Part shown: positions 1-57,317 of the stretch, piece after piece | Numbering within the stretch: the first letter of the stretch is position 1 | Layout of the letters: each line of letters opens with the position of its first letter | Source: Macrostomum lignano | Taxonomy: Eukaryota | Assembly (NCBI GenBank): GCA_002269645.1 | Contig: NIVC01004164.1 | Coordinates: 1-57,317, forward strand | Direction: 5' to 3' | DNA: 57,317 nt | Made by a program: the position numbers and the translations under genes | Notes under the pieces: model-generated | Told to the model about the DNA's origin: nothing | Seen by the model: the letters and a program-made list of their open reading frames with translations, nothing else | The model's database searches: none

Positions 1-84
1 ACCCATGTCATTGCAGGAGAACTCGGGATTGCCAGGAAGTCTCCTGCAGCACGGTGTTCCGGCAGTTTCCTGTCTTAACTCTGT

Positions 85-945
85 CTGTGTAGAGTGTTCT
101 ACCTCCCGTTAAAAAGGAAAAAAGAAGATAAATCGTATAATACTACTATAAGTAAGTAAGTACACGCATGTGCGCCTAAGCTTTGAATGAATCACGCTAC
201 CAGAAAAAGATGTTACCAGAATAATACGCCATGAGCCATTTTCCCCTTTTAGCGCAACACGTGAATTGTCATGATACTATTTTGGATCAAAAACTTGTCT
301 ATAAATACAAGCGATCTGAAGCGGTACCGGAGCCATTCTCCCACGGAAGAGGAGCGCTCCGAAGAGGAAGCCTTAGGAGGACTTCCTGATATACCAAGTC
401 AATCGAGACTCGGTCGAGTTGTTGCGGTAAGCCTTCCTTATTTGCGCCGTTGTGTTAGAGACGTCTCGCTCAAGTCTATTGAGACTTGAGTCTATTTGAG
501 TCTGTTGAGACTCTTGAGTCTGTTTAGACTCCATTGGTTGCAGTCTCCAGAAGGACTGCCCCTGATAGATCTTAGAGGACTATCAGTGGTTTCCGGAGCT
601 ATACCTAGAGTGCATAGAGGCACTGCTAGAAGAAGGAGGCTTAATTTAGACCGCAGTTTGGCGCAGGGATCCCACTGTTAATTCGGAAGCTTCCCATTGG
701 TCCGAGCGACAGAATCCGGCCGGAACTATTTGAAGAAGAAAGAAGAATCGGACCCGATCTACAAACGAAAGTCAGAAGTGACTATACGAGAGCAACTGAA
801 GACAATCGAGAACTACTCCGAGAGATCTCCAAAGGACTCAAGGTAATTGAATACCTTCTGTTGACTTACTGGGTTGCCTAGCTGCTGAGCTAGAAGTGAT
901 TGTTCCTTGATTATCGAAAGTCGGGTAATAAGGAACACATCATCT
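85..945 (+). mobile_element. Dispersed repeat, copy A of a promoter/spliced-leader-like module (unclassified, possibly LTR or 5' region of a TE)
   Basis: Alignable by eye with ~49845-51520. Shared TATA (ctataaata 299-307), donor gcg|gtaagc (427), acceptor ccgcag (656), donor caag|gtaa (843) and downstream gggttgcctagc...ctagaagtgattgttccttgatta. Boundaries approximate. Confidence 0.7.
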
Positions 946-1288
946 GTGAAGAGCTGATGGCCCTGCGGCTGTGGTATTTTCTTTACCGCATGGCGGTGGC
1001 CGCCCTCACAGTGGCGATTTTGCTTCTCTCATACTACGCTCCGGATTGATGATGGACGTTGAAGCAGCTTTGCGCTCATTTCGGACATGAGGCCGCTGTG
1101 CTTGCCCAATCAAAATTATTTAAGCTATCCAATTACGCTGGCTACATATTGGAAGCCCTCGGAGCAAAGTTCGTGACAGCTAGTAACTCACAAGTTTTTT
1201 AAAAAAAGCTAAGTGAAAAGACCGTTGAATTCACTGAGATTCAGTTTTTTCCCCACTTGCACCTGCGTCACCTGCGCTTTCTGTTGCT

Positions 1289-2209
1289 TTGCTGAATCTG
1301 AATGCATCTGTGGACTATAAATGCACATGTGGATCAAATAAATCAGAGTGTCCAGCCATCGGCAAAACCTGTCGCAAGTGCGGTAAGCCGAACCATTTTG
1401 AAAAGCAGTGCAGATCCAAAGTCAGAAGTCAACACCACGTAGCGAAGACTGAAGACGTGCTGACGGCAGATGTCCTGGCGATCGCGAACACCCTCTCAAC
1501 CAGAGGAGGATCCTGTCCGACCATCCAGCTGCCGTGCTCCGTCAAGGGTAAAAGCAGGCAGATTCAGTGTCAACTCGATACGGGGGCCACTGTATCTGTC
1601 ATGTCGAGCAGCTTGTGGAGAAGTTTGGGTAAGCCGCGGCTGCAACCCAGTGAAGCTGTACTGATTGGCTACACGGACGACCATAAGTTCGACCTTCTAG
1701 GCCAACTCGAGCTACAAGCTGTCTGGAACGGTGGTCCGATTCAAGTCACGTTCCATGTTGTGGCATCCAACAGAAGCTTCGCCTTATTGGGGCGAGATGT
1801 AGTGCACATTGACCTGGAGGCAATATCGATTGGACACTCACATGTGCTGGATTCCGGACAGGAGATGCCCGAGATCGACGCTCAGACCAGGTTCAAGGCG
1901 CATCTACAGCTCAAGGATGACGCCACACCGAGGTACATGAAAGCACGCTCAGTTCCGTTTGCTTTAAAGTACAAGCTTCGATCAGAACTTGATGAGCTTC
2001 TGAGGGACGGAATAATTGAACCCGTGAAGTTCTCTAACTGGGCGTCTCCTATTGTACTCATCCAGAAGTCAGATGGCGGTATTCGACTGTGCGTAGACTA
2101 CAAGCAAACAGTAAACCCTCAGCTTGTGAACGACAGTTACCCATCGCCAACCCAGAGGAGGCTTTTTCAGCTGTCACCGGTTGTCATTTCTACTCTATTT
2201 TGGACCTGA
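1289..2209 (+). pseudogene. Gypsy gag C-terminal zinc knuckle, aspartic protease and start of RT
   Basis: CRKCGKPNHFEKQC (CX2CX4HX4C), LDTGA, WASPIVLIQKSDGGIRLCVDYK. Reading frame shifts near 2150 (YPSP -> NPEEAFS). The ORF-track start at 1289 is TTG and not a real start. Confidence 0.9.
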
Positions 2210-4225
2210 AGAAGGCGTACCATCAAATAGAGCTGGATGAAACATCAAAGGAGTTGACAGTGATGGCCACCCCGTTCGGGAATTTTCGCTTCAATCGGTT
2301 AGTCTTCGGCATCAAAACAGCGCCATCAATTTTCCAGCGGTTTATCTCCGAGGTGATTCTAGGCATCCCGGGGGCCGTGGCGTATGTCGACGATATCCTG
2401 ATTGGCGGCCGAACGAAGCAAGAGCTCAATCAACGAGAGTCGGCGGTCAGAAAGCAGCTGGCATGCTACAAGCTCAAGATCAACGAGTCTAAATGCCAGT
2501 TGGCGAAGAACCGTGTGCACTTTCTGGGCTTCATCTTAGAATCTGGCGTAATAAAGCCAAGTGAGGAGAAAGTTCGAGCCATCCGGGAGATGACAGCTCC
2601 GAAAAGCATCGCCGAACTGGAATCGTTTCTAGGAATGATAAACTTCTCCGGTCGATTCATTAGAAATCTGGCTGAACTGATCGAGCCTTTATCAAGGCTG
2701 AGGCGGAAGGATAGCGAGTTCGTGTGGACTAACGCAGAAGAATCCGCCTTCCAAAGGATCAAGGCGGCCCTGACTGAAGAGACCATGCTGGCGACCTATG
2801 ACCCAAGTAAGCAGCTTGAACTTGAGTGTGATGCTTCACAAGTCGCAATCGGAGCAGTTCTTAGTCAAGAAGGCGTGCCAATAATATTCGTCAGCAAGGT
2901 TCTGTCACCAGCAGAAAAGAAGTATTCGCAGATCGAGCGAGAGGCTCTGGCTATCGTGTGGGCGGTCCGTCGTTGTCACCGGTTTCTATTCGGACGCGAG
3001 TTTTCGCTGCTGACAGATCACAGGCCACTCACCTTCATCTTCGGCCACGACAGCCAGCTACCAGAGCGTGTGTCGGCGCGTCTTCAGAGGTGGGCTATCA
3101 CGCTCTCTGGATACAGTTACACCATCACGTACAGAAGATCGGCCGAGATGAAGTCCGACGCACTATCGAGATTGGTTAAACCGACGAACACAGCGACCAC
3201 TCACCATGTCGGACACGCCCCTGTCTGCGAAGGAACTCTGCTGAGTCTACAGGAGTTAAGGTGTCACAGCCGGAAGTGTCAAGAACTAACGAAACTAGTT
3301 GACGCTATCCAGACAGGACGTTTCCGTACAGATGAGGTCAGAGCGTACAAACCTTTAGCTGGTGAACTTTCTACTCAGGACGGCTTAGTAATTCGAGGAA
3401 ACAAGCTGGTTGTCCCCGTGACGCTGAGGAGTAGAGCGGTCTCTGCAGCACACAGTGTGCACCTCGGCATTGCACGAACCAAGTCGTTGCTTCGGGAGGG
3501 CTACTGGTGGCCAGGCATGGACAAAATGGTGGAACTGCAGGTCGGGAGCTGCAGTGTTTGTAGAATGGCCAAGCCTCAGAACAGAAATTTCAGGATCTCG
3601 TGGCCCGAACCGGAAGGACCATGGACGAGAGTGCATATGGATTTCGCAGGACCCATTGAAGGAAGTTATCTTCTGATACTGGTGGATGCTTACTCGGGCT
3701 ATCCGGAGGTACACTTGACGAAAGACATGCTATCATCAACAGTTGTGAGTAGGCTGCGACGAACGTTCTCTCAACTAGGGGTACCAAATCAGCTGGTGTC
3801 AGACAACGGCCCGAGCTTCGTCAGTGATGAGACCCGTCAATGGCTGACAAAAGTCGGTGGCAACTTGATCACAACGCCGGCGTACCACCCTCAAAGTAAT
3901 GGTTTGGCGGAACGTTTCGTGCGGACAATTAAGGAGGCCATCAAAGCAAACGGACTCAGTCAAGCAGTTATCGATCGCTACCTGTTGTTCTATCGAGCAT
4001 CTGGTGGGAAGAGCAGAGCATCACCCGCAGAACTGCTGTTCGGCAGAAAGATCCGAGCACCACTGCTCTCCAATAGGCCAACCTGGGCACCCGGCGAGCA
4101 TCTAATCTACAAAGCCGGCCGACGGGCTCAAGAAGCTTCACTAGTTTGCCAACGGGTTCAAACATGGCCACTATCAAGGTGGGGCCCGATCTGTACAAGA
4201 AGGCCCACCTGGATCAACTCCAGAG
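2150..4225 (+). pseudogene. Gypsy pol: RT, RNase H, integrase
   Basis: LDLKKAYHQ, YVDD (2383-2394), ECDASQVAIGAVL, YSQIEREALA, LTDHRPL, HLGIARTK..YWWPGM..CSVC, VHMDFAGP, SDNGP, YHPQSNGLAERFV. Second frameshift near 4150 before ..KKAHLDQLQ. Confidence 0.93.
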
Positions 4226-4567
4226 GCATAGTCCCATGCAAGTCGATAGTTAAGCAGCAGAGATCAACACCGAGGCTGACACAGACCAAGCCGCCGGGGC
4301 GCGAGCGTCGGACAGCAGTCAGAACGTCGGCAGAAGCTCCTGTGTCATTTCTGAAGACTTACAACCGCTACCACCACCCCCCGAGGACTCCGGAACACAG
4401 CCCTCACAGCAGCATCAACAGCTGCTGACGCCTGGTCGGCTGGAACTGACGCCTGAGGAGTTGGGCCCCAGGAGAAGTCGCCGTCTGTGTGGGAAGTCCC
4501 GCGTCAACTACAAGGAGTGAACTTGCGAGTGCATCTGAACTGTTAGAGTGTGCAAGTTCATTTTTGT

Positions 4568-4686
4568 AAAAGAAGGGAGGTGTTGCATACTAGCCTTAAG
4601 TATAAAGGCAGAGTTTTATTTATTATTCTTGCTACGTACGAATAGCCATGTCGAGCCATAGACTCTAATGAAAAGCTATGGCTACA
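4568..4686 (+). repeat. Polypurine tract (4568-4580) plus putative 106-bp 3' LTR (4581-4686)
   Basis: aaaagaagggagg abuts tgttgcatac; contains gtataaagg; ends gctaca. No partner LTR in the window, so the right boundary is inferred. Confidence 0.6.
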
Positions 4687-4825
4687 GGTCGTGAAGCAAT
4701 CCAAGTCGATGAGCTTGGAGATAATAAAGCGAGAAAGATCAGAGCTGATCATATCTAAGACGAGCCAGACTCGCATACCATCGCTACAATTATCGTGTGT
4801 GGCTTCTTCAAGACATAACACAAGG

Positions 4826-5989
4826 TTTATCCCTTGCTCCAATCACAGCCTCAACCTCGCCGGATCACACGCATGTTCCACAACTGTAGGGGCTGTGACC
4901 TTCTTCGGGACTGTTCAGAGAGTCTTCACTTTCTTCTCGGCTTCGACTGGTCGTTGGGCTGCTTTGGAAGCCCAGATCGACATTGATGGGCAAGGCCTCA
5001 AGCCAAAGAGGCTAATTGAGACGAGATGGAATGCTCACTATGAGGCCGTACGAGCTCTACGGGCTCGACTGGAGAATATCCTGGATGTACTGGACAACAT
5101 GAGCAAAGACCAAACCTTCTCTGTCGACACAAGGTCGGAGGCAATTTCTCTGTCCACGGGCATCTGCTCCTTCTCGTTCTTTGCCCATCTGCACTATTGG
5201 GAGCCCATCCTGAAGGAGATCAACGTCGTTCAAGAGGCTTTTCAACAGAGAGGATTGGGTCTTGACTCAACTAAGGTTCGTGTTGTTGGGCTTGAGCGCT
5301 TTTTGAATCAGTCACGAGAAGATGTTGTCAGTGATGCAGTCCATGAGGCAGAGTCCCTCTGTGAGAAAATGGGGGTCACGATGGAGAAACGCATGCCACG
5401 ACGAAAGAGGATGCCAGGAGAGAACGCCAAGTATGCGGGCTTGACCCCAAAGGAAGAAATTCGAAGGCAATTACTATCATCCCATGACAGGTTGTGTCAG
5501 GAGCTTTCTTCCAGATTTGACGCCATCAAATCGACCTGCGATATTTTCTGCCTCATTGACGTCCTCTTCACAAAAAGAAACATTGGAGAGGAGGTGGAAA
5601 AAGTTGTAGAGACCTTCCCCAAGGATATCTCTAAAGACATTGAGGTCGAAGTTCATCGACTCCGAAGATTGGTGCCTAGCGAGATCAATGAGAAGTCCAC
5701 TGCAGAGGAAGTGCTACAATGGGCTCTCAGGATGGAGCTACAGGATGTCCTGCCTAACCTCATTGTGCTGTTGCGGCTGTTTTTGACCTCGGCTGTGTCT
5801 GTTGCATCCTGCGAAAGAAGCTTTTCAAAGCTGAAGCTCATCAATAGTTACCTACGGTCAACCATGTCTCAAGCTCGGCTTGATGGTCTCTCCATCCTTT
5901 CCATTGAGCAGGAAGAGGCCAAAGCTCTGGACTTCAGCAAAATCATCAATACCTTTGCCAAAAAGAAGTCCCGCCTTGGTGCACTCTAG
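4826..5989 (+). pseudogene. hAT transposase (ZMYM1-like class), C-terminal part; 5' part missing
   Basis: FIPCSNHSLNLAG (CxxH), ETRWNAHYEAV, and dimerization domain SAVSVASCERSFSKLKLINSYLRSTMSQARLDGLSILSIE. ORF open from 4691 (GTG) but homology only clear from ~4826. Confidence 0.92.
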
Positions 5990-6339
5990 TTCAAGTAGTA
6001 TGTCGCACTCGCAGTTGCTGAAAACTGAAATATTTCTGTCCATCAAGTCAACCTGGATCCTGATCATCTGTTGGCCCAACCGTCCAAGAGATCGACTGCA
6101 CTTGTCAGGCTCAATGGGAGTGGCCATGGCCCGTGGAACCGCCTCAACTGAGGGCATGAAGATCATACGATGGAACCTGTAGGACAATCATTGGGTCATC
6201 TGAAGACTGAAGGTATTTGATTGTCTGTAAAGTATTTTTACTATGTGCTTGAAAGTATTTACATAATTACATTTAATTATTGAAGAGTTAAGGATCTTAG
6301 ATCAACTTTAATGATAATTTTTTTTGATAATTTTTTCTG

Positions 6340-6416
6340 GGGGTGACCACCCAGCCGGGGGGTGACCACCCAACCACCGCCCCCCCCCCCCAGCTGGAGG
6401 TCCTGCGCCGCCACTG
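6340..6416. mobile_element. Right end of the hAT element
   Basis: Ends ...ctgcgccgccactg (reverse complement CAGTGGCGGCGC, hAT-type terminus), preceded by duplicated ggggtgaccaccca subterminal motifs and a C run. Confidence 0.7.
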
Positions 6417-6440
6417 TTCGTGCACAACCCCAAATGAGTT

Positions 6441-6506
6441 GTGGCCGCCAACGGATTCGAACCAGCTCGAGAATAAGACGCGCTTACCGCAGCGCTGCTC
6501 TGCCCT
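6441..6506 (-). other. Degenerate tRNA-derived/SINE-like fragment
   Basis: Minus strand reads gcgctgcggtaagcgcg (A-box-like) ... ggttcgaatcc (B-box). No complete anticodon arm. Confidence 0.35.
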
Positions 6507-6724
6507 TAATTAATTAAAGCTGGAAAGTGAATCTTTGCGTTAAAATTGAAAGCAGATCAATCTATTATTCCCTTTGCTACTCAGCCGAAATCGAAAACCC
6601 TGCTAGGGAGAAAAGTCAAATCGGATAAGTGAGATTGGAGACCCCAAGCAGTTCATAATTAATTAAAGGTGCAACATCGCTCGCAAATACCTCAGCGGCG
6701 CACCGCTTGGCTGGCGCTGGCGGC

Positions 6725-7112
6725 CATGGATGAATGAATAGAATGGATTGCTATTCTGGCTCTGGCTATTTTCGTTTTTGACTCTTTTGCATCCGGTTCC
6801 CCCCGTGCCTTTTCATTGGTTGATGATTGCCATAGACAATTTTCGGCCTTCGCCCCTTTCTTTCGATGCACAAGCGCTTTCGCTCGTGTTTTGAAATAAA
6901 GGGGGAAGACCTACGAGCGCTCGATATTCTCTGCAAGTAACTGACATTCTCAGTTCTTTTCGCTTGTGCATCGAAAGAAAGGGGCGAAGGCCGAAAATTG
7001 TCTATGGCAATCATCAACCAATGAAAAGGCACGGGGGGAACCGGATGCAAAAGAGTCAAAAACGAAAATAGCCAGAGCCAGAATAGCAATCCATTCTATT
7101 CATTCATCCATG
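6725..7112. mobile_element. 388-bp MITE with 152-bp TIRs, P-element-like or hAT termini
   Basis: Arms 6725-6876 and 6961-7112 are reverse complements starting CATGGATGAATG. Exact 8-bp TSD ctggcggc at 6717-6724 and 7113-7120. Confidence 0.92.
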
Positions 7113-10100
7113 CTGGCGGCTCCGTCACCTGGCCTTTGGCGCTGAAAGTCGGTCACAAGCGGCTGCTAATCAGCCTGCTGTGGCTGAGTTTCAATATTTG
7201 AGAGGCTCAATTAGCATGAGGATCGAGAGGCGAAGCAGCGGATTTCGGGCACGCAATGCAATTATTGGCGCGGGAATATGGGAGATGGCATTGAGGACTC
7301 TAAAACTTGACAGTCGTGTCCGCAAGGGAATAGAGAAGAGTAACAATTAGCTCCAATCCCTAAGCAGCCGAGCGCCGTCACAAGAGCGGGAATATAGCCC
7401 TATGGTATATCGGGAAGTACGCGGCAGGCTGACTCTCGCTCCGAAGTACCTGGGCATGGATTTTCTTCAGCGCGGCAAGCAGCAATTTTGAGTGCGTGCA
7501 CGCGGACATTATGGGATTCACTTCCGAGCAAGGCCATTTAGCCCTCAAGACTGTGTGCATTCCTGGCCTGACTTTGAGAAAATCAGGACCGCTGTACCGG
7601 GTACATGTGCACCTAGGCAGTGCACAGTGCTTGTTGCCTACGTTGAATTGTGCTCAGGGATCACATGGAATAGGAATTTAAAGTCAACTATAGTTCCTCC
7701 TCGTTTGTTGCGAGTTGCCCGCTACTGCAGCAACAAGTCATGCGCCTCGATAGTAGCGGATTTAGTGAGGGGGCGCAAAGGACGCGCGTTTGTTGTTTTA
7801 AACTTTTTATAGCTATGGGCAATACATTATCGAATACATAAATAATCAAAGGAAAAGTAACCTTAGTAATCTGCCCCTCCCTTCAAAATTTTCCTCGTGA
7901 ACTCCCGTAAATCTAGCCGCATGCCATCCTCATAAAAAATTGCCAAAAGACTATTTTTGCTGCACTGACGCCGTCGGCATACTTGCATGCATCTTCAAGA
8001 TTCAATCTGAATTAACAGCACATGTGGTCGGAAATAAAAAAACAACCATGCATCTAACTAGTAAATTTCATCGATTTAAAAATGAAAAATTTAAATTACG
8101 AGTAAAAATTATTGATATATCGAGGTGGTTTCTGACCGGGGCGAGCAACAGTGAACCGGCCACATGTACTGTACATGTATACTAGATTTCTTGACTCAAA
8201 ATTTTCGCACGGCCGACGCGAGAAATGATCGAATCAATGATGAATTGCTGTTTTCTTTTAAAGAAGTTCTAAAATTAATTTGACGCTACTTGACTTATTT
8301 GACTTAGCCGCAGGGCGCGGTCAAAAGACGCAAACGGGGAGGTGAGCGTCGCCCATTCCGCTAATCAATGGAAGTGCATATTCTTGTGCGCGGGGCCGGT
8401 CAGGGTTGTCTCTGCGCCAGACCTGTCTGCAGCGTGGTCCTAGGTAGTGAAGACAGAGGTTTAGTAGCCTGAAGGAACCGCGGATGATGAGCCATGGGGA
8501 TGTTCTTCGGGCCCGCAAGCGTCGTCGTGTCCAGGCCCGCGGGGAGGGCCGTTGGGTCCGCGAGGTATAGTAGTGGAGCCGGTCTCGGTTAAAGCTGGCC
8601 GCGGGCGACGGCCAACTATCGCTTAAAAAGGTGAAATGCAAGAAAGTAATTCCCATGCAGTTATTTCTCAAATTTGACCTCTGAACTTCCGCAGATAATA
8701 TGAAGCTACGGTCTGTAGCTACGCTAAAGATCCTGTAAATAAGGACTAAAAAAGACCAAGGTCGACTTGAACAATCACCTTACATGGAAGTAGAAACGAT
8801 TTGATAAGCTTGGGGCCAGAAGCATTCGTGTAATAAATGAAAGACAAAATAAAGCTTCCAAGCATAGACTGGTGAAGTGAAAATATAGGATTTTTTAATA
8901 AACGTGCATGGGTGCATGTCTAGCCCCAACATCAAAAGGCATTGCTCCACTAGCCCCCGTTTCTTACTTGACATCTATGACTCTGTCAGTCCTATTAAGA
9001 TATCACGATTTCAGGATATCTGTTTTAAATTTCACATTCTTAGAAATCGACCTAGAACGGGAAGTGAGACCTAATATTATAAATTTAATTAACATTTATT
9101 TACAGTATAGTACAAGCAAGAAAGCATGCAAACCTTAGATATGAAGTATATTTAGAAGTATAGTTAGATTATAGGGCAATCTATATCGATATCAATCTAT
9201 CAATCTATACCGACACCCGACCAGCATGGATTTAATCGGTAGAAAAGGTAAACGTTTTCTACGATTAGATAGGGTAGATGGCATGTCGACTGCCAGCATA
9301 ACATGCTTTCCTTCTGATTAAAAGCGGACTGTATATACTTGTATTGGGCAGTTATGGCGCGCAATTCAAAAGCCTACGCACAACCAATATTATAATGGCT
9401 CGACATATTTAATTAGTATAGGGCATTGTGTTAGTATGTATGAATTCAAGACCTAGACTAATAAAGCAGTTTGTGTCTAGAGTCGAAAACTTTGGAAATG
9501 TGTCGCCCTAGCTTGCACAAAAAGCCATGTATGACATGACTGAATGAAATTTAATTAGGAGGTTAATGATTGTAAAATAAACTAGCTACTTGGACCTCTT
9601 GACAATGACAATAAGGATGAAATGGTCCTGTTGCAGGCAGATATTAATTGGCTTTAAAAAAAGTAAAAGCTTGATGGCTAGCTAGCTAGGTGGCCTTGGC
9701 TCACCCAGTTATTGGCCTTATATTGGCCTTCTTATCAATATGTGGGCCATTTTGTACTGCATTCTGCTTTAATCTACTTTGTTTTTCTTCTTTATTGCCA
9801 GGTATTTAGTATAATTTTTTAGCTCTTAGTTGTATTCTTTATTTTAATATCACTCTATACTTGTACCATGAAAAGAAACACAAAAGGCCTTGTCAATTTT
9901 AGGCCTATGATAGGTAGCTAGCTATGTTATTTTATTTTAGTAATAGGCCTATAGCTATTAAGAGTAGGCCTACTAAATTATTAGTCTATAAAATGTATAT
10001 GGTCTAAAATAGGCTAGCTATTTTAGACCCTATTATATTTTATGCTTCTTGTCTAACAATCTAATAATTGTTGTAGGCCAATATTATGAAATGTATAGGC

Positions 10101-10359
10101 CTAGCTATAGAAAAAGAAAAAGAAGCCAATAACCTTCCTAATGAATAAATTAATTAATATTAGTTCAGTTGTGTATTTACTTTATATTTATTGTCATATG
10201 AATTATATACTTATATTGCATTTAGCCTAGGCCTATCTACTCTAGTCTGCCTATCCTCTACCTATGTTTGTTCTCTCAATCATTATATTTTTACTTTTTC
10301 CCTCTCTTAATTCCTTTATATCATGCTTCTCAATTATCTCCCATCTTTGCCCCTCCCCA

Positions 10360-11640
10360 ATTCCCTTCTATCCTGCCTATCCCCAATTCCCTCCTATCCT
10401 GCCCACCCCCAATTCCCTCCTATCCTGCCCACCCCCCAATTCCCTCCTATCTTGCCCACCCCCAATTCCCTCCTATCCTGCCCACCCCCCAATTCCTTCC
10501 TATCCTGCCTATCCCCCAATTTCCGCCATCCTGCCCTTCAATCTTTTCACCCTTGGGTTTTAAGCTATAAACCCAAGGCAATTCAAAATCTAGAAATGGA
10601 TTTCAAATTGGAAAATTGAATTCAGCATTTCAAGCACCTTTCAAAAAGGCGAAACTATAGAGCTAGAAAATATGGAACTATTTAACTACCTTAAGTTCAA
10701 TAAGTTATAGTTGGATATTGCCAACTCTTTTCCAGGTGCCTCTATCTAGCTAATGCTAACAAAAATGTTGCAAGGTGTACTTTAATATTATATTTGTTCT
10801 AGTAAGCAGTTTTTCTGTGTCTCCCATTCTACCCCACCTTCCCCTCCCGTTCTACCCTTCCATTCCTTCCCATTCTACCCCTCCATTCCCTCCCATTCTA
10901 CCCCCACCATTCCCTCCCATTCTACCCTTCCATTCCCTCACATTCTACCCCCTCCATTCCCTCCCATTCTACCCTTCCATTCCTTCCCATTCTACCCTTC
11001 TATTCCTTCCCATTCTACCCCTCCATTCCCTCACATTCTACCCCCTCCATTCCCTCCCATTCTACCCTTCCATTCCCTCCCATTCTACCCTTCCATTCCC
11101 TCACATTCTACCCCCTCCATTCCCTCCCGTTCTACCCTTCCATTCCCTCCCGTTCTACCCTTCCATTCCCTCCCATTCTACCCTTCCATTCCCTCACATT
11201 CTACCCCCTCCATTCCCTCCCGTTCTACCCTTCCATTCCCTCCCGTTCTACCCTTCCATTCCCTCCTATTCTCTATACCCTCCTTATACCCTCAATACTC
11301 TCCCTATACCCTCTATACCCTCCATATACCCTCCGTATACTCTCCATACCCTCCATATTTTTTCTATACCCATACATGGCCTCCTTGTACCCTCTATGCC
11401 TTCCATATACCCTCAATACTCTCCCTATACCCTCCATACCCTTCTATACCCATTCTTACCCTCCATATACCCTCCATACCATCCCTATACCCTCCATACC
11501 ATTCCTATACCCTCAATACCATCCCTATACCCTCCATACCATCCCTATACTCTCCTTATAACCTCTCCATACCCTCCATACTTTTTCTATACCCACCCAT
11601 GGACTCCCTGTACCCTCTATGCCCTCCCTATGCTCTCCAT
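10360..11640. repeat. Pyrimidine-rich minisatellites in left arm (aattccctcctatcctgcccacccccc; cattctacccttccattccctcc; ataccctccat)
   Basis: Direct reading; mirrored at ~19980-21160. Confidence 0.9.
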
Positions 11641-11774
11641 ACCCTCCTGCTTTTCCTATCCTTCCCGCGTTATACTTTTCCCTATCCAGCCTCTACTATT
11701 CCCTCTTTCCACCTCCAGCGCCTCCCCCTCTCTAGCCCCTACCCTCTCTTCCTTTACTTTCCAGCCCCCATCCT

Positions 11775-12750
11775 CTACTCCACTCCAGCGCCCTCCCTCT
11801 CCTCCACTCCAGCGCCCTCCCTCTCCTCCACTCCAGGGCCCTCTCTCTCCACTCCAGCGCCCTCCCTCTCCTCCACTCCAGCGCCCTCCCTCTCCTCCAC
11901 TCCAGCGCCCTCCCTCTCTTCCACTCCAGCGCCCTCCCTCTCTTCCACTCCAGCGCCCTCCCTCTCTTCCACTCCAGCGCCCTCCCTCTCTTCCACTCCA
12001 GCGCCCTCCCTCTCCTCCACTCCAGCGCCCTCCCTCTCCTCAACTCCAGCGCCCTCCCTCTCCTCCACTCCAGGGCCCTCTCTCTCCTCCACTCCAGCGC
12101 CCTCCCTCTCCTCCACTCCAGCGCCCTCCCTCTCCTCCACTCCAGCGCCCTCCCTCTCCTCCACTCCAGCGCCCTCCCTCTCCTCCACTCCAGCGCCCTC
12201 CCTCTCCTCCACTCCAGCGCCCTCCCTCTCCTCCACTCCAGCGCCCTCCCTCTCCTCCACTCCAGCGCCCTCCCTCTCCTCCACTCCAGCGCCCTCCCTC
12301 TCCTCCACTCCAGCGCCCTCCCTCTCCTCCACTCCAGCGCCCTCCCTCTCCTCCACTCCAGCGCCCTCCCTCTCCTCCACTCCAGCGCCCTCCCTCTCCT
12401 CCACTCCAGCGCCCTCCCTCTCCTCCACTCCAGCGCCCTCCCTCTCCTCCACTCCAGGGCCCTCCCTCTCCTCCACTTCAGCGCCCACCCTCTCCTCCAC
12501 TCCAGCGCCCTACCTCTCCTCCACTCCAGCGCCCTCCCTCTCCTCCACTCCAGCGCCCTCCCTCTCCTCCACTCCAGCGCCCTCCCTCTCCTCCACTCCA
12601 GCGCCCTCCCTCTCCTCCACTCCAGCGCCCTCCCTCTCCTCCACTCCAGCGCCCTCCCTCTCCTCCACTCCAGCGCCCTCCCTCTCTTCCACTCCAGCGC
12701 CCTCCCTCTCCTCCACTCCAGCGCCCTCCCTCTCCTCCACTCCAGCGCCC
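11775..12750. repeat. 21-bp tandem array (ccactccagcgccctccctctcct core) in left arm
   Basis: About 46 units; mirror array 19170-19835 has about 31 units. Confidence 0.95.
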
Positions 12751-13879
12751 ACCCTCTACTCTCCTTGGTTATCCCTTCGTTACGCTCTTCCCTCCTCTCT
12801 GTTTTACTTACTGTGTCATGCATAACCCGTCTGCTACAGTGTTTTTAAATAGCCTTTTATACCCTCCTCTTTCCCTAGCCCCTCCTCCCCCGGCGGCTCC
12901 CCTTCTCGTAGCTCTGCTAATAAAATCGTAATTCTTCTTCTCTTCAGAATAATTTGCCCAGCTGCGAACTGTGATGGTGCATACCGGGTACTCGCAATTT
13001 AAAAAGCGTATGCTTCTTACTGATTTACTGATTTAATTCCGACGCAACCAAGCAAATCGTTTACTTTCAAGTCCGTGCATTTTTCTTGTGTTTAACTTTT
13101 CACCGTTCGGCGTTAATGCCGTGTGGCGTTGGTGTAATACTATCGCGAAATTCAATTTCCAATGTCATTATCTAACTATTGTCGCTTTTCTGTATTACAA
13201 CTATATACTATACTTCTGCATTTATTGACGTAACATTGTGCCAATAATGTCACATTGTGTGGCCTCAATATGAATCTGTTGCTGAATGCAACTTATAGCC
13301 CATTGACCAGTTTAATCGCTTGAAATACATTGTAATGTAATACTGTATCGCTTTTGGCAATCGAAACGAGACTTTAGCCAGACTCCTCACTGATCCAAAT
13401 GCTCCTCAAGCAAAGGTACGAGTATATGGAAAGCAGACTGAGCTCCGCAGACTTAGTATATTTGATCTTCGGATCGCGGATAGAACCAAGGAAATCTTGG
13501 TACGTAAATAAAATTGGAGTCACTTTTCCTACTTCCACTTTCCCTGCTCTTTCCCTGACCACAGTCTGTGCCCCAGGCTCAAGTTAGACCAACGCAAAAT
13601 ACTAACCTGAATAGGAAGCAAGCAACTCACTTCCCACTCTAGTCTTTTTCTGCCACTGTTGTCTTGCAATACTCGCAAAGATCTCGTATGGCGTCCTATT
13701 TGAATTGGCGCGTCTCGTTAACGTAGTCGAAAGCAATACTGGTGCCAATTATTTGTGTCGATCAAGTTTCCTAGAGAATGATTTGTTGATAACTGTATAT
13801 TCGCTGTCTTAGAGCTGCACGCTGTGTTTAACCATTACTTTGTCGTAGAGGAGCTGATGAAGGGAGGCGTTGGGGCGGA

Positions 13880-14720
13880 CCTTTTGGAGGGGCGGAGCTG
13901 ATGGGGGGCGGTAGCGGCGGAGCTTTTGGAGGGGCGGAGCTGATGGGGGCGGTAGGAGCGGAGCTGATGGGGGGCGGTAGGGGCGGAGCTGATGGGGGGC
14001 GGTAGGGGCGGAGCTGATGGGGGCGGTAGCGGCGGAGCTTTTGGAGGGGCGGAGCTGATGGGGGCGGTAGGAGCGGAGCTGATGGGGGGCGGTAGGGGCG
14101 GAGCTGATGGGGGCGGTAGCGGCGGAGCTTTTGGAGGGGCGGAGCTGATGGGGGCGGTAGGAGCGGAGCTGATGGGGGGCGGTAGGGGCGGAGCTGATGG
14201 GGGGCGGTAGGGGCGGAGCTGATGGGGGCGGTAGCGGCGGAGCTTTTGGAGGGGCGGAGCTGATGGGGGCGGTAGGAGCGGAGCTGATGGGGGCGGTAGG
14301 GGCGGAGCTGATGGGGGGCGGTAGGGGCGGAGCTGATGGGGGCGGTAGCGGCGGAGCTTTTGGAGGGGCGGAGCTGATGGGGGCGGTAGGAGCGGAGCTG
14401 ATGGGGGCGGTAGGGGCGGAGCTGATGGGGGCGGTAGCGGCGGAGCTTTTGGAGGGGCGGAGCTGATGGGGGCGGTAGGAGCGGAGCTGATGGGGGCGGT
14501 AGGGGCGGAGCTGATGGGGGGCGGTAGGGGCGGAGCTGATGGGGGCGGTAGCGGCGGAGCTTTTGGAGGGGCGGAGCTGATGGGGGCGGTAGGAGCGGAG
14601 CTGATGGGGGCGGTAGGGGCGGAGCTGATGGGGGGCGGTAGGGGCGGAGCTGATGGGGGCGGTAGCGGCGGAGCTTTTGGAGGGGCGGAGCTGATGGAGG
14701 GGGGTCGAAGGGGCGGAGTT
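13880..14720. repeat. G-rich compound array built on ggcggagctgatggggg in left arm
   Basis: Direct reading; mirror 17890-18060 is much shorter. Confidence 0.95.
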
Positions 14721-14944
14721 GATGGAGGATGGTTTTTCTATTTATTCGACCGATTGAAGTATACACAACGTATATCGTCATTTAGTCAAGTTTTGAACCC
14801 AGTCATACAAAATATATATTTTTTCATTAATTTCTGTCAATCCTACGCGAAAAATCATAAATCATTTTGTTGCGATTTTGAGTGATTTATGGCCGCACCT
14901 GTCATCTTTTTACGACCCTGTGGGAACTGATAGGATCTCTCGGT

Positions 14945-15075
14945 CACGTGATTCTGGGTAGCAACGAGCTTAGCCAATCAGAAAATTCGGCGCTCATTTT
15001 AACAAAACGGCTCAGCCAATCAGAATCGACGTGTTCCGTTATAACAAACTACGGTCCAGTTGGCGGCTATTTAAA
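14945..15075 (+). promoter_or_regulatory. Pol II promoter-like cassette in the foldback spacer
   Basis: E-box cacgtg 14945-14950; two AGCCAATCAG boxes at 14972-14981 and 15014-15023; tatttaaa 15068-15075. Confidence 0.5.
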
Positions 15076-16549
15076 CCGGAGTTTTTGGCCCGCTCGGACA
15101 CTACTTCTTCTTACTTTGGCTCGGGCCCAGCGCGCAACTTCTGGTTCCCGGAGCACGACCGTCGTTTCTTGATCCCCGGATTGCAACTTCCCCCATCATC
15201 ATCAAGAACGAGTCCCCGGTCGACAGCAGCGAACATCCAGTTAAGAGCATCACCTGCTAGCTAACAGCGAAGATTGTGACAGCATCATCCCGAGTCTACA
15301 GCTGCAGAGCATCGAGCCGATTCGGTCACTGTGGAATACCTGGTCTCCGGCTGTTGAGTTTCTGATTGGTTGGGTGAGAGGCTACCTAGACTTGCTTGAT
15401 TGGGTGATCCCTTTTCTGTCCCCTGTTGCAGTAGCTGAATTAGGCGCACACTTTTGCTCATTTTGTTCAGTAGTGCTGTTGCTGAGGCAGGAATCATTCA
15501 ATAATACTGCCAGCAGTAGTCTAAGACTCCAATTCAATCTAAAGTGTGAAGTGAATTAAGGAGAAGGTTAAATCTAACAGTTATCTTTGTCGGCTTTATT
15601 TCTTTGTTCGCCGATGGCTCAGATGAGTAGCTAAGCTAGTAGGCGCCGGTCACAGTGGACCAATGGCAAGGCAGTTCTCAGTCGACCAATCTAACAAATC
15701 AGTGAGCAAAACTGCCAAAAGTGCAGAATCGGCGCCAGAGATGTACTTTGTGCACTCTAGGGTAGCCAAGCGGCTCGGGTAAATGAATCATGCGGTCTCT
15801 GAGGTTCGAGTTAGCCTATCATCAGCGCTATGAGAGGCTAGTTGGCGCGTTGAAGGCTAAAAGTACATATCTTCGTATTTAGCAATGTAATAGTACATGT
15901 AGCTACCCCATAGACTCGCCACCGCAAGAATCCCCTGCACAAGTCCCCTCTGTACCTGCATGGCCAACGCGATCTAGTCCCAGCAGTGTCCCTTATCATC
16001 GGCTATGACTTCGAGATTGACAGCAAAAAGACACTAGTTGGCAGGTAAGTGCAAAGCCCCTTCTAGTCGGAAGCCCGATTTCGAGAGTCCCGGTGTGGTG
16101 AGCCAGGGCGCACGGGCTGGTGGCAGCAAGTTAGTTGATCTGCGGATTAGCTAATTTCTACTTTCAAAATTCTCCCTGCTCGTCTCTCGCTGTCCCTCTC
16201 TTAGCTATAGGACCTAGACTGCTCGCCACACGATCAAGCTACCATGGGGCTGACCATCTGACAGGAGTGGGGGGCCAGGTCTCTAATTGATTTATTTCTG
16301 AGCCTGAGGCCCGAAGGCTTCCCTAACAAGGAGCCCGAAGGTCGAAACCCATCAATCAGTTTAGTTTCAATTTAAAACACTTGCCTCGTTTTGAGGCCTG
16401 TTAACCAGTTCCAAGGTCTACTACTTATCTCAATGTAAATGCAAATTCTCAGGCTTTATTTTTAGTGTGTAATTTTAGCCATATTTAGACGGCCTCTCCG
16501 ACATGGTACATGTAATTGGATTGAGCCTTGAAAGTACTCAGCAACATTA

Positions 16550-17700
16550 TACATAAAGTGGCGCACAATGAATTAAGACCACCTAACACAAATTCGAACT
16601 TTTATAGTTTCATAACCTTCACAGATTGCGGAAGCATTTAATCTAATCAGTTATAGATAACCGTGGTATCAATCAGTAAAATTATAGTTATGTGTTGTGT
16701 AATTACTCACAATTGAGTCTGTTTAATTGAAGTCCTTATCTCACAATCGAATTTGATAAGTCACACAGTAATAAGACCACTTAATTAATTGGGCTAAAAG
16801 GTAGGTGCTACAACAGTGGGGCCCCTGCTGATTCCAAAGTCCAAAACATCAAGTTCAATACAACTCCAAGCAAAAATGATCTCGAACTCTCCTAGAATGG
16901 GAAAGGCAAAGCTCTATCGCCTGAATCGTGTAGGAAAATCAGGGCCCTGTTCGACCAAGGAGTTTCCCAGCGTGCCAAAGTCACGTACGCAGAAAACGTG
17001 CGTCCAGCAAGCATTCAGGCGCCACAGCAGCACTGGCAGCACAGGCTGTGCCTCAAGACCTGGCAGGGCACCGAAAACTGACCACCGACTGGATCGACGA
17101 ATTGTGCGAATGCCCGAGTCCAACCGTCGGCTAACCGCTGTGGACATCAGCCGTAAACTTTTGGTGTCCAGCTGCACCCCATGACTGTCCGCCGCCGTCT
17201 GGTAGCTGCCGGACTGCATGGCCGCATTGCTAGGAAGAAGCCATTCATCTCCGACAAAAACCGGAAGCGGCGCTTGAACTGGGCGAAGCAACATGCAAGC
17301 TCTACACCCCAGGACTGGGGCCAAGGTCATCTGGAGTGATGAGAGCAAATTTTCCCGCACTGGTTCTGATGGTCGCCGGTATGTGCGCCACCGAGCTGGT
17401 GAGGAATTCGATTCCAGGTGCCCCGTTTGTTCCATGAAGCATGTAGATGGCACTGTCATGGTGTGGGCTGCATTCTCCAGAGCTGGACCTGGGCCAATAA
17501 CTCGCATTGAGGGCATCATGGACAGAGGCTGTAGATGCGCTGCCAGTTTCAGCAGGACAACGATCCGAAGCTTGCTGAGAACAACATCCGCACCATGGAC
17601 TGGCAATCCAATTGAGAATCTGTGCAACTGGGTCGAGCTGGACTGGGTTCATAACTTCACCGAATGACGATAGCTGCATGTGGATCTAATATCCCCACGA
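16550..17700 (+). mobile_element. Decayed Tc1 transposon; transposase pseudogene ~16897-17667
   Basis: ATG 16897; GRAPKTDHRLDRRIVR, MTVRRRLVAAGLHGRIARKKP, VIWSDESKF, KHVDGTVMVW, QQDND, NPIENL across frameshifts. Left TIR-like gtggcgcacaatgaattaagaccac with inner taagaccac repeat. Right TIR not recognisable. Confidence 0.9.
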
Positions 17701-17830
17701 TTACTAACCAAAGAAATAAAATGTCTAGCTTTTGATGAGATTGTGAGACTACATGTACATTACAGTATACACATGTATAAACTATACTAGACAAACAACT
17801 ACACTACCAGCGTAGCTCGAATACACGTAC

Positions 17831-20800
17831 ACGTTGTGTATACTTCAATCGGTCGAATAAATAGAAAAACCATCCTCCATCAACTCCGCCCCTTCGATCC
17901 ACCTCCATCAGCTCCGCCCCTACCGCCCCCCATCAGCTCCGCCCCTACCGCCCCCCATCAGCTCCGCTCCTACCGCCCCCCATCAGCTCCGCCCCTCCAA
18001 AAGCTCCGCCGCTACCGCCCCCCATCAGCTCCGCCCCTCCAAAAGGTCCGCCCCAACGCCTCCCTTCATCAGCTCCTCTACGACAAAGTAATGGTTAAAC
18101 ACAGCGTGCAGCTCTAAGACAGCGAATATACAGTTATCAACAAATCATTCTCTAGGAAACTTGATCGACACAAATAATTGGCACCAGTATTGCTTTCGAC
18201 TACGTTAACGAGACGCGCCAATTCAAATAGGACGCCATACGAGATCTTTGCGAGTATTGCAAGACAACAGTGGCAGAAAAAGACTAGAGTGGGAAGTGAG
18301 TTGCTTGCTTCCTATTCAGGTTAGTATTTTGCGTTGGTCTAACTTGAGCCTGGGGCACAGACTGTGGTCAGGGAAAGAGCAGGGAAAGTGGAAGTAGGAA
18401 AAGTGACTCCAATTTTATTTACGTACCAAGATTTCCTTGGTTCTATCCGCGATCCGAAGATCAAATATACTAAGTCTGCGGAGCTCAGTCTGCTTTCCAT
18501 ATACTCGTACCTTTGCTTGAGGAGCATTTGGATCAGTGAGGAGTCTGGCTAAAGTCTCGTTTCGATTGCCAAAAGCGATACAGTATTACATTACAATGTA
18601 TTTCAAGCGATTAAACTGGTCAATGGGCTATAAGTTGCATTCAGCAACAGATTCATATTGAGGCCACACAATGTGACATTATTGGCACAATGTTACGTCA
18701 ATAAATGCAGAAGTATAGTATATAGTTGTAATACAGAAAAGCGACAATAGTTAGATAATGACATTGGAAATTGAATTTCGCGATAGTATTACACCAACGC
18801 CACACGGCATTAACGCCGAACGGTGAAAAGTTAAACACAAGAAAAATGCACGGACTTGAAAGTAAACGATTTGCTTGGTTGCGTCGGAATTAAATCAGTA
18901 AATCAGTAAGAAGCATACGCTTTTTAAATTGCGAGTACCCGGTATGCACCATCACAGTTCGCAGCTGGGCAAATTATTCTGAAGAGAAGAAGAATTACGA
19001 TTTTATTAGCAGAGCTACGAGAAGGGGAGCCGCCGGGGGAGGAGGGGCTAGGGAAAGAGGAGGGTATAAAAGGCTATTTAAAAACACTGTAGCAGACGGG
19101 TTATGCATGACACAGTAAGTAAAACAGAGAGGAGGGAAGAGCGTAACGAAGGGATAACCAAGGAGAGTAGAGGGTGGGCGCTGGAGTGGAGGAGAGGGAG
19201 GGCGCTGGAGTGGAGGAGAGGGAGGGCGCTGGAGTGGAGGAGAGGGAGGGCGCTGGAGTGGAGGAGAGGGAGGGCGCTGGAGTGGAGGAGAGGGAGGGCG
19301 CTGGAGTGGAGGAGAGGGAGGGCGCTGGAGTGGAGGAGAGGGAGGGCGCTGGAGTGGAGGAGAGGGAGGGCGCTGGAGTGGAGGAGAGGGAGGGCGCTGG
19401 AGTGGAGGAGAGGGAGGGCGCTGGAGTGGAGGAGAGGGAGGGCGCTGGAGTGGAGGAGAGGGAGGGCGCTGGAGTGGAGGAGAGGGAGGGCGCTGGAGTG
19501 GAGGAGAGGGAGGGCGCTGGAGTGGAGGAGAGAGAGGGCCCTGGAGTGGAGGAGAGGGAGGGCGCTGGAGTTGAGGAGAGGGAGGGCGCTGGAGTGGAGG
19601 AGAGGGAGGGCGCTGGAGTGGAAGAGAGGGAGGGCGCTGGAGTGGAAGAGAGGGAGGGCGCTGGAGTGGAAGAGAGGGAGGGCGCTGGAGTGGAAGAGAG
19701 GGAGGGCGCTGGAGTGGAGGAGAGGGAGGGCGCTGGAGTGGAGGAGAGGGAGGGCGCTGGAGTGGAGAGAGAGGGCCCTGGAGTGGAGGAGAGGGAGGGC
19801 GCTGGAGTGGAGGAGAGGGAGGGCGCTGGAGTGGAGTAGAGGATGGGGGCTGGAAAGTAAAGGAAGAGAGGGTAGGGGCTAGAGAGGGGGAGGCGCTGGA
19901 GGTGGAAAGAGGGAATAGTAGAGGCTGGATAGGGAAAAGTATAACGCGGGAAGGATAGGAAAAGCAGGAGGGTATGGAGAGCATAGGGAGGGCATAGAGG
20001 GTACAGGGAGTCCATGGGTGGGTATAGAAAAAGTATGGAGGGTATGGAGAGGTTATAAGGAGAGTATAGGGATGGTATGGAGGGTATAGGGATGGTATTG
20101 AGGGTATAGGAATGGTATGGAGGGTATAGGGATGGTATGGAGGGTATATGGAGGGTAAGAATGGGTATAGAAGGGTATGGAGGGTATAGGGAGAGTATTG
20201 AGGGTATATGGAAGGCATAGAGGGTACAAGGAGGCCATGTATGGGTATAGAAAAAATATGGAGGGTATGGAGAGTATATGGAGGGTATATGGAGGGTATA
20301 GAGGGTATAGGGAGAGTTTTGAGGGTATAAGGAGGGTATAGAGAATAGGAGGGAATGGAAGGGTAGAACGGGAGGGAATGGAAGGGTAGAACGGGAGGGA
20401 ATGGAGGGGGTAGAATGTGAGGGAATGGAAGGGTAGAATGGGAGGGAATGGAAGGGTAGAATGGGAGGGAATGGAGGGGGTAGAATGTGAGGGAATGGAG
20501 GGGTAGAATGGGAAGGAATAGAAGGGTAGAATGGGAAGGAATGGAAGGGTAGAATGGGAGGGAATGGAGGGGGTAGAATGTGAGGGAATGGAAGGGTAGA
20601 ATGGGAGGGAATGGTGGGGGTAGAATGGGAGGGAATGGAGGGGTAGAATGGGAAGGAATGGAAGGGTAGAACGGGAGGGAAAGGTGGGGTAGAATGGGAG
20701 ACACAGAAAAACTGCTTACTAGAACAAATATAATATTAAAGTACACCTTGCAACATTTTTGTTAGCATTAGCTAGATAGAGGCACCTGGAAAAGAGTTGG

Positions 20801-22306
20801 CAATATCCAACTATAACTTATTGAACTTAAGGTAGTTAAATAGTTCCATATTTTCTAGCTCTATAGTTTCGCCTTTTTGAAAGGTGCTTGAAATGCTGAA
20901 TTCAATTTTCCAATTTGAAATCCATTTCTAGATTTTGAATTGCCTTGGGTTTATAGCTTAAAACCCAAGGGTGAAAAGATTGAAGGGCAGGATGGCGGAA
21001 ATTGGGGGATAGGCAGGATAGGAAGGAATTGGGGGTGGGCAGGATAGGAGGGAATTGGGGGTGGGCAAGATAGGAGGGAATTGGGGGTGGGCAGGATAGG
21101 AGGGAATTGGGGGTGGGCAGGATAGGAGGGAATTGGGGGATAGGCAGGATAGAAGGGAATTGGGGAGGGGCAAAGATGGGAGATAATTGAGAAGCATGAT
21201 ATAAAGGAATTAAGAGAGGGAAAAAGTAAAAATATAATGATTGAGAGAACAGACATAGGTAGAGGATAGGCAGACTAGAGTAGATAGGCCTAGGCTAAAT
21301 GCAATATAAGTATATAATTCATATAACAATAAATATAAAGTAAATACACAACTGAACTAATATTAATTAATTTATTCATTAGGAAGGTTATTGGCTTCTT
21401 TTTCTTTTTCTATAGCTAGGCCTATACATTTCATAATATTGGCCTACAACAATTATTAGATTGTTAGACAAGAAGCATAAAATATAATAGGGTCTAAAAT
21501 AGCTAGCCTATTTTAGACCATATACATTTTATAGACTAATAATTTAGTAGGCCTACTCTTAATAGCTATAGGCCTATTACTAAAATAAAATAACATAGCT
21601 AGCTACCTATCATAGGCCTAAAATTGACAAGGCCTTTTGTGTTTCTTTTCATGGTACAAGTATAGAGTGATATTAAAATAAAGAATACAACTAAGAGCTA
21701 AAAAATTATACTAAATACCTGGCAATAAAGAAGAAAAACAAAGTAGATTAAAGCAGAATGCAGTACAAAATGGCCCACATATTGATAAGAAGGCCAATAT
21801 AAGGCCAATAACTGGGTGAGCCAAGGCCACCTAGCTAGCTAGCCATCAAGCTTTTACTTTTTTTAAAGCCAATTAATATCTGCCTGCAACAGGACCATTT
21901 CATCCTTATTGTCATTGTCAAGAGGTCCAAGTAGCTAGTTTATTTTACAATCATTAACCTCCTAATTAAATTTCATTCAGTCATGTCATACATGGCTTTT
22001 TGTGCAAGCTAGGGCGACACATTTCCAAAGTTTTCGACTCTAGACACAAACTGCTTTATTAGTCTAGGTCTTGAATTCATACATACTAACACAATGCCCT
22101 ATACTAATTAAATATGTCGAGCCATTATAATATTGGTTGTGCGTAGGCTTTTGAATTGCGCGCCATAACTGCCCAATACAAGTATATACAGTCCGCTTTT
22201 AATCAGAAGGAAAGCATGTTATGCTGGCAGTCGACATGCCATCTACCCTATCTAATCGTAGAAAACGTTTACCTTTTCTACCGATTAAATCCATGCTGGT
22301 CGGGTG
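17831..22306 (-). repeat. Right TIR arm (4476 bp)
   Basis: Starts acgttgtgtatacttcaatcgg; shorter than the left arm because internal arrays have fewer units. Confidence 0.93.
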
Positions 22307-22312
22307 ATACCG

Positions 22313-22435
22313 ATAATCGGCTATCTTCAAGTTTCGTTCGTTTAATTATTTCCGGAATTATTTCGCCCTCTATTCAAGGGTGGTGGGGGGTGGGTGTTAG
22401 AATTAAACGAACGAAACTTGAAGAAAGCCGATTAT
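22313..22435. mobile_element. Small ~123-bp inverted-repeat element (MITE-like)
   Basis: ataatcggctatcttcaagtttcgttcgtttaatt ... aattaaacgaacgaaacttgaagaaagccgattat; one mismatch; TSD not clear. Confidence 0.65.
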
Positions 22436-23779
22436 AGCTGGACAAGGCTAGGTTTAGGCCTAAATATATGAAAACTAAATGAATTTGGGCTAGGCAACAA
22501 TTATATTGCTAGCTAGCCTAGCCCAGCAGGTAGTAAGTAGGCCTACTTTTTGAATCTATTAAGTCTTTAATAAAATTTTATTTCAATCTTTATATCACTA
22601 ACTTTTTATACAATTAGCAACCTTTGTAGGCTTAATAAATGAATTATATTTAGAATTTTTTTAGAAATATTTAGAAAAGATAAAATATTCTTTTTTAAAT
22701 AATTTATTATTCATTAATAAAAAATAAAAATATCTAGCCTCTCTCTCTATCTCTCTCCCCTCATTGCACTTTGTGAGTGCTCTGCTGGATTGTGCAATCT
22801 ACTGTTAATCTATATATACATTTCTAACTTTTACCAACCCATTTTTGTCTAAATTGTTAAATATAAATAAATAAACAAATAAATTGTAACTAAATTTTAA
22901 GAGCCTGACAATGCCTGATGCAAGGCAAAACATTTTGCATAACAAAAAGTGATACTGATCGTCTGATAGTGCTCATGTTCTTAATTAGACTAAGATATTT
23001 GTCTCTACCTTTGTGTTTGTCTCTGTCTTTGTCTTTGTCTTATCTGTGTCCCTATCCCTATGCTTATCTTTGTCTTATCTGTGTCCCTATCCTTATGCTT
23101 GTCTTTATTTCTTTCCTTGCCCTTGTCTAGTGTTCTGCCATAAAGAGGGTCCATGTGCCATAGCCATAGCCATAAGCAAAACTATGGCTTATTCCGATTT
23201 TCTATATTCCATAGTTGTAGAAACCTCAATATTATTATATTCTTATAGTTCCCATAGCCTTAGCTATAGGCCTAGTTTTAAGAAAAGTCTAAGAAACAAA
23301 TATTTTGAACCACGAATATAACCTAGAACTTAAACAACTGCAAATTAAGGTAGAAAATAAAACAAACACTCAGTTGCCTTTATAAGATTATAACTCATCT
23401 TTATACAAAGAGTAATGATACTTAATCACTATTAAAAGTACTACTGCTGAACTTTTTGACATTAATAAAAGTTAGAGTTTGCTAATGTTTTATTGTACTT
23501 TATTAGATATAATTTATAAGTTTTTAAGTCTATAATATAGTTTACCAAAGTATCTTTGTTTTACTCTACCTATTTGTGTTTCTAATATTTTTTAATTTTT
23601 TTAAATTAATAACTATAGCTATGGGAATCTACAGAATATGACAGCAACTACCATATTTCTATAGTCATAGCCATAAGAGCAGCTAGCTACTGTAGGTGTA
23701 TCCATAGTTGCCGTAGGCACCTATTTTACTATATTTTCTATAGGATCCCATAGCCATAGTCATAGCTACGGCAAAACAA

Positions 23780-24272
23780 TACCCTTGTCCCTATCCCTGT
23801 CCTTGTTTCTATCATATCCCTGTCCTTGTTTTTATCATATCCCTGTCCTTGTTTCTATCATATCTCTGTCCTTATCCCTGTCCTTGTCCACCTTGTCTCT
23901 GTTCCTGCACCCATCCTTGTCCCCACCTTGTTCTTATCCCTGTCCCTGTAACTCTCATAGCTCCTATTCCTGTCCTGTCCTTGTCCATGTCATTGCTCCT
24001 ATTCTTGTCTCTGTCCCCATCATTGCTTCTATTCCTGTCCCTGTCACTGTCATTGCTTATATTTCCATCCCTATCCCTATCATTGCTTCTATCCCTGTCC
24101 CTGTCCCTGTCACTGTCATTGCTTATATCTCCATCCCTATCCCTATCATTGCTTCTATCCCTGTCCCTGTCCCTGTCACGGTCATTGCTTCTATTCCTGT
24201 CCCTGTCACTGTTATTGCTCCTATTCCTGTCCCTGTCCCTGTCACTGTTATTGCTCCTATTCCTGTCCCTGT
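23780..24272. repeat. Degenerate pyrimidine-rich repeat (cctgtc / attgcttctatccctgtccctgtc)
   Basis: Direct reading; similar low-complexity tract at ~23000-23130. Confidence 0.85.
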
Positions 24273-26089
24273 TGCCTGACTACCAAGCAGCCACTCAAAG
24301 GTCCAAATCCCCGCTGCAGTCCTGGCGTGAGCAGCTCGCCCACAGCTTGCTGGCGGCAGCAGCTGAGGCCACTGGCTGCGCGGCCCCCCAGCCGGCTTGG
24401 CTGGCGCAGCTGCCCCGCAGCTACAGCCGCTACGGCGACCTGGCGCTGTTCCCAGAGGGCACCCTGGACCACCCCAGCTTCGCCGAGCTGGCCGCCTCGG
24501 GCCGGCTGTGGCCGACCGTCTGCGGCTTACTGAAAGTTCGCCGGCTGGCCGTCGTTCGCCGCGTCGCCCGCGATGGAGTCCGGAGCTCGCGCAGCCGCTT
24601 GCTGTACACCGAGCCCGGCTGCGACCCCGCCAGCGCCACCGTGGCCACCTGCGTTGAGCACGGAGTCTCGTTATCCTGGGACATTGCCGACTGCATGTTC
24701 AGCCGGGGCAACGCGGCCGAGAGGCATCGCCTGGTGCCGCTGGTGGCAGCGGCCGCTGCTGATGGCAGCGAGTCCTGCATTGTTGATCTGTTTGCCGGTG
24801 AGATCAGGGCGTTCCTGACTTCAGTTATGCTATAACTTTAGGTTGCCCCGATCCCCGCAGCCTTAACTAGGTTATCCCCATTCCCATTGCCTCAGGTTAT
24901 CCCCATTCCCACAGCCTCAGGTTATCCCCATTCCCACAGCCTCAGGTTATCCCCATTCCCACAGCCTCAGGTTATCCCCATTCCCACAGCCTCAGGTTAT
25001 CCCCATTCCCACAGCCTCAGGTTATCCCCATTCCCACAGCCTCAGGTTATCCCCATTCCCACAGCCTCAGGTTATCCCCATTCCCACAGCCTCAGGTTAT
25101 CCCCATTCCCACAGCCTCAGTTTATCCCCATTCCCACAGCCTCAGGTTATCCCCATTCCCACAGCCTCAGGTTATCCCCATTCCCACAGCCTCAGGTTAT
25201 CCCCATTCCCACAGCCTCAGGTTATCCCCATTCCCACAGCCTCAGGTTATCCCCATTCCCACAGCCTCAGGTTATCCCTCCATTTGTATCCGCACCACCT
25301 GCGCACCCTGGCTCCCTGGCAGGCATCGGTTACTTCACGCTGCCGCTGCTGGCCCGCACCGGGATCGCCCAGGTGATCGCCATCGACTGGAACCCGGCTG
25401 CCCTGCGCTGGCTGCGCCGCAACCTGCAGAACAATCGCATCGGCGAGTCGCGCTGCCGCGTCCTGCAGGGCGACAACCGGCTGGTGGCGCCCGCCGACCT
25501 GGCGGACCGAGTGCTCCTGGGCCTCGTGCCCAGCTCCCGCCTGTCCTGGCCAGCCGCCTGCCGCTGCCTGCGGCCCGCCGGCGGCTGGCTGCACGTGCAC
25601 GAGAACTGCGACTCGCCCAGGGAGGCGACCGGCTGCAACAAAGACCATCCGAATGCTGATGGAAGCGACAAAGACTCCGAGGATGCTTCTAGAACTGACA
25701 AAGACCTGTCTGTTCGCGGGAGCAGCGATGGCGCCTTTGGCGGCTTAGCAATCACCTCTAATTGCTTCTACAAAGACCGCGCCGCAACAGCCGCTGCACA
25801 CGCGGCTTTCCTGAACTCTCCGCATGCGCCTGCAGCGGAGCTGCCGCCGCCAGACGCCGCTGACTGCGACGAGGACCCGCTGGCGGAAGCGGCCGAGACG
25901 CCACCAGTCTGCAGCCGGTCGCGCCCGCACCCGGCCTGGCTGTCCATGGCCGCCTCGATGGCGCGCGAACTTCGGCGCCACATGCCGCCTGGCTGGCGCG
26001 TCAGAGTGGCGCGCATCCAGTTCGTGAAATGGTACGCTCCCCGCGTGGCGCATCTCGTGTTTGATGTGGAGTGCCGACCGGCCGGCTGA
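24272..26089 (+). CDS. TRMT12: tRNA wybutosine-synthesizing protein 2 (TYW2/TRMT12, Met-10+-like); N-terminus not located
   Basis: Exons ~24272-24797 and 25323-26089 (GT 24798, AG 25321-25322, phase 1 gives VDLFAG|IGYFTLP). LPRSYSRYGDL, CMFSRGN, DWNP, GDNR, ADRVLLGLVPSS, GWLHVHEN, VKWYAPRVAHLVFDVECRP. Confidence 0.9.
24890..25278. repeat. 25-bp intronic array (cctcaggttatccccattcccacag)
   Basis: About 15 units inside the TYW2 intron. Confidence 0.95.
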
Positions 26090-26280
26090 CCCGACCGGCT
26101 TTGCCTACTGTCAGTAGCGTAGCAGGCGTTTTGAGTTTTAATAGTAGATTGATTAGTGCGTGGGTTTTCTAATTATGCTCGAATTTTTGCAATTGTTTGC
26201 ATTTTAATTGAAATATATGCTTCATGCATCCTTAAATATTTTACACTATGAAATAATGCTTTCATTTGTTTTTTATTTAA

Positions 26281-27687
26281 AACTACCACTCAATCCCTGA
26301 TCAGTCCCTGAGTCTGCCTGTCCACTCAATCCCTGATCAGTCCTTGAGTCTGCCTGTCCACTCAATCCCTGATCAGTCCCTGAGTCTGCCTGTCCACTCA
26401 ATCCCTGATCAGTCCCTGAGTCTGCCTGTCCACTCAATCCCTGATCAGTCCCTGAGTCTGCCTGTCCACTCAATCCCTGATCAGTCCCTGAGTCTGCCTG
26501 TCCACTCAATCCCTGATCAGTCCCAGAGTCTGCCTGTCCACTCAATCCCTGATCAGTCCCAGAGTCTGCCTGTCCACTCAATCCCTGATCAGTCCCTGAG
26601 TCTACCTGTCCACTCAATCCCTGATCAGTCCCTGAGTCTGCCTGTCCACTCAATCCCTGATCAGTCTTTGAGTCTGCCTGTCCACTCAATCCCTGATCAG
26701 TCCCTGAGTCTACCTGTCCACTCAATCCCTGATCAGTCCCTGAGTCTGCCTGTCCACTCAATCCCTGATCAGTCCCTGAGTCTGCCTGTCCACTCAATCC
26801 CTGATCAGTCCCAGAGTCTGCCTGTCCACTCAATCCCTGATCAGTCCCAGAGTCTGCCTGTCCACTCAATCCCTGATCAGTCCCAGAGTCTGCCTGTCCA
26901 CTCAATCCCTGATCAGTCCCAGAGTCTGCCTGTCCACTCAATCCCTGATCAGTCCCTGAGTCTACCTGTCCACTCAATCCCTGATCAGTCCCTGAGTCTG
27001 CCTGTCCACTCAATCCCTGATCAGTCCTTGAGTCTGCCTGTCCACTCAATCCCTGATCAGTCCCTGAGTCTGCCTGTCCACTCAATCCCTGATCAGTCCC
27101 AGAGTCTGCCTGTCCACTCAATCCCTGATCAGTCCCTGAGTCTGCCTGTCCACTCAATCCCTGATCAGTCCCTGAGTCTGCCTGTCCACTCAATCCCTGA
27201 TCAGTCCCAGAGTCTGCCTGTCCACTCAATCCCTGATCAGTCCCAGAGTCTACCTGTCCACTCAATCCCTGATCAGTCCCTGAGTCTGCCTGTCCACTCA
27301 ATCCCTGATCAGTCCCTGAGTCTGCCTGTCCACTCAATCCCTGATCAGTCCCAGAGTCTACCTGTCCACTCAATCCCTGATCAGTCCCAGAGTCTGCCTG
27401 TCCACTCAATCCCTGATCAGTCCCTGAGTCTGCCTGTCCACTCAATCCCTGATCAGTCCCAGAGTCTGCCTGTCCACTCAATCCCTGATCAGTCCCAGAG
27501 TCTGCCTGTCCACTCAATCCCTGATCAGTCCCAGAGTCTGCCTGTCCACTCAATCCCTGATCAGTCCCAGAGTCTACCTGTCCACTCAATCCCTGATCAG
27601 TCCCTGAGTCTACCTGTCCACTCAATCCCTGATCAGTCCCTGAGTCTACCTGTCCACTCAATCCCTGATCAGTCCCTGAGTCTGCCT
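26281..27687. repeat. 36-bp intergenic array (ccactcaatccctgatcagtccctgagtctgcctgt)
   Basis: About 39 head-to-tail units, no spacers. Confidence 0.97.
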
Positions 27688-27727
27688 CAAAAGCCGTCAA
27701 CCTGAAGCTCACCCCTCACTCTTGCAG

Positions 27728-30362
27728 CGGCAATCCCTTCAACAGCAGCAGCTGGCCGCTGCCCTCCGCCAGCTGGCTTTGCTTCTTCCACGGCGCCGAC
27801 TTGCTGGCAGCTCTTCGTCATCCTCATCCGCGCCCGCTGCCACTCCCGCCCCGGCCGAGCCTCAGCGCCGCCCCCGCCGACAGTCGCCGGCGGCCGCCGC
27901 AGCCGCCGCCTCGGACGCAGCAGCCGCTGCGGTCGGCGCTGCCCCCTCGCCTGATGGCGTCCGGTCGACTCGGCTGCTCACCAACTCGCTGATGGGGCTG
28001 GGCAGCTGGAAGACGCGGATCAACTATCCCATTCTGGAGCAGCAGAGCATGCGGCAGGGCAAGTTGGTGCCGCGCATCACCTGCCAGTATGTCGGCAGCT
28101 GCACCTCCCAGGGCCGGCGCCAGTACCAGGAGGACCGGCTGGTGTACAAAGACCTGCAGGTGCGCTGTTCTATTCGGGTCTTTCAGCTTCCCGTAACCTC
28201 CGTCTTCAGGTTCCCCCAGCCCGTAACCTCCCTGTCTTCAGGTCCCCCCAGCCCGTAACCTCCCTGTCTTCAGGTTCCCCCAGCCCGTAACCTCCCTGTC
28301 TTCAGGTCCCCCCAGCCCGTAACCTCCCTGTCTTCAGGTTCCCCCAACCCGTTACCTCCCTGTCTTCAGGTCCCCCAGCCCGTAACCTCCGTCTTCAGGT
28401 CCCCCCAGCCCGTAACCTCCCTGTCTTCAGGTTTCCCCAACCCGTAACCTCCGTCTTCAGGTTCCCCCAACCCGTTACCTCCCTGTCTTCAGGTCCCCCA
28501 GCCCGTAACCACCCTGTCTTCAGGTCCTCCCAGCCCGTAACCTCCGTCTTCAGGTCCCCCCAGCCCGTAACCACCCTGTCTTCAGGTCCTCCCAGCCCGT
28601 AACCTCCGTCTTCAGGTCCCCCAGCCCGTAACCTCCGTCTTCAGGTCCCCCCAGCCCGTAACCTCCCTGTCTTCAGGTTCCCCCAACCCGTATTGAAGTG
28701 TTCGGATACTTCAGCTTGCAATGTGGGAGATCGCTACAGATAATCTCCCTGCCGCACCCAGGAGAACCTGCTGTTCATCGGGATATTCGACGGTCACGGC
28801 GACGCTGCGGCCGCCGACTTCCTGGTGGAGCGCCTGCCGGACCTCGCGCACTTCTGGTGCCGCCAGCAGCCGCGCTTGGACGTGGCGCTCCGCCGCTCCT
28901 TCGTGGAGGCTAACAACCTGTTCCAGCGTCACCTGCAGCGGCTCAGCAGCGGCCAGGCCGGTCGTTTCGCCAGCGGCTCCACCGCCACCGTCTGCCTGCT
29001 GCGCAACTCCACCGAACTGGCTGTGGCCAACGTCGGCGACTCCAAAGCGGTGCTGTGCCGCTCCGGCCGGCCTGAGCTGCTGTCGGTGGACCACGACCCC
29101 GCCCTGGAGGAGGAGCAGGCCCGCATTCACGCCCGCGGCGGGGTCGTCACCTCCAACAGTCTAGGCAACCCCGTGGTCAACGGCCGCCTCAGCATGACCA
29201 GGTGAGGTTGGGGCATTCTGATTCGCCTTTGACCATGTCTGATCTCCTGTGTCTGATCCTGTGTCTGATCCGCCTCTCCCTGTGTCTGATCCGCCTCTAC
29301 CTGTGTCTGATCTGCCTCTACCTGTGTCTGATCTGCCTCTACCTGTGTCTGATCTGCCTCTACCTGTGTCTGATCCGCCTCTCCCTGTGTCTGATCCGCC
29401 TCTACCTGTGTCTGATCCGCCTCTCCCTGTGTCTGATCCGCCTCTACCTGTGTCTGATCCGCCCCTATCTAGATCTGATCCGTCCCCATTTACATGTAGA
29501 TCTGATCCGCCCCCCTTTTTACATGTAGATCTGATCCGCCCCCATTTACATGTAGATCTGATCCGCCCCCTTTTTACATGTAGATCTGATCCGCCCCCCT
29601 TTTTACATGTAGATCTGATCCGCCCCCCTTTTTACATGTAGATCTGATCCGCCCCCCTTTTTACATGTAGATCTGATCCGCCCCCCTTTTTACATGTAGA
29701 TCTGATCCGCCCCCCTTTTTACCAGGGGCGTAGCCAGGAATTTCCTACGGGGGGGGATACACCAAGGTGAATTTCCTACGGGGGGGGATACACCAAGGTA
29801 AAAGTGCTCACATGGTAGCATGTATAGCGAAAAAGTGCAACAAAAAAGTTTTGGTCAGGCTCTTCGGGGGGGGATACATCCCCCCTGATCCCCCCCCTCC
29901 CTACGCCACTGCTTTTTACATGTAGATCTGATCCGCCCCCCTTTTTACATGTAGATCTGATCCGCCCCCCTTTTTACATGTAGATCTGATCCGCCCCTCC
30001 GACTTTGCCCCATCCGCAGGTCCATCGGAGACTGCGAGATGAAGCCCTTCGGCGTGACGGCGCAGCCCCACCTGCGCTGTCTGGAGGTTCGGCACGGCCG
30101 CGACGCCTTCCTGCTGCTGGTGACAGACGGAGTGGCCTTCGTGATGAGCGTCAAGGAGATGGTGGACATCGCGTCGACCTGCGCCACGCCGCAGGAGGCC
30201 GCCGAGATCATCGTTGACCAGGCGATGCAGTTCGGCAGCGAGGACAACACCACGGCGGTGATCCTACCGTTCGGCTCCTGGGGCAAGTACGCCAAGCAGA
30301 TGAGCTGCATGCCCTACTCCATGGGCCGCAACTTCCTGGCTAACCGCTTCACTTCCAGCTGA
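27728..30362 (+). CDS. PPM1K: Mitochondrial PP2C-family phosphatase, PPM1K/PP2Cm orthologue
   Basis: Exons 27728-28159, 28762-29201, 30020-30362 with phase-compatible GT/AG junctions. GSWKTRINYPIL, GRRQYQEDR, IFDGHG, SGSTATVCLL, ANVGDSKAVLCR, VNGRLSMTRSIGD, LVTDG, GSEDNTTAVILPFGSWGKY. No ATG at the 5' end of the first exon. Confidence 0.92.
28190..28692. repeat. ~30-bp array in PPM1K intron 1 (cccgtaacctccctgtcttcaggtcccccag)
   Basis: Direct reading. Confidence 0.92.
29232..30000. repeat. Two arrays in PPM1K intron 2 (21-bp gtgtctgatccgcctctacct, then ~30-bp tacatgtagatctgatccgcccccctttt)
   Basis: Direct reading; second array interrupted by a MITE. Confidence 0.92.
29723..29911. mobile_element. 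189-bp hAT-type MITE
   Basis: Termini CAGGGGCGTAG / CTACGCCACTG; exact 8-bp TSD ctttttac at 29715-29722 and 29912-29919. Confidence 0.92.
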
Positions 30363-30445
30363 ACTGCCCCTGCTTGCCGGCTCTGCTTGCTTCTGCTGCT
30401 CTGAACAATTGCTTACTTCTAGGGGCTGGTCCGTTGCCCTGAGAG

Positions 30446-30578
30446 GGATCATGGGGTTGGTGGTGAGGGTGCGGCTCAGGGAGTGAAGGATCATGGGGTT
30501 GGTGGTGAGGGTGCGGCTCAGGGAGTGAAGGATCATGGGGTTGGTGGTGAGGGTGTGGCTGAGGGAGTGAAGGACCAT
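30446..30578. repeat. 42-bp repeat x3 downstream of PPM1K
   Basis: gatcatggggttggtggtgagggtgcggctcagggagtgaag. Confidence 0.9.
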
Positions 30579-31094
30579 GAAGTCAAGTTGAAGCGACGCG
30601 AATCGCTCAGATCTAAATTTTTTTGTAAAAATTTATAGTTGTTTTTGTCGTATATTATTGTTAAAATTCGACGCGTCTACTGTCAGTAGTTTACCAATTT
30701 TTAACTATGGTGTCATTAGCAGCTGTTGCGTCAGTAGTTTTGCATTCTTGCGGCATTCAATACTGACAATAGTATAAATTCGATTAAACTACCTGTGAAC
30801 AAGACTGACTGTGCGTGAGTCTTTGTACTTATACAATATACTTATCTCATTCATAATGTACTTTGCACTATCAGACATTAGCAGCCAGACAGATTTAAGG
30901 CACTGTGTGATTCCCAGCCTACAGTGTATTTTTATTTTTGCCTTTTACTCGTATACACAGGTCGGCAAGAATCTCAAATAAACGGATCCACGATGTGGCG
31001 TCTCGCGCCGACTCCAGCATCGCTTCCTTATCGGATTTCGCCACCTTATCTGTGTTGCTTTTATTCTGCCAGTCCGATCCACTCGGACCATCCC

Positions 31095-31481
31095 CCCATG
31101 TACACCCGCCACTATCAGCCACCCAGCCCTCCCCCAATGTACACTCGCCACTATCAGCCACTCAGCCCCTCCCCCAATGTACACTCGCCACTATCAGCCA
31201 CTCAGCCCCTCACCCAATGTACACTCGCCACTATCAGCCACTCAGCCCCTCCCCCAATGTACACTCGCCACTATCAGCCACTCAGCCCCTCACCCAATGT
31301 ACACTCGCCACTATCAGCCACTCAGCCCCTCCCCCAATGTACACTCGCCACTATCAGCCACTCAGCCCCTCCCCCAATGTACACTCGCCACTATCAGCCA
31401 CTTAGCCCCTCCCCCAATGTACACTCGCCACTATCAGCCACTCAGCCCCTCCCCCAATGTACACTCGCCACTATCAGCCAT
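31095..31481. repeat. 40-bp array upstream of the DUF1295 gene
   Basis: tacactcgccactatcagccactcagcccctcccccaatg, about 9-10 units. Confidence 0.93.
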
Positions 31482-31526
31482 AAAACTTTCCCTTCCCACC
31501 TCCTGCTGTCCCACCTGAGCTCCGCA

Positions 31527-32915
31527 ATGGGTAACGCAGTTATCAAGCTGACAGGCCTCAGCATGGGGATCCAGTGGGCCTGCTTTCCCGTGGCCTACTA
31601 CCTGGGCACCGAGAAATTCTACGACATCGCCGGAGCTGTCACCCACCTCGCCCTGCTGGGATTCGCCACCAAGCGGCTGTTCCCTCCAGTTGGGCTGCGC
31701 GGCTGGGCGCCCGTCTGCATGGCCGGCCTGTGGACCCTTCGGCTGGGATGCTTCCTGGGCTACCGCGGCCTGCGCTCCGGTGACCGCCGATTCAACCGGA
31801 TCAAGGTGAGGGCATAGTTCAGGTGGTGTATATTAACTACCTGTTTCCTAATTTCGCTTAAACGTCTTATTATCTACCTGAATTCCAATGATATCAAACT
31901 AATCAAATCAAGCCCCAGCTTAATTGGGGTCCTAATCATCCCCAACTCTAATTATCCCTAACCCTAATCTCCCCAACCCTAATATCCCTAACCCTAATCT
32001 CCCGAACCCTAATCATCCCCAGCCCTAATCCCTTCCTTAATTATCCCCAACCCTTATCATCCCAAACCCTAATCCCATCCTTAATTATCCCCAACTCTAA
32101 TCATCCCGAACCCTAATCCTATCCTTAATTATCCCCAACTCTAATCATCCCGAACCCTAATCCTATCCTTAATTATCCCCAACTCTAATCATCTCGAACT
32201 CTATTCCCATCCTTAATTATCCTCAATTCTAATCATCTCGAACCCTAATCCTACCCTTAATTATCCCCAAATCTAATGATCCCGAACCCTAATCCCATCC
32301 TTAATTATCCTCAACTCTAATCATCTCGAACCCTAATCCTACACTTAATTATCCCCAAATCTAATCACCCCGAATCCCCAACCGGCATCTCCCCATCGCC
32401 AGACTCAGCCGGGCGCCTTCCTAGCCGCCTGGACCATGCAGGGCGCGTGGGCGCTGGGCAACCTGGCGCCAACCCTCACCGCTCTGGCCTGCATGTCGGC
32501 CGCCGGTGCCGCAGCGGCCCGCCGTCCGGTGTGCCTGCGCGAGCAGCTGGGCTGGGCGCTGTTCTGCTTCGGCCTGACCATCGAGGCCGTGGCCGACTGG
32601 CAGAAGCTGGCCTTCAGGTCCGACCCGGACAACGCCAGGCGCTTCATCTCCAGCGGGCTGTGGGCTCGCAGCCGGCACCCGAACTACTTTGGCGAGCTGT
32701 GCCTGTGGGCGGGCCTCGCCGCCTCCGCCTCCGCAAGCTTCAGCCGGCCGCTGCACTGGGCGAGCCTGGCCGGGCCGGTGCTGAACTCCTGCCTGGTGCT
32801 GTTCGTGTCCGGCCTGCCGCTGCTGGAGGCCGCGGCCAGGAAGCGTTGGGGCTCCGACCCCGCCTACCAGGAGTACGAGAGCCGGACTCCCCTGCTGGTG
32901 CCGCGCCTGTTCTAG
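31527..32915 (+). CDS. DUF1295 / steroid 5-alpha-reductase-like integral membrane protein
   Basis: Exons 31527-31805 and 32403-32915 (phase 0, RFNRIK|TQPGAF). TEKFYDIAG, LRLGCFLGYR, GDRRF, EAVADWQKLAF, FISSGLWARSRHPNYFGE, FVSGLPLLE, WGSDPAYQEY. Confidence 0.9.
31915..32385. repeat. Degenerate CCCTAA-containing intronic array
   Basis: ccctaaccctaatc and aaccctaatcc variants filling the DUF1295 intron. Confidence 0.75.
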
Positions 32916-33039
32916 GCTGCTGACCTTCCACTGACAAGACTTCTGTGTCCGCGTAGATTTAAACGATTCTTATCCTGATCGGGCTTTGATTTTGATGCTT
33001 GATTTATCTGGGGGTCGAGATTTTGATGAGATCTTTAAG

Positions 33040-33245
33040 TCAACTCTCTTAAAAGGGTGAGATTTTGAAGTTCCCATCTGATTGGGGTGAGATTTTGAAG
33101 TTCCCATCTGATTGGGGTGAGATTTTGAAGTTCCTATGTGATTGGGGTGAGATTTTGAAGTTCCTATGTAATTGGGGTGAGATTTTGAAGTTCCCATCTG
33201 ATTGGGTGAGATTTTGAAGTTCCCATCTGATTGGGGTGAGATCTG
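33040..33245. repeat. 30-bp array (gattttgaagttcccatctgattggggtga)
   Basis: About 6 units. Confidence 0.9.
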
Positions 33246-33611
33246 GCAGTTTGGAGTTTCTATATCGTCAGGATGAATCCGTTTAAGTTTTTGACGTTTT
33301 CTTCAAAATTGTGTTCTGAGAAATGCTTTAGAATGATTGGCCCAATGTGCACTGCTTAAATTCACTCGGAGATTTGATATTAAATTTGAGTCCTGTCTCC
33401 TACATGGCTTCTTTGTGAGTTGAGTTTTCTGGACTGTGGACTGTCTGATATCGATAAGACCGGAGCTGATTTGCTATTTTTATCAATGCGGTTCAATTTA
33501 AATTTTTCATTTCCACCTTAATTTTAGTATAAAAAAATATACCATCAACTTAGACCAACTTGTTCAATTTAGTTTTTCAATCCAATTCTAATCAGTCGCT
33601 TGTTCAGTAAG

Positions 33612-34282
33612 TCTGCCAGAACAAAGACCGCAGTGCACCAGTCACCTATTAATCAACGCCCAGGATTGCACCAGAACAAAGACCGCAGTGCACCAGTCAC
33701 TTATTCACCAGTGCCCAATATTACACCAGAACAAAGACCGCAGTGCACCAGTCACTTATTCACCAGTGCCCAAGATTACACCGGAACAAAGACCGCAGTG
33801 CACCAGTCACTTATTCATCAGTTCCCAAGATTACACCAGAACGAAGACCGCAGTGCACCAGTCACTTATTCACCAGTGCCCAAGATTACACCAGAACGAA
33901 GACCGCAGTGCACCAGTCACTTATTCACCAGTGCCCAAGATTACACCAGAACAAAGACCGCAGTGCACCAGTCACTTATTCACCAGTTCCCAAGATTACA
34001 CCAGAACGAAGACCGCAGTGCACCAGTCACTTATTCACGAGTGCCCAATATTACACCAGAACAAAGACCGCAGTGCACCAGTCACTTATTCACCAGTGCC
34101 CAAGATTACACCAGAACAAAAACCGCAGTGCACCAGTCACTTATTCACCAGTGCCCAAGATTACACCAGAACAAAGACCGCAGTGCACCAGTCACATATT
34201 CACCAGTGCCCAAGATTACACCAGAACAAAGACCGCAGTGCACCAGTCATTCACCAGTGCCCAGGCTCACACCAGAACAAAG
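33612..34282. repeat. 55-bp array upstream of the fourth gene
   Basis: gaccgcagtgcaccagtcacttattcaccagtgcccaagattacaccagaacaaa, about 12 units. Confidence 0.93.
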
Positions 34283-34303
34283 AATCCGCCGCTCTCCCCG
34301 CAG

Positions 34304-36663
34304 TCCCAGTCAGCCGCCGAGGAATCCGTCGATGTCGCCAGCCGGGCTTGCTGCTGCGCCGACGTTCTGCGTCGAGCCGGGACGTCGCCAATGGCGGTCT
34401 CCGTCGAGGGCCTCTGCGAGTGGGCGGTGGCCGACCTGCACTGCCGCACCTGGCCGGGCGCCTGCCGCCAACTGCCACCACCGCCGCTGCCGCCAACAAC
34501 GTCGCAGTCGATCAAGTCGCTGTCGGAGGCCGTTGCCGCCGATGATGCGGCGCTACTGAGCCGCCTTCTGCTGGAAGGCGCGGTCGCAGCCGACTCGAAG
34601 GAGGCGGACGCCCTGCTGGCTGAGGCGGCCGGCCGCGGCCTGGCCGGAGTCTGCCACCAGCTGCTGCTGTCGCTGACGCCGCCGCCCACCGAGGAGGGGC
34701 GCGAAGCTGCGCTGATGGCGGCTGCGGAGACCGGCGCCGTCGTGAGCTGCGCCGTCTTGCTGGGCCACGGCGTTCGTCCGCGTCAACCTGCGCTACGTCT
34801 GGCGCTGGCGTCCGGTTGCCAAGCAACCGTCCTGCTGCTGCTGCGCGCAGGGGCGCCTTTCAGCGCATCTGGACTGGTGAGGATTCTGAAACGCTGCCGG
34901 GTGGGTTGCGTTGGAAATGGCCTTTCATTGTGCTCGTAACTACAGTGACAAAATCTGATTGGTGAGTGACAGTCTGATTGGTTAGAGTGACAGTCTGATT
35001 GGCCGAGTGACAGTCTGATTGGCCGAGTGACAGTCTTATATTGGCCGAGTGACAGTCTGATATTGGCCGAGTGACAGTCTGGTTGCCCGAGTGACAGTCT
35101 GATTGGCCGAGTGACACTCTGATTGGCGGAGTGACAGTCTGATATTGGCCGAGTGACATTCTGATTGGCGGAGTGACAGTCTGATTGGCGGAGTGACAGT
35201 CTGATTGGCGGAGTGACAGTCTGATTGGCCGAGTGACATTCTGATTGGCGGAGTGACAGTCTGATTGGCGGAGTGACAGTCTGATTGGCGGAGTGACAGT
35301 CTGATTGGCGGAGTGACAGTCTGATTGGCGGAGTGACAGTCTGATTGGCCGAGTGACAATCTGATTGGTGGAGTGACAGTCTGATTGGCCGAGTGACAGT
35401 CTGATTGGCCGAGTGACAGTCTGATTGGCCGAGTGACAGCCTGATTGGCCGAGTGACACTCTGATTGGCGGAGTGACAGTCTGATATTGGCCGAGTGACA
35501 GTCTGATTGGCCGAGTGACAGTCTGATTGGCCGAGTGACAGTCTGATTGGCCGAGTGACAGTCTGATTGGCCGAGTGACACTCTGATTGGCGGAGTGACA
35601 GTCTGATATTGGCCGAGTGACATTCTGATTGGCGGAGTGACAGTCTGATTGGCCGAGTGACAATCTGATTGGCGGAGTGACAGTCTGATTGGCCGAGTGA
35701 CAGCCTGATTGGCCGAGTGACAGTCTGATATTGGCCGAGTGACAGTCTGATTGGCCGAGTGACAGTCTGATTGGCCGAGTGACAGTCTGATTGGCCGAGT
35801 GACAGTCTGATTGGCCGAGTGACAGTCTGATTGGCCGAGTGACAGTCTGATTGGCCGAGTGACAGTCTGATTGGCCGAGTGACACTCTGATTGGCGGAGT
35901 GACAGTCTGATATTGGCCGAGTGACATTCTGATTGGCGGAGTGACAGTCTGATTGGCCGAGTGACAATCTGATTGGCGGAGTGACAGTCTGATTGGCCGA
36001 GTGACAGTCTGGTTGGCCGAGTGACAGTCTGATTGGCCGAGTGACAGTCTGATTGGCCGAGTGACACTCTGATTGGCCGAGTGACAGTCTGATTGGCCGA
36101 GTGACAATCCCTGCTGCCCAATTTCGAATTTCCAGTCGCCCAGCTTCGGCCTGAGCTGCCCTACCTGGCCGCAGCCGCAGGCGCTACTGGACTGGTCAGC
36201 GCAGCACCTGGCCGCCTGCGTCGCCGAGCTCAGGCGCGCAATTCCCCGTCTGCGCGTCCTCTGCTACCTGCTGTCCGGCCAGCACCCGCGCGGCCCCGTG
36301 CTAGTGGAGCCCGACCGCGTCGCTGTGGACCTCTGCCTGGATGCCATTCCGGCCGCAGACGGGGCTCTGGGCGGCTCCCAGCAGCTGCTGGTGCTGGCGA
36401 CTTGCCTGGTGGGTTACACTGGCTACCCCGCACCACTGATCCGCCTGTGGCCCTGCGTCGCCTTCGCCGAGCTCAACAGCAGCGGCGTCGACGCGCTGGT
36501 GCCGATGCCGAAGTGGCCAGGCGGCGGCGTCCACCGGCTGTCGGGCCTGCAGCCGGAGCGCGGCTGCCTGCTGCGGGTGGCGATGGCGCCGGAGAGACTG
36601 CGGCTGCCGCGCTACCGCTTCCTGCTGGCCGCCTTCCAGGTCGAGCTGCCCGCGTCCGGCTGA
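34304..36663 (+). CDS. Uncharacterised protein with ankyrin-like helical repeats
   Basis: Exons 34304-34876 and 36136-36663 join in phase 0 without stops; exon-like GC content. LMAAAETGAVVSCAVLLGHG and LALASGCQATVLLLLRAGA resemble ankyrin repeats. Family not recognised. Confidence 0.65.
34955..36107. repeat. 20-bp intronic array (ctgattggccgagtgacagt)
   Basis: Roughly 55-57 units filling the intron. Confidence 0.96.
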
Positions 36664-36789
36664 CGGCCCGGCGAGCGTTGCTGTCTCACCTGCTGCTATC
36701 AGAGCTCATTATGACCAGAATTCATCAGTTCATCTTAATGTAACCGGAGTTTGTGATTCACTCCCATTATGACCGGAATTCCTAATTTA

Positions 36790-37425
36790 GTTCCGCTATG
36801 ACTAGAATTCCTAATACGACCTGATATGACCGCTATGACCAGAATTCCTGATACGACCTGATATGACCGCTATTACCAGAATTCCTGATACGACCTGATA
36901 TGACCAGAATTCCTGATACGACCTGATATGACCAGAATTCCTGATACGACCTGATATGACCAGAATTCCTGATACGACCTGATATGACCACTATGACCAG
37001 AGTTCCTGATACGACCTGATATGACCAGAATTCCTGATACGACCTGATATGACCACTATGACCAGAGTTCCTGATACGACCTGATATGACCAGAATTCCT
37101 GATACGACCTGATATGACCACTATGACCAGAGTTCCTGATACGACCTGATATCATGATATGACCGCTATGACTAGAATTCCTGGTACGACCTGATATCAT
37201 GATATGACCGCTATGACTAGAATTCCTGGTACGACCTGATATCATGATATGACCGCTATGACTAGAATTCCTGGTACGACCTGATATCATGATATGACCG
37301 CTATGACTAGAATTCCTGGTACGACCTGATACCATGATATGACCGCTATGACTAGAATTCCTGGTACGACCTGATATGACCGCTATGACTAGAATTCCTG
37401 ATAAGAGCTGACTAGAATTCCTAAT
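36790..37425. repeat. 28/43-bp compound array (atgaccagaattcctgatacgacctgat)
   Basis: Direct reading. Confidence 0.92.
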
Positions 37426-38214
37426 ACGGCCAGAAAACCAGAAAAAATTATAAAGCACGCTCGCAATCATGCCCTTATTCGAGTATGCCCAGATTGGATT
37501 ATAATAATCCTATATTGATCCGAATATGCATGTATATTGTATAAGTATCACTGTGATCGCTATTCATTGTTCAAGTCCTGTATGAGCAGAATTTTTGTAA
37601 TTTCACTATAACCAGAATTAATAGTCAGTCTAAATCTAAATTCCGCTTGCCAGATGCACAGCTGTGAGTGCAATGCCGCGTGCTCCTGATTTGCTTTATT
37701 CATCTGGCTGTTATTCGCTGCATTTTCCATATAATATAATAATAATAGCCACTGCTCCAAGTGCCTTATTGATTTGATGCACATGATGATGATAATAGGA
37801 CGCACATTATGACAATGTGTTGTCATGCCGCTGTCGCACCTCTACCTATATAGATTCCAAATACACTGCTGTGAGCAGCTGCTTTCTCGTATTTACTGCT
37901 TGAAATTCAATCGAGCACTCGGTTCGGACTTGGCTGTTTATGACGAATCAAACCAGAATTTGCATAGCCTGATTGATGAGGTCAGCGCGGCTTTTGAATA
38001 ATTATAAAGGAGTTAAGCTGGGCGGGCATTTGCTTATCACTCAAAACAGCGATGGAGCGGTGGGGATGAGGCGGACAGCATCGTGTATATTTGCTGTGTA
38101 GCGATATTCATACATATTTGCACTGGCCCGCACCGCAGCAGGGTGCAGCTTTGCACACAGACTGGTATACTCAGTCTGTATTAGTCTGTGCATAGGCTGT
38201 ACTCGTAATCTGTA

Positions 38215-39740
38215 CACATGCTGCACTTCAGTCTGTACACAGGCTGCACTTCAGTCTGTACACAGGCTGCACTTCAGTCTGTACACACAGGCTGCACTTC
38301 AGTCTGTACACAGGCTGCACTTCAGTCTGTACACAGGCTGCACTTCAGTCTGTACACACAGGCTGCACCTCAGTCTGTACACAGGCTGCATTTCAGTCTG
38401 TACACAGGCTGCACTTCAGTCTGTACACAGGCTGCACTTCAGTCTGTACACAGGCTGCACTTCAGTCTGTACACAGGCTGCACTTCAGTCTGTACACACA
38501 GGCTGCACTTCAGTCTGTACACAGGCTGCACTTCAGTCTGTACACAGGCTGCACTTCAGTCTGTACACAGGCTGCACTTCAGTCTGTACACACAGGCTGC
38601 ACTTCAGTCTGTACACAGGCTGCACTTCAGTCTGTACACAGGCTGCACTTCAGTCTGTACACACAGGCTGCACTTCAGTCTGTACACAGGCTGCACTTCA
38701 GTCTGTACACAGGCTGCACTTCAGTCTGTACACACAGGCTGCACTTCAGTCTGTACACAGGCTGCATTTCAGTCTGTACACAGGCTGCACTTCAGTCTGT
38801 ACACAGGCTGCACTTCAGTCTGTACACAGGCTGCACTTCAGTCTGTACACAGGCTGCACTTCAGTCTGTACACACAGGCTGCACTTCAGTCTGTACACAG
38901 GCTGCACTTCAGTCTGTACACAGGCTGCACTTCAGTCTGTACACAGGCTGCACTTCAGTCTGTACACACAGGCTGCACTTCAGTCTGTACACAGGCTGCA
39001 CTTCAGTCTGTACACAGGCTGCACTTCAGTCTGTACACACAGGCTGCACTTCAGTCTGTACACAGGCTGCATTTCAGTCTGTACACAGGCTGCACTTCAG
39101 TCTGTACACAGGCTGCACTTCAGTCTGTACACAGGCTGCACTTCAGTCTGTACACAGGCTGCACTTCAGTCTGTACACACAGGCTGCACTTCAGTCTGTA
39201 CACAGGCTGCACTTCAGTCTGTACACAGGCTGCACTTCAGTCTGTACACAGGCTGCACTTCAGTCTGTACACAGGCTGCACTTCAGTCTGTACACAGGCT
39301 GCACTTCAGTCTGTACACAGGCTGCACTTCAGTCTGTACACAGGCTGCACTTCAGTCTGTACACACAGGCTGCACTTCAGTCTGTACACAGGCTGCACTT
39401 CAGTCTGTACACAGGCTGCACTTCAGTCTGTACACAGGCTGCACTTCAGTCTGTACACACAGGCTGCACTTCAGTCTGTACACAGGCTGCACTTCAGTCT
39501 GTACACAGGCTGCACTTCAGTCTGTACACACAGGCTGCATTTCAGTCTGTACACAGGCTGCATGCACTTCAGTCTGTACACACAGGCTGCATTTCAGTCT
39601 GTACACAGGCTGCATGCACTTCAGTCTGTACACAGGCTGCATGCACTTCAGTCTGTACACAGGCTGCATGCACTTCAGTCTGTACACAGGCTGCATGCAC
39701 TTCAGTCTGTACACAGGCTGCACTTCAGTCTGTACACAGG
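38215..39740. repeat. 23/25-bp array (acaggctgcacttcagtctgtac[ac])
   Basis: About 65 units. Confidence 0.97.
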
Positions 39741-40501
39741 GGTAAAATTTGCAGGAAAACACAGGTAAAGTATTGACTCTTCAAAGATAATAAAAAGCTG
39801 CAAAAATGGGGCCGAGCTGAGACCAAAAGCGAACAGAAGTGTTAAGTTAAAAACCTGAAAGAAATCTCATCAAATCTGATCTCAGTGGGTGGCGGATGAT
39901 GAGCGGAGACAGATGAGTGCAATAAAAACATCCGGGTCACAGGTGGGCGACTAGGACGCGATAAAACAGACAAGCGAATAAAACAGCTGCTGAGGTAGGA
40001 GATGACAGGTCATGACTGACTAATTAATAAAGCGTCACAATGTACACACTAATAGCCAGGTGCTGCATAGACAAAGCGAAGGCACTGCGCGGCTGGCCCG
40101 AACGCCTTCGCTTGCAATTAAATAGTGGGTAAGAGTGCCTACACAGTTGAATTTGTCATAGCAGAGTGCAGTTAGTTCGCATCCCATGGGGATAAAATGA
40201 ACTCTCTATATAAAAACAGTATCACAAGCTTTGCTAAAAATGATTGTTCGACAGTTGGGGGGGGGACTGTTTTACACTGCGGGGGGGGGCAATTATATCA
40301 AGTCCGGGACTCGAACGCCGCAAACTAAGGAGGCACGCATATAATTCATTCATAGAGCTACATTTATCTGACAGCAGGGCACATGTGCAGAGTACAGTCG
40401 GTGCTGATAAATTTACAGTTCAATAAATATGCATAAATAGCCGTGTTCCGCATCATCCATGCACTGCAGCTGGGCAATTCTGGCCGCTTTTGACCGCCCG
40501 C

Positions 40502-43500
40502 TCAGACCCGGTCGATGCCGCCTGCCGCCTCCCCGGCCGTCTCCTCCTCCAGCGGCTCGCCACAGAAGCCGCCGCCGCAGGTTCCGACAACCGGGTTGAC
40601 TTCACCGTCATCCTCGGCTTCGAAGTCGCCGTTCTCCAGCAGGTTCAGCGTGCTCTCCGTCTGGGCGCTCATCGTTAGCAGCTGCGGCTGATGGAGCAGC
40701 AGGTGCTGCTGGCGGCGCTGCTTGTACTGCCGGGCCATGCCAAAGAACTTGCGAGCCATCTCGGCGAACCGGCGGCCCGACACTGCGGTGGGGGATGGCG
40801 AGAATTCGATGGCGGCCTCTGCAAACCACTGCCCGCTTCCACACTCACCACTGCCCGCTTTCACACTCACCACTGCCCGCTTTCACACTCAACACTGCCC
40901 GCTTCCACACTCACCACTACCCGCTTTCCCACTCACCACTGCCCGCTTCCACACTCACCACTGCCCGCTTCCCCACTCACCACTGCCCGCTTCCACACTC
41001 ACCACTGCCCGCTTCCCCACTCACCACTGCCCGCTTCCCCACTCACCACTGCCCGCTTCCACACTCACAATCATATTGCTTGCTTCCACACTCACTCACC
41101 ACTGTCCGCTTTCACACTCACCACTGCCCGCTTTCATTCACAATCATATTACCTGCTTCCACACTCTAAATAAAGCATCCACACCCGCAATACCAGCTTC
41201 CGACATTGGAACCCGATTCCAGCCCGCTTGGAACCCGATTCCAGCCCGCACACGCTACCAAAATTCACGCATCGAGCTCGCCCAACTCACTTTTCCCCAT
41301 GTGCCGCAGCTGGCTATTGAGGTCGTCGCCGCCAGCAGCTCCTGTCTGGGAGGCAGCGCCGCCGACATCTGACTTGCCCGACGACTCCATGGGCGACTGG
41401 TCGGCGCCGTAGCCATCTGCGCGGCAAAGAGGGTGAGATTGGAGATTTTCACTGAGACAAGGAAAGCTCTCTGTCCGAGATGAGATTTCGGTCTCTGACT
41501 GCTCACCCGTTGGCGCCAGGCCGCCCGGCACCAGCTGGCCAGTTTCAACTATGGAGGTCACCGGCATCGACGGTCGAGGCGGCGGCGGCAGGAACGGCGG
41601 CGGTGGGAAGGCCGGCTGCGGCGGCGGCTGCATCGGGTAGGCCGGAGGTGACGGTACCGCGGCGGCGGGGGCGGGCTGCGAGTAGGAGCGCGCATGCGGC
41701 TGCGGCTGCTGCTGCCAGTGCCCGGCCGGCTGCGTCAGCATGAGGCGGCGGGTGCGGCGGCTGCTGTCCCGCTGCAGGGTGCGCATGAAGTCGCTGTCGT
41801 TGCGCAGCAGGGACAGAAACTCTTCGTTCTGCAGGGCGATGGCCAGCCGCTCATCTGCCAGAATCTGATTGTACACCGCGCTGTGGCTCTGCGGCTGCTG
41901 GTGCGAGAGTCCGTTGCTATGGTAACTAGAGGATGGAGAAATCGCCTGCGGCTGCTGAAGAAGCTGCTGCTGCTGCCAGGAGACTCCGCTCGGCCTTTGA
42001 CGCGGAAGCTGCTGAGGCGGCGTCTCCGGCAGCTGGTCGGTGGGGTCGCGGGCCTCCCGCTGCCGCTGCCAGCGCTTCTGTGGCCTCCGCCGCTGCCCCC
42101 GCCACCGGTCCTGTGGTGATGATGGTAGCGGCCGCAGTTGCTGCACTTGTGGTGGTGGCTGCGAATGCGACCGGAGGCGCCGCCGCTACGCCCGCCGCCC
42201 TGCCGTCCGGCGGAGCCCGCGGTGGCGGCGACAGACGCGGCCGAAGAGGCGGTGGAGGCGGTGGCGCCGGCCGAGCCGCTGGCGGGCGTCGAGATGCGCA
42301 GGAAATCGTCGGGCAGGGCGCCAAGCAGCGGGGGGTTCCAGCGCCGGTAGCCGGAGGAGCCGCCGGATGAGGCAGCCGCTGGAGCTGCGGCAGCGGACGA
42401 GGCGCAGGCAGCGGAGGCTCGGAAGTTGTAGCTGCTGAATGTTGTCGCCGAAGGCTGCGAGTGCGACCGGTGATGCCCGCCTGCTGCTGGCGCTGCCGCT
42501 GTTATTGGCGCTGCCGCTGAGGCTGGCGGAGGCGGCGGTGGAGGCGGCGGAGGCGCCTGCTGTTGCGGCTGCAGTGACGACAGGCCGTGACGAATTCCGC
42601 CGCCATGCCTGCCGCTGCCGCCCTGTCTGGAGTGCTTGGGCGGGTGCGTGTGGTGCCTGTCCGGCCGGTCCTGTTTGTCCGGCCGGTCCTGTTTGTCCGG
42701 CCGGTCCTGTTTGTCCGGCCTCTCCTGCTGGCCGCTGCCGGCAGGCCGCTGACTCGCTCGCAGAGCCTGGCGGTGGGATCGGAGAAGACGGACACGAATG
42801 CAACAGTGAGGCGTTGAGCATTCAGCAACTAAATGAGCACACACGTTAAAAGCAAGGACGACATAAGTAGAAGGACGGGAAACCTCGTTTCTTAGAAACT
42901 TTTTGAAGGCAGGTTTTTTTTCGAAAAAAATACACTACGAAGATAGGAAGTTTTCGTTTTTTCAGCACAATCTTGTAATATGTTGTGTCTTTTTATTGCT
43001 CTATCGATATTCATAGAGCTTTTTGTTCAGAAAATTAGGATTCTATGTTATTTATTGTTTTGTTTTGTTTTGTTTTTTATTGTTTTTTATTCTACGTACA
43101 TTTGCACGTGTCCTGTGCCTAAATACCATTAAAATGACACGGCTCGGCTCTATTGATCTATGATTCTATTTTATCATTCTTAGCTGACTGTGTAACAAAT
43201 ATGTGTAGCAGAGATAATAAATTAGACTCATAAAACCATAGATTGGAGCTGTGCCATGCATTTTTATGAGTTTTAGGTGCAGCAAATGTACGTTGAATAA
43301 AAAATTAACATAGAATCCTAATTTTTTTAGCGAAAAGCTTTATGAATATCGATAGAGCAATAAGAAAGGCACAACATATCAAAAGATAAAGACTGGATCT
43401 GCCTCCTATCAAAAGCAATCCTTGACGTCCTTGGTTGGAAGGCGATCCAAAATCAGGAGAAAGTTTACAGAGAAAAAAATAAATAAAACTCAACCAATTT

Positions 43501-44354
43501 TATACGGACAGCAGCTCCATGAATTGTGCAAAAAATACAACAGACAGGCAGACGCTTGCCAAACAGCGAGTCTCACCTGCTCATAGGACGGCGGCAGGTC
43601 GTCCGGCTTGGCGGCAGCCGCCACCGGGGAGCCGACGATGGCGGGCTCCGCCTTGCTGTCCACGGCCGCCTGGCGCCTCTTGGACATCGCCAGGGCCGCG
43701 GAGCCGGGCGCGGACTCGCTGAGGCGCAGCAGGCTGTCCACGGTGGTGTGCACCACACCGTTGTTGTCGCGAAGCACGCACTCGATGAGCTGCGGGTCCA
43801 GGCTGGGGAACATCGTCTGGAAGTCCGACATCGCCTCGTAGAAGTCCAGCTGGCGGGGCCCGCTGGAGGCGGCGGCTGCGGCTCTGCGAAATCGGGGGCG
43901 GCAATTTCAAGCTTTTTGTGAGGATATCGATTGCTAGAAATCACCTTACCGATTCTTGTAAATGAGGTTTGTAATTCTTAGAAAATTGGTGTAAATTCTA
44001 GGAAATGGGAATGTAAATCCTTGAAAATGAGGATAACAGTTCTTGGACACAAGGGCTAGAAATTCTTAGAAATAAAATAGAAACAAGAATACTGATTCTT
44101 AGAAACGAACATATTGATTATTGGAAATAAGGATATTGGTTCTTGGAAACGAGGCTATTAATTATTGGAAATAAGGTTACTCAGTCTATTCTTTGAGTCA
44201 TGATATCAATTCATTAAATCTATTTACCCCCCTACTATTTAAAAATGATTGTTTGACCTTTTTTTGCACAAGATTCTTGACAACAGAGCACACAAAGCAA
44301 AGCATGTGCTGCTTACCCAGAGTCAGTCCGTGACCTCTGCCCAAGTGAGGTCAT
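40502..44354 (-). CDS. CUEDC1: CUE domain-containing protein 1; one frame discontinuity in the large exon
   Basis: Exons 44354-44317, 43883-43577, 42766-41291, 40782-40502. MTSLGQRS start, LDFYEAMSDFQTMFP..IECVLR (CUE), PPSYEQ, WNPPLLGALPDDFLRI, DERLAIALQNEEF, LRHMGK|MSGRRFAEMARKF. All junctions GT/AG. Confidence 0.88.
40830..41165. repeat. 22-bp array in the last CUEDC1 intron (cactcaccactgcccgcttcca)
   Basis: Direct reading. Confidence 0.9.
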
Positions 44355-45696
44355 GGTTTGGCAAATCAGCAAATGCAGGCCAGCACAATTCAAATATTTT
44401 CTTTTATACGTCCCCAAGCAGCAAAACAAAATAGTAATTCTTTTATCCTTAAAAGCAGTCCAGTCTTGGATTTAATCATGAATGAATTTTTTATCAAATT
44501 ATTAATAACATAACACCTTTGTGTTTAAGATATAACCTAAACAATGACAAGGACTTAGGTTTTTAAGCATCAAAATTGCAGTGCCAGCTGGCATCCTGGG
44601 TTCAAATTAATGATGCCAGCTGGCTAAAAAAAGTTCAAAATCAACTGAAATACCAACATCTTTACCCAACCCTTTATAGTGCTAAGCCTCTCTGACCAAC
44701 AGACATAGAAATTTAATAGTCAATAGAAGTCTTGAAAGTCCCAAGAGCCCCAACAGTTTTTTAATGATTTTTACTTCAAATTCAATATGAATTACATTTT
44801 TTTAAAGTTTAGAAAAACAAGGTGCCAAATTAGCATTTGGGTCTGAATTGAAGATGCCAAAATAATATTTGATGTGTTATGACATGTGCTGTGACACAAA
44901 AATATAATATTTTGCTTTAATATCATAATTAGCACAATACATGCCCAACTTTGAAAGTTCACCTGGCTATGCAACTTACTTTTTAACCAAAATGTGACTT
45001 ACTTATGAAAGAAACCATATAGCAAAATTAATATAATTTTGGGTAAATGGCAAAAGTTATGACTGTATTACTAAGGCTAAATACCTCATCATCTAAGTAG
45101 TACTATATAAAGATTTTTAAGTCAGCATTTTGCAAGTAACTTTTGCTAGACCCTTTATCACATGGCCAAATTACCTAGGTGTTGGGCATGTATGATTAGC
45201 AGAATATTTAGCTAAACTTATCAATTGATAGACATAGTGATATGAAATGACTATAATATAGATATTATTTATAATTGCATATACAGTTTGACACATTTTG
45301 TTTTATTTATGGACTAAATGAAGCTGCAAAACAGGCTTGGGTTAAAAGCCCAATATGAGAACTGTGAAATAAGTACTCCAAAGGCCCGAGGGGTTTAAGA
45401 AAAATACATCCCTCAACTCTATGTGTCTCACTTAAATTCATGCACTAAAAATACAATGCGCTAATTTATATAACAGCTAGTAAGAAATCTTTAGGTTGTA
45501 TTTAATTATAACCCACATATTGGCCATAGACATCAATACTGTATTGGCGGTGTGGGGGCAAAGCCCCCACATTCTATACCATAGACATATTTTATAAAAG
45601 AGACAGAAGACAGATAAATAGCAGGAAAGCCTCATTGAAACAAATTTAACTTCAATTAATTGACTCTAGTTAATTTCATTTTAACTGAAACAAATA

Positions 45697-46898
45697 ATGG
45701 CAGAACGAAGACATATTTTAAACCCATTGGTTGATTATTCCAAAGACTACATTGAAGACTATGATCCAAATGTGCTTATGATGGACAATTTGAAGACTAT
45801 GATCCAAATGTGCTTATGATGGACAATTTAGACCTACTGCTGGATGTTGGTGTATATTTGTGGAACCCCTACACATTGCAAGAGATGCGATCATTGCATG
45901 AAGAACCTGGTCTATCAACGCTGCCAAAGGACTTGACTCTCGATATGGTTCAAGCACTTAACAAGTCGACAAAGCCTGCCAATACTACCAATTGGAACAA
46001 GTAGTCCATTGGTGTCTTTGATAGGTGGCACTCTAGGCATTCCATGATTCTATTTGTGCTGTGCAAGAACTTAGTGGTGATAAGCTAAATGAATATTTTC
46101 CTGTTTTCATTCACAAAGTGACCCATGCCAATGGACTCAATATCCGCCAAATATCCGTCAATTGTTGCTGGTCTGCAACAAACTATCTACAAGGTGCATA
46201 AAGTTGATTTCTTTTACAATGAGTGATTCAGCATTGTGCATGAAAGTCTGGATGCCACCATAAAGATTGGGATAAGAAATGGCTTAGGACTAGCCAGGAA
46301 ATCTGCTGAAGTTGTTGGCTACAAAGATGAGGAGAAACTTTGGGAGAAAGTGTTAGGTGACAAAGATCCTACAAGTCTGATCAGAACTTTGTTTTATCTT
46401 AATGGCTTGCATTTTGCTCTACGTGGTAGTCAGGAACATAGTGCCCTGTGCATTTTGCAATTCAGTGTGCAAGAGCGAGAGAGACAGAAATGTCTTGTTT
46501 ACCAAGAGATGGCCATGAAGATGAATGCTAGTGGATTGTGTGACATTTGCTTCAAACCAAAGGAAGTTCTTCACTTTGCCAATGCAGCCAATCTGGAACA
46601 TTGTCACAGTTGGCTTTTCAAGCTTTTTAAGAAAGTCAGGCCTAGCTAAAGTAATAGATTTTACCTTCTGCCATTGAAGCAACCATTGGAAAAGCAATGG
46701 TACTCAAATCATCCAATTGGCAAAAACCCCCTGGCAAAGTTTCTGCATGAAATGTGCACTGAAGCCAAGATTTCTGGCCACAATATTAATCATAGTCTAT
46801 GTGCTACGTGTGCTATATCTCTTTACCAAGCTGGCATTGAAGAACAACAGCTCAAGCTCAGGGACACACATTTAGCAAAGCTTGTAATTTTTGTATGA
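45697..46898 (+). pseudogene. Crypton-type tyrosine recombinase (DUF3504-like) fossil
   Basis: KDEEKLWEKVLGDKDPTSLIRTLFYLNGLHFALRGSQEH, KPKEVLHFANAANLEHC, WYSNHPIGKNPLAKFLHEMCTEAKISGHNINHSLCAT; several stops and frameshifts. Confidence 0.82.
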
Positions 46899-47547
46899 AA
46901 AGACACCCACCAAATGCATGCCTTGCATTTAGAGCAAAATGTCAAAAATGTAAAAAATGAATCATTTTGAAGCTGCATATAAGCTTTAACAAGCCAGCTA
47001 GCTCATATGGAAAGATGTCATCCAGCTCCATTAAAAGAAAGCTGTCAATGTGAGAGTGTGCAGGAATTGAAGAAGAGGATAAATGAGCCAAAGATAATGA
47101 GCTTTTTAGCCTATGCAATGACTGGGACTGATCAAGTATCTAGATCAATATAAAACTGAATGATAAGGATGTTGCTATGATAGTGGACTCAGGTACATCA
47201 GTGACCTATATCTTTAAAATTTTGGCTCAAAAACTAGGACTGCATTGGATAGACACTAATAATTGAACTAGCATATTGACGCATGACTAAGACTGCCATA
47301 GCCACACACCAAGACCACTATAGCTATTACTGGCTACTAGTATTGAGGGGGAGCTACTAATCTTCTAGCATTCTATTCCGCTCATAGGTTCTTTTTTGGC
47401 AGCCTTGTCTTGCTGGCTCTCCTACCTACTCATCTCCTTTCTAGCATCACCTAATAACACATTGAGTCAAATTTCTCCCTTAGCTCCCCCAAGTTTGGCA
47501 GTCTTGGTCCTACACCAACATATTGAAATAACCTGAAAACATAACAC

Positions 47548-48261
47548 TTAGGATTAGAATTAATTAGAACAACACTCAGGAAAAAAATGACACTCAAGAA
47601 GAAAAAAACACTCAGGAAGAGAACGACACTCAGGAAGAGAACGGCACTCAGGAAGAGAACGACACTCAGGAAGAGAACGACACTCAGGAAGAGAATGACA
47701 CTCAAGAAGAAAACGACACTCAGGAAGAGAACGACACTCAGGAAGAAAACGACACTCAGGAAGAGAACGACACTCAGGAAGAAAACGACACTCAGGAAGA
47801 GAATGACACTCAGGAAGAAAACAACACTCAGGAAGAGAATGACACTCAGGAAGAGAATGACACTCAGGAAGAGAACAACACTCAGGAAGAGAATGACACA
47901 TCTGAAATCATTACCTTCAAGGTAAGAGAAAACTCAAGTTGATTACTAGGTTGCCTAGCAGTAGCTAGGGCCTAGAAGTGATTGTTCCTTGATTACTAAG
48001 AAAGTCTTGGTAGTATGGAACACATAAAGTGGCATCTTTGAGTTCATCCAGTGTCACCAGTTGTCCATCAGCTACCAAGCCAAAATTATAAACTTCCAGT
48101 ATCAGATCGGATAGAATGATTTCAATAGTGCTATTGTCCTTGATTCCATAGCTCCTCCTTGGCAAGCTGGAATCCATATCCAGTATCAATTCTTCCTAGT
48201 ACTGCACTTTGTAATTGAATTCTGTCAGTTTTAGCACTCATTAGGTCAGCCCTATGGCTAT
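47548..48261 (+). mobile_element. Copy C (partial) of the leader module, with 18-bp array 47571-47900
   Basis: Matches 50935-51738; flanked by imperfect 34-bp direct repeats at 47514-47547 and 48262-48295. Confidence 0.85.
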
Positions 48262-49563
48262 ACCAGCATATTGAAGTAACCTGAAAATATAACACAGCAA
48301 ATTAATAATATACAATTAATAAATTCTTCTTATAGTATATAATAATTAGGCAGTGCTATTACTTTACTCATACTATAAAAATCAAATTTGTGCAAGATGC
48401 CAAAACTAAGTTCTATTTTGTTTTACTATATGATTGAATGAATTGATAAATTATAATTTAATATACATAAGAAAAATGACCATATTTATATATACAAACT
48501 ATATATCTGCCCTGTCCACACCCCATGTTAGAACGGCGGATCTCTGGTTTATTTTCTTCAGGCAAATAGCTTTGTACAAGAGTAGCCTGTTCATGAGGCA
48601 GATATTGTATTGATTGAAGTTGAATATGATGAATATCCCTCTTTTACTAAAATCTTGAATTACTAGGCAATGAAACAGAAACTGGTACTGGTATGTGGTA
48701 TTAAGCACGATCGCAAATGCAAAAATTATTATTATGAATAATGTCTGCAACCCTGTTGTATATTGTGTTTAAAACAAAAGAATTTTATAAAAAATGTTAA
48801 TTATTTTTTGCAATTTAAATATCTTACAAGTTCTAATTTTAAATTTTTGCACGCAAAAAAGCAAATAAAAAAATGTGACTTTAATGACGCCATTTTTACT
48901 TAAAGCTACTCTGTATATGGATTAAGTTATAGCAACAAGTCAATTTGTTAAATTTTACAAATACATACTATCTTTTTTATTTTTTTAAAACATCATCCCG
49001 GGATGCAGAGGCATGAATGTATCTGTACATGTAGGCCCTATGAATAGGGATATGTACCAAATTGCACACCTCAAAGGGCTGGTAAGGGAGGTAAATTTGC
49101 TTGGTTAGGGTAAGCATTAAAGGGGATAGAAGTTTATTCATAAATTAATTTCTTACTTATTTGCTTATTTATCTTTTAGCATATAGTCGATTTAGCAGTT
49201 TATTATGTTATTCGGCTTTATATTTTCTTCCTCAATAAGTGAAACTTTCTTTAATACACTGGATTAGTTCTTGCAAAGCCTAATATGGTCGACCCCAACT
49301 TTCATGCAATTAAACTTTCGGCAAAACTCAAAGGGAAGACAAAGATACGCAAAGTCATTTTTATACGTATTGATTTTTGCGCAACAAATAAATGTACGTG
49401 ATGGACACGTTGCGTAATAAAATATTGGATACGAGACTGTCTGGCACGGCTTTATTGAACACGTATATGAAAAAAACTTTGGAAAGTGATTGAGCCCATT
49501 AATGAACATGTAATGGATTCAATCCGATGAGCTGTCGTGTTTGATTGTCAACACACTCAGCGT

Positions 49564-49700
49564 TCAACGAACAGCCGCACCATCTTGGTCTAGTCCAGGA
49601 AACCAGAACTCCTTCACAATGTGCGCCTTGGTGTTCTCTGCACTCGGGTGAACAACGTTGTGGGCAATTTCCAAAATGCGCCTGCAAAGGATGGGAGGGG
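49564..49700 (-). pseudogene. Integrase zinc-binding (H2C2)-like fragment
   Basis: RRILEIAHNVVHPSAENTKAHIVKEFWFPGL resembles the H..H..T..YWWPGM half of the retroelement integrase zinc finger. The cysteine half is not seen. Confidence 0.55.
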
Positions 49701-49844
49701 CCCTCTGCGAGAATAGCGATCGCTCCTCCTCAGCTGACAGCGCGTTACGGCATGTCTTGTACGGACGCTCTGCCCGTGACACCTAGACGCCATCTCCCAG
49801 TTCTGATCTTTGCTTCAGCCTCTTAACAAACGAGCATTGTGCAG

Positions 49845-51738
49845 TGTGTAGAGTATCTTTATTCATAAAATGCTACTGAAAGTAGACTAATGCAAGCATG
49901 CGCAGCAAAACTTAAAACGTGAGTCAAGTTACTATTTTAACGAAAATTATGAGGCATGTTACTATCTATAACGAACAATGAATCACCTTACTATTTATAA
50001 CGCAAAAAGAATCATTACTACCAAGGACAAATTAAGTGAAGTGACTTCAGTGGGCCTTGGTTACTACGAGTATTTATAACGCAAAGAAGAATCATGTTAC
50101 TATTTATATCAAAAAGATGAATCATGTTGCTATTTATAATTCGCAAATTTGCCTATAAACACAAGTGGTCCGAATCGGACCGGAGTCAACAAAGAATCTT
50201 CCAGGGAGAAGAAGAGCTCCGAAGAGGAAGTTGGCAAGGGACTTCCTTCAGAGTCTTCAAACCAAGTCAACCGAGACAGCTGAGTTCTTGCGGTAAGCCT
50301 TATTTTATTCATTTGCGCCAGTTGTTAGAGTCGACTCAAGATTATTGTTGTGACTGAGTCTATTCGAGACTCCATTGGTTGTAGTCTTCAGGACTACCCT
50401 GATAGCCATTAGAAGACTATCAGTGATTACCGGAGCTATACCTAGAGCGTGTTGAGACACTGCTAGAAGGAGAAGGCTTGTTCAAACCGCAGCGCGACGC
50501 AGGGATCCCCATTGTTGATTCGAAGCTTCTGATTGGTCCGAACTACAGCTATACCGGCCGGAGACAACTTCGTTGGAAGTAAAAAGGAACTGGACCAGAA
50601 CAACTAAATCAAGACGTCTGAACTTCCGGAAGATCAGGAACGACACTCATGAAGAGAACGACACTCAGGTGTTCTCAAGACAAATAACTTTTGCTCAAAC
50701 TCTCGGCAGGTTTTGACTATTGCCACAACGCACTCTCACGAACAAATTCAAGCCATCGAACCTTTATATTTAACTTCTAAATGACACACAAAAGATTGGG
50801 GTGGGGCTGAGATTGCATGTACACTAAGCGATGATGGGGGCGGGGCCCGGAGACGTACATATCTTCGATATACTAAAATGAGATCTACAACTATAACTAA
50901 CAAAGAAACATAAATACAAAGCCTAGGCAAGATCAGGAAGAGAATGACACTCAGGAAGAGAATGACACTCAGGAAGAGAACGACACTCAGGAAGAGAACG
51001 ACACTCAGGAAGAGAACGACATTCAGGAAGAGAACGACACTCAGGAAGAGAACGACACTCAGGAAGAGAACGACACTCAGGAAGAGAACGACACTCAGGA
51101 AGAGAACGACACTCAGGAAGAGAACGACACTCAGGAAGAGAACGACACTCAGGAAGAGAACGACACTCAGGAAGAGAACGACACTCAGGAAGAGAACGAC
51201 ACTCAGGAAGAGAACGACACTCAGGAAGAGAACGACACTCAGGAAGAGAACGACACTCAGGAAGAGAACGACACTCAGGAAGAGAACGACACTCAGGAAG
51301 AGAACGACACTCAGGAAGAGAACGACACTCAGGAAGAGAACGACACTCAGGAAGAGAACGACACTCAGGAAGAGAATGACACATCCAAAATCATTACCTT
51401 CAAGGTAAGAGAAAACTCGAGTTGATTATTGGGTTGCCTAGCAGTAGCTAGGGCCTAGAAGTGATTGTTCCTTGATTACTAAGAAAGTCTTGGTAGTATG
51501 GAACACATCAAGTGGCATCTTTGAGTTCATCCAGTGTCACCAGTCGTCCATCAGCTACCAAGCCAAAGTTATAAACTTCCATAGTGTCGGATAGAATGAT
51601 TTCAGTAGCGTTATTGTTCTTGATTCCATAGCTCCTCCTTGGCAAGCTGGCATCCACATCCAGCATCAATTCTTCCCAGTACTGCACTTTGTAATTGAAT
51701 TCTGTCAGTTTTAGCGCTCATCGGGTCAGCCTATGGCT
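49845..51738 (+). mobile_element. Copy B of the leader module, with 18-bp array (actcaggaagagaacgac) 50935-51382
   Basis: TATA 50154, donor 50293, acceptor 50492, donor 51405, homologous to copy A; about 25 array units. Confidence 0.75.
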
Positions 51739-52882
51739 AAGACCGTCTTCGGTAGATTCTTCAAAGAATTAATTATATGACCGAATTAATTAAAGAATTA
51801 ATTAATTAAATTGATGTGCTTGGTCAGTCTACAGTGTGAATCTCTTGCCGAGGAGCCTTTTCCTAGCTCTTTCTACAGCCCAGACGATCGCCAAGCGAAG
51901 GCTTCTCTCACGATATTAGAGCAACTGGGATTAAATCAACTGGGATTAAATCAACGATGATGAGAGCAACTGGGATTTATGTATAGCCTTCATAGTTCAG
52001 AGTCAGGTACCCAATTTTCACCAGAATTTTAGCGCACCAAAGAAGCTGCTGATCTCAGCCTCGGTCATTGTGTCGTTCATGACGGCCACCGCCTGCATCG
52101 GCCGTTCAGCATTCGTGAGTCGCCATGTCGAAGTCAGGTGCAGTTGGGATGCTTTATGCAGAAAACGAGCCTATTTGAGTCAACCTGCTCTGGCGGCACG
52201 AAGCCTCCGTTGGAGAAAAATGTTCGGCTCAAGAGAGACGCCGATGTCAGGCCTCATTCTGGTAGCCCTGCTCCCGGCCTGCAGGTGGCCGAGTTCGACT
52301 CGGACACTCGCCAGTGCTCGCTGTTCCCATACACCACAGTGTGCCACCTCATCGATGAACTCGCTGCTGCAGAGAGCTCGCAATTCCAGAGCCGTCAATC
52401 TCCTCACATTGAGCAGTGAACCCATGCTGGACGCGGGCTAGAAGCTGAGAGCCGTGATGAGCCATAAGCGACGTTGCTCTCTCAAGATCGACTTGCTCTC
52501 TGGCTCTTATTCTTCGCCTAGCCTAGTCAGGCACCTGGGATCTCGATCCCTTCACTGAGTTCGTTTCCCCATTAGTAATCTGCACCAGGCCCAACTAGCT
52601 AAAGCTTGCTTAGTAGTCATGTATCGCGAAGTTTTTCATTGATTCACTTCATTCATTTTCGCGATGCGCATGCAGAATGAGAGTAAATGTGCCCATGTTA
52701 CGAGACTCTGTACATGTTATGAACCTCTGTGTACATGTTATGAACCTGTACATGTTCATGCACATATGCGTGCATGCAACACCATTCATTTGCATGCATC
52801 CCCGGGTCCCTTGGCTTGGTGTTTCTAGAAGAGTATCCAAAGGACTTTTAGTAGGGCAAGAGGCTATATAGCTAGCTAGATA

Positions 52883-52998
52883 GTTAGTTAGGGCTAGGTT
52901 TTAGGTTAGGGCTAGGTTTTAGGTTGGAGTTAGATTATGGGTTAGGGTTAGTGTTAGAGCTTAGGGATTTGAGCTTAGGATAGGGTCTAGGTTAGGTT
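52883..52998 (+). repeat. Degenerate TTAGGG-like tract
   Basis: gttagggctaggttttaggttaggg...gggttagggttag. Confidence 0.6.
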
Positions 52999-53844
52999 TA
53001 GGTAGGTTCGGCTGTCAAGCGTCGTATGTCCAGCAAATTTGTTTCTGCGTTGGCGGCGTCCGGAAATGGGAAAAGAAAGAAGCAGGCGATCGGGTATTGA
53101 GCTGAGATCCCTACGGTTAAAGTGCAAAAAAGCTTTCGGCTGACGGAACTCCGCGGTGCGCTTGTGCTGGTGAACGGAAGCCATCAACTCCGTGTATTTG
53201 AGCACCGGGGGCGAGCATGAGCTGACTACAGTCTGTCTATAGGGTTTGATTCGATCGCTACTTTTTGCAGGCCTTCAAACATATGAGCAGTGAACTATTT
53301 TGATTGAATTTGGTGCGAAAGGTAAATAAAATCTAGACAAATGACCTCAAGTGACCCTTAAGGATCAGTTAGGGAGCGGCTTCTGGGCCGCTTGTCTCAA
53401 GCGCGCATTCACAGCAGTGCTTAATTATAATCTTAAAGAATATTGCGGCATGGCGCGAACTAAGTCAATGATTGCAGAGGGAATGGGGCTGCAGGCTAAC
53501 GAGCTCTGCCTCAAGCCCGCTATTCACAGCGGGCCTCTCAGCTGCTGCAGCAAAAGTAACACGCAGACTATAAGAATATCATAAGAATTAGCTTTGCTCG
53601 TACCGAGGTTGGGAAAACAATGAGTGTTGAGCAGAAATTAAAAACTCCACTTAAGCATAGAGATTAAAATGGTGAGAGAGGTTTGCCCATTGCTGCGCTG
53701 TCTAGCTTGTCCACAGTTTTCAGTTAAGTCACTTCAGCAGATTCGAATTCTCAGCTGCGTCCACTTTGTTCTCGGCTGTTGAGATATGCTGAAATTTGAA
53801 GTTTCGACTTAATTGTTTTTCTTTTTTTCAACAGCTTTTGGTCA

Positions 53845-54610
53845 CGAAGGGAAAGGGAGCCCGCAGTTGGGGTGGCTGAGGGCAATTTCAGGGACAAGAT
53901 TTAGAGCGCCTATGTACGCAGAAGGGAGCCAGCAGTTGGGGTGGGTGAGGGCAATCACAGGGACGAGATTTAAGCCGCCAATGTACTCGGGGGAAGGAAG
54001 CCAGCAGTTGGGGTGGGTGAGGGCAATCACGGGGACGAGATTTAGACCGCCAATGTACACAGGAGACGGGAACCAGCAGTTGGGGTGGGTGAGGGCAATC
54101 ACAGGGACGAGATTTAGAGCGCCAATGTACGCGGGAAGGAAGCCAGCAGTTGGAGTGGGTGAGGGCAATCACAGGGACGAGATTTAAACCGCCAATGTAC
54201 TCGGGGGAAGGAAGCCAGCAGTTGGGGTGGGTGAGGGAAATCACAGGGACGAGATTTAGAGCGCCAATGTACGCGGAGGAAGGAAGCCAGCAGTTGGAGT
54301 GAGTGAGGGCAATCACAGGGACGAGATTTAAACGCCAATGTACTCGGGGAAGGAAGCCAGCAGTTGGGGTGGGTGAGGGCAATCACGGGGACGAGATTTA
54401 GACCGCCAATGTACACAGGAGACGGGAACCAGCAGTTGGGGTGGGTTGAGGGCAATCACAGGGACGAGATTTAGAGCGCCAATGTACGCGGAGGAAGGAA
54501 GCCAGCAGTTGGGGTGGGTGAGGGCAATCACAGGGACGAGATTTAAACCGCCAATGTACGCTCGTACTCGGGGGAAGGAAGCCAGCAGTTGGGGTGGCTG
54601 AGGGCAATCA
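53845..54610. repeat. ~60-bp array (agccagcagttggggtgggtgagggcaatcacagggacgagatttag...)
   Basis: About 12-13 variable units. Confidence 0.93.
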
Positions 54611-57023
54611 CTTAAGAGTGCACAGTTGAGATGGGAGGTAGCTGGAGTAAAAGCAAAACTTACCCACCTGCGCAGCGATCACCTGACGTGATACATGGAT
54701 GTCGGGGGCAGGAAGTTGGAGCAGCTCCGCAGCAGGCGGTTGTAGTTGTCCAGAATTATATTCTCCCGATGCAGGTTGATGTCAACTTGTGGATCAAACA
54801 GATGCGAGTTGCCGTGCTGCAGTTCCCGGAACTCCTCGTACTCGTACACATTCAATAGGGCACGCCGCAGTTCTTCATAAGCTCCTGGCCGCACCGCCGC
54901 CCCCGCTGCTCGCAGGAACGCCGCATGGGTTGTTTGAAGTCTGCTGCGTCTTCGGAGTCGCTGACTCGGTCTGGGTGCTCAGCTGCAGGTTCGGTGGGGG
55001 AGGCGGTGTTGCAGAGCAGCTAAGAGTATTGTGGAGTGTACTGATAAACAGTCCAAGTGTCTTGACTACACAGCCAGCAGTACTTTGAGCTGCCCAGTCT
55101 ATTCATCATCACTGAGAGACTCACCTGCGCGTTGCTGGCTGACCAGCAGCCGGGCAGCGGGTGGCGCTTGTTGGACTGGTTGCTGCAGGACAGCGGCACC
55201 AGCAAGGCCGACAGTGACAGCGGCTGCGCTGGCTGCTTCAGCTGACCGCGGCTGCCGCGGCTCGCCTTGATTGGCTGCGGGCCGCAGCCCCTGTCAGGCG
55301 AGCGGCATTTTAGGGTGCGCGATTTTGAATTTGTGTCCATGAAAGAGTTGTGCGTACATTTCTACTACGAGCGTATTAGTAGATAAACAAATATTTGCAG
55401 TAGGTTTTGAGCACCTCCTTGCACTGACTCCTGCTGACAAGGATAATTTACACAGGCACGTACTTATTACACAGGCTTACTCAAGGTGTACAGCGGCTTT
55501 CTAATTGTCAGGCATGTTGTACTCTGCCTGTGTCTCGGGGGTTGGCCCGAATTTGCTGGAATCGCACGACAAACCTCGGCGGCCAACTTTTGTGCACACG
55601 TCCAAATGAAGTTCAGGCAAGCAACACGGGAAAAGCATAAAGTAGTTGAGCCAAAATATATTCTTATAAAAACCTAAGTGGCATGCAGACTTTCTGTGTC
55701 TTAAGCGCTGCTTCATGAGGAGGGAAAGCGAGTTGATGACGCGCGTCTTTTTTTGACGAATGTACCTGTTTGAAAAGTTCGAGAATTCTATAACTTCCAC
55801 GAGGTGGCCGCTTGTGAAGCTTCTGGTGAAGAAAGTCTGGAAGCCTCAGAACAGACGATTCTAAAAATAAACATTTGACCCGATTATATTTTGGTTTCAT
55901 CGTGTTTCTTGTCCCTCTCTTCATTTCTCCGATTTTGCAGCACCCAAGCGCAGAATCGCTCTTCCTTACCTGAAGCAAACTCGACCCGCCTCCCGCCGCC
56001 GCCCCCGCCGGCGCCGTCAGTCCAGCTGTGCGCTCCGAGCGGCGGCAAAGTGCGAACTGCGCTGGTCCTTCTCACTGGCCGGCTGCGAGGTGAGATGTGA
56101 GGGGGGTGAGAGTGAGGGTTGCGATGTGAGGGGCGTGGTGTAGGATGAGGTGCGCGGGTGAGGGTTGCAGGGTGAGGGGTGTGAGAGGAGCGGGGTGAGG
56201 GTGCGGTTGAGAGAGGGCGGTGAGGGTGCGGAGTGAGGGGTGCGGGGAGGGGCGGGTGAGGAGTGAGGGGTGCAGAGTGAGGGGTGCGGAGTGAGGGGTG
56301 CAGAGTGAGGGGTGCGGAGTGGGGTGCAGAGTGAGGGGTGCAGAGTGAAGAGTGCGGAGTGAGGGGTGCGGCGTGAGGGGTGCAGAGTGAGAGGTGCAGA
56401 GTGAGGGTGCGGCGTGAGGGGTGCAGAGTGAGAGGTGCAGAGTGAGGGGTGCGGAGTGAGGGGTGCGGATTGAGGGGTGCAGAGTGAGGGGTGCGGAGTG
56501 AGGGGTGCGGAGTGAGGGGTGCAGGAGTGAGGGGTGCGGAGTGAGGGTGCGCGAGTGAGGGGTGCGGAGTGAGGGGTCCGGTTGTACCCAACCTCCAGTT
56601 CCGAGTCGCTACCCCAACCCCAATCTCCAAAGCCGCTAGCCAACCCCAATCTCCAAAGCCGCTAGCCCAACCCCAATCTCCAAAGCGCTAGCCCAACCCC
56701 AATCTCCAAAGCCGCTAGCCCAACCCCAATCTTTAAATCCGCTAGCCCAACCCCAATCTCCAAAGCCGCTAGCCCAACCCCAATCTCCAAAGCCGCTAGC
56801 CATCTCTCATCCTCCAGAGTCGCACCAGCTGGCTGTCTCCGCAGTAGTCCTGCAGGTGGAGGTCCGTGGCGTTGCAGTTTTCTGTACGCTCGGCCGCTGA
56901 GGCAGAAGCGGGACTGGGAAGCCAGCGGACAGGCGAAGCGGGCTGCATGTTGGGCTGCTGCTGACTGAGGAGCTTGCTGACTGCGGTGAGGAGATCGCCT
57001 TGGAGAGCAGGCTTGCGGCTGGA
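54608..57023 (-). CDS. 3' part of an unidentified multi-exon gene
   Basis: Phase-compatible candidate exons 57023-56826, 56082-55970, 55860-55766, 55274(or 55290)-55125 and ~55020-54684. Protein-like segment RPGAYEELRRALLNVYEYEEFRELQHGNSHLFDPQVDINLHREN. Last junctions ambiguous. Confidence 0.45.
56105..56578. repeat. 14-bp intronic array (gagtgaggggtgcg)
   Basis: Direct reading. Confidence 0.9.
56612..56800. repeat. 27-bp array (ccaaccccaatctccaaagccgctagc)
   Basis: About 7 units. Confidence 0.92.
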
Positions 57024-57059
57024 CTGAAATAATCTTAAAGACTTTTGAGGAATGAGACT

Positions 57060-57317
57060 CAGAGTATGAGGCATGAGAATCAGAGTGTGTGAGGCATCAG
57101 AATCAGAGTGTGAAGCATGAGAAGCAGAGAGTGTGAGGCGATAAGAGAGTGTGAGGCATGAGAATCAGAGAGTGTGAGGATTGAGAATCGAGAGTGTGCA
57201 GATGAGAATCGGAGAGTGTGAGCATGAGAATCAGAGAGTGTGAGGGAATGAGAGTGTGAGGCATGAGAATCAGAGAGTGTGAGGCATGAGAATCGGAGAG
57301 TGTGAGGCATGAGAATC
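57060..57317. repeat. ~23-bp array (gagaatcagagagtgtgaggcat), runs off the window
   Basis: Direct reading. Confidence 0.88.

Follow-up and report, generated by a model that had tools for sequence, protein, structure and literature searches.

A probable non-autonomous foldback transposon with kilobase-scale inverted arms and a 7-bp target-site duplication in the flatworm Macrostomum lignano

The closest described counterparts of the locus analyzed here are the long-TIR, non-autonomous copies of Galileo in Drosophila and the classical foldback elements. Galileo generates 7-bp target-site duplications (TSDs) (PMC3573991, PMC4168063) and prefers the target GTANTAC, which lies within a palindromic 15-bp motif (PMC4168063). 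Its long-TIR copies consist of two long terminal inverted repeats (TIRs) only and carry no transposase, and the TIRs contain tandem repeats and nested transposons and vary in length by repeat expansion (PMC4168063). Copy 112 of D. willistoni, for example, spans 9,021 bp, with TIRs of 4,246 and 4,680 bp and no transposase (PMC4168063). A previous sequence-only reading of the present locus had put Galileo TIRs at around 1 kb, which is incorrect; because of copy 112, TIRs of ~5 kb are not unprecedented.

The classical foldbacks, represented by FB of D. melanogaster, Tetris of D. virilis (PMC4079207), TU of sea urchin and Tm1 of Meloidogyne (PMC3169594), are composed of a flanking domain, an outer tandem-repeat domain, an inner domain and, between the arms, a small non-coding part. 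They are non-autonomous, their arms are unequal through repeat copy number, and they can potentially give rise to satellite arrays and rearrangements. The flatworm element resembles them in all of these respects, but classical foldbacks are assigned to Mutator and produce TSDs of 8-10 bp, whereas the TSD here is 7 bp. Moreover, Tetris TIRs reach at most 1.7 kb with a single repeat type of 220 bp (PMC4079207), whereas the flatworm arms are about 5 kb long and hold five array types.

The window, i.e. the whole stretch of 57,317 nucleotides that was analyzed (contig NIVC01004164.1, assembly GCA_002269645.1), contains the 13-kb element in its interior, and the flanks on both sides are unique and non-palindromic. 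The outer parts and the arm domains are as follows.

9207-9213, unstranded: left TSD, ATACCGA, identical to 22307-22313
9214-14771, plus strand: left arm (TIR), 5,558 nt, with terminus CACCCGACCAGCATGG; inverted blocks at 99-100% identity
9214-10347, plus strand: terminal flanking unique domain of the left arm, 34% GC, non-coding; 2 mismatches in 1,134 nt against 21173-22306
10348-10536, plus strand: 26-bp minisatellite array, about 7 copies of TGCCCACCCCCAATTCCCTCCTATCC (TRF); mirrored at 20985-21172
10821-11647, plus strand: 23-bp array followed by 20-bp array (TRF); mirror arrays at 19967-20700
11760-12761, plus strand: 24-bp array of TCCAGCGCCCTCCCTCTCCTCCAC, 42 copies, 29 in the right arm (TRF)
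12762-13887, plus strand: internal unique domain of the left arm, non-coding; 0 mismatches in 1,126 nt against 18039-19164
13888-14725, plus strand: inner 24/25-bp G-rich array with 90/114-bp higher-order units (TRF)
17831-22306, minus strand: right arm (TIR), 4,476 nt, mirror of the left arm by inverted-repeat pairing, with fewer array units
22307-22313, unstranded: right TSD, ATACCGA, identical to 9207-9213

The inverted arms were first proposed by inspection, and a repeat search within the window, together with a BLAST comparison between the left arm and the reverse-complemented right arm, recovers them at the same coordinates, including the inner limit of homology at 14771/17831. Between 9214-13949 and 17977-22306 the pairing runs through collinear inverted blocks of 1178 nt (100%), 694 nt (100%), 1315 nt (100%) and 1791 nt (99%). 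Each arm follows the order of a 1.1-kb flanking domain, four C-rich arrays, a 1.1-kb internal domain and the inner G-rich array. A CCCTCC core, found by core counting in both the 23-bp and the 20-bp arrays, is common to the four C-rich minisatellites of each arm. The flanking domain 9214-10347 contains stop codons in all six frames, and the unique arm sequence contains no ORF longer than 62 aa.

The two arms differ in length entirely by the copy number of whole repeat units in their five minisatellite arrays, while the non-array sequence shows 2 mismatches in 2,656 nt. The 24-bp array accounts for 312 nt of the gap, exactly 13 units with zero substitutions; the 23-bp array has about 19 copies in the left arm versus 15 in the right, and the inner G-rich array about 32 versus about 7 (17877-18076). 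The 20-bp array has about 25-29 copies. Such whole units were presumably gained and lost by slippage or unequal exchange. The near-identity of the unique sequence probably reflects recent origin and/or intramolecular gene conversion.

The sequence-only reading correctly saw no intact transposase inside the element, and it overlooked that the centre is a nested, decayed transposon. The 3-kb centre is a later insertion, absent from the original element.

14773-14774, unstranded: left TA duplication flanking the insertion
14775-17670, plus strand: nested decayed Tc1/mariner-like element, 2,896 bp, with inverted ends, TA duplication and a remnant helix-turn-helix (HTH)
17671-17672, unstranded: right TA duplication flanking the insertion
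17673-17830, unstranded: original foldback loop (middle domain), about 160 nt, non-coding, unpaired

Several features of the nested element agree with a Tc1/mariner assignment. In addition to the TA duplication, it has short inverted ends (TCGTCATT.../...AATGACGA) in which 26 of 30 terminal bases match, and its 32-nt inverted repeat (88%) adjoins the arm end. An HTH_Tnp_Tc3_2 match (E=4.3e-15) accompanies a transposase remnant at ~16900-17640 that is frameshifted and truncated, with the motifs of the DDE region spread over frames. This defective element entered a TA at the junction of arm and loop, extending the spacer to 3.06 kb. The loop 17673-17830 was not found to pair with any other part of the element. 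Once the insertion is removed, what remains is a foldback of about 10.2 kb that lacks coding capacity and whose loop measures ~160 nt. Since the insertion separates the arms of the long palindrome, it may also stabilise it.

CACCCGACCAGCATGG forms the terminus at both ends and has no further exact copy in the window, and the inverted repeat does not extend outward beyond these termini by even one base. The duplicated ATACCGA that had been noticed by eye is exact, and a programmatic test identified 7 bp as the only fitting TSD length, excluding 8 or 9; a 7-bp match at one fixed position has a chance of 4^-7, about 6e-5. These results support the original view that the unit was inserted as one piece. 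We consider it likely that one non-autonomous class II (cut-and-paste) transposon of the foldback type inserted here in a single event, probably mobilised in trans. Most of the element consists of its TIRs, which hold tandem repeats; the middle is short and non-coding, and a TSD flanks the whole. This reading is favored because the arm anatomy matches the published foldback layout (PMC4079207) and the long-TIR copies of Galileo (PMC4168063), because the nested TA-flanked element accounts for the centre, and because other TSD-flanked foldbacks in the window and in M. lignano imply that the genus hosts such elements. Presumably, a transposase from an autonomous relative elsewhere in the genome recognised the CACCCGACCAGCATGG termini and cut the target with a 7-nt stagger, the repair of which would have produced the ATACCGA duplication. 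The element is a striking case of a known kind, and neither a new kind nor a new mechanism.

One of these other foldbacks lies in the same window (6725-7112) and another in M. lignano contig NIVC01003469.1 (17778-18468), each with an 8-bp TSD. Like the giant element they belong to the genus Macrostomum and are palindromic and non-coding with exact TSDs, and the arms of the latter consist of short tandem units. These foldback MITEs are only 0.4-0.7 kb long, however, and their termini (CATGGATGAATG... and GGGGGCGCTTCAT...) are unrelated to those of the giant element, which places them in different families and probably in different superfamilies. The window also contains a hAT transposase remnant at 4691-5989, outside the giant element, and its non-coding repeats are common to M. 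lignano DNA at 87-96%.

The superfamily of the giant element can be assigned only tentatively. From the 7-bp TSD, a length typical of Galileo and 1360 whereas P itself makes 8 bp, the P superfamily (Galileo/1360 type) is the single most likely candidate, although we would place its probability somewhat below even. A Galileo/P-like family had been suggested previously; its description as a non-autonomous foldback whose TIRs are very long and internally repetitive and whose TSD is 7 bp stands, while membership in P/Galileo does not follow, TSD length being the one feature on which it rests. A search of the element and the whole window for a P-type transposase with an N-terminal THAP domain found none. 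ATACCGA is unlike GTANTAC: the site is not palindromic, and 2 of 6 specified positions of the Galileo target match, which is weak evidence because a single site does not define a preference. Galileo also has a conserved ~40-bp terminus, which would not be expected to stay recognisable between Drosophila and a flatworm. The repeats of Galileo are ~140 bp, compared with five different 20-26 bp arrays per arm here. As the host is a flatworm and not a drosophilid, any kinship with Galileo would be at the superfamily level at most.

In a search for possible transposase (THAP) binding sites near the end that are repeated in the tandem arrays, the motif (A)GGGTAGA(A) was found at nt 25 and 58, and its reverse complement lies within the 23-bp array. 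Such recurrence of terminal motifs in the arrays is not above chance, as an equal number of k-mers is shared with the arrays by about one-third of shuffled termini. A broader proposal is that the element belongs to a giant foldback family of flatworms, Galileo-like and within the P superfamily. This family would be the first outside Diptera and recently or currently mobile (99.9% arm identity); its multi-array 5-kb TIRs would serve as multimeric transposase-binding platforms, and its palindromic copies would promote inversions and fragility in a Macrostomum genome prone to rearrangement. We regard this as unlikely.

A real possibility, if one held at less than even confidence, is that the foldback belongs to another superfamily, whether Mutator-like (as FB, Tetris, Tm1 and Phantom), hAT-like or an undescribed group, with a 7-bp TSD that is atypical or family-specific. 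FB-type Mutator foldbacks have 9-bp TSDs and hAT elements 8-bp TSDs, which counts against this reading, as the duplication here fits 7 bp precisely and allows neither 8 nor 9. Tetris TSDs are likewise 8-10 bp (PMC4079207). Mutator and hAT thus match the duplication length less well; for the P and hAT superfamilies, TSDs of about 8 bp are given (PMC3706591). On the other hand, Mutator is the superfamily in which most foldbacks are placed (PMC4079207), and the clade of P, hAT, MuDR, Kolobok and Dada gives TSDs of 4-10 bp (PMC3706591, PMC10045372). The 8-bp TSDs of the two small Macrostomum foldbacks, the hAT remnant in the window and the lack of any P-like sequence detected in element or window also favor it, but the termini of the small foldback in the window are, as described above, unrelated to those of the giant element. 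Dada inserts into tRNA or snRNA genes with a 6-7-bp TSD and has no TIRs (PMC3706591); it was excluded, since the TSD length fits but 5-kb TIRs are present and no tRNA or Rfam family was found at or near the site.

To date the element is known from a single copy. Searches for a sister copy or a corresponding terminus gave no hit in the remainder of the window, in about 92 kb of M. lignano DNA, among 5.8 billion predicted proteins queried with an arm ORF, or in JGI metagenome contigs. A single copy with near-identical arms would be expected just after a one-off inverted duplication arising during replication or repair, through fold-back priming or template switching, the 7-bp repeat then being microhomology or chance. 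Such an event, however, predicts one native boundary and one junction rather than a 7-bp direct repeat at both outer ends. The layered foldback architecture and the other TSD-flanked Macrostomum foldbacks also favor transposition, and we consider a one-off duplication very unlikely.

An assembly artefact is similarly improbable, and slightly more so. Chimeric foldback long reads, in which a missed adapter or the reading of both strands in succession creates a false palindrome, are known to yield long, near-perfect palindromes. The present palindrome, in contrast, is interior with differing unique flanks, stops precisely at a 7-bp direct duplication, and has no sharp point of symmetry but an asymmetric 3-kb centre made of the TA-flanked transposon and the 160-nt loop. 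Three of its arrays differ in copy number between the arms, by 13, about 4 and about 25 units, and always by whole units only, implying biological variation rather than a mirrored read. Lastly, two ~5-kb inverted elements co-mobilised through their outer ends with the centre trapped between them (macro-transposition) would likewise leave one TSD flanking a pair of long inverted units, but CACCCGACCAGCATGG is absent from the inner arm ends in either orientation, so that an arm is not a complete two-ended element, and only about 160 nt separate the arms once the Tc1-like insertion is removed, which makes this composite scarcely credible.

M. lignano is a transgenic regeneration model whose genome is highly repetitive and difficult to assemble. 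Near-perfect, minisatellite-rich palindromes on the kilobase scale are likely to give rise to assembly breaks, inversions, deletions and double-stranded RNA, and their annotation would be useful to those working on this genome. A full-text literature search turned up no publication about flatworm foldback elements. If the element represents a family rather than a singleton, giant long-TIR foldbacks with 7-bp duplications, so far represented by Galileo in Drosophila, would extend to flatworms. Apart from this, the locus is a well-preserved representative of a class already known.

The palindromic unit at 9214-22306 is a real, unusually large copy of a foldback transposon. An inverted-repeat search pairs 9214-13949 with 17977-22306 through collinear inverted blocks of 1178, 694, 1315 and 1791 nt (99-100% complementary), and a BLAST comparison of one arm with the other in reverse complement agrees with these blocks. 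The inner limit of arm homology is at 14771/17831. Both termini read CACCCGACCAGCATGG, of which the 57-kb window holds no further exact copy, and the inverted repeat cannot be extended outwards. The 7-mer ATACCGA, found at 9207-9213 and 22307-22313, is the sole direct repeat adjoining both ends; its duplication by chance at one fixed position would be expected at ~6e-5. The arms, termini and target-site duplication (TSD) described in the sequence-only reading are exact to the base. An empty site lacking the element would read CAATCTATACCGATAATCGGCT, with ATACCGA present once. Two look-alikes of the terminus with three mismatches, at 32434 and 52422, were rejected, as they show no inward extension and their alignment scores are at the level of the shuffled null.

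The two arms share a layered anatomy, composed from the outer end inward as follows.

Anatomy of each arm
Flanking domain, outermost part: 1,134 nt, unique, AT-rich
Arrays and spacers, in order: 26-bp array, 284-nt spacer, 23-bp array merging into 20-bp array, 112-nt spacer, 24-bp array
Internal domain, inward of the 24-bp array: 1,126 nt, unique
Innermost array: G-rich 24/25-bp units in 90/114-bp higher-order units

Since a CCCTCC core is common to the four outer arrays (74 occurrences in the left arm) and is essentially never found elsewhere in the window, these arrays appear to have diversified from a single motif. The arms differ from each other in their arrays only. All non-array segments together carry 2 substitutions in 2,656 nt, and whole repeat units account for the entire difference in arm length (5,558 nt on the left, 4,476 nt on the right). 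The left arm carries 42 copies of the 24-bp unit and the right arm 29, a difference of exactly 13 units with 0 substitutions; the corresponding copy numbers are ~19 and 15 for the 23-bp array and ~32 and 7 for the inner G-rich array. Presumably, the arms have been homogenised via gene conversion or else are of very recent origin, and the arrays would have changed size through slippage or unequal exchange. Stop codons saturate all six frames of the unique arm domains, which hold no ORF longer than 62 aa. The long ORFs of the arms are merely open frames across the arrays, and a homology search with a 718-aa ORF of the arm against 5.8 billion predicted proteins returned one spurious low-complexity match only.

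The spacer between the arms (3,059 nt), as it stands, is not the native middle domain of the foldback. Its segment 14775-17670 has inverted ends TCGTCATT.../...AATGACGA, with 26 of 30 terminal bases matching, and is flanked by TA at either side; the left end adjoins the exact stop of arm homology. It holds a frameshifted and C-terminally truncated transposase remnant with a Tc3-type HTH (PF01498, E=4.3e-15), and the Tc1 DDE-region motifs VIWSDESKF, GTVMVWAAFS, FQQDNDPK and NPIENL are recognisable across its frames. Therefore, this segment is a nested, defective Tc1/mariner-like insertion. Subtracting it and one TA leaves a foldback of 10,195 bp with a loop of ~160 nt. A broken ORF and 4 mismatches across the 30-nt terminal inverted repeats (TIRs) give the nested element an old appearance, whereas the arms are 99.9% identical. 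This contrast hints at arm homogenisation, although the nested copy may already have been defective upon insertion. Because long palindromes with short spacers are generally unstable, the 3-kb spacer contributed by the Tc1-like insertion may have stabilised the palindrome.

A 114-nt module within the nested element (14811-14924) is 95.6% identical in nucleotides to sequence sampled from M. lignano contig NIVC01000010.1 (L005 5800-5913), where it occurs without the remainder of the nested element. The match stops short of the element's end, and the boundary gets no independent check from this sample. Possibly, the module is a short repeat in its own right that was captured by, or inserted into, the 2-kb non-coding left part of the nested element. 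It is one of two non-coding repeats common to the window and the same sample. The other, at 42970-43419, is a MITE-like palindrome whose arms of ~90 nt are 87% identical, recurring at L005 7091-7214 with 87% nucleotide identity.

Foldback elements are described as having a layered flanking domain, tandem-repeat domains, an inner domain and a short middle (PMC4079207). The exact TSD, exact inverted termini, layered domains, short middle and lack of coding capacity together match this published definition, and a non-autonomous cut-and-paste transposon is the best explanation of the unit. A transposase acting in trans would have mobilised it, and integration would have proceeded through a 7-nt staggered target cut. 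A replication-based inverted duplication is quite improbable, as such an event gives no reason to expect a direct repeat on the two outer boundaries. It is very unlikely that an assembly chimera made a false palindrome, since a chimera predicts neither the differing unique flanks nor the flanking 7-bp direct repeat, and would yield neither arms unequal by whole repeat units nor an asymmetric centre that contains an insertion flanked by TA. The absence of any terminus at the inner arm ends argues against a composite of two complete elements.

Regarding the superfamily of this transposon, the sequence-only reading had proposed a non-autonomous P/Galileo-like family. The 7-bp TSD does fit Galileo, whose TSD is also 7 bp (PMC3573991, PMC4168063), but the proposal rests on TSD length, and no THAP/P transposase is found in the element or in the window. 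From the fit of TSD lengths, P-like membership appears to be the leading but unproven candidate, at somewhat less than an even chance; superfamilies other than P, taken together, are about as likely. The TSD at this one site, ATACCGA, is unlike Galileo's GTANTAC. The terminal motif (A)GGGTAGA(A), which recurs in the 23-bp array, was considered as a candidate transposase site and rejected, because its recurrence does not exceed chance (328 and 366 of 1,000 shuffles). The TSD of hAT elements is 8 bp. Values of ~8 bp are given for both P and hAT (PMC3706591), and Mutator-type foldbacks such as Tetris differ from our element in their TSDs of 8-10 bp rather than 7 bp (PMC4079207). Dada elements produce a 6-7 bp TSD; they are excluded because they have no TIRs and insert only into small-RNA genes (PMC3706591), whereas TIRs are present here and Rfam and tRNA scans of the window found nothing. 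The earlier statement that Galileo TIRs measure about 1 kb is outdated, as a 9,021-bp D. willistoni copy without transposase has TIRs of 4,246 and 4,680 bp (PMC4168063). Therefore, the size of our element is extreme but not unprecedented.

No second copy was found elsewhere in the 57-kb window, and ~92 kb of sampled M. lignano DNA (L005-L008) contains no part of the element, its termini or the TIRs of the nested element. JGI metagenome contigs gave 0 matches to the terminal 24-mer and, in a second scan, 0 to the 24-bp array unit, and exact-protein look-ups of the window ORFs for sister copies found nothing on record. Covering no more than these sequences, the searches amount to absence of evidence only. 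Inverted arrays in one of the samples (L007) are (GACA)n/(TGTC)n microsatellites rather than a transposon.

Transposons abound in this eukaryotic window, and minisatellite arrays take up tens of kilobases of it. Coding sequences outside the foldback include the following.

Coding sequences outside the foldback
1289-4428: Ty3/gypsy gag-protease and pol (RT, RNase H, integrase)
4691-5989: hAT transposase, C-terminal half (Dimer_Tnp_hAT), directly after the Ty3/gypsy pol
46236-46649: DUF3504-domain ORF (E=1e-14)

The closest named relatives of the gypsy pol are Macrostomum lignano proteins (55-72% identity), and copies from Macrostomum and from metagenomes match the Ty3/gypsy gag-protease and pol at 55-76% identity. 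Together with the two repeats shared with NIVC01000010.1, the gypsy pol makes M. lignano or a close congener the probable host. Of the Ty3/gypsy element and the hAT remnant, one probably truncates the other. DUF3504 is a domain of Crypton-related and ZMYM-type genes, and the ORF that carries it here may belong to a gene with several exons or to what remains of a transposon. Minisatellite arrays of more than 15 kinds, with units of 18-72 bp and all C-rich on the + strand, make up nearly all of the ~20 kb at 23000-42900, and a further block at 53800-57317 is G-rich on the + strand. Neither an inverted partner nor termini were found for these blocks, which might be left over from other elements that bear arrays or be typical of this genome in general. 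A direct repeat of ~695 nt (47566-48260 and 51049-51739, 93.5% identity, 3.5 kb apart), with an 18-bp array (AGAACGACACTCAGGAAG) in both copies, may represent LTR-like sequence or have arisen by segmental duplication. At 22316-22432 lies a ~117-bp, TA-flanked Stowaway-like MITE, the inverted ends of which (ATCGGCT[A/T]TCTTCAAGTTTCGTTCGTTTAATT) measure ~33 nt. It begins 2 bp past the right TSD of the foldback, so the latter is inserted directly beside this older MITE.

Foldback elements recur in Macrostomum, both in the window and in M. lignano contig NIVC01003469.1. The window copy, a 388-bp mini-foldback at 6725-7112, has perfect 152-nt arms, an 84-nt loop, an exact 8-bp TSD CTGGCGGC and termini CATGGATGAATGAATAG similar to hAT/P-type ends, and is located 0.7 kb downstream of the hAT transposase remnant. 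In NIVC01003469.1 (L008 17778-18468), a 691-bp foldback has arms of tandem ~32/65-bp units, ends GGGGGCGCTTCATAAGACC.../...GGTCTTATTAAAGCGTCCC and an exact 8-bp TSD GACAGGAC. The termini of both are unrelated to those of the large element. Our literature search found no description of foldback elements in flatworms, its host group. The 691-bp copy shows that array-bearing foldback elements are present in M. lignano, and the large element, being of a known structural kind, adds one copy to that class.

What the first reader, a model, noticed from the sequence alone, without database searches (positions are those of the whole stretch)
24272..36663. Candidate four-gene trans-spliced operon: TYW2 - PPM1K - DUF1295 - ankyrin-like
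Seen: four plus-strand genes separated by only 1.2-1.6 kb, each gap being a short AT-rich tract plus a minisatellite. Each downstream gene opens with a polypyrimidine-AG acceptor (27727, 31519, 34303) with no convincing upstream donor. Known: flatworms resolve polycistronic transcripts of housekeeping genes by spliced-leader trans-splicing. Inference: this is one such operon. Caveat: at DUF1295 a leader AUG would open a 5-codon out-of-frame uORF over the genomic ATG.
Basis: partly seen in the sequence, partly recalled or inferred. Interest (0 to 1): 0.75.

Follow-up and report, generated by a model that had tools for sequence, protein, structure and literature searches.

The report
Flatworm trans-spliced operon, already annotated
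This is a cluster of four same-strand genes in the flatworm Macrostomum lignano that is very probably read as one long RNA and cut into separate messages by spliced-leader trans-splicing, a mechanism already documented genome-wide in this species.

Summary
The window is a whole contig (NIVC01004164.1) of the published Macrostomum lignano Mlig_3_7 assembly. The four plus-strand genes are real. They are TYW2, PPM1K, DUF1295 and an orphan with a weak ankyrin-like stretch, and my splice models reproduce the GenBank proteins. Gap lengths vary only through minisatellite copy number. The unique part is 236, 621 and 532 bp, under the published 1-kb operon threshold for this species. GenBank locus tags place PPM1K, DUF1295 and gene 4 in one RNA-seq transcriptional unit at two paralogous loci, and DUF1295 plus gene 4 in one unit here. 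TYW2 is always a separate unit, so its membership is plausible but unproven. Its 5' end is about 24320, not 24272. The M. lignano spliced leader ends in ATG. That ATG is in frame at TYW2, PPM1K and gene 4, and TYW2 and PPM1K have no usable genomic start codon. No spliced-leader reads could be examined here. The kind of system is already known, so interest is low.

The parts
22307..24319 (+). Candidate outron and promoter region upstream of TYW2. It is AT-rich (33-35% GC) with pyrimidine-rich minisatellites at 23792-24272, and ends in the acceptor CTGCAG (CAG at 24317-24319).
   Evidence: The acceptor is identical in all three paralogous copies and matches the published trans-splice motif [T/C]TNCAG (PMC8629364). 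No annotated gene lies within 7.5-10 kb upstream in L002 or L003.
24320..26089 (+). Gene 1, TYW2 (tRNA wybutosine-synthesizing protein 2; GenBank PAA48368.1, Mlig026930g2). Exons 24320-24797 and 25323-26089. The intron is filled by a 25-bp minisatellite. There is no genomic start codon, and an SL AUG would be in frame (M-SWREQL...).
   Evidence: The first in-frame genomic Met is residue 127, an invariant column inside the conserved domain.
26090..27727 (+). Gap 1. A 196-bp AT-rich tract (the likely TYW2 3'UTR), then a 36-bp minisatellite (26286-27687, 39 copies), then 40 bp ending in the acceptor TTGCAG (27722-27727).
   Evidence: The unique part is 236-239 bp in all three copies, while the total gap is 1638, 702 and 388 bp. 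There are no GTRAG donors.
27728..30362 (+). Gene 2, PPM1K-like mitochondrial PP2C phosphatase (PAA48369.1, Mlig022618g1). Exons 27728-28159, 28762-29201 and 30020-30362. The frame is open from the acceptor, and the first 89 codons contain no ATG. They encode an Arg/Ala/Leu/Ser-rich sequence that looks like a mitochondrial presequence.
   Evidence: The N-terminus of Haliotis PPM1K aligns from residue 12 of the acceptor-start model. Five of 6 differences between paralogous copies fall at codon position 3.
30363..31519 (+). Gap 2. It holds a 42-bp minisatellite (30446-30579), an AT-rich tract with ATTAAA at 30783 and AATAAA at 30977, and a 40-bp minisatellite (31079-31480). The acceptor is CCTGAG (AG at 31518-31519).
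   Evidence: The unique part is 621 bp in all three copies. One non-repeat consensus donor lies at 30815.
31520..32915 (+). Gene 3, DUF1295 membrane protein (PAA48370.1, Mlig003492g1). Exons 31520-31805 and 32403-32915. It has its own ATG at 31527 in a strong context (GCAATGG). An SL AUG would open a 5-codon overlapping uORF.
   Evidence: (the 263-aa model using acceptor 32403 is an exact database match).
32916..34303 (+). Gap 3. It holds a 30-bp minisatellite (33055-33242), an AT-rich tract, and a 55-bp minisatellite (33616-34283). The acceptor is CCGCAG (34301-34303).
   Evidence: The unique part is 525-533 bp in all three copies. Consensus donors lie at 33415 and 33607.
34304..36663 (+). 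Gene 4, an orphan protein with a weak ankyrin-like stretch (PAA48371.1, Mlig003492g2). Exons 34304-34876 and 36136-36663. The intron is filled by a 20-bp minisatellite. The frame is open from the acceptor, and the first genomic ATG is at 34391.
   Evidence: (the 364-aa model is an exact match). Six of 8 differences between paralogous copies in the 87-nt stretch before the ATG fall at codon position 3.

Best explanation
This is a Macrostomum lignano spliced-leader (SL) trans-spliced operon of at least three genes (PPM1K, DUF1295, gene 4). TYW2 is probably its first cistron.

Proposed mechanism:
- A polycistronic precursor is transcribed on the + strand.
- Each upstream message is cleaved and polyadenylated in the AT-rich tract after its stop codon.
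- The 35-nt SL (CGGTCTCTTACTGCGAAGACTCAATTTATTGCATG) is trans-spliced onto the acceptors at 27727/27728, 31519/31520 and 34303/34304. This removes the minisatellite-bearing spacer in the same way an intron is removed.
- TYW2 is itself trans-spliced, at 24319/24320.
- The SL's terminal AUG serves as the start codon for TYW2 and PPM1K, which have no usable genomic AUG, and probably for gene 4. At DUF1295 the SL AUG is bypassed by leaky scanning to the gene's own strong AUG.

What is shown: gene structures, acceptor positions, reading frames, gap anatomy, and the transcriptional-unit grouping in the public annotation.
What is inferred: SL addition at these exact sites, a single promoter, TYW2 membership, and use of the SL AUG.
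For: - Species and SL. The window is M. lignano contig NIVC01004164.1. The SL sequence ends in ATG. Thirty percent of genes are trans-spliced and 15% are in operons. Operon spacers in this species are inflated by repeats, and the repeat-adjusted mode is about 100 bp with a 1-kb threshold (PMC8629364).
- Transcriptional-unit (TU) grouping. PPM1K, DUF1295 and gene 4 are Mlig015070g1, g2 and g3 on contig NIVC01000151. They are Mlig000047g3, g4 and g2 on NIVC01000514. DUF1295 and gene 4 are Mlig003492g1 and g2 here. Genes that share a prefix are cut from one RNA-seq TU at SL and poly(A) signals (PMC5730564).
- 5' ends. All 11 annotated coding sequences at the three loci begin 3-21 nt after the same conserved acceptors. 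None has an upstream exon, and nine are flagged 5'-partial; the exceptions are L002's complete DUF1295 and L003's truncated PPM1K, which starts internally. An independent UniProt model of PPM1K starts exactly at 27728 (P0123).
- Gaps. The unique part of each gap is constant at 236, 621 and about 530 bp, while minisatellite length varies 149-1402 bp. Gap 1 is only 388 bp in total in L003. Gap 1 has no GTRAG donor.
- Start codons. TYW2 has no in-frame Met before invariant residue 127. PPM1K has none for 89 codons, although that stretch aligns to the N-terminus of a full-length homologue. The SL AUG is in frame at three of the four acceptors.
- Coding signal. Eleven of 14 differences between paralogous copies in the stretches lacking an ATG fall at codon position 3 (binomial p of about 7e-4, my own calculation).
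Against: - No SL-containing read, poly(A) tag or 5'-end read was inspected here.
- The annotated 5' ends are 3-21 nt downstream of the AG rather than exactly at it, and they do not follow an AG themselves. They may therefore be set by read coverage rather than by SL reads.
- TYW2 is a separate TU in all three copies, and PPM1K is a separate TU in this contig.
- TU merging by StringTie/TACO can also come from read-through or overlapping UTRs.
- The raw gaps of 1.2-1.6 kb are long for operons.
- Gaps 2 and 3 contain 370-500 bp of AT-rich unique sequence and consensus donors (30815, 33415, 33607). These could belong to independent promoters and 5' exons.
- The acceptors of gene 3 (TGAG) and gene 4 (CCGCAG) do not match the top trans-splice motif.
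- Sixty percent of trans-spliced M. lignano genes are not in operons.
Confidence: 0.65

Rival explanations
1. The operon has three genes. TYW2 is an independently transcribed upstream neighbour that may itself be trans-spliced, and the operon promoter lies between TYW2 and PPM1K.
For: TYW2 carries its own TU prefix (Mlig026930g1, g2, g3) at all three loci, whereas the other three genes share prefixes.
Against: The unique sequence between the TYW2 stop codon and the PPM1K acceptor is only 236-239 bp, and it must also hold the TYW2 3'UTR. The whole gap is 388 bp in L003. The authors state that TUs tend to break in repeat-rich operon spacers (PMC8629364), and this gap is up to 86% minisatellite.
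Confidence: 0.3
2. The four genes are independent monocistronic genes. Each has its own promoter in the AT-rich tract and an outron containing the minisatellite. They are trans-spliced but not co-transcribed.
For: The raw gaps are 1.2-1.6 kb with 200-500 bp AT-rich tracts. Sixty percent of trans-spliced M. lignano genes are not in operons (PMC8629364). Four co-oriented genes occur by chance about 1 time in 8.
Against: Non-homologous neighbours share TU prefixes at all three loci. The repeat-adjusted gaps are below the 1-kb threshold.
Confidence: 0.15
3. These are conventional cis-spliced genes whose first exons, carrying 5'UTR and ATG, lie unannotated in the gaps. The minisatellites are first introns and there is no trans-splicing.
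For: Consensus GTRAG donors lie at 30815, 33415 and 33607. Every other minisatellite inside these genes is intronic.
Against: Gap 1 has no GTRAG donor. None of the 11 RNA-seq-based models has an upstream exon. tblastn with homologue N-termini finds no TYW2 upstream exon. PPM1K is already full length when read from the acceptor.
Confidence: 0.05

Closest known systems
Macrostomum lignano SL trans-spliced operons (Wudarski et al. 2017, TU Mlig030697 with g1 and g2; Ustyantsev & Berezikov 2021)
   Same: Same species and same 35-nt SL. The genes are same-strand neighbours. The spacers are inflated by tandem repeats, with repeat-adjusted distances under 1 kb. Genes cut from one transcriptional unit share a locus-tag prefix. 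A size of 3-4 genes is within the published range of 2-9.
   Different: Nothing essential differs. Four-gene operons are a minority, since 75% have two genes and 18% have three. TYW2 is not joined to the others in the annotation. This locus is not described individually in any paper I could search.
Caenorhabditis elegans operons (SL2 trans-splicing)
   Same: A polycistronic precursor is resolved by 3' end formation coupled to SL trans-splicing of the downstream cistron. The repeat-adjusted modal spacer is about 100 bp.
   Different: M. lignano has a single SL with no SL1/SL2 specialisation (PMC8629364). The raw spacers here are 10-15 times longer because of minisatellites. The nematode SL does not supply a start codon.
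Flatworm SL 3'-terminal AUG used as initiator methionine (Cheng et al. 2006, as cited in PMC12582326)
   Same: The SL ends in AUG. At TYW2, PPM1K and gene 4 the acceptor places that AUG in frame with an open reading frame, and two of these genes have no usable genomic start codon.
   Different: Translation from the SL AUG is not demonstrated for these genes. At DUF1295 the SL AUG is out of frame and would create a short overlapping uORF.
Operons and chimeric gene models in parasitic flatworms (Protasio 2012; Calvelo et al. 2025, PMC12582326)
   Same: Neighbouring cistrons get fused by gene predictors. UniProt holds fused M. lignano models of 1072, 680 and 916 aa across this locus.
   Different: The fused models here are ab initio artefacts. 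One translates the 55-bp minisatellite, and another skips a stop codon. I therefore did not count them as evidence of a precursor RNA.

Membership tests
M. lignano SL trans-spliced operon (criteria of Ustyantsev & Berezikov 2021) | Immediately adjacent genes on the same strand, not interrupted by a gene on the opposite strand | tested here: met
   The GenBank gene table shows four consecutive + strand genes at all three paralogous loci. The next gene, a CUE-domain gene, is convergent.
M. lignano SL trans-spliced operon (criteria of Ustyantsev & Berezikov 2021) | Repeat-adjusted intergenic distance below 1 kb | tested here: met
   Stop-to-acceptor distance minus TRF arrays is 236, 621 and 532 bp in the window. 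The values are the same within 7 bp in L002 and L003. These are upper bounds because they include the 3'UTRs.
M. lignano SL trans-spliced operon (criteria of Ustyantsev & Berezikov 2021) | The downstream gene carries the SL at its 5' end (SL-containing reads map to its first exon) | not testable with these tools
   The evidence is only indirect. Annotated coding sequences start 3-21 nt after conserved AG acceptors, most are 5'-partial, and none has an upstream exon. The TUs were cut at these points by the TBONE pipeline, which uses SL and poly(A) signals. No reads were accessible.
M. lignano SL trans-spliced operon (criteria of Ustyantsev & Berezikov 2021) | Co-transcription as one precursor from one promoter | tested here: inconclusive
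   A shared TU prefix links PPM1K, DUF1295 and gene 4 at two loci, and DUF1295 and gene 4 here. TYW2 is always a separate TU. No promoter data were available.
SL-AUG-initiated flatworm mRNAs (Cheng et al. 2006) | The SL ends in AUG, and the acceptor places it in frame with the ORF with no intervening stop | tested here: met
   The SL sequence comes from PMC8629364. The AUG is in frame at 24320, 27728 and 34304, and out of frame at 31520.
SL-AUG-initiated flatworm mRNAs (Cheng et al. 2006) | No usable genomic AUG upstream of the conserved part of the protein | tested here: met
   In TYW2 the first Met is invariant residue 127. In PPM1K the first Met is at codon 90, and the upstream in-frame stretch back to the stop at 27677 has no ATG. 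Gene 4 and DUF1295 have their own ATGs.
SL-AUG-initiated flatworm mRNAs (Cheng et al. 2006) | Translation actually starts at the SL AUG | not testable with these tools
   The only support is the third-codon-position bias of differences between paralogous copies in the stretches lacking an ATG: 5 of 6 in PPM1K and 6 of 8 in gene 4.

The most novel reading that the evidence does not exclude
Trans-splicing at this locus does more than resolve an operon. TYW2 and PPM1K have lost their own initiation codons, so the spliced leader's terminal AUG is the only way to start translation. For PPM1K this includes the mitochondrial presequence, which begins directly at the splice junction. Protein output would then be strictly gated by SL addition. 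If so, the many '5'-partial' coding sequences in the GenBank annotation of this genome would be a symptom of a widespread class of genes that depend on the SL AUG, rather than incomplete models.
Probability: 0.55. Interest if true: 0.35.

Novelty: already known. Interest (0 to 1): 0.2.

Why it matters
It matters little beyond confirmation. SL trans-splicing and operons, including spacers bloated by repeats, were described genome-wide for M. lignano in 2017 and 2021. The public annotation already treats three of these genes as products of one transcriptional unit.

The locus is a tidy worked example in three respects:
- Minisatellite copy number alone changes spacer length up to four-fold between paralogous copies, while the unique spacer sequence stays fixed.
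- Two conserved enzymes have no genomic start codon and apparently rely on the SL's AUG.
- Gene predictors fuse such cistrons into chimeric proteins.

These points are useful for annotators and for people choosing promoters for transgenesis in this model.

Tried and rejected
- Rfam scan of the whole window. It gave only a sub-threshold MIR2646 hit at 6800-7037 and no SL RNA.
- tRNA scan. Nothing found.
- Search for the SL 3' half in the window with up to 3 mismatches. No match, so there is no SL RNA gene here.
- tblastn of the N-terminal 110 aa of nine TYW2 homologues against the window. Nothing scored better than E = 0.037 and nothing fell upstream of TYW2. The N-terminal domain seen in other metazoan TYW2 proteins is either absent or undetectable.
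- Searches for the locus tags in the paper library and in supplements of three papers. No tag was found.
- UniProt fused models P0122, P0124 and P0128. I considered them as evidence for polycistronic RNA and rejected them. P0128 translates the 55-bp minisatellite as protein. P0122 comes from the L003-type copy and skips the segment carrying its premature stop codon. They are therefore ab initio artefacts.
An SL AUG there is out of frame, and both annotations start further downstream.
- Homologue searches for gene 4. They returned only M. lignano copies and one weak ankyrin-repeat hit.
- An early idea that the organism might be a mollusc-like lophotrochozoan, because the best PPM1K hits were molluscs at 52% identity. 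The 100% TYW2 match overturned it.

Full report
**What the sequence is.** The region has GC-rich exons (60-65%), AT-rich tracts after each stop codon, and many minisatellites. Introns are canonical GT-AG. I built splice models for four + strand genes. A protein search with gene 1 returned a 100%-identical Macrostomum lignano TYW2. Cluster look-ups showed that the 57,317-bp window is an entire contig of the published Mlig_3_7 assembly, GCA_002269645.1 NIVC01004164.1. Four consecutive genes are annotated on it:

| Gene | GenBank protein | Locus tag | Length | CDS span |
|---|---|---|---|---|
| TYW2 | PAA48368.1 | Mlig026930g2 | 411 aa | 24329-26089 |
| PPM1K-like PP2C | PAA48369.1 | Mlig022618g1 | 400 aa | 27740-30362 |
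| DUF1295 | PAA48370.1 | Mlig003492g1 | 264 aa | 31524-32915 |
| Orphan (gene 4) | PAA48371.1 | Mlig003492g2 | 364 aa | 34310-36663 |

My internal splice sites reproduce these proteins exactly. Pfam confirms TRM5/TYW2 methyltransferase and DUF1295, and gives only a below-cutoff Ank_2 match for gene 4. Gene 2 is 45-52% identical to mollusc PPM1K. Gene 4 has no detectable relatives outside M. lignano apart from one weak ankyrin-repeat hit.

**Check of the observation.** The gaps measure 1638, 1157 and 1388 bp from stop codon to acceptor. Each is an AT-rich unique tract plus minisatellites. Three corrections are needed.
- Consensus GTRAG donors are absent only from gap 1. Gap 2 has one at 30815, and gap 3 has them at 33415 and 33607.
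- The pyrimidine tracts are no stronger than those of the internal introns.
- Position 24272 is merely the end of a minisatellite. The TYW2 frame has no ATG there.

For TYW2, the acceptor CTGCAG|TCC (exon start 24320) fits the evidence better. It is identical in all three copies and matches the published trans-splice motif [T/C]TNCAG. It lies 3 nt after the start of the UniProt model and 9 nt before the start of the GenBank model.

**What is known for this species.** The M. lignano spliced leader (SL) is CGGTCTCTTACTGCGAAGACTCAATTTATTGCATG. [quoted passage not shown] Operon spacers are inflated by repeats. After subtracting repeats the modal spacer is about 100 bp, and 1 kb is used as the operon threshold (PMC8629364). 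The GenBank annotation derives from RNA-seq transcriptional units (TUs). The TBONE pipeline cuts these into genes at experimentally mapped SL and poly(A) signals (PMC5730564). [quoted passage not shown] All flatworm SLs end in AUG, which can act as an initiator (Cheng et al. 2006, cited in PMC12582326).

**Evidence at this locus.**

(a) TU grouping. Two paralogous loci keep the same four-gene order, followed by a convergent CUE-domain gene.

| Locus | PPM1K | DUF1295 | Gene 4 | TYW2 |
|---|---|---|---|---|
| NIVC01000151 (L002) | Mlig015070g1 | Mlig015070g2 | Mlig015070g3 | Mlig026930g1 |
| NIVC01000514 (L003) | Mlig000047g3 | Mlig000047g4 | Mlig000047g2 | Mlig026930g3 |
| Window | Mlig022618g1 | Mlig003492g1 | Mlig003492g2 | Mlig026930g2 |

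The public annotation therefore already treats the three downstream genes as products of one TU. TYW2 has its own prefix everywhere.

(b) 5' ends. Across 11 annotated models, the coding sequence begins 3-21 nt downstream of the same conserved acceptor. No model has an upstream exon, and nine are flagged 5'-partial; L002's DUF1295 is complete from its own ATG and L003's truncated PPM1K begins at an internal ATG. The UniProt PPM1K model begins exactly at 27728. The small offsets do not follow an AG, so I cannot tell whether these ends were set by SL peaks or by read coverage. This is a real weakness.

(c) Gaps. The unique part of each gap is invariant among the three copies (236-239, 621 and 525-533 bp). 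Minisatellite content varies from 149 to 1402 bp. Gap 1 is only 388 bp in total in L003. All gaps pass the published criterion.

(d) Start codons. TYW2 has no in-frame Met before residue 127, which is an invariant column of the conserved domain. PPM1K has none for 89 codons, yet that stretch corresponds to the N-terminus of full-length homologues. It is Arg/Ala/Leu/Ser-rich with no acidic residue in its first 44 positions, as expected for the presequence of a mitochondrial enzyme. The SL AUG falls in frame at 24320, 27728 and 34304.

(e) Coding signal in the stretches lacking an ATG. Differences between paralogous copies there sit at codon position 3 in 5 of 6 cases for PPM1K and 6 of 8 cases for gene 4. 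Together that gives a binomial p of about 7e-4 by my calculation. These stretches therefore evolve as coding sequence in the frame set by the acceptor.

**Interpretation.** The most likely reading is an SL-resolved operon of at least three genes, which I rate at about 0.65-0.75. TYW2 would be its first, itself trans-spliced, cistron, which I rate at about 0.5. The spacer minisatellites sit exactly where intron minisatellites sit, between a short unique flank and the acceptor. This is consistent with their being removed from the mature RNA.

The main rival is that TYW2 is transcribed separately. That leaves only about 236 bp for both its 3'UTR and a promoter. The authors themselves note that TUs break in repeat-rich spacers. 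Fully independent promoters, or unannotated cis-spliced first exons, are less likely but not excluded for genes 3 and 4, because consensus donors exist in those gaps.

**Comparison and novelty.** Every testable criterion of the published M. lignano operon definition is met. SL reads and promoter use could not be tested here. Nothing departs from the known system, so I rate the finding as already known and of low interest. The most novel reading still open is strict dependence of TYW2 and PPM1K on the SL's AUG for initiation. That is an instance of a phenomenon shown in schistosomes in 2006.

**Dead ends.** The Rfam, tRNA and SL-gene scans were negative. No TYW2 upstream exon was found by tblastn. 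The locus tags appear in no searchable paper or supplement. The fused UniProt models were rejected as evidence because they are ab initio artefacts.

Noticed in passing
window 9214-22306: A 13.1-kb insertion is absent from both paralogous loci. It has terminal inverted repeats of about 4.7 kb (9214-13949 against 17977-22306, 99-100% complementary) that are packed with strongly G/C-skewed minisatellites. Its termini read CACCCGACCAGCATGG..., and it is flanked by a 7-bp target-site duplication, ATACCGA. Its 4-kb centre holds frameshifted Tc1/mariner-like transposase fragments (about 16.8-17.7 kb). It looks like a giant transposon with long inverted repeats, and it lies only about 2 kb upstream of the TYW2 acceptor.
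   Followed up: partly
window 24869-25278, 28190-28692, 29236-29997, 31941-32374, 34954-36106, and the three gaps: Every intron and every intergenic spacer of the cluster is largely filled by a different minisatellite (units of 20-55 bp), leaving only 20-135 bp of unique flank at the splice sites. Copy number differs between paralogous copies while the unique flanks are conserved. For example, the 36-bp array is 1402, 466 and 149 bp in the three copies.
   Followed up: partly
L003 (NIVC01000514.1) 12250-12681, equivalent to window 27728-28159: The PPM1K copy at this paralogous locus carries a premature stop in exon 1 (CAG to TAG, reading ...GSCTS*GRRQYQ). GenBank therefore annotates only a 116-aa C-terminal fragment, PAA81748.1. 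This is either a decaying duplicate or a sequencing error.
   Followed up: partly
UniProt models P0122 (1072 aa), P0124 (680 aa) and P0128 (916 aa), mapping to window about 24317-36663: Gene models from the older ML2 annotation fuse TYW2+PPM1K+DUF1295, PPM1K+DUF1295, and DUF1295+gene 4 into chimeric proteins. One translates the 55-bp minisatellite as protein. At 90% identity these chimeras also cause unrelated proteins to fall into a single database cluster.
   Followed up: yes
window 24320-24797 (TYW2 exon 1): M. lignano TYW2 lacks the N-terminal domain of about 90 aa that is present in fish and most other animal TYW2 proteins. No exon encoding it could be found anywhere in the window.
   Followed up: partly
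window 1238-6200 and 6800-7037: An LTR-retrotransposon-like gag ORF with a CCHC zinc knuckle lies at 1238-2206. A hairpin at 6800-7037 (- strand) gives a sub-threshold match to the plant MIR2646 family (97 bits against a gathering score of 245). It is probably an inverted repeat derived from a transposon and not a microRNA.
   Followed up: no
L003 15720-15742, equivalent to window 31498-31519: The L003 copy has a substitution (ctcctg to ctccag) that creates an extra AG acceptor 18 nt upstream of the DUF1295 acceptor. The fused UniProt models use this AG.
   Followed up: no

What the first reader, a model, noticed from the sequence alone, without database searches (positions are those of the whole stretch)
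27700..28000. PPM1K has no genomic start codon; a leader-supplied AUG gives a clean mitochondrial presequence
Seen: cttgcag|CGG CAA TCC CTT... is in frame with the phosphatase; the first in-frame ATG (~27991) would omit ~88 codons. Adding AUG gives MRQSLQQQQLAAALRQLALLLPRRRLAGSSS, an Arg/Leu/Ser-rich acid-free presequence. Known: PPM1K is mitochondrial, and flatworm spliced leaders end in AUG that can initiate translation. Inference: mitochondrial targeting here depends on trans-splicing.
Basis: partly seen in the sequence, partly recalled or inferred. Interest (0 to 1): 0.75.

Follow-up and report, generated by a model that had tools for sequence, protein, structure and literature searches.

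The report
Flatworm phosphatase gene borrows its start codon
In the flatworm Macrostomum lignano the mitochondrial phosphatase gene PPM1K has no start codon of its own and almost certainly gets its AUG from the trans-spliced leader. This is a correct reading of the sequence, but it is one more example of a mechanism already known in flatworms.

Summary
The window is a complete 57,317-bp Macrostomum lignano scaffold. The PPM1K-like gene has exons 27728-28159, 28762-29201 and 30020-30362. It opens directly behind the acceptor cttgcag|CGG. An in-frame TGA lies 51 nt upstream. There is no ATG in any frame from 26259 to 27953, and the first in-frame ATG is at 27992, 88 codons in.

Every deposited M. 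lignano model of this gene lacks a Met. One UniRef sequence starts exactly at 27728. Two other genomic copies have the same layout.

The M. lignano spliced leader ends in ...TTGCATG. TTGCAG| is the only match to the published trans-acceptor motif [T/C]TNCAG between the upstream gene's stop and this exon. Joining the leader there puts its AUG in frame.

Orthologues all carry 40-110 residues before the point where ATG 27992 falls. Between gene copies, 5 of 6 substitutions in the 88-codon extension are at third codon positions.

The presequence looks plausible (no acidic residue for 44 residues, RRL|A site), but I ran no dedicated predictor. Codon usage in the extension is atypical, and no RNA reads could be checked.

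Leader-supplied initiator AUGs are well documented in flatworms, so this is a new member of a known kind with modest interest.

The parts
24320..26089 (+). Upstream cistron: TYW2/Trm5-like tRNA methyltransferase (exons 24320-24797 and 25323-26089, stop at 26087-26089). It also starts at an acceptor (ctgcag|TCC) without a genomic ATG.
   Evidence: My model matches UniRef100_A0A1I8JGH1 (M. lignano) at 100% in the BLASTP listing, apart from one residue (D/G). GenBank PAA48368.1 maps at 100% and is flagged 'partial'.
26090..26285 (+). AT-rich 3'UTR of the upstream gene. It holds the only ATGs between the two genes (26175-26256) and poly(A)-signal-like hexamers.
   Evidence: None of these ATGs opens an ORF with a usable phase-0 donor.
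26286..27687 (+). 36-bp C/T-rich minisatellite (about 39 copies) that fills the intercistronic or outron region. It has no ATG, no consensus donor and no YTNCAG.
   Evidence: The copy number is 38, 12 and 3 in the three genomic copies.
27677..27679 (+). In-frame TGA that closes the PPM1K frame 51 nt upstream of the acceptor.
   Evidence: It is replaced by AGA in copy L009, where the next in-frame stop is at -87.
27710..27727 (+). Pyrimidine tract plus 3' splice acceptor, cacccctcactcTTGCAG|. It matches the M. lignano trans-splice acceptor motif [T/C]TNCAG.
   Evidence: The motif comes from PMC8629364. This is the only match between the TYW2 stop and the exon. The last 37 nt before the junction are identical in the three copies.
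27728..27991 (+). 88-codon N-terminal extension with no genomic start codon. Residues 2-26 (27728-27802) form the putative presequence, with an RRL|A (R-3) cleavage motif. A Ser/Ala/Pro-rich linker follows.
   Evidence: Five of six substitutions against copy L009 are at third codon positions and there are no indels.
27992..27994 (+). First in-frame genomic ATG. It falls inside the conserved 'NFDTLGSW' motif that precedes the PP2C domain.
27728..28159 (+). PPM1K exon 1 (donor CAG|gtgcgc).
   Evidence: tblastn of PAA48369.1 and A0A1I8HLP8.
28762..29201 (+). PPM1K exon 2 (PP2C domain, FDGHG motif).
30020..30362 (+). PPM1K exon 3 with stop TGA at 30360-30362.
31527..32915 (+). Downstream cistron: DUF1295 / steroid-reductase-like gene. 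It has its own ATG at 31527, 7 nt behind an AG.

Best explanation
The PPM1K-like gene is the middle gene of a same-strand cluster, TYW2-like, then PPM1K, then DUF1295, in Macrostomum lignano.

Proposed mechanism: its pre-mRNA has no 5' exon of its own. The 35-nt spliced leader (CGGTCTCTTACTGCGAAGACTCAATTTATTGCATG) is trans-spliced onto the acceptor at 27727/27728. The mature mRNA then begins ...UUGCAUG|CGGCAAUCC. The leader's terminal AUG is the first AUG of the message and lies in frame. Translation from it yields a 405-residue protein. Its first roughly 26 residues (MRQSLQQQQLAAALRQLALLLPRRRL|AG) act as a mitochondrial presequence, followed by a low-complexity linker and the PP2C catalytic domain.

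What is shown here:
- the gene structure;
- the absence of any genomic start codon in three genomic copies;
- the in-frame geometry;
- the motif match;
- the Met-less public gene models;
- orthologue N-terminal extensions;
- the third-position substitution bias.

What is inferred: that the leader is actually joined at this site, that its AUG is used, and that the extension directs mitochondrial import.
For: 1. Organism. GenBank proteins PAA48368.1, PAA48369.1 and PAA48370.1 come from a 57,317-bp contig of GCA_002269645.1 and map to the window at 97.9-100% identity.

2. Leader. [quoted passage not shown]

3. Acceptor. TTGCAG| at 27722-27727 fits the top trans-acceptor motif [T/C]TNCAG. It is the only such site in the 1,638 nt after the upstream stop. 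The same holds in both other copies.

4. No cis alternative. There is no ATG from 26259 to 27953. The five ATGs in the upstream 3'UTR open ORFs of 2 to 27 codons, and the only phase-0 GT among them is TTT|GTTTTT. The satellite GTs match at most 3 of 8 consensus donor positions.

5. Public models. UniRef100_A0A1I8JGS7 (404 aa, n=4) starts exactly at 27728 with RQSLQ and has no Met. PAA48369.1 and PAA89411.1 are flagged 'partial' and start 12 and 21 nt further in.

6. Polycistronic context. The intergenic distance is 1,638, 702 and 388 nt in the three copies, and the difference comes from satellite copy number. After subtracting the repeat, the distance is far below the 1-kb operon threshold of PMC8629364. 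UniProt models of 1,072 and 680 aa fuse TYW2-PPM1K-DUF1295 and PPM1K-DUF1295, and the first joins ...VFD|RQSLQ at this same acceptor.

7. Orthologues. The best hits are 'protein phosphatase 1K, mitochondrial-like' at 45-52% identity. All 10 aligned orthologues have 40-110 residues upstream of the column where M(27992) falls, which lies inside the conserved NFDTLGSW motif.

8. Selection. Against copy L009, 5 of 6 differences in the extension are at third positions of this frame (binomial P about 0.018 against 1/3). Four are synonymous and there are no indels. Undoubted exons show 14 of 22 at third positions.

9. Presequence features. There are 5 Arg and 0 Asp/Glu in the first 30 residues, the first acidic residue is at position 45, Leu+Ala make up 13 of 30, and there are R-x-L|A motifs at 15-18 and 24-27. 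The joint null frequency is 1.6%. The other two frames give 0-1 basic residues.

10. Precedent. The leader AUG is in frame in 28% of S. mansoni trans-spliced mRNAs and is required by more than 40 cDNAs (PMC9851317). The same is seen in E. granulosus (PMC3510090).
Against: - No RNA evidence could be examined, so the junction is inferred from DNA and from annotation boundaries.
- The extension does not look like typical coding sequence for this gene. GC3 is 0.70 against 0.87-0.97 in the rest. A local codon model prefers a shifted-frame pattern by about 19 log units, whereas all 12 control coding segments prefer the true frame.
- All three frames are open here, so openness of the frame is uninformative.
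- Individual presequence features are common in stop-free shuffles of this G+C-rich stretch, at about 40% each. No TargetP or MitoFates run was possible.
- The leader AUG has a weak context (U at -3, C at +4).
- The comparison copy L009 carries a premature stop (CAG to TAG at the position equivalent to 28109). Part of its divergence may therefore be post-inactivation.
- The GenBank models start 12-21 nt inside the exon rather than at the junction.
Confidence: 0.78

Rival explanations
1. The stretch 27728-27991 is 5'UTR. Translation starts at the genomic AUG 27992 and gives a 316-residue phosphatase without a presequence.
For: Codon usage and GC3 of the extension are atypical for coding sequence in this gene. 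AUG 27992 lies just where strong conservation with orthologues begins. All three frames are open, so the long ORF could be a by-product of high G+C.
Against: If the leader is spliced at 27728, its in-frame AUG comes first and has no stop behind it. In the window and in copy L008 an out-of-frame ATG (27954) precedes 27992. All orthologues have N-terminal extensions, and the enzyme's known substrate is in the mitochondrial matrix (established knowledge). Substitutions in the extension are concentrated at third positions. The start would fall inside a conserved motif.
Confidence: 0.08
2. A cis-spliced upstream exon supplies the ATG. This could be an unrecognised 5' exon or a real TYW2-PPM1K fusion transcript that uses the same acceptor.
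For: A UniProt model (A0A1I8JFU2, 1,072 aa) joins TYW2 ...VAHLVFD directly to RQSLQ. That is a cis junction from GAT|GTGGAG at about 26065/26066 to 27728. Flatworm acceptors are often shared between cis- and trans-splicing (PMC12582326).
Against: There is no ATG or usable donor between 26259 and 27727 in any of the three copies. TYW2 itself lacks a genomic ATG, so a fusion would not solve the problem. The separate GenBank and UniRef models end TYW2 at its own stop. Fused models are a recognised artefact of polycistronic pre-mRNA (PMC5730564; PMC12582326). GTGGAG is not the consensus GT[G/A]AG.
Confidence: 0.05
3. Translation starts at an in-frame near-cognate codon on an mRNA that is not trans-spliced, for example UUG at 27722 or CUG at 27752 or 27773.
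For: Such codons exist in frame. Non-AUG initiation is documented in organisms that use spliced leaders (PMC9851317).
Against: It is an unnecessary assumption when an AUG-bearing leader is available. UUG 27722 lies inside the acceptor and would be removed by splicing. No promoter is evident in the satellite.
Confidence: 0.04
4. An assembly or annotation artefact: the true first exon was lost in a collapsed satellite array.
For: The region upstream is a 1.4-kb satellite whose length differs between copies. The window also holds a suspicious 4-kb perfect palindrome elsewhere.
Against: Three independently assembled copies, with 38, 12 and 3 satellite units, show the identical unique sequence on both sides of the array and the same acceptor.
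Confidence: 0.02

Closest known systems
[quoted passage not shown]
   Same: The leader ends in AUG. The acceptor sits at a codon boundary of the main ORF. No genomic AUG can give an N-terminus matching the orthologues. That is exactly the criterion used for S. mansoni and E. granulosus cDNAs.
   Different: This case is in a free-living macrostomid rather than a parasitic neodermatan. I found no gene-level description of leader-AUG use for M. lignano; the literature only remarks that the ATG is probably a start codon. Here the borrowed AUG heads an 88-residue extension rather than a residue or two.
Targeting variants produced by trans-splicing: Echinococcus granulosus thioredoxin glutathione reductase (Agorio et al. 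2003, cited in PMC12582326) and Trypanosoma brucei isoleucyl-tRNA synthetase (PMC3273800)
   Same: Trans-splicing decides whether the mRNA encodes an N-terminal mitochondrial targeting sequence.
   Different: Those cases rest on alternative trans-splice sites that give two isoforms. Here only one consensus acceptor is evident, and a second (cytosolic) isoform is speculative. I could only read the titles and citations of these papers, not their data.
M. lignano operons resolved by trans-splicing (Ustyantsev and Berezikov 2021, PMC8629364; Wudarski et al. 2017, PMC5730564)
   Same: Same-strand neighbours, an intercistronic region made mostly of repeats, a repeat-adjusted distance well under 1 kb, a YTNCAG acceptor, and gene models that fuse neighbours.
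   Different: The operon status of this particular cluster was not looked up in their tracks. It is inferred here.
PPM1K / PP2Cm, the mitochondrial branched-chain keto-acid dehydrogenase phosphatase of animals
   Same: A PP2C domain (Pfam E = 4e-49). The best hits are all annotated PPM1K, at 45-52% identity. The pre-domain motif and C-terminal tail are conserved.
   Different: The N-terminal extension has no sequence similarity to other PPM1K presequences, which is usual for presequences. It contains long Ser, Ala and Pro runs.

Membership tests
Leader-AUG-initiated ORF (flatworm slORF) | The organism trans-splices a leader whose last three bases are AUG | tested here: met
   The window is an M. 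lignano scaffold. The leader is CGGTCTCTTACTGCGAAGACTCAATTTATTGCATG (PMC8629364). No leader gene lies in the window itself.
Leader-AUG-initiated ORF (flatworm slORF) | The 5' end of the mature mRNA is a trans-splice acceptor, shown by leader-containing cDNA or reads | not testable with these tools
   Only indirect evidence is available. There is a unique YTNCAG match at the junction. The UniRef model starts exactly at 27728 and the GenBank models are 5'-partial. No read data were accessible, and the supplements searched held no entry for the gene.
Leader-AUG-initiated ORF (flatworm slORF) | The leader AUG is in frame with the main ORF, with no stop between | tested here: met
   27728 is a codon boundary, and frame 0 has no stop up to the end of exon 1.
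Leader-AUG-initiated ORF (flatworm slORF) | No genomic AUG can give an N-terminus that corresponds to the orthologues | tested here: met
   The first in-frame ATG is 88 codons in and lies inside a conserved motif. All 10 orthologues extend 40-110 residues further. The same holds in the two other gene copies.
PPM1K (PP2Cm) orthologue | PP2C catalytic domain, with closest relatives annotated PPM1K | tested here: met
   Pfam PF00481, 168 bits, residues 122-368. The top named hits are all 'protein phosphatase 1K, mitochondrial-like'.
PPM1K (PP2Cm) orthologue | N-terminal mitochondrial targeting sequence and matrix localisation | tested here: inconclusive
   Simple features fit: basic, free of acidic residues, Leu/Ala-rich, and an R-3 motif. 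The joint null frequency is 1.6%. No trained predictor was run, there is no localisation data, and codon usage is atypical.
Downstream gene of an M. lignano operon | Same strand as the upstream gene, repeat-adjusted intergenic distance under 1 kb, and a trans-spliced 5' end | tested here: inconclusive
   Strand and distance are met: 1,638 nt, of which 1,402 is satellite, and 388 nt in copy L009. Fused public models suggest polycistronic RNA. Trans-splicing itself was not observed.

The most novel reading that the evidence does not exclude
Trans-splicing acts as a localisation switch. Ribosomes that use the weak-context leader AUG make the mitochondrial enzyme. Leaky scanning past it, or mRNAs that escape trans-splicing, would reach AUG 27992 and make a cytosolic PP2C that lacks the presequence. 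In the window copy this would follow a 12-codon out-of-frame ORF that ends in an overlapping UGAUG. More broadly, two of the three cistrons in this cluster have lost their own start codons, so the leader has become indispensable for their translation. That would be a ratchet locking trans-splicing in place.
Probability: 0.1. Interest if true: 0.5.

Novelty: new member of a known kind. Interest (0 to 1): 0.3.

Why it matters
The practical value is for annotation. The deposited M. lignano proteins for this gene and for its upstream neighbour are labelled 'partial', or are fused to their neighbours. In fact they are probably complete once the leader's AUG is added. Pipelines that trim the leader together with its ATG will systematically mis-call such genes as 5'-truncated and will miss their targeting signals.

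Biologically, this gene is a clear example where an organelle-targeting signal cannot be expressed without trans-splicing. M. lignano is amenable to transgenesis, so the idea can be tested. It does not change what is known about flatworm trans-splicing.

Tried and rejected
- The first homology search found nothing above 52% identity, which suggested the species was absent from the database. That was misleading. The exact M. lignano protein is present but hidden in a 90% cluster represented by the neighbouring TYW2 protein, because fused gene models chain the two together.
- There is no leader gene, Rfam family or tRNA in the window.
- Transcript contigs of distant PPM1K relatives (P0001, P0044, P0045, P0048) have ordinary 5'UTRs of 59-226 nt (one contig starts only 2 nt before the ORF). 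They say nothing about leader use.
- I recalled that S. mansoni phytochelatin synthase used the leader AUG for a mitochondrial isoform. The paper says the opposite: there is no evidence of trans-splicing. I dropped this as a precedent.
- The Agorio 2003 and Cheng 2006 papers are not held and are cited second-hand only.
- Supplements of three M. lignano papers hold no PPM1K or TRMT12 entry.
- The out-of-frame ATG 27954 / UGAUG arrangement looked like a reinitiation device, but the ATG is ACG in copy L009, so it is probably chance.
- I did not scan the metagenome collection for the predicted leader-exon junction, because M. lignano transcripts are not expected there.
Full report
**What is in the sequence**

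At 27721-27727 the + strand reads cttgcag, followed by CGG CAA TCC CTT. Reading from 27728 gives RQSLQQQQLAAALRQLALLLPRRRLAGSSS... and runs without a stop into a PP2C phosphatase.

I built the gene model from splice signals and homology:
- exon 1 is 27728-28159 (donor CAG|gtgcgc);
- exon 2 is 28762-29201;
- exon 3 is 30020-30362 (stop TGA).

This gives 404 codons. Pfam places the PP2C domain at residues 122-368 (E = 4e-49).

The frame is closed 51 nt upstream by TGA at 27677. No ATG occurs in any frame from 26259 to 27953. The first in-frame ATG is 27992, 88 codons in.

**Which organism**

A retrotransposon ORF in the window has its closest named relatives in Macrostomum lignano, at 55-72% identity against 42% or less elsewhere.

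The gene just upstream (24320-24797 and 25323-26089) matches a UniRef M. lignano 'tRNA wybutosine-synthesizing protein 2 homolog' at 100% in the BLASTP listing, apart from one residue (D/G).

An exact-sequence look-up then showed that my 404-residue PPM1K model, without a Met, is itself in the collection as UniRef100_A0A1I8JGS7 (M. lignano, n=4). Three GenBank proteins lie on a contig of exactly 57,317 bp, the length of the window:
- PAA48368.1, the TYW2-like gene;
- PAA48369.1, PPM1K;
- PAA48370.1, DUF1295.

They map back at 97.9-100% identity per aligned block; PAA48368.1 and PAA48369.1 map at 100%. The assembly is GCA_002269645.1.

The first homology search missed the M. lignano protein because fused gene models place it in a cluster represented by the neighbouring gene.

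**The public models agree that there is no start codon**

- A0A1I8JGS7 begins at R, which is 27728.
- PAA48369.1 (400 aa, 'partial') begins at 27740.
- PAA89411.1, from another scaffold (397 aa, 'partial'), begins 21 nt into the exon.
- None has a Met before residue 89.

The genome paper states that transcript boundaries were cut at mapped trans-splicing peaks and that ORFs were then called (PMC5730564). That would produce exactly such Met-less 5'-partial proteins when the leader supplies the AUG. This last step is my inference.

**Is the site a trans-splice acceptor?**

The M. lignano leader is CGGTCTCTTACTGCGAAGACTCAATTTATTGCATG. The top motif at its acceptors is [T/C]TNCAG, positioned right at the junction (PMC8629364).

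TTGCAG at 27722-27727 fits this motif. It is the only match in the 1,638 nt between the upstream stop (26089) and the exon.

That interval consists of three parts:
- a 196-nt AT-rich 3'UTR;
- a 1,402-nt, 36-bp C/T-rich satellite;
- 40 unique bases.

The interval offers no usable cis exon. The five ATGs of the 3'UTR open ORFs of 2 to 27 codons, and the only phase-compatible GT is TTT|GTTTTT. The satellite GTs match at most 3 of 8 donor consensus positions.

Joining the leader at 27728 puts its AUG in frame: ...UUGCAUG|CGG CAA.

**Operon context**

The TYW2-like, PPM1K and DUF1295 genes lie head to tail on the + strand. After subtracting the satellite, the TYW2-PPM1K spacer is about 236 nt. That is far below the 1-kb repeat-adjusted threshold used for M. 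lignano operons.

Two UniProt models fuse the cistrons: 1,072 aa for TYW2+PPM1K+DUF1295 and 680 aa for PPM1K+DUF1295. The first joins ...VFD|RQSLQ at this very acceptor.

Such chimeras are the recognised signature of polycistronic pre-mRNA. A downstream cistron needs the leader for its cap, which raises the prior probability that this acceptor is used in trans.

**Two other genomic copies**

I fetched the paralogous or allelic loci L008 (NIVC01000151.1) and L009 (NIVC01000514.1).

Both have the same layout: 3'UTR, satellite, a single YTNCAG, then an ATG-less exon. The satellite has 12 and 3 units, against 38 in the window, which gives spacers of 702 and 388 nt. The 37 nt before the junction are identical in all three copies. 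This rules out an exon lost in a collapsed repeat.

L009 differs from the window at six positions in the 264-nt extension. Five are at third positions of the PPM1K frame, four are synonymous, and there are no indels.

Against an even spread over codon positions the binomial probability is about 0.018. Undoubted exons of the three genes show 14 of 22 differences at third positions. This is independent, if modest, evidence that the extension is translated in this frame.

One caveat applies: L009 has a premature stop in exon 1 (CAG to TAG at the position equivalent to 28109). That copy may be inactive.

**Is the extension needed, and is it a presequence?**

The closest named relatives are all 'protein phosphatase 1K, mitochondrial-like', at 45-52% identity. 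In an alignment with ten of them, M(27992) falls inside the conserved NFDTLGSW motif. Every orthologue has 40-110 residues before that column. That PPM1K acts on the branched-chain keto-acid dehydrogenase complex in the mitochondrial matrix is established knowledge, not something tested here.

With the leader Met, the first 30 residues have these features:
- five Arg and no Asp or Glu;
- first acidic residue at position 45;
- 13 Leu+Ala;
- a maximal hydrophobic moment of 0.39, within the orthologue range of 0.25-0.57;
- R-x-L|A motifs at 15-18 and 24-27.

The other two frames give 0-1 basic residues.

Stop-free shuffles of the same bases lack acidic residues, or have at least 5 basic residues, about 40% of the time each. 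The R-3 motif appears in 12%, the Leu/Ala richness in 0.25%, and four features together in 1.6%. The presequence is therefore plausible but less remarkable than it looks. I could not run TargetP or MitoFates.

**Evidence that cuts the other way**

- GC3 in the extension is 0.70, against 0.87-0.97 in the rest of the gene.
- A codon model trained on 730 local codons scores the extension 19 log units better as a shifted frame. All twelve 60-codon control segments prefer the true frame, including a low-GC3 insertion in TYW2.
- All three frames are open across the stretch.

I read this as a fast-evolving, weakly codon-biased leader peptide. It does keep the rival of initiation at AUG 27992 alive. 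That rival is weakened because an in-frame leader AUG would be met first. In addition, an out-of-frame ATG at 27954 precedes 27992 in two of the three copies.

**Comparison with what is known**

A 3'-terminal AUG is a conserved feature of flatworm leaders (PMC12582326). In S. mansoni it is in frame in 28% of trans-spliced mRNAs, and more than 40 cDNAs need it (Cheng et al. 2006, as summarised in PMC9851317). [quoted passage not shown]

For Macrostomum, the ATG has been noted as a likely start codon (PMC10468722).

Trans-splicing that determines mitochondrial targeting has precedents in E. granulosus TGR and T. brucei IleRS. I saw only the titles and citations of those papers.

This locus is therefore a well-supported new instance of a known mechanism, not a new one.

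**Verdict**

- Novelty is 'new member of a known kind'.
- Interest is about 0.3, mainly for annotation practice and as a testable example in a flatworm that can be made transgenic.

Noticed in passing
window 24273-24797: The upstream TYW2/Trm5-like gene shows the same pattern. The acceptor ccgctgcag|TCC TGG sits at 24319/24320 (CTGCAG fits YTNCAG), and the leader AUG would be in frame (MSWREQ...). The first downstream in-frame ATG is at codon 125. The only upstream in-frame ATG (23987) lies inside a tandem repeat. All deposited models are Met-less: the UniRef model starts QSWREQ and the GenBank models are 'partial'.
   Followed up: partly
window 24320-32915 (+ strand): The TYW2-like, PPM1K and DUF1295 genes form an operon-like cluster. 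UniProt holds fused models of 1,072 aa (all three) and 680 aa (the last two). These fusions chain unrelated proteins into one 90% cluster, which hid the PPM1K protein from the first homology search.
   Followed up: partly
window 26286-27687; L008 and L009 equivalents: The 36-bp intercistronic satellite varies from 38 to 12 to 3 units among three genomic copies, while the unique flanks stay 97-100% identical. It is C/T-rich on the sense strand and contains no ATG.
   Followed up: yes
L009 (NIVC01000514.1), position equivalent to window 28109: This copy of PPM1K has a premature stop (CAG to TAG) in exon 1. GenBank annotates only a 116-aa PP2C fragment there, and the fused UniProt model skips the seven codons around it. 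It is probably an inactivated homeologue or allele.
   Followed up: partly
window 27954-27994: An out-of-frame ATG (27954) opens a 12-codon ORF whose TGA overlaps the in-frame ATG 27992 (TGATG). The ATG is ACG in copy L009, so the arrangement is not conserved and is probably chance.
   Followed up: partly
window 31510-31535: The DUF1295 gene has its own ATG (31527) 7 nt behind an AG (31518-31519). If the leader is spliced there, its AUG is out of frame and opens a 5-codon ORF (MLRNG*) overlapping the real start. That would require leaky scanning past the leader AUG. The GenBank model on this scaffold starts one codon before the ATG and is flagged partial.
   Followed up: no
window 9720-13949 and 17977-21800: This is a near-perfect inverted repeat with arms of at least 4.2 kb at 99-100% complementarity. 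Much of it is satellite-rich sequence. It flanks a spacer of about 4 kb containing ORFs with no Pfam match. It could be a real palindrome or a long-read assembly artefact.
   Followed up: partly
window 1289-4428, 4691-5989, 46236-46649: Transposon remnants are present: a frameshifted Ty3/gypsy pol (closest named relatives in M. lignano, 55-72%), a hAT-family transposase-like ORF (dimerisation domain), and a DUF3504 ORF.
   Followed up: partly
window 27728-27991: The N-terminal extension has flat G+C across codon positions (0.80/0.72/0.70), unlike the strong GC3 (about 0.9) of the rest of the gene. It uses many non-preferred codons (CTT, GCT, CAA).
   Followed up: yes
window 20000-36000 generally: Nearly every intron and intergenic spacer in this gene cluster is filled by a different 20-55-bp minisatellite (for example 24869-25278, 28190-28692, 29258-29722, 31079-31480, 33616-34283, 34954-36000).
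   Followed up: no
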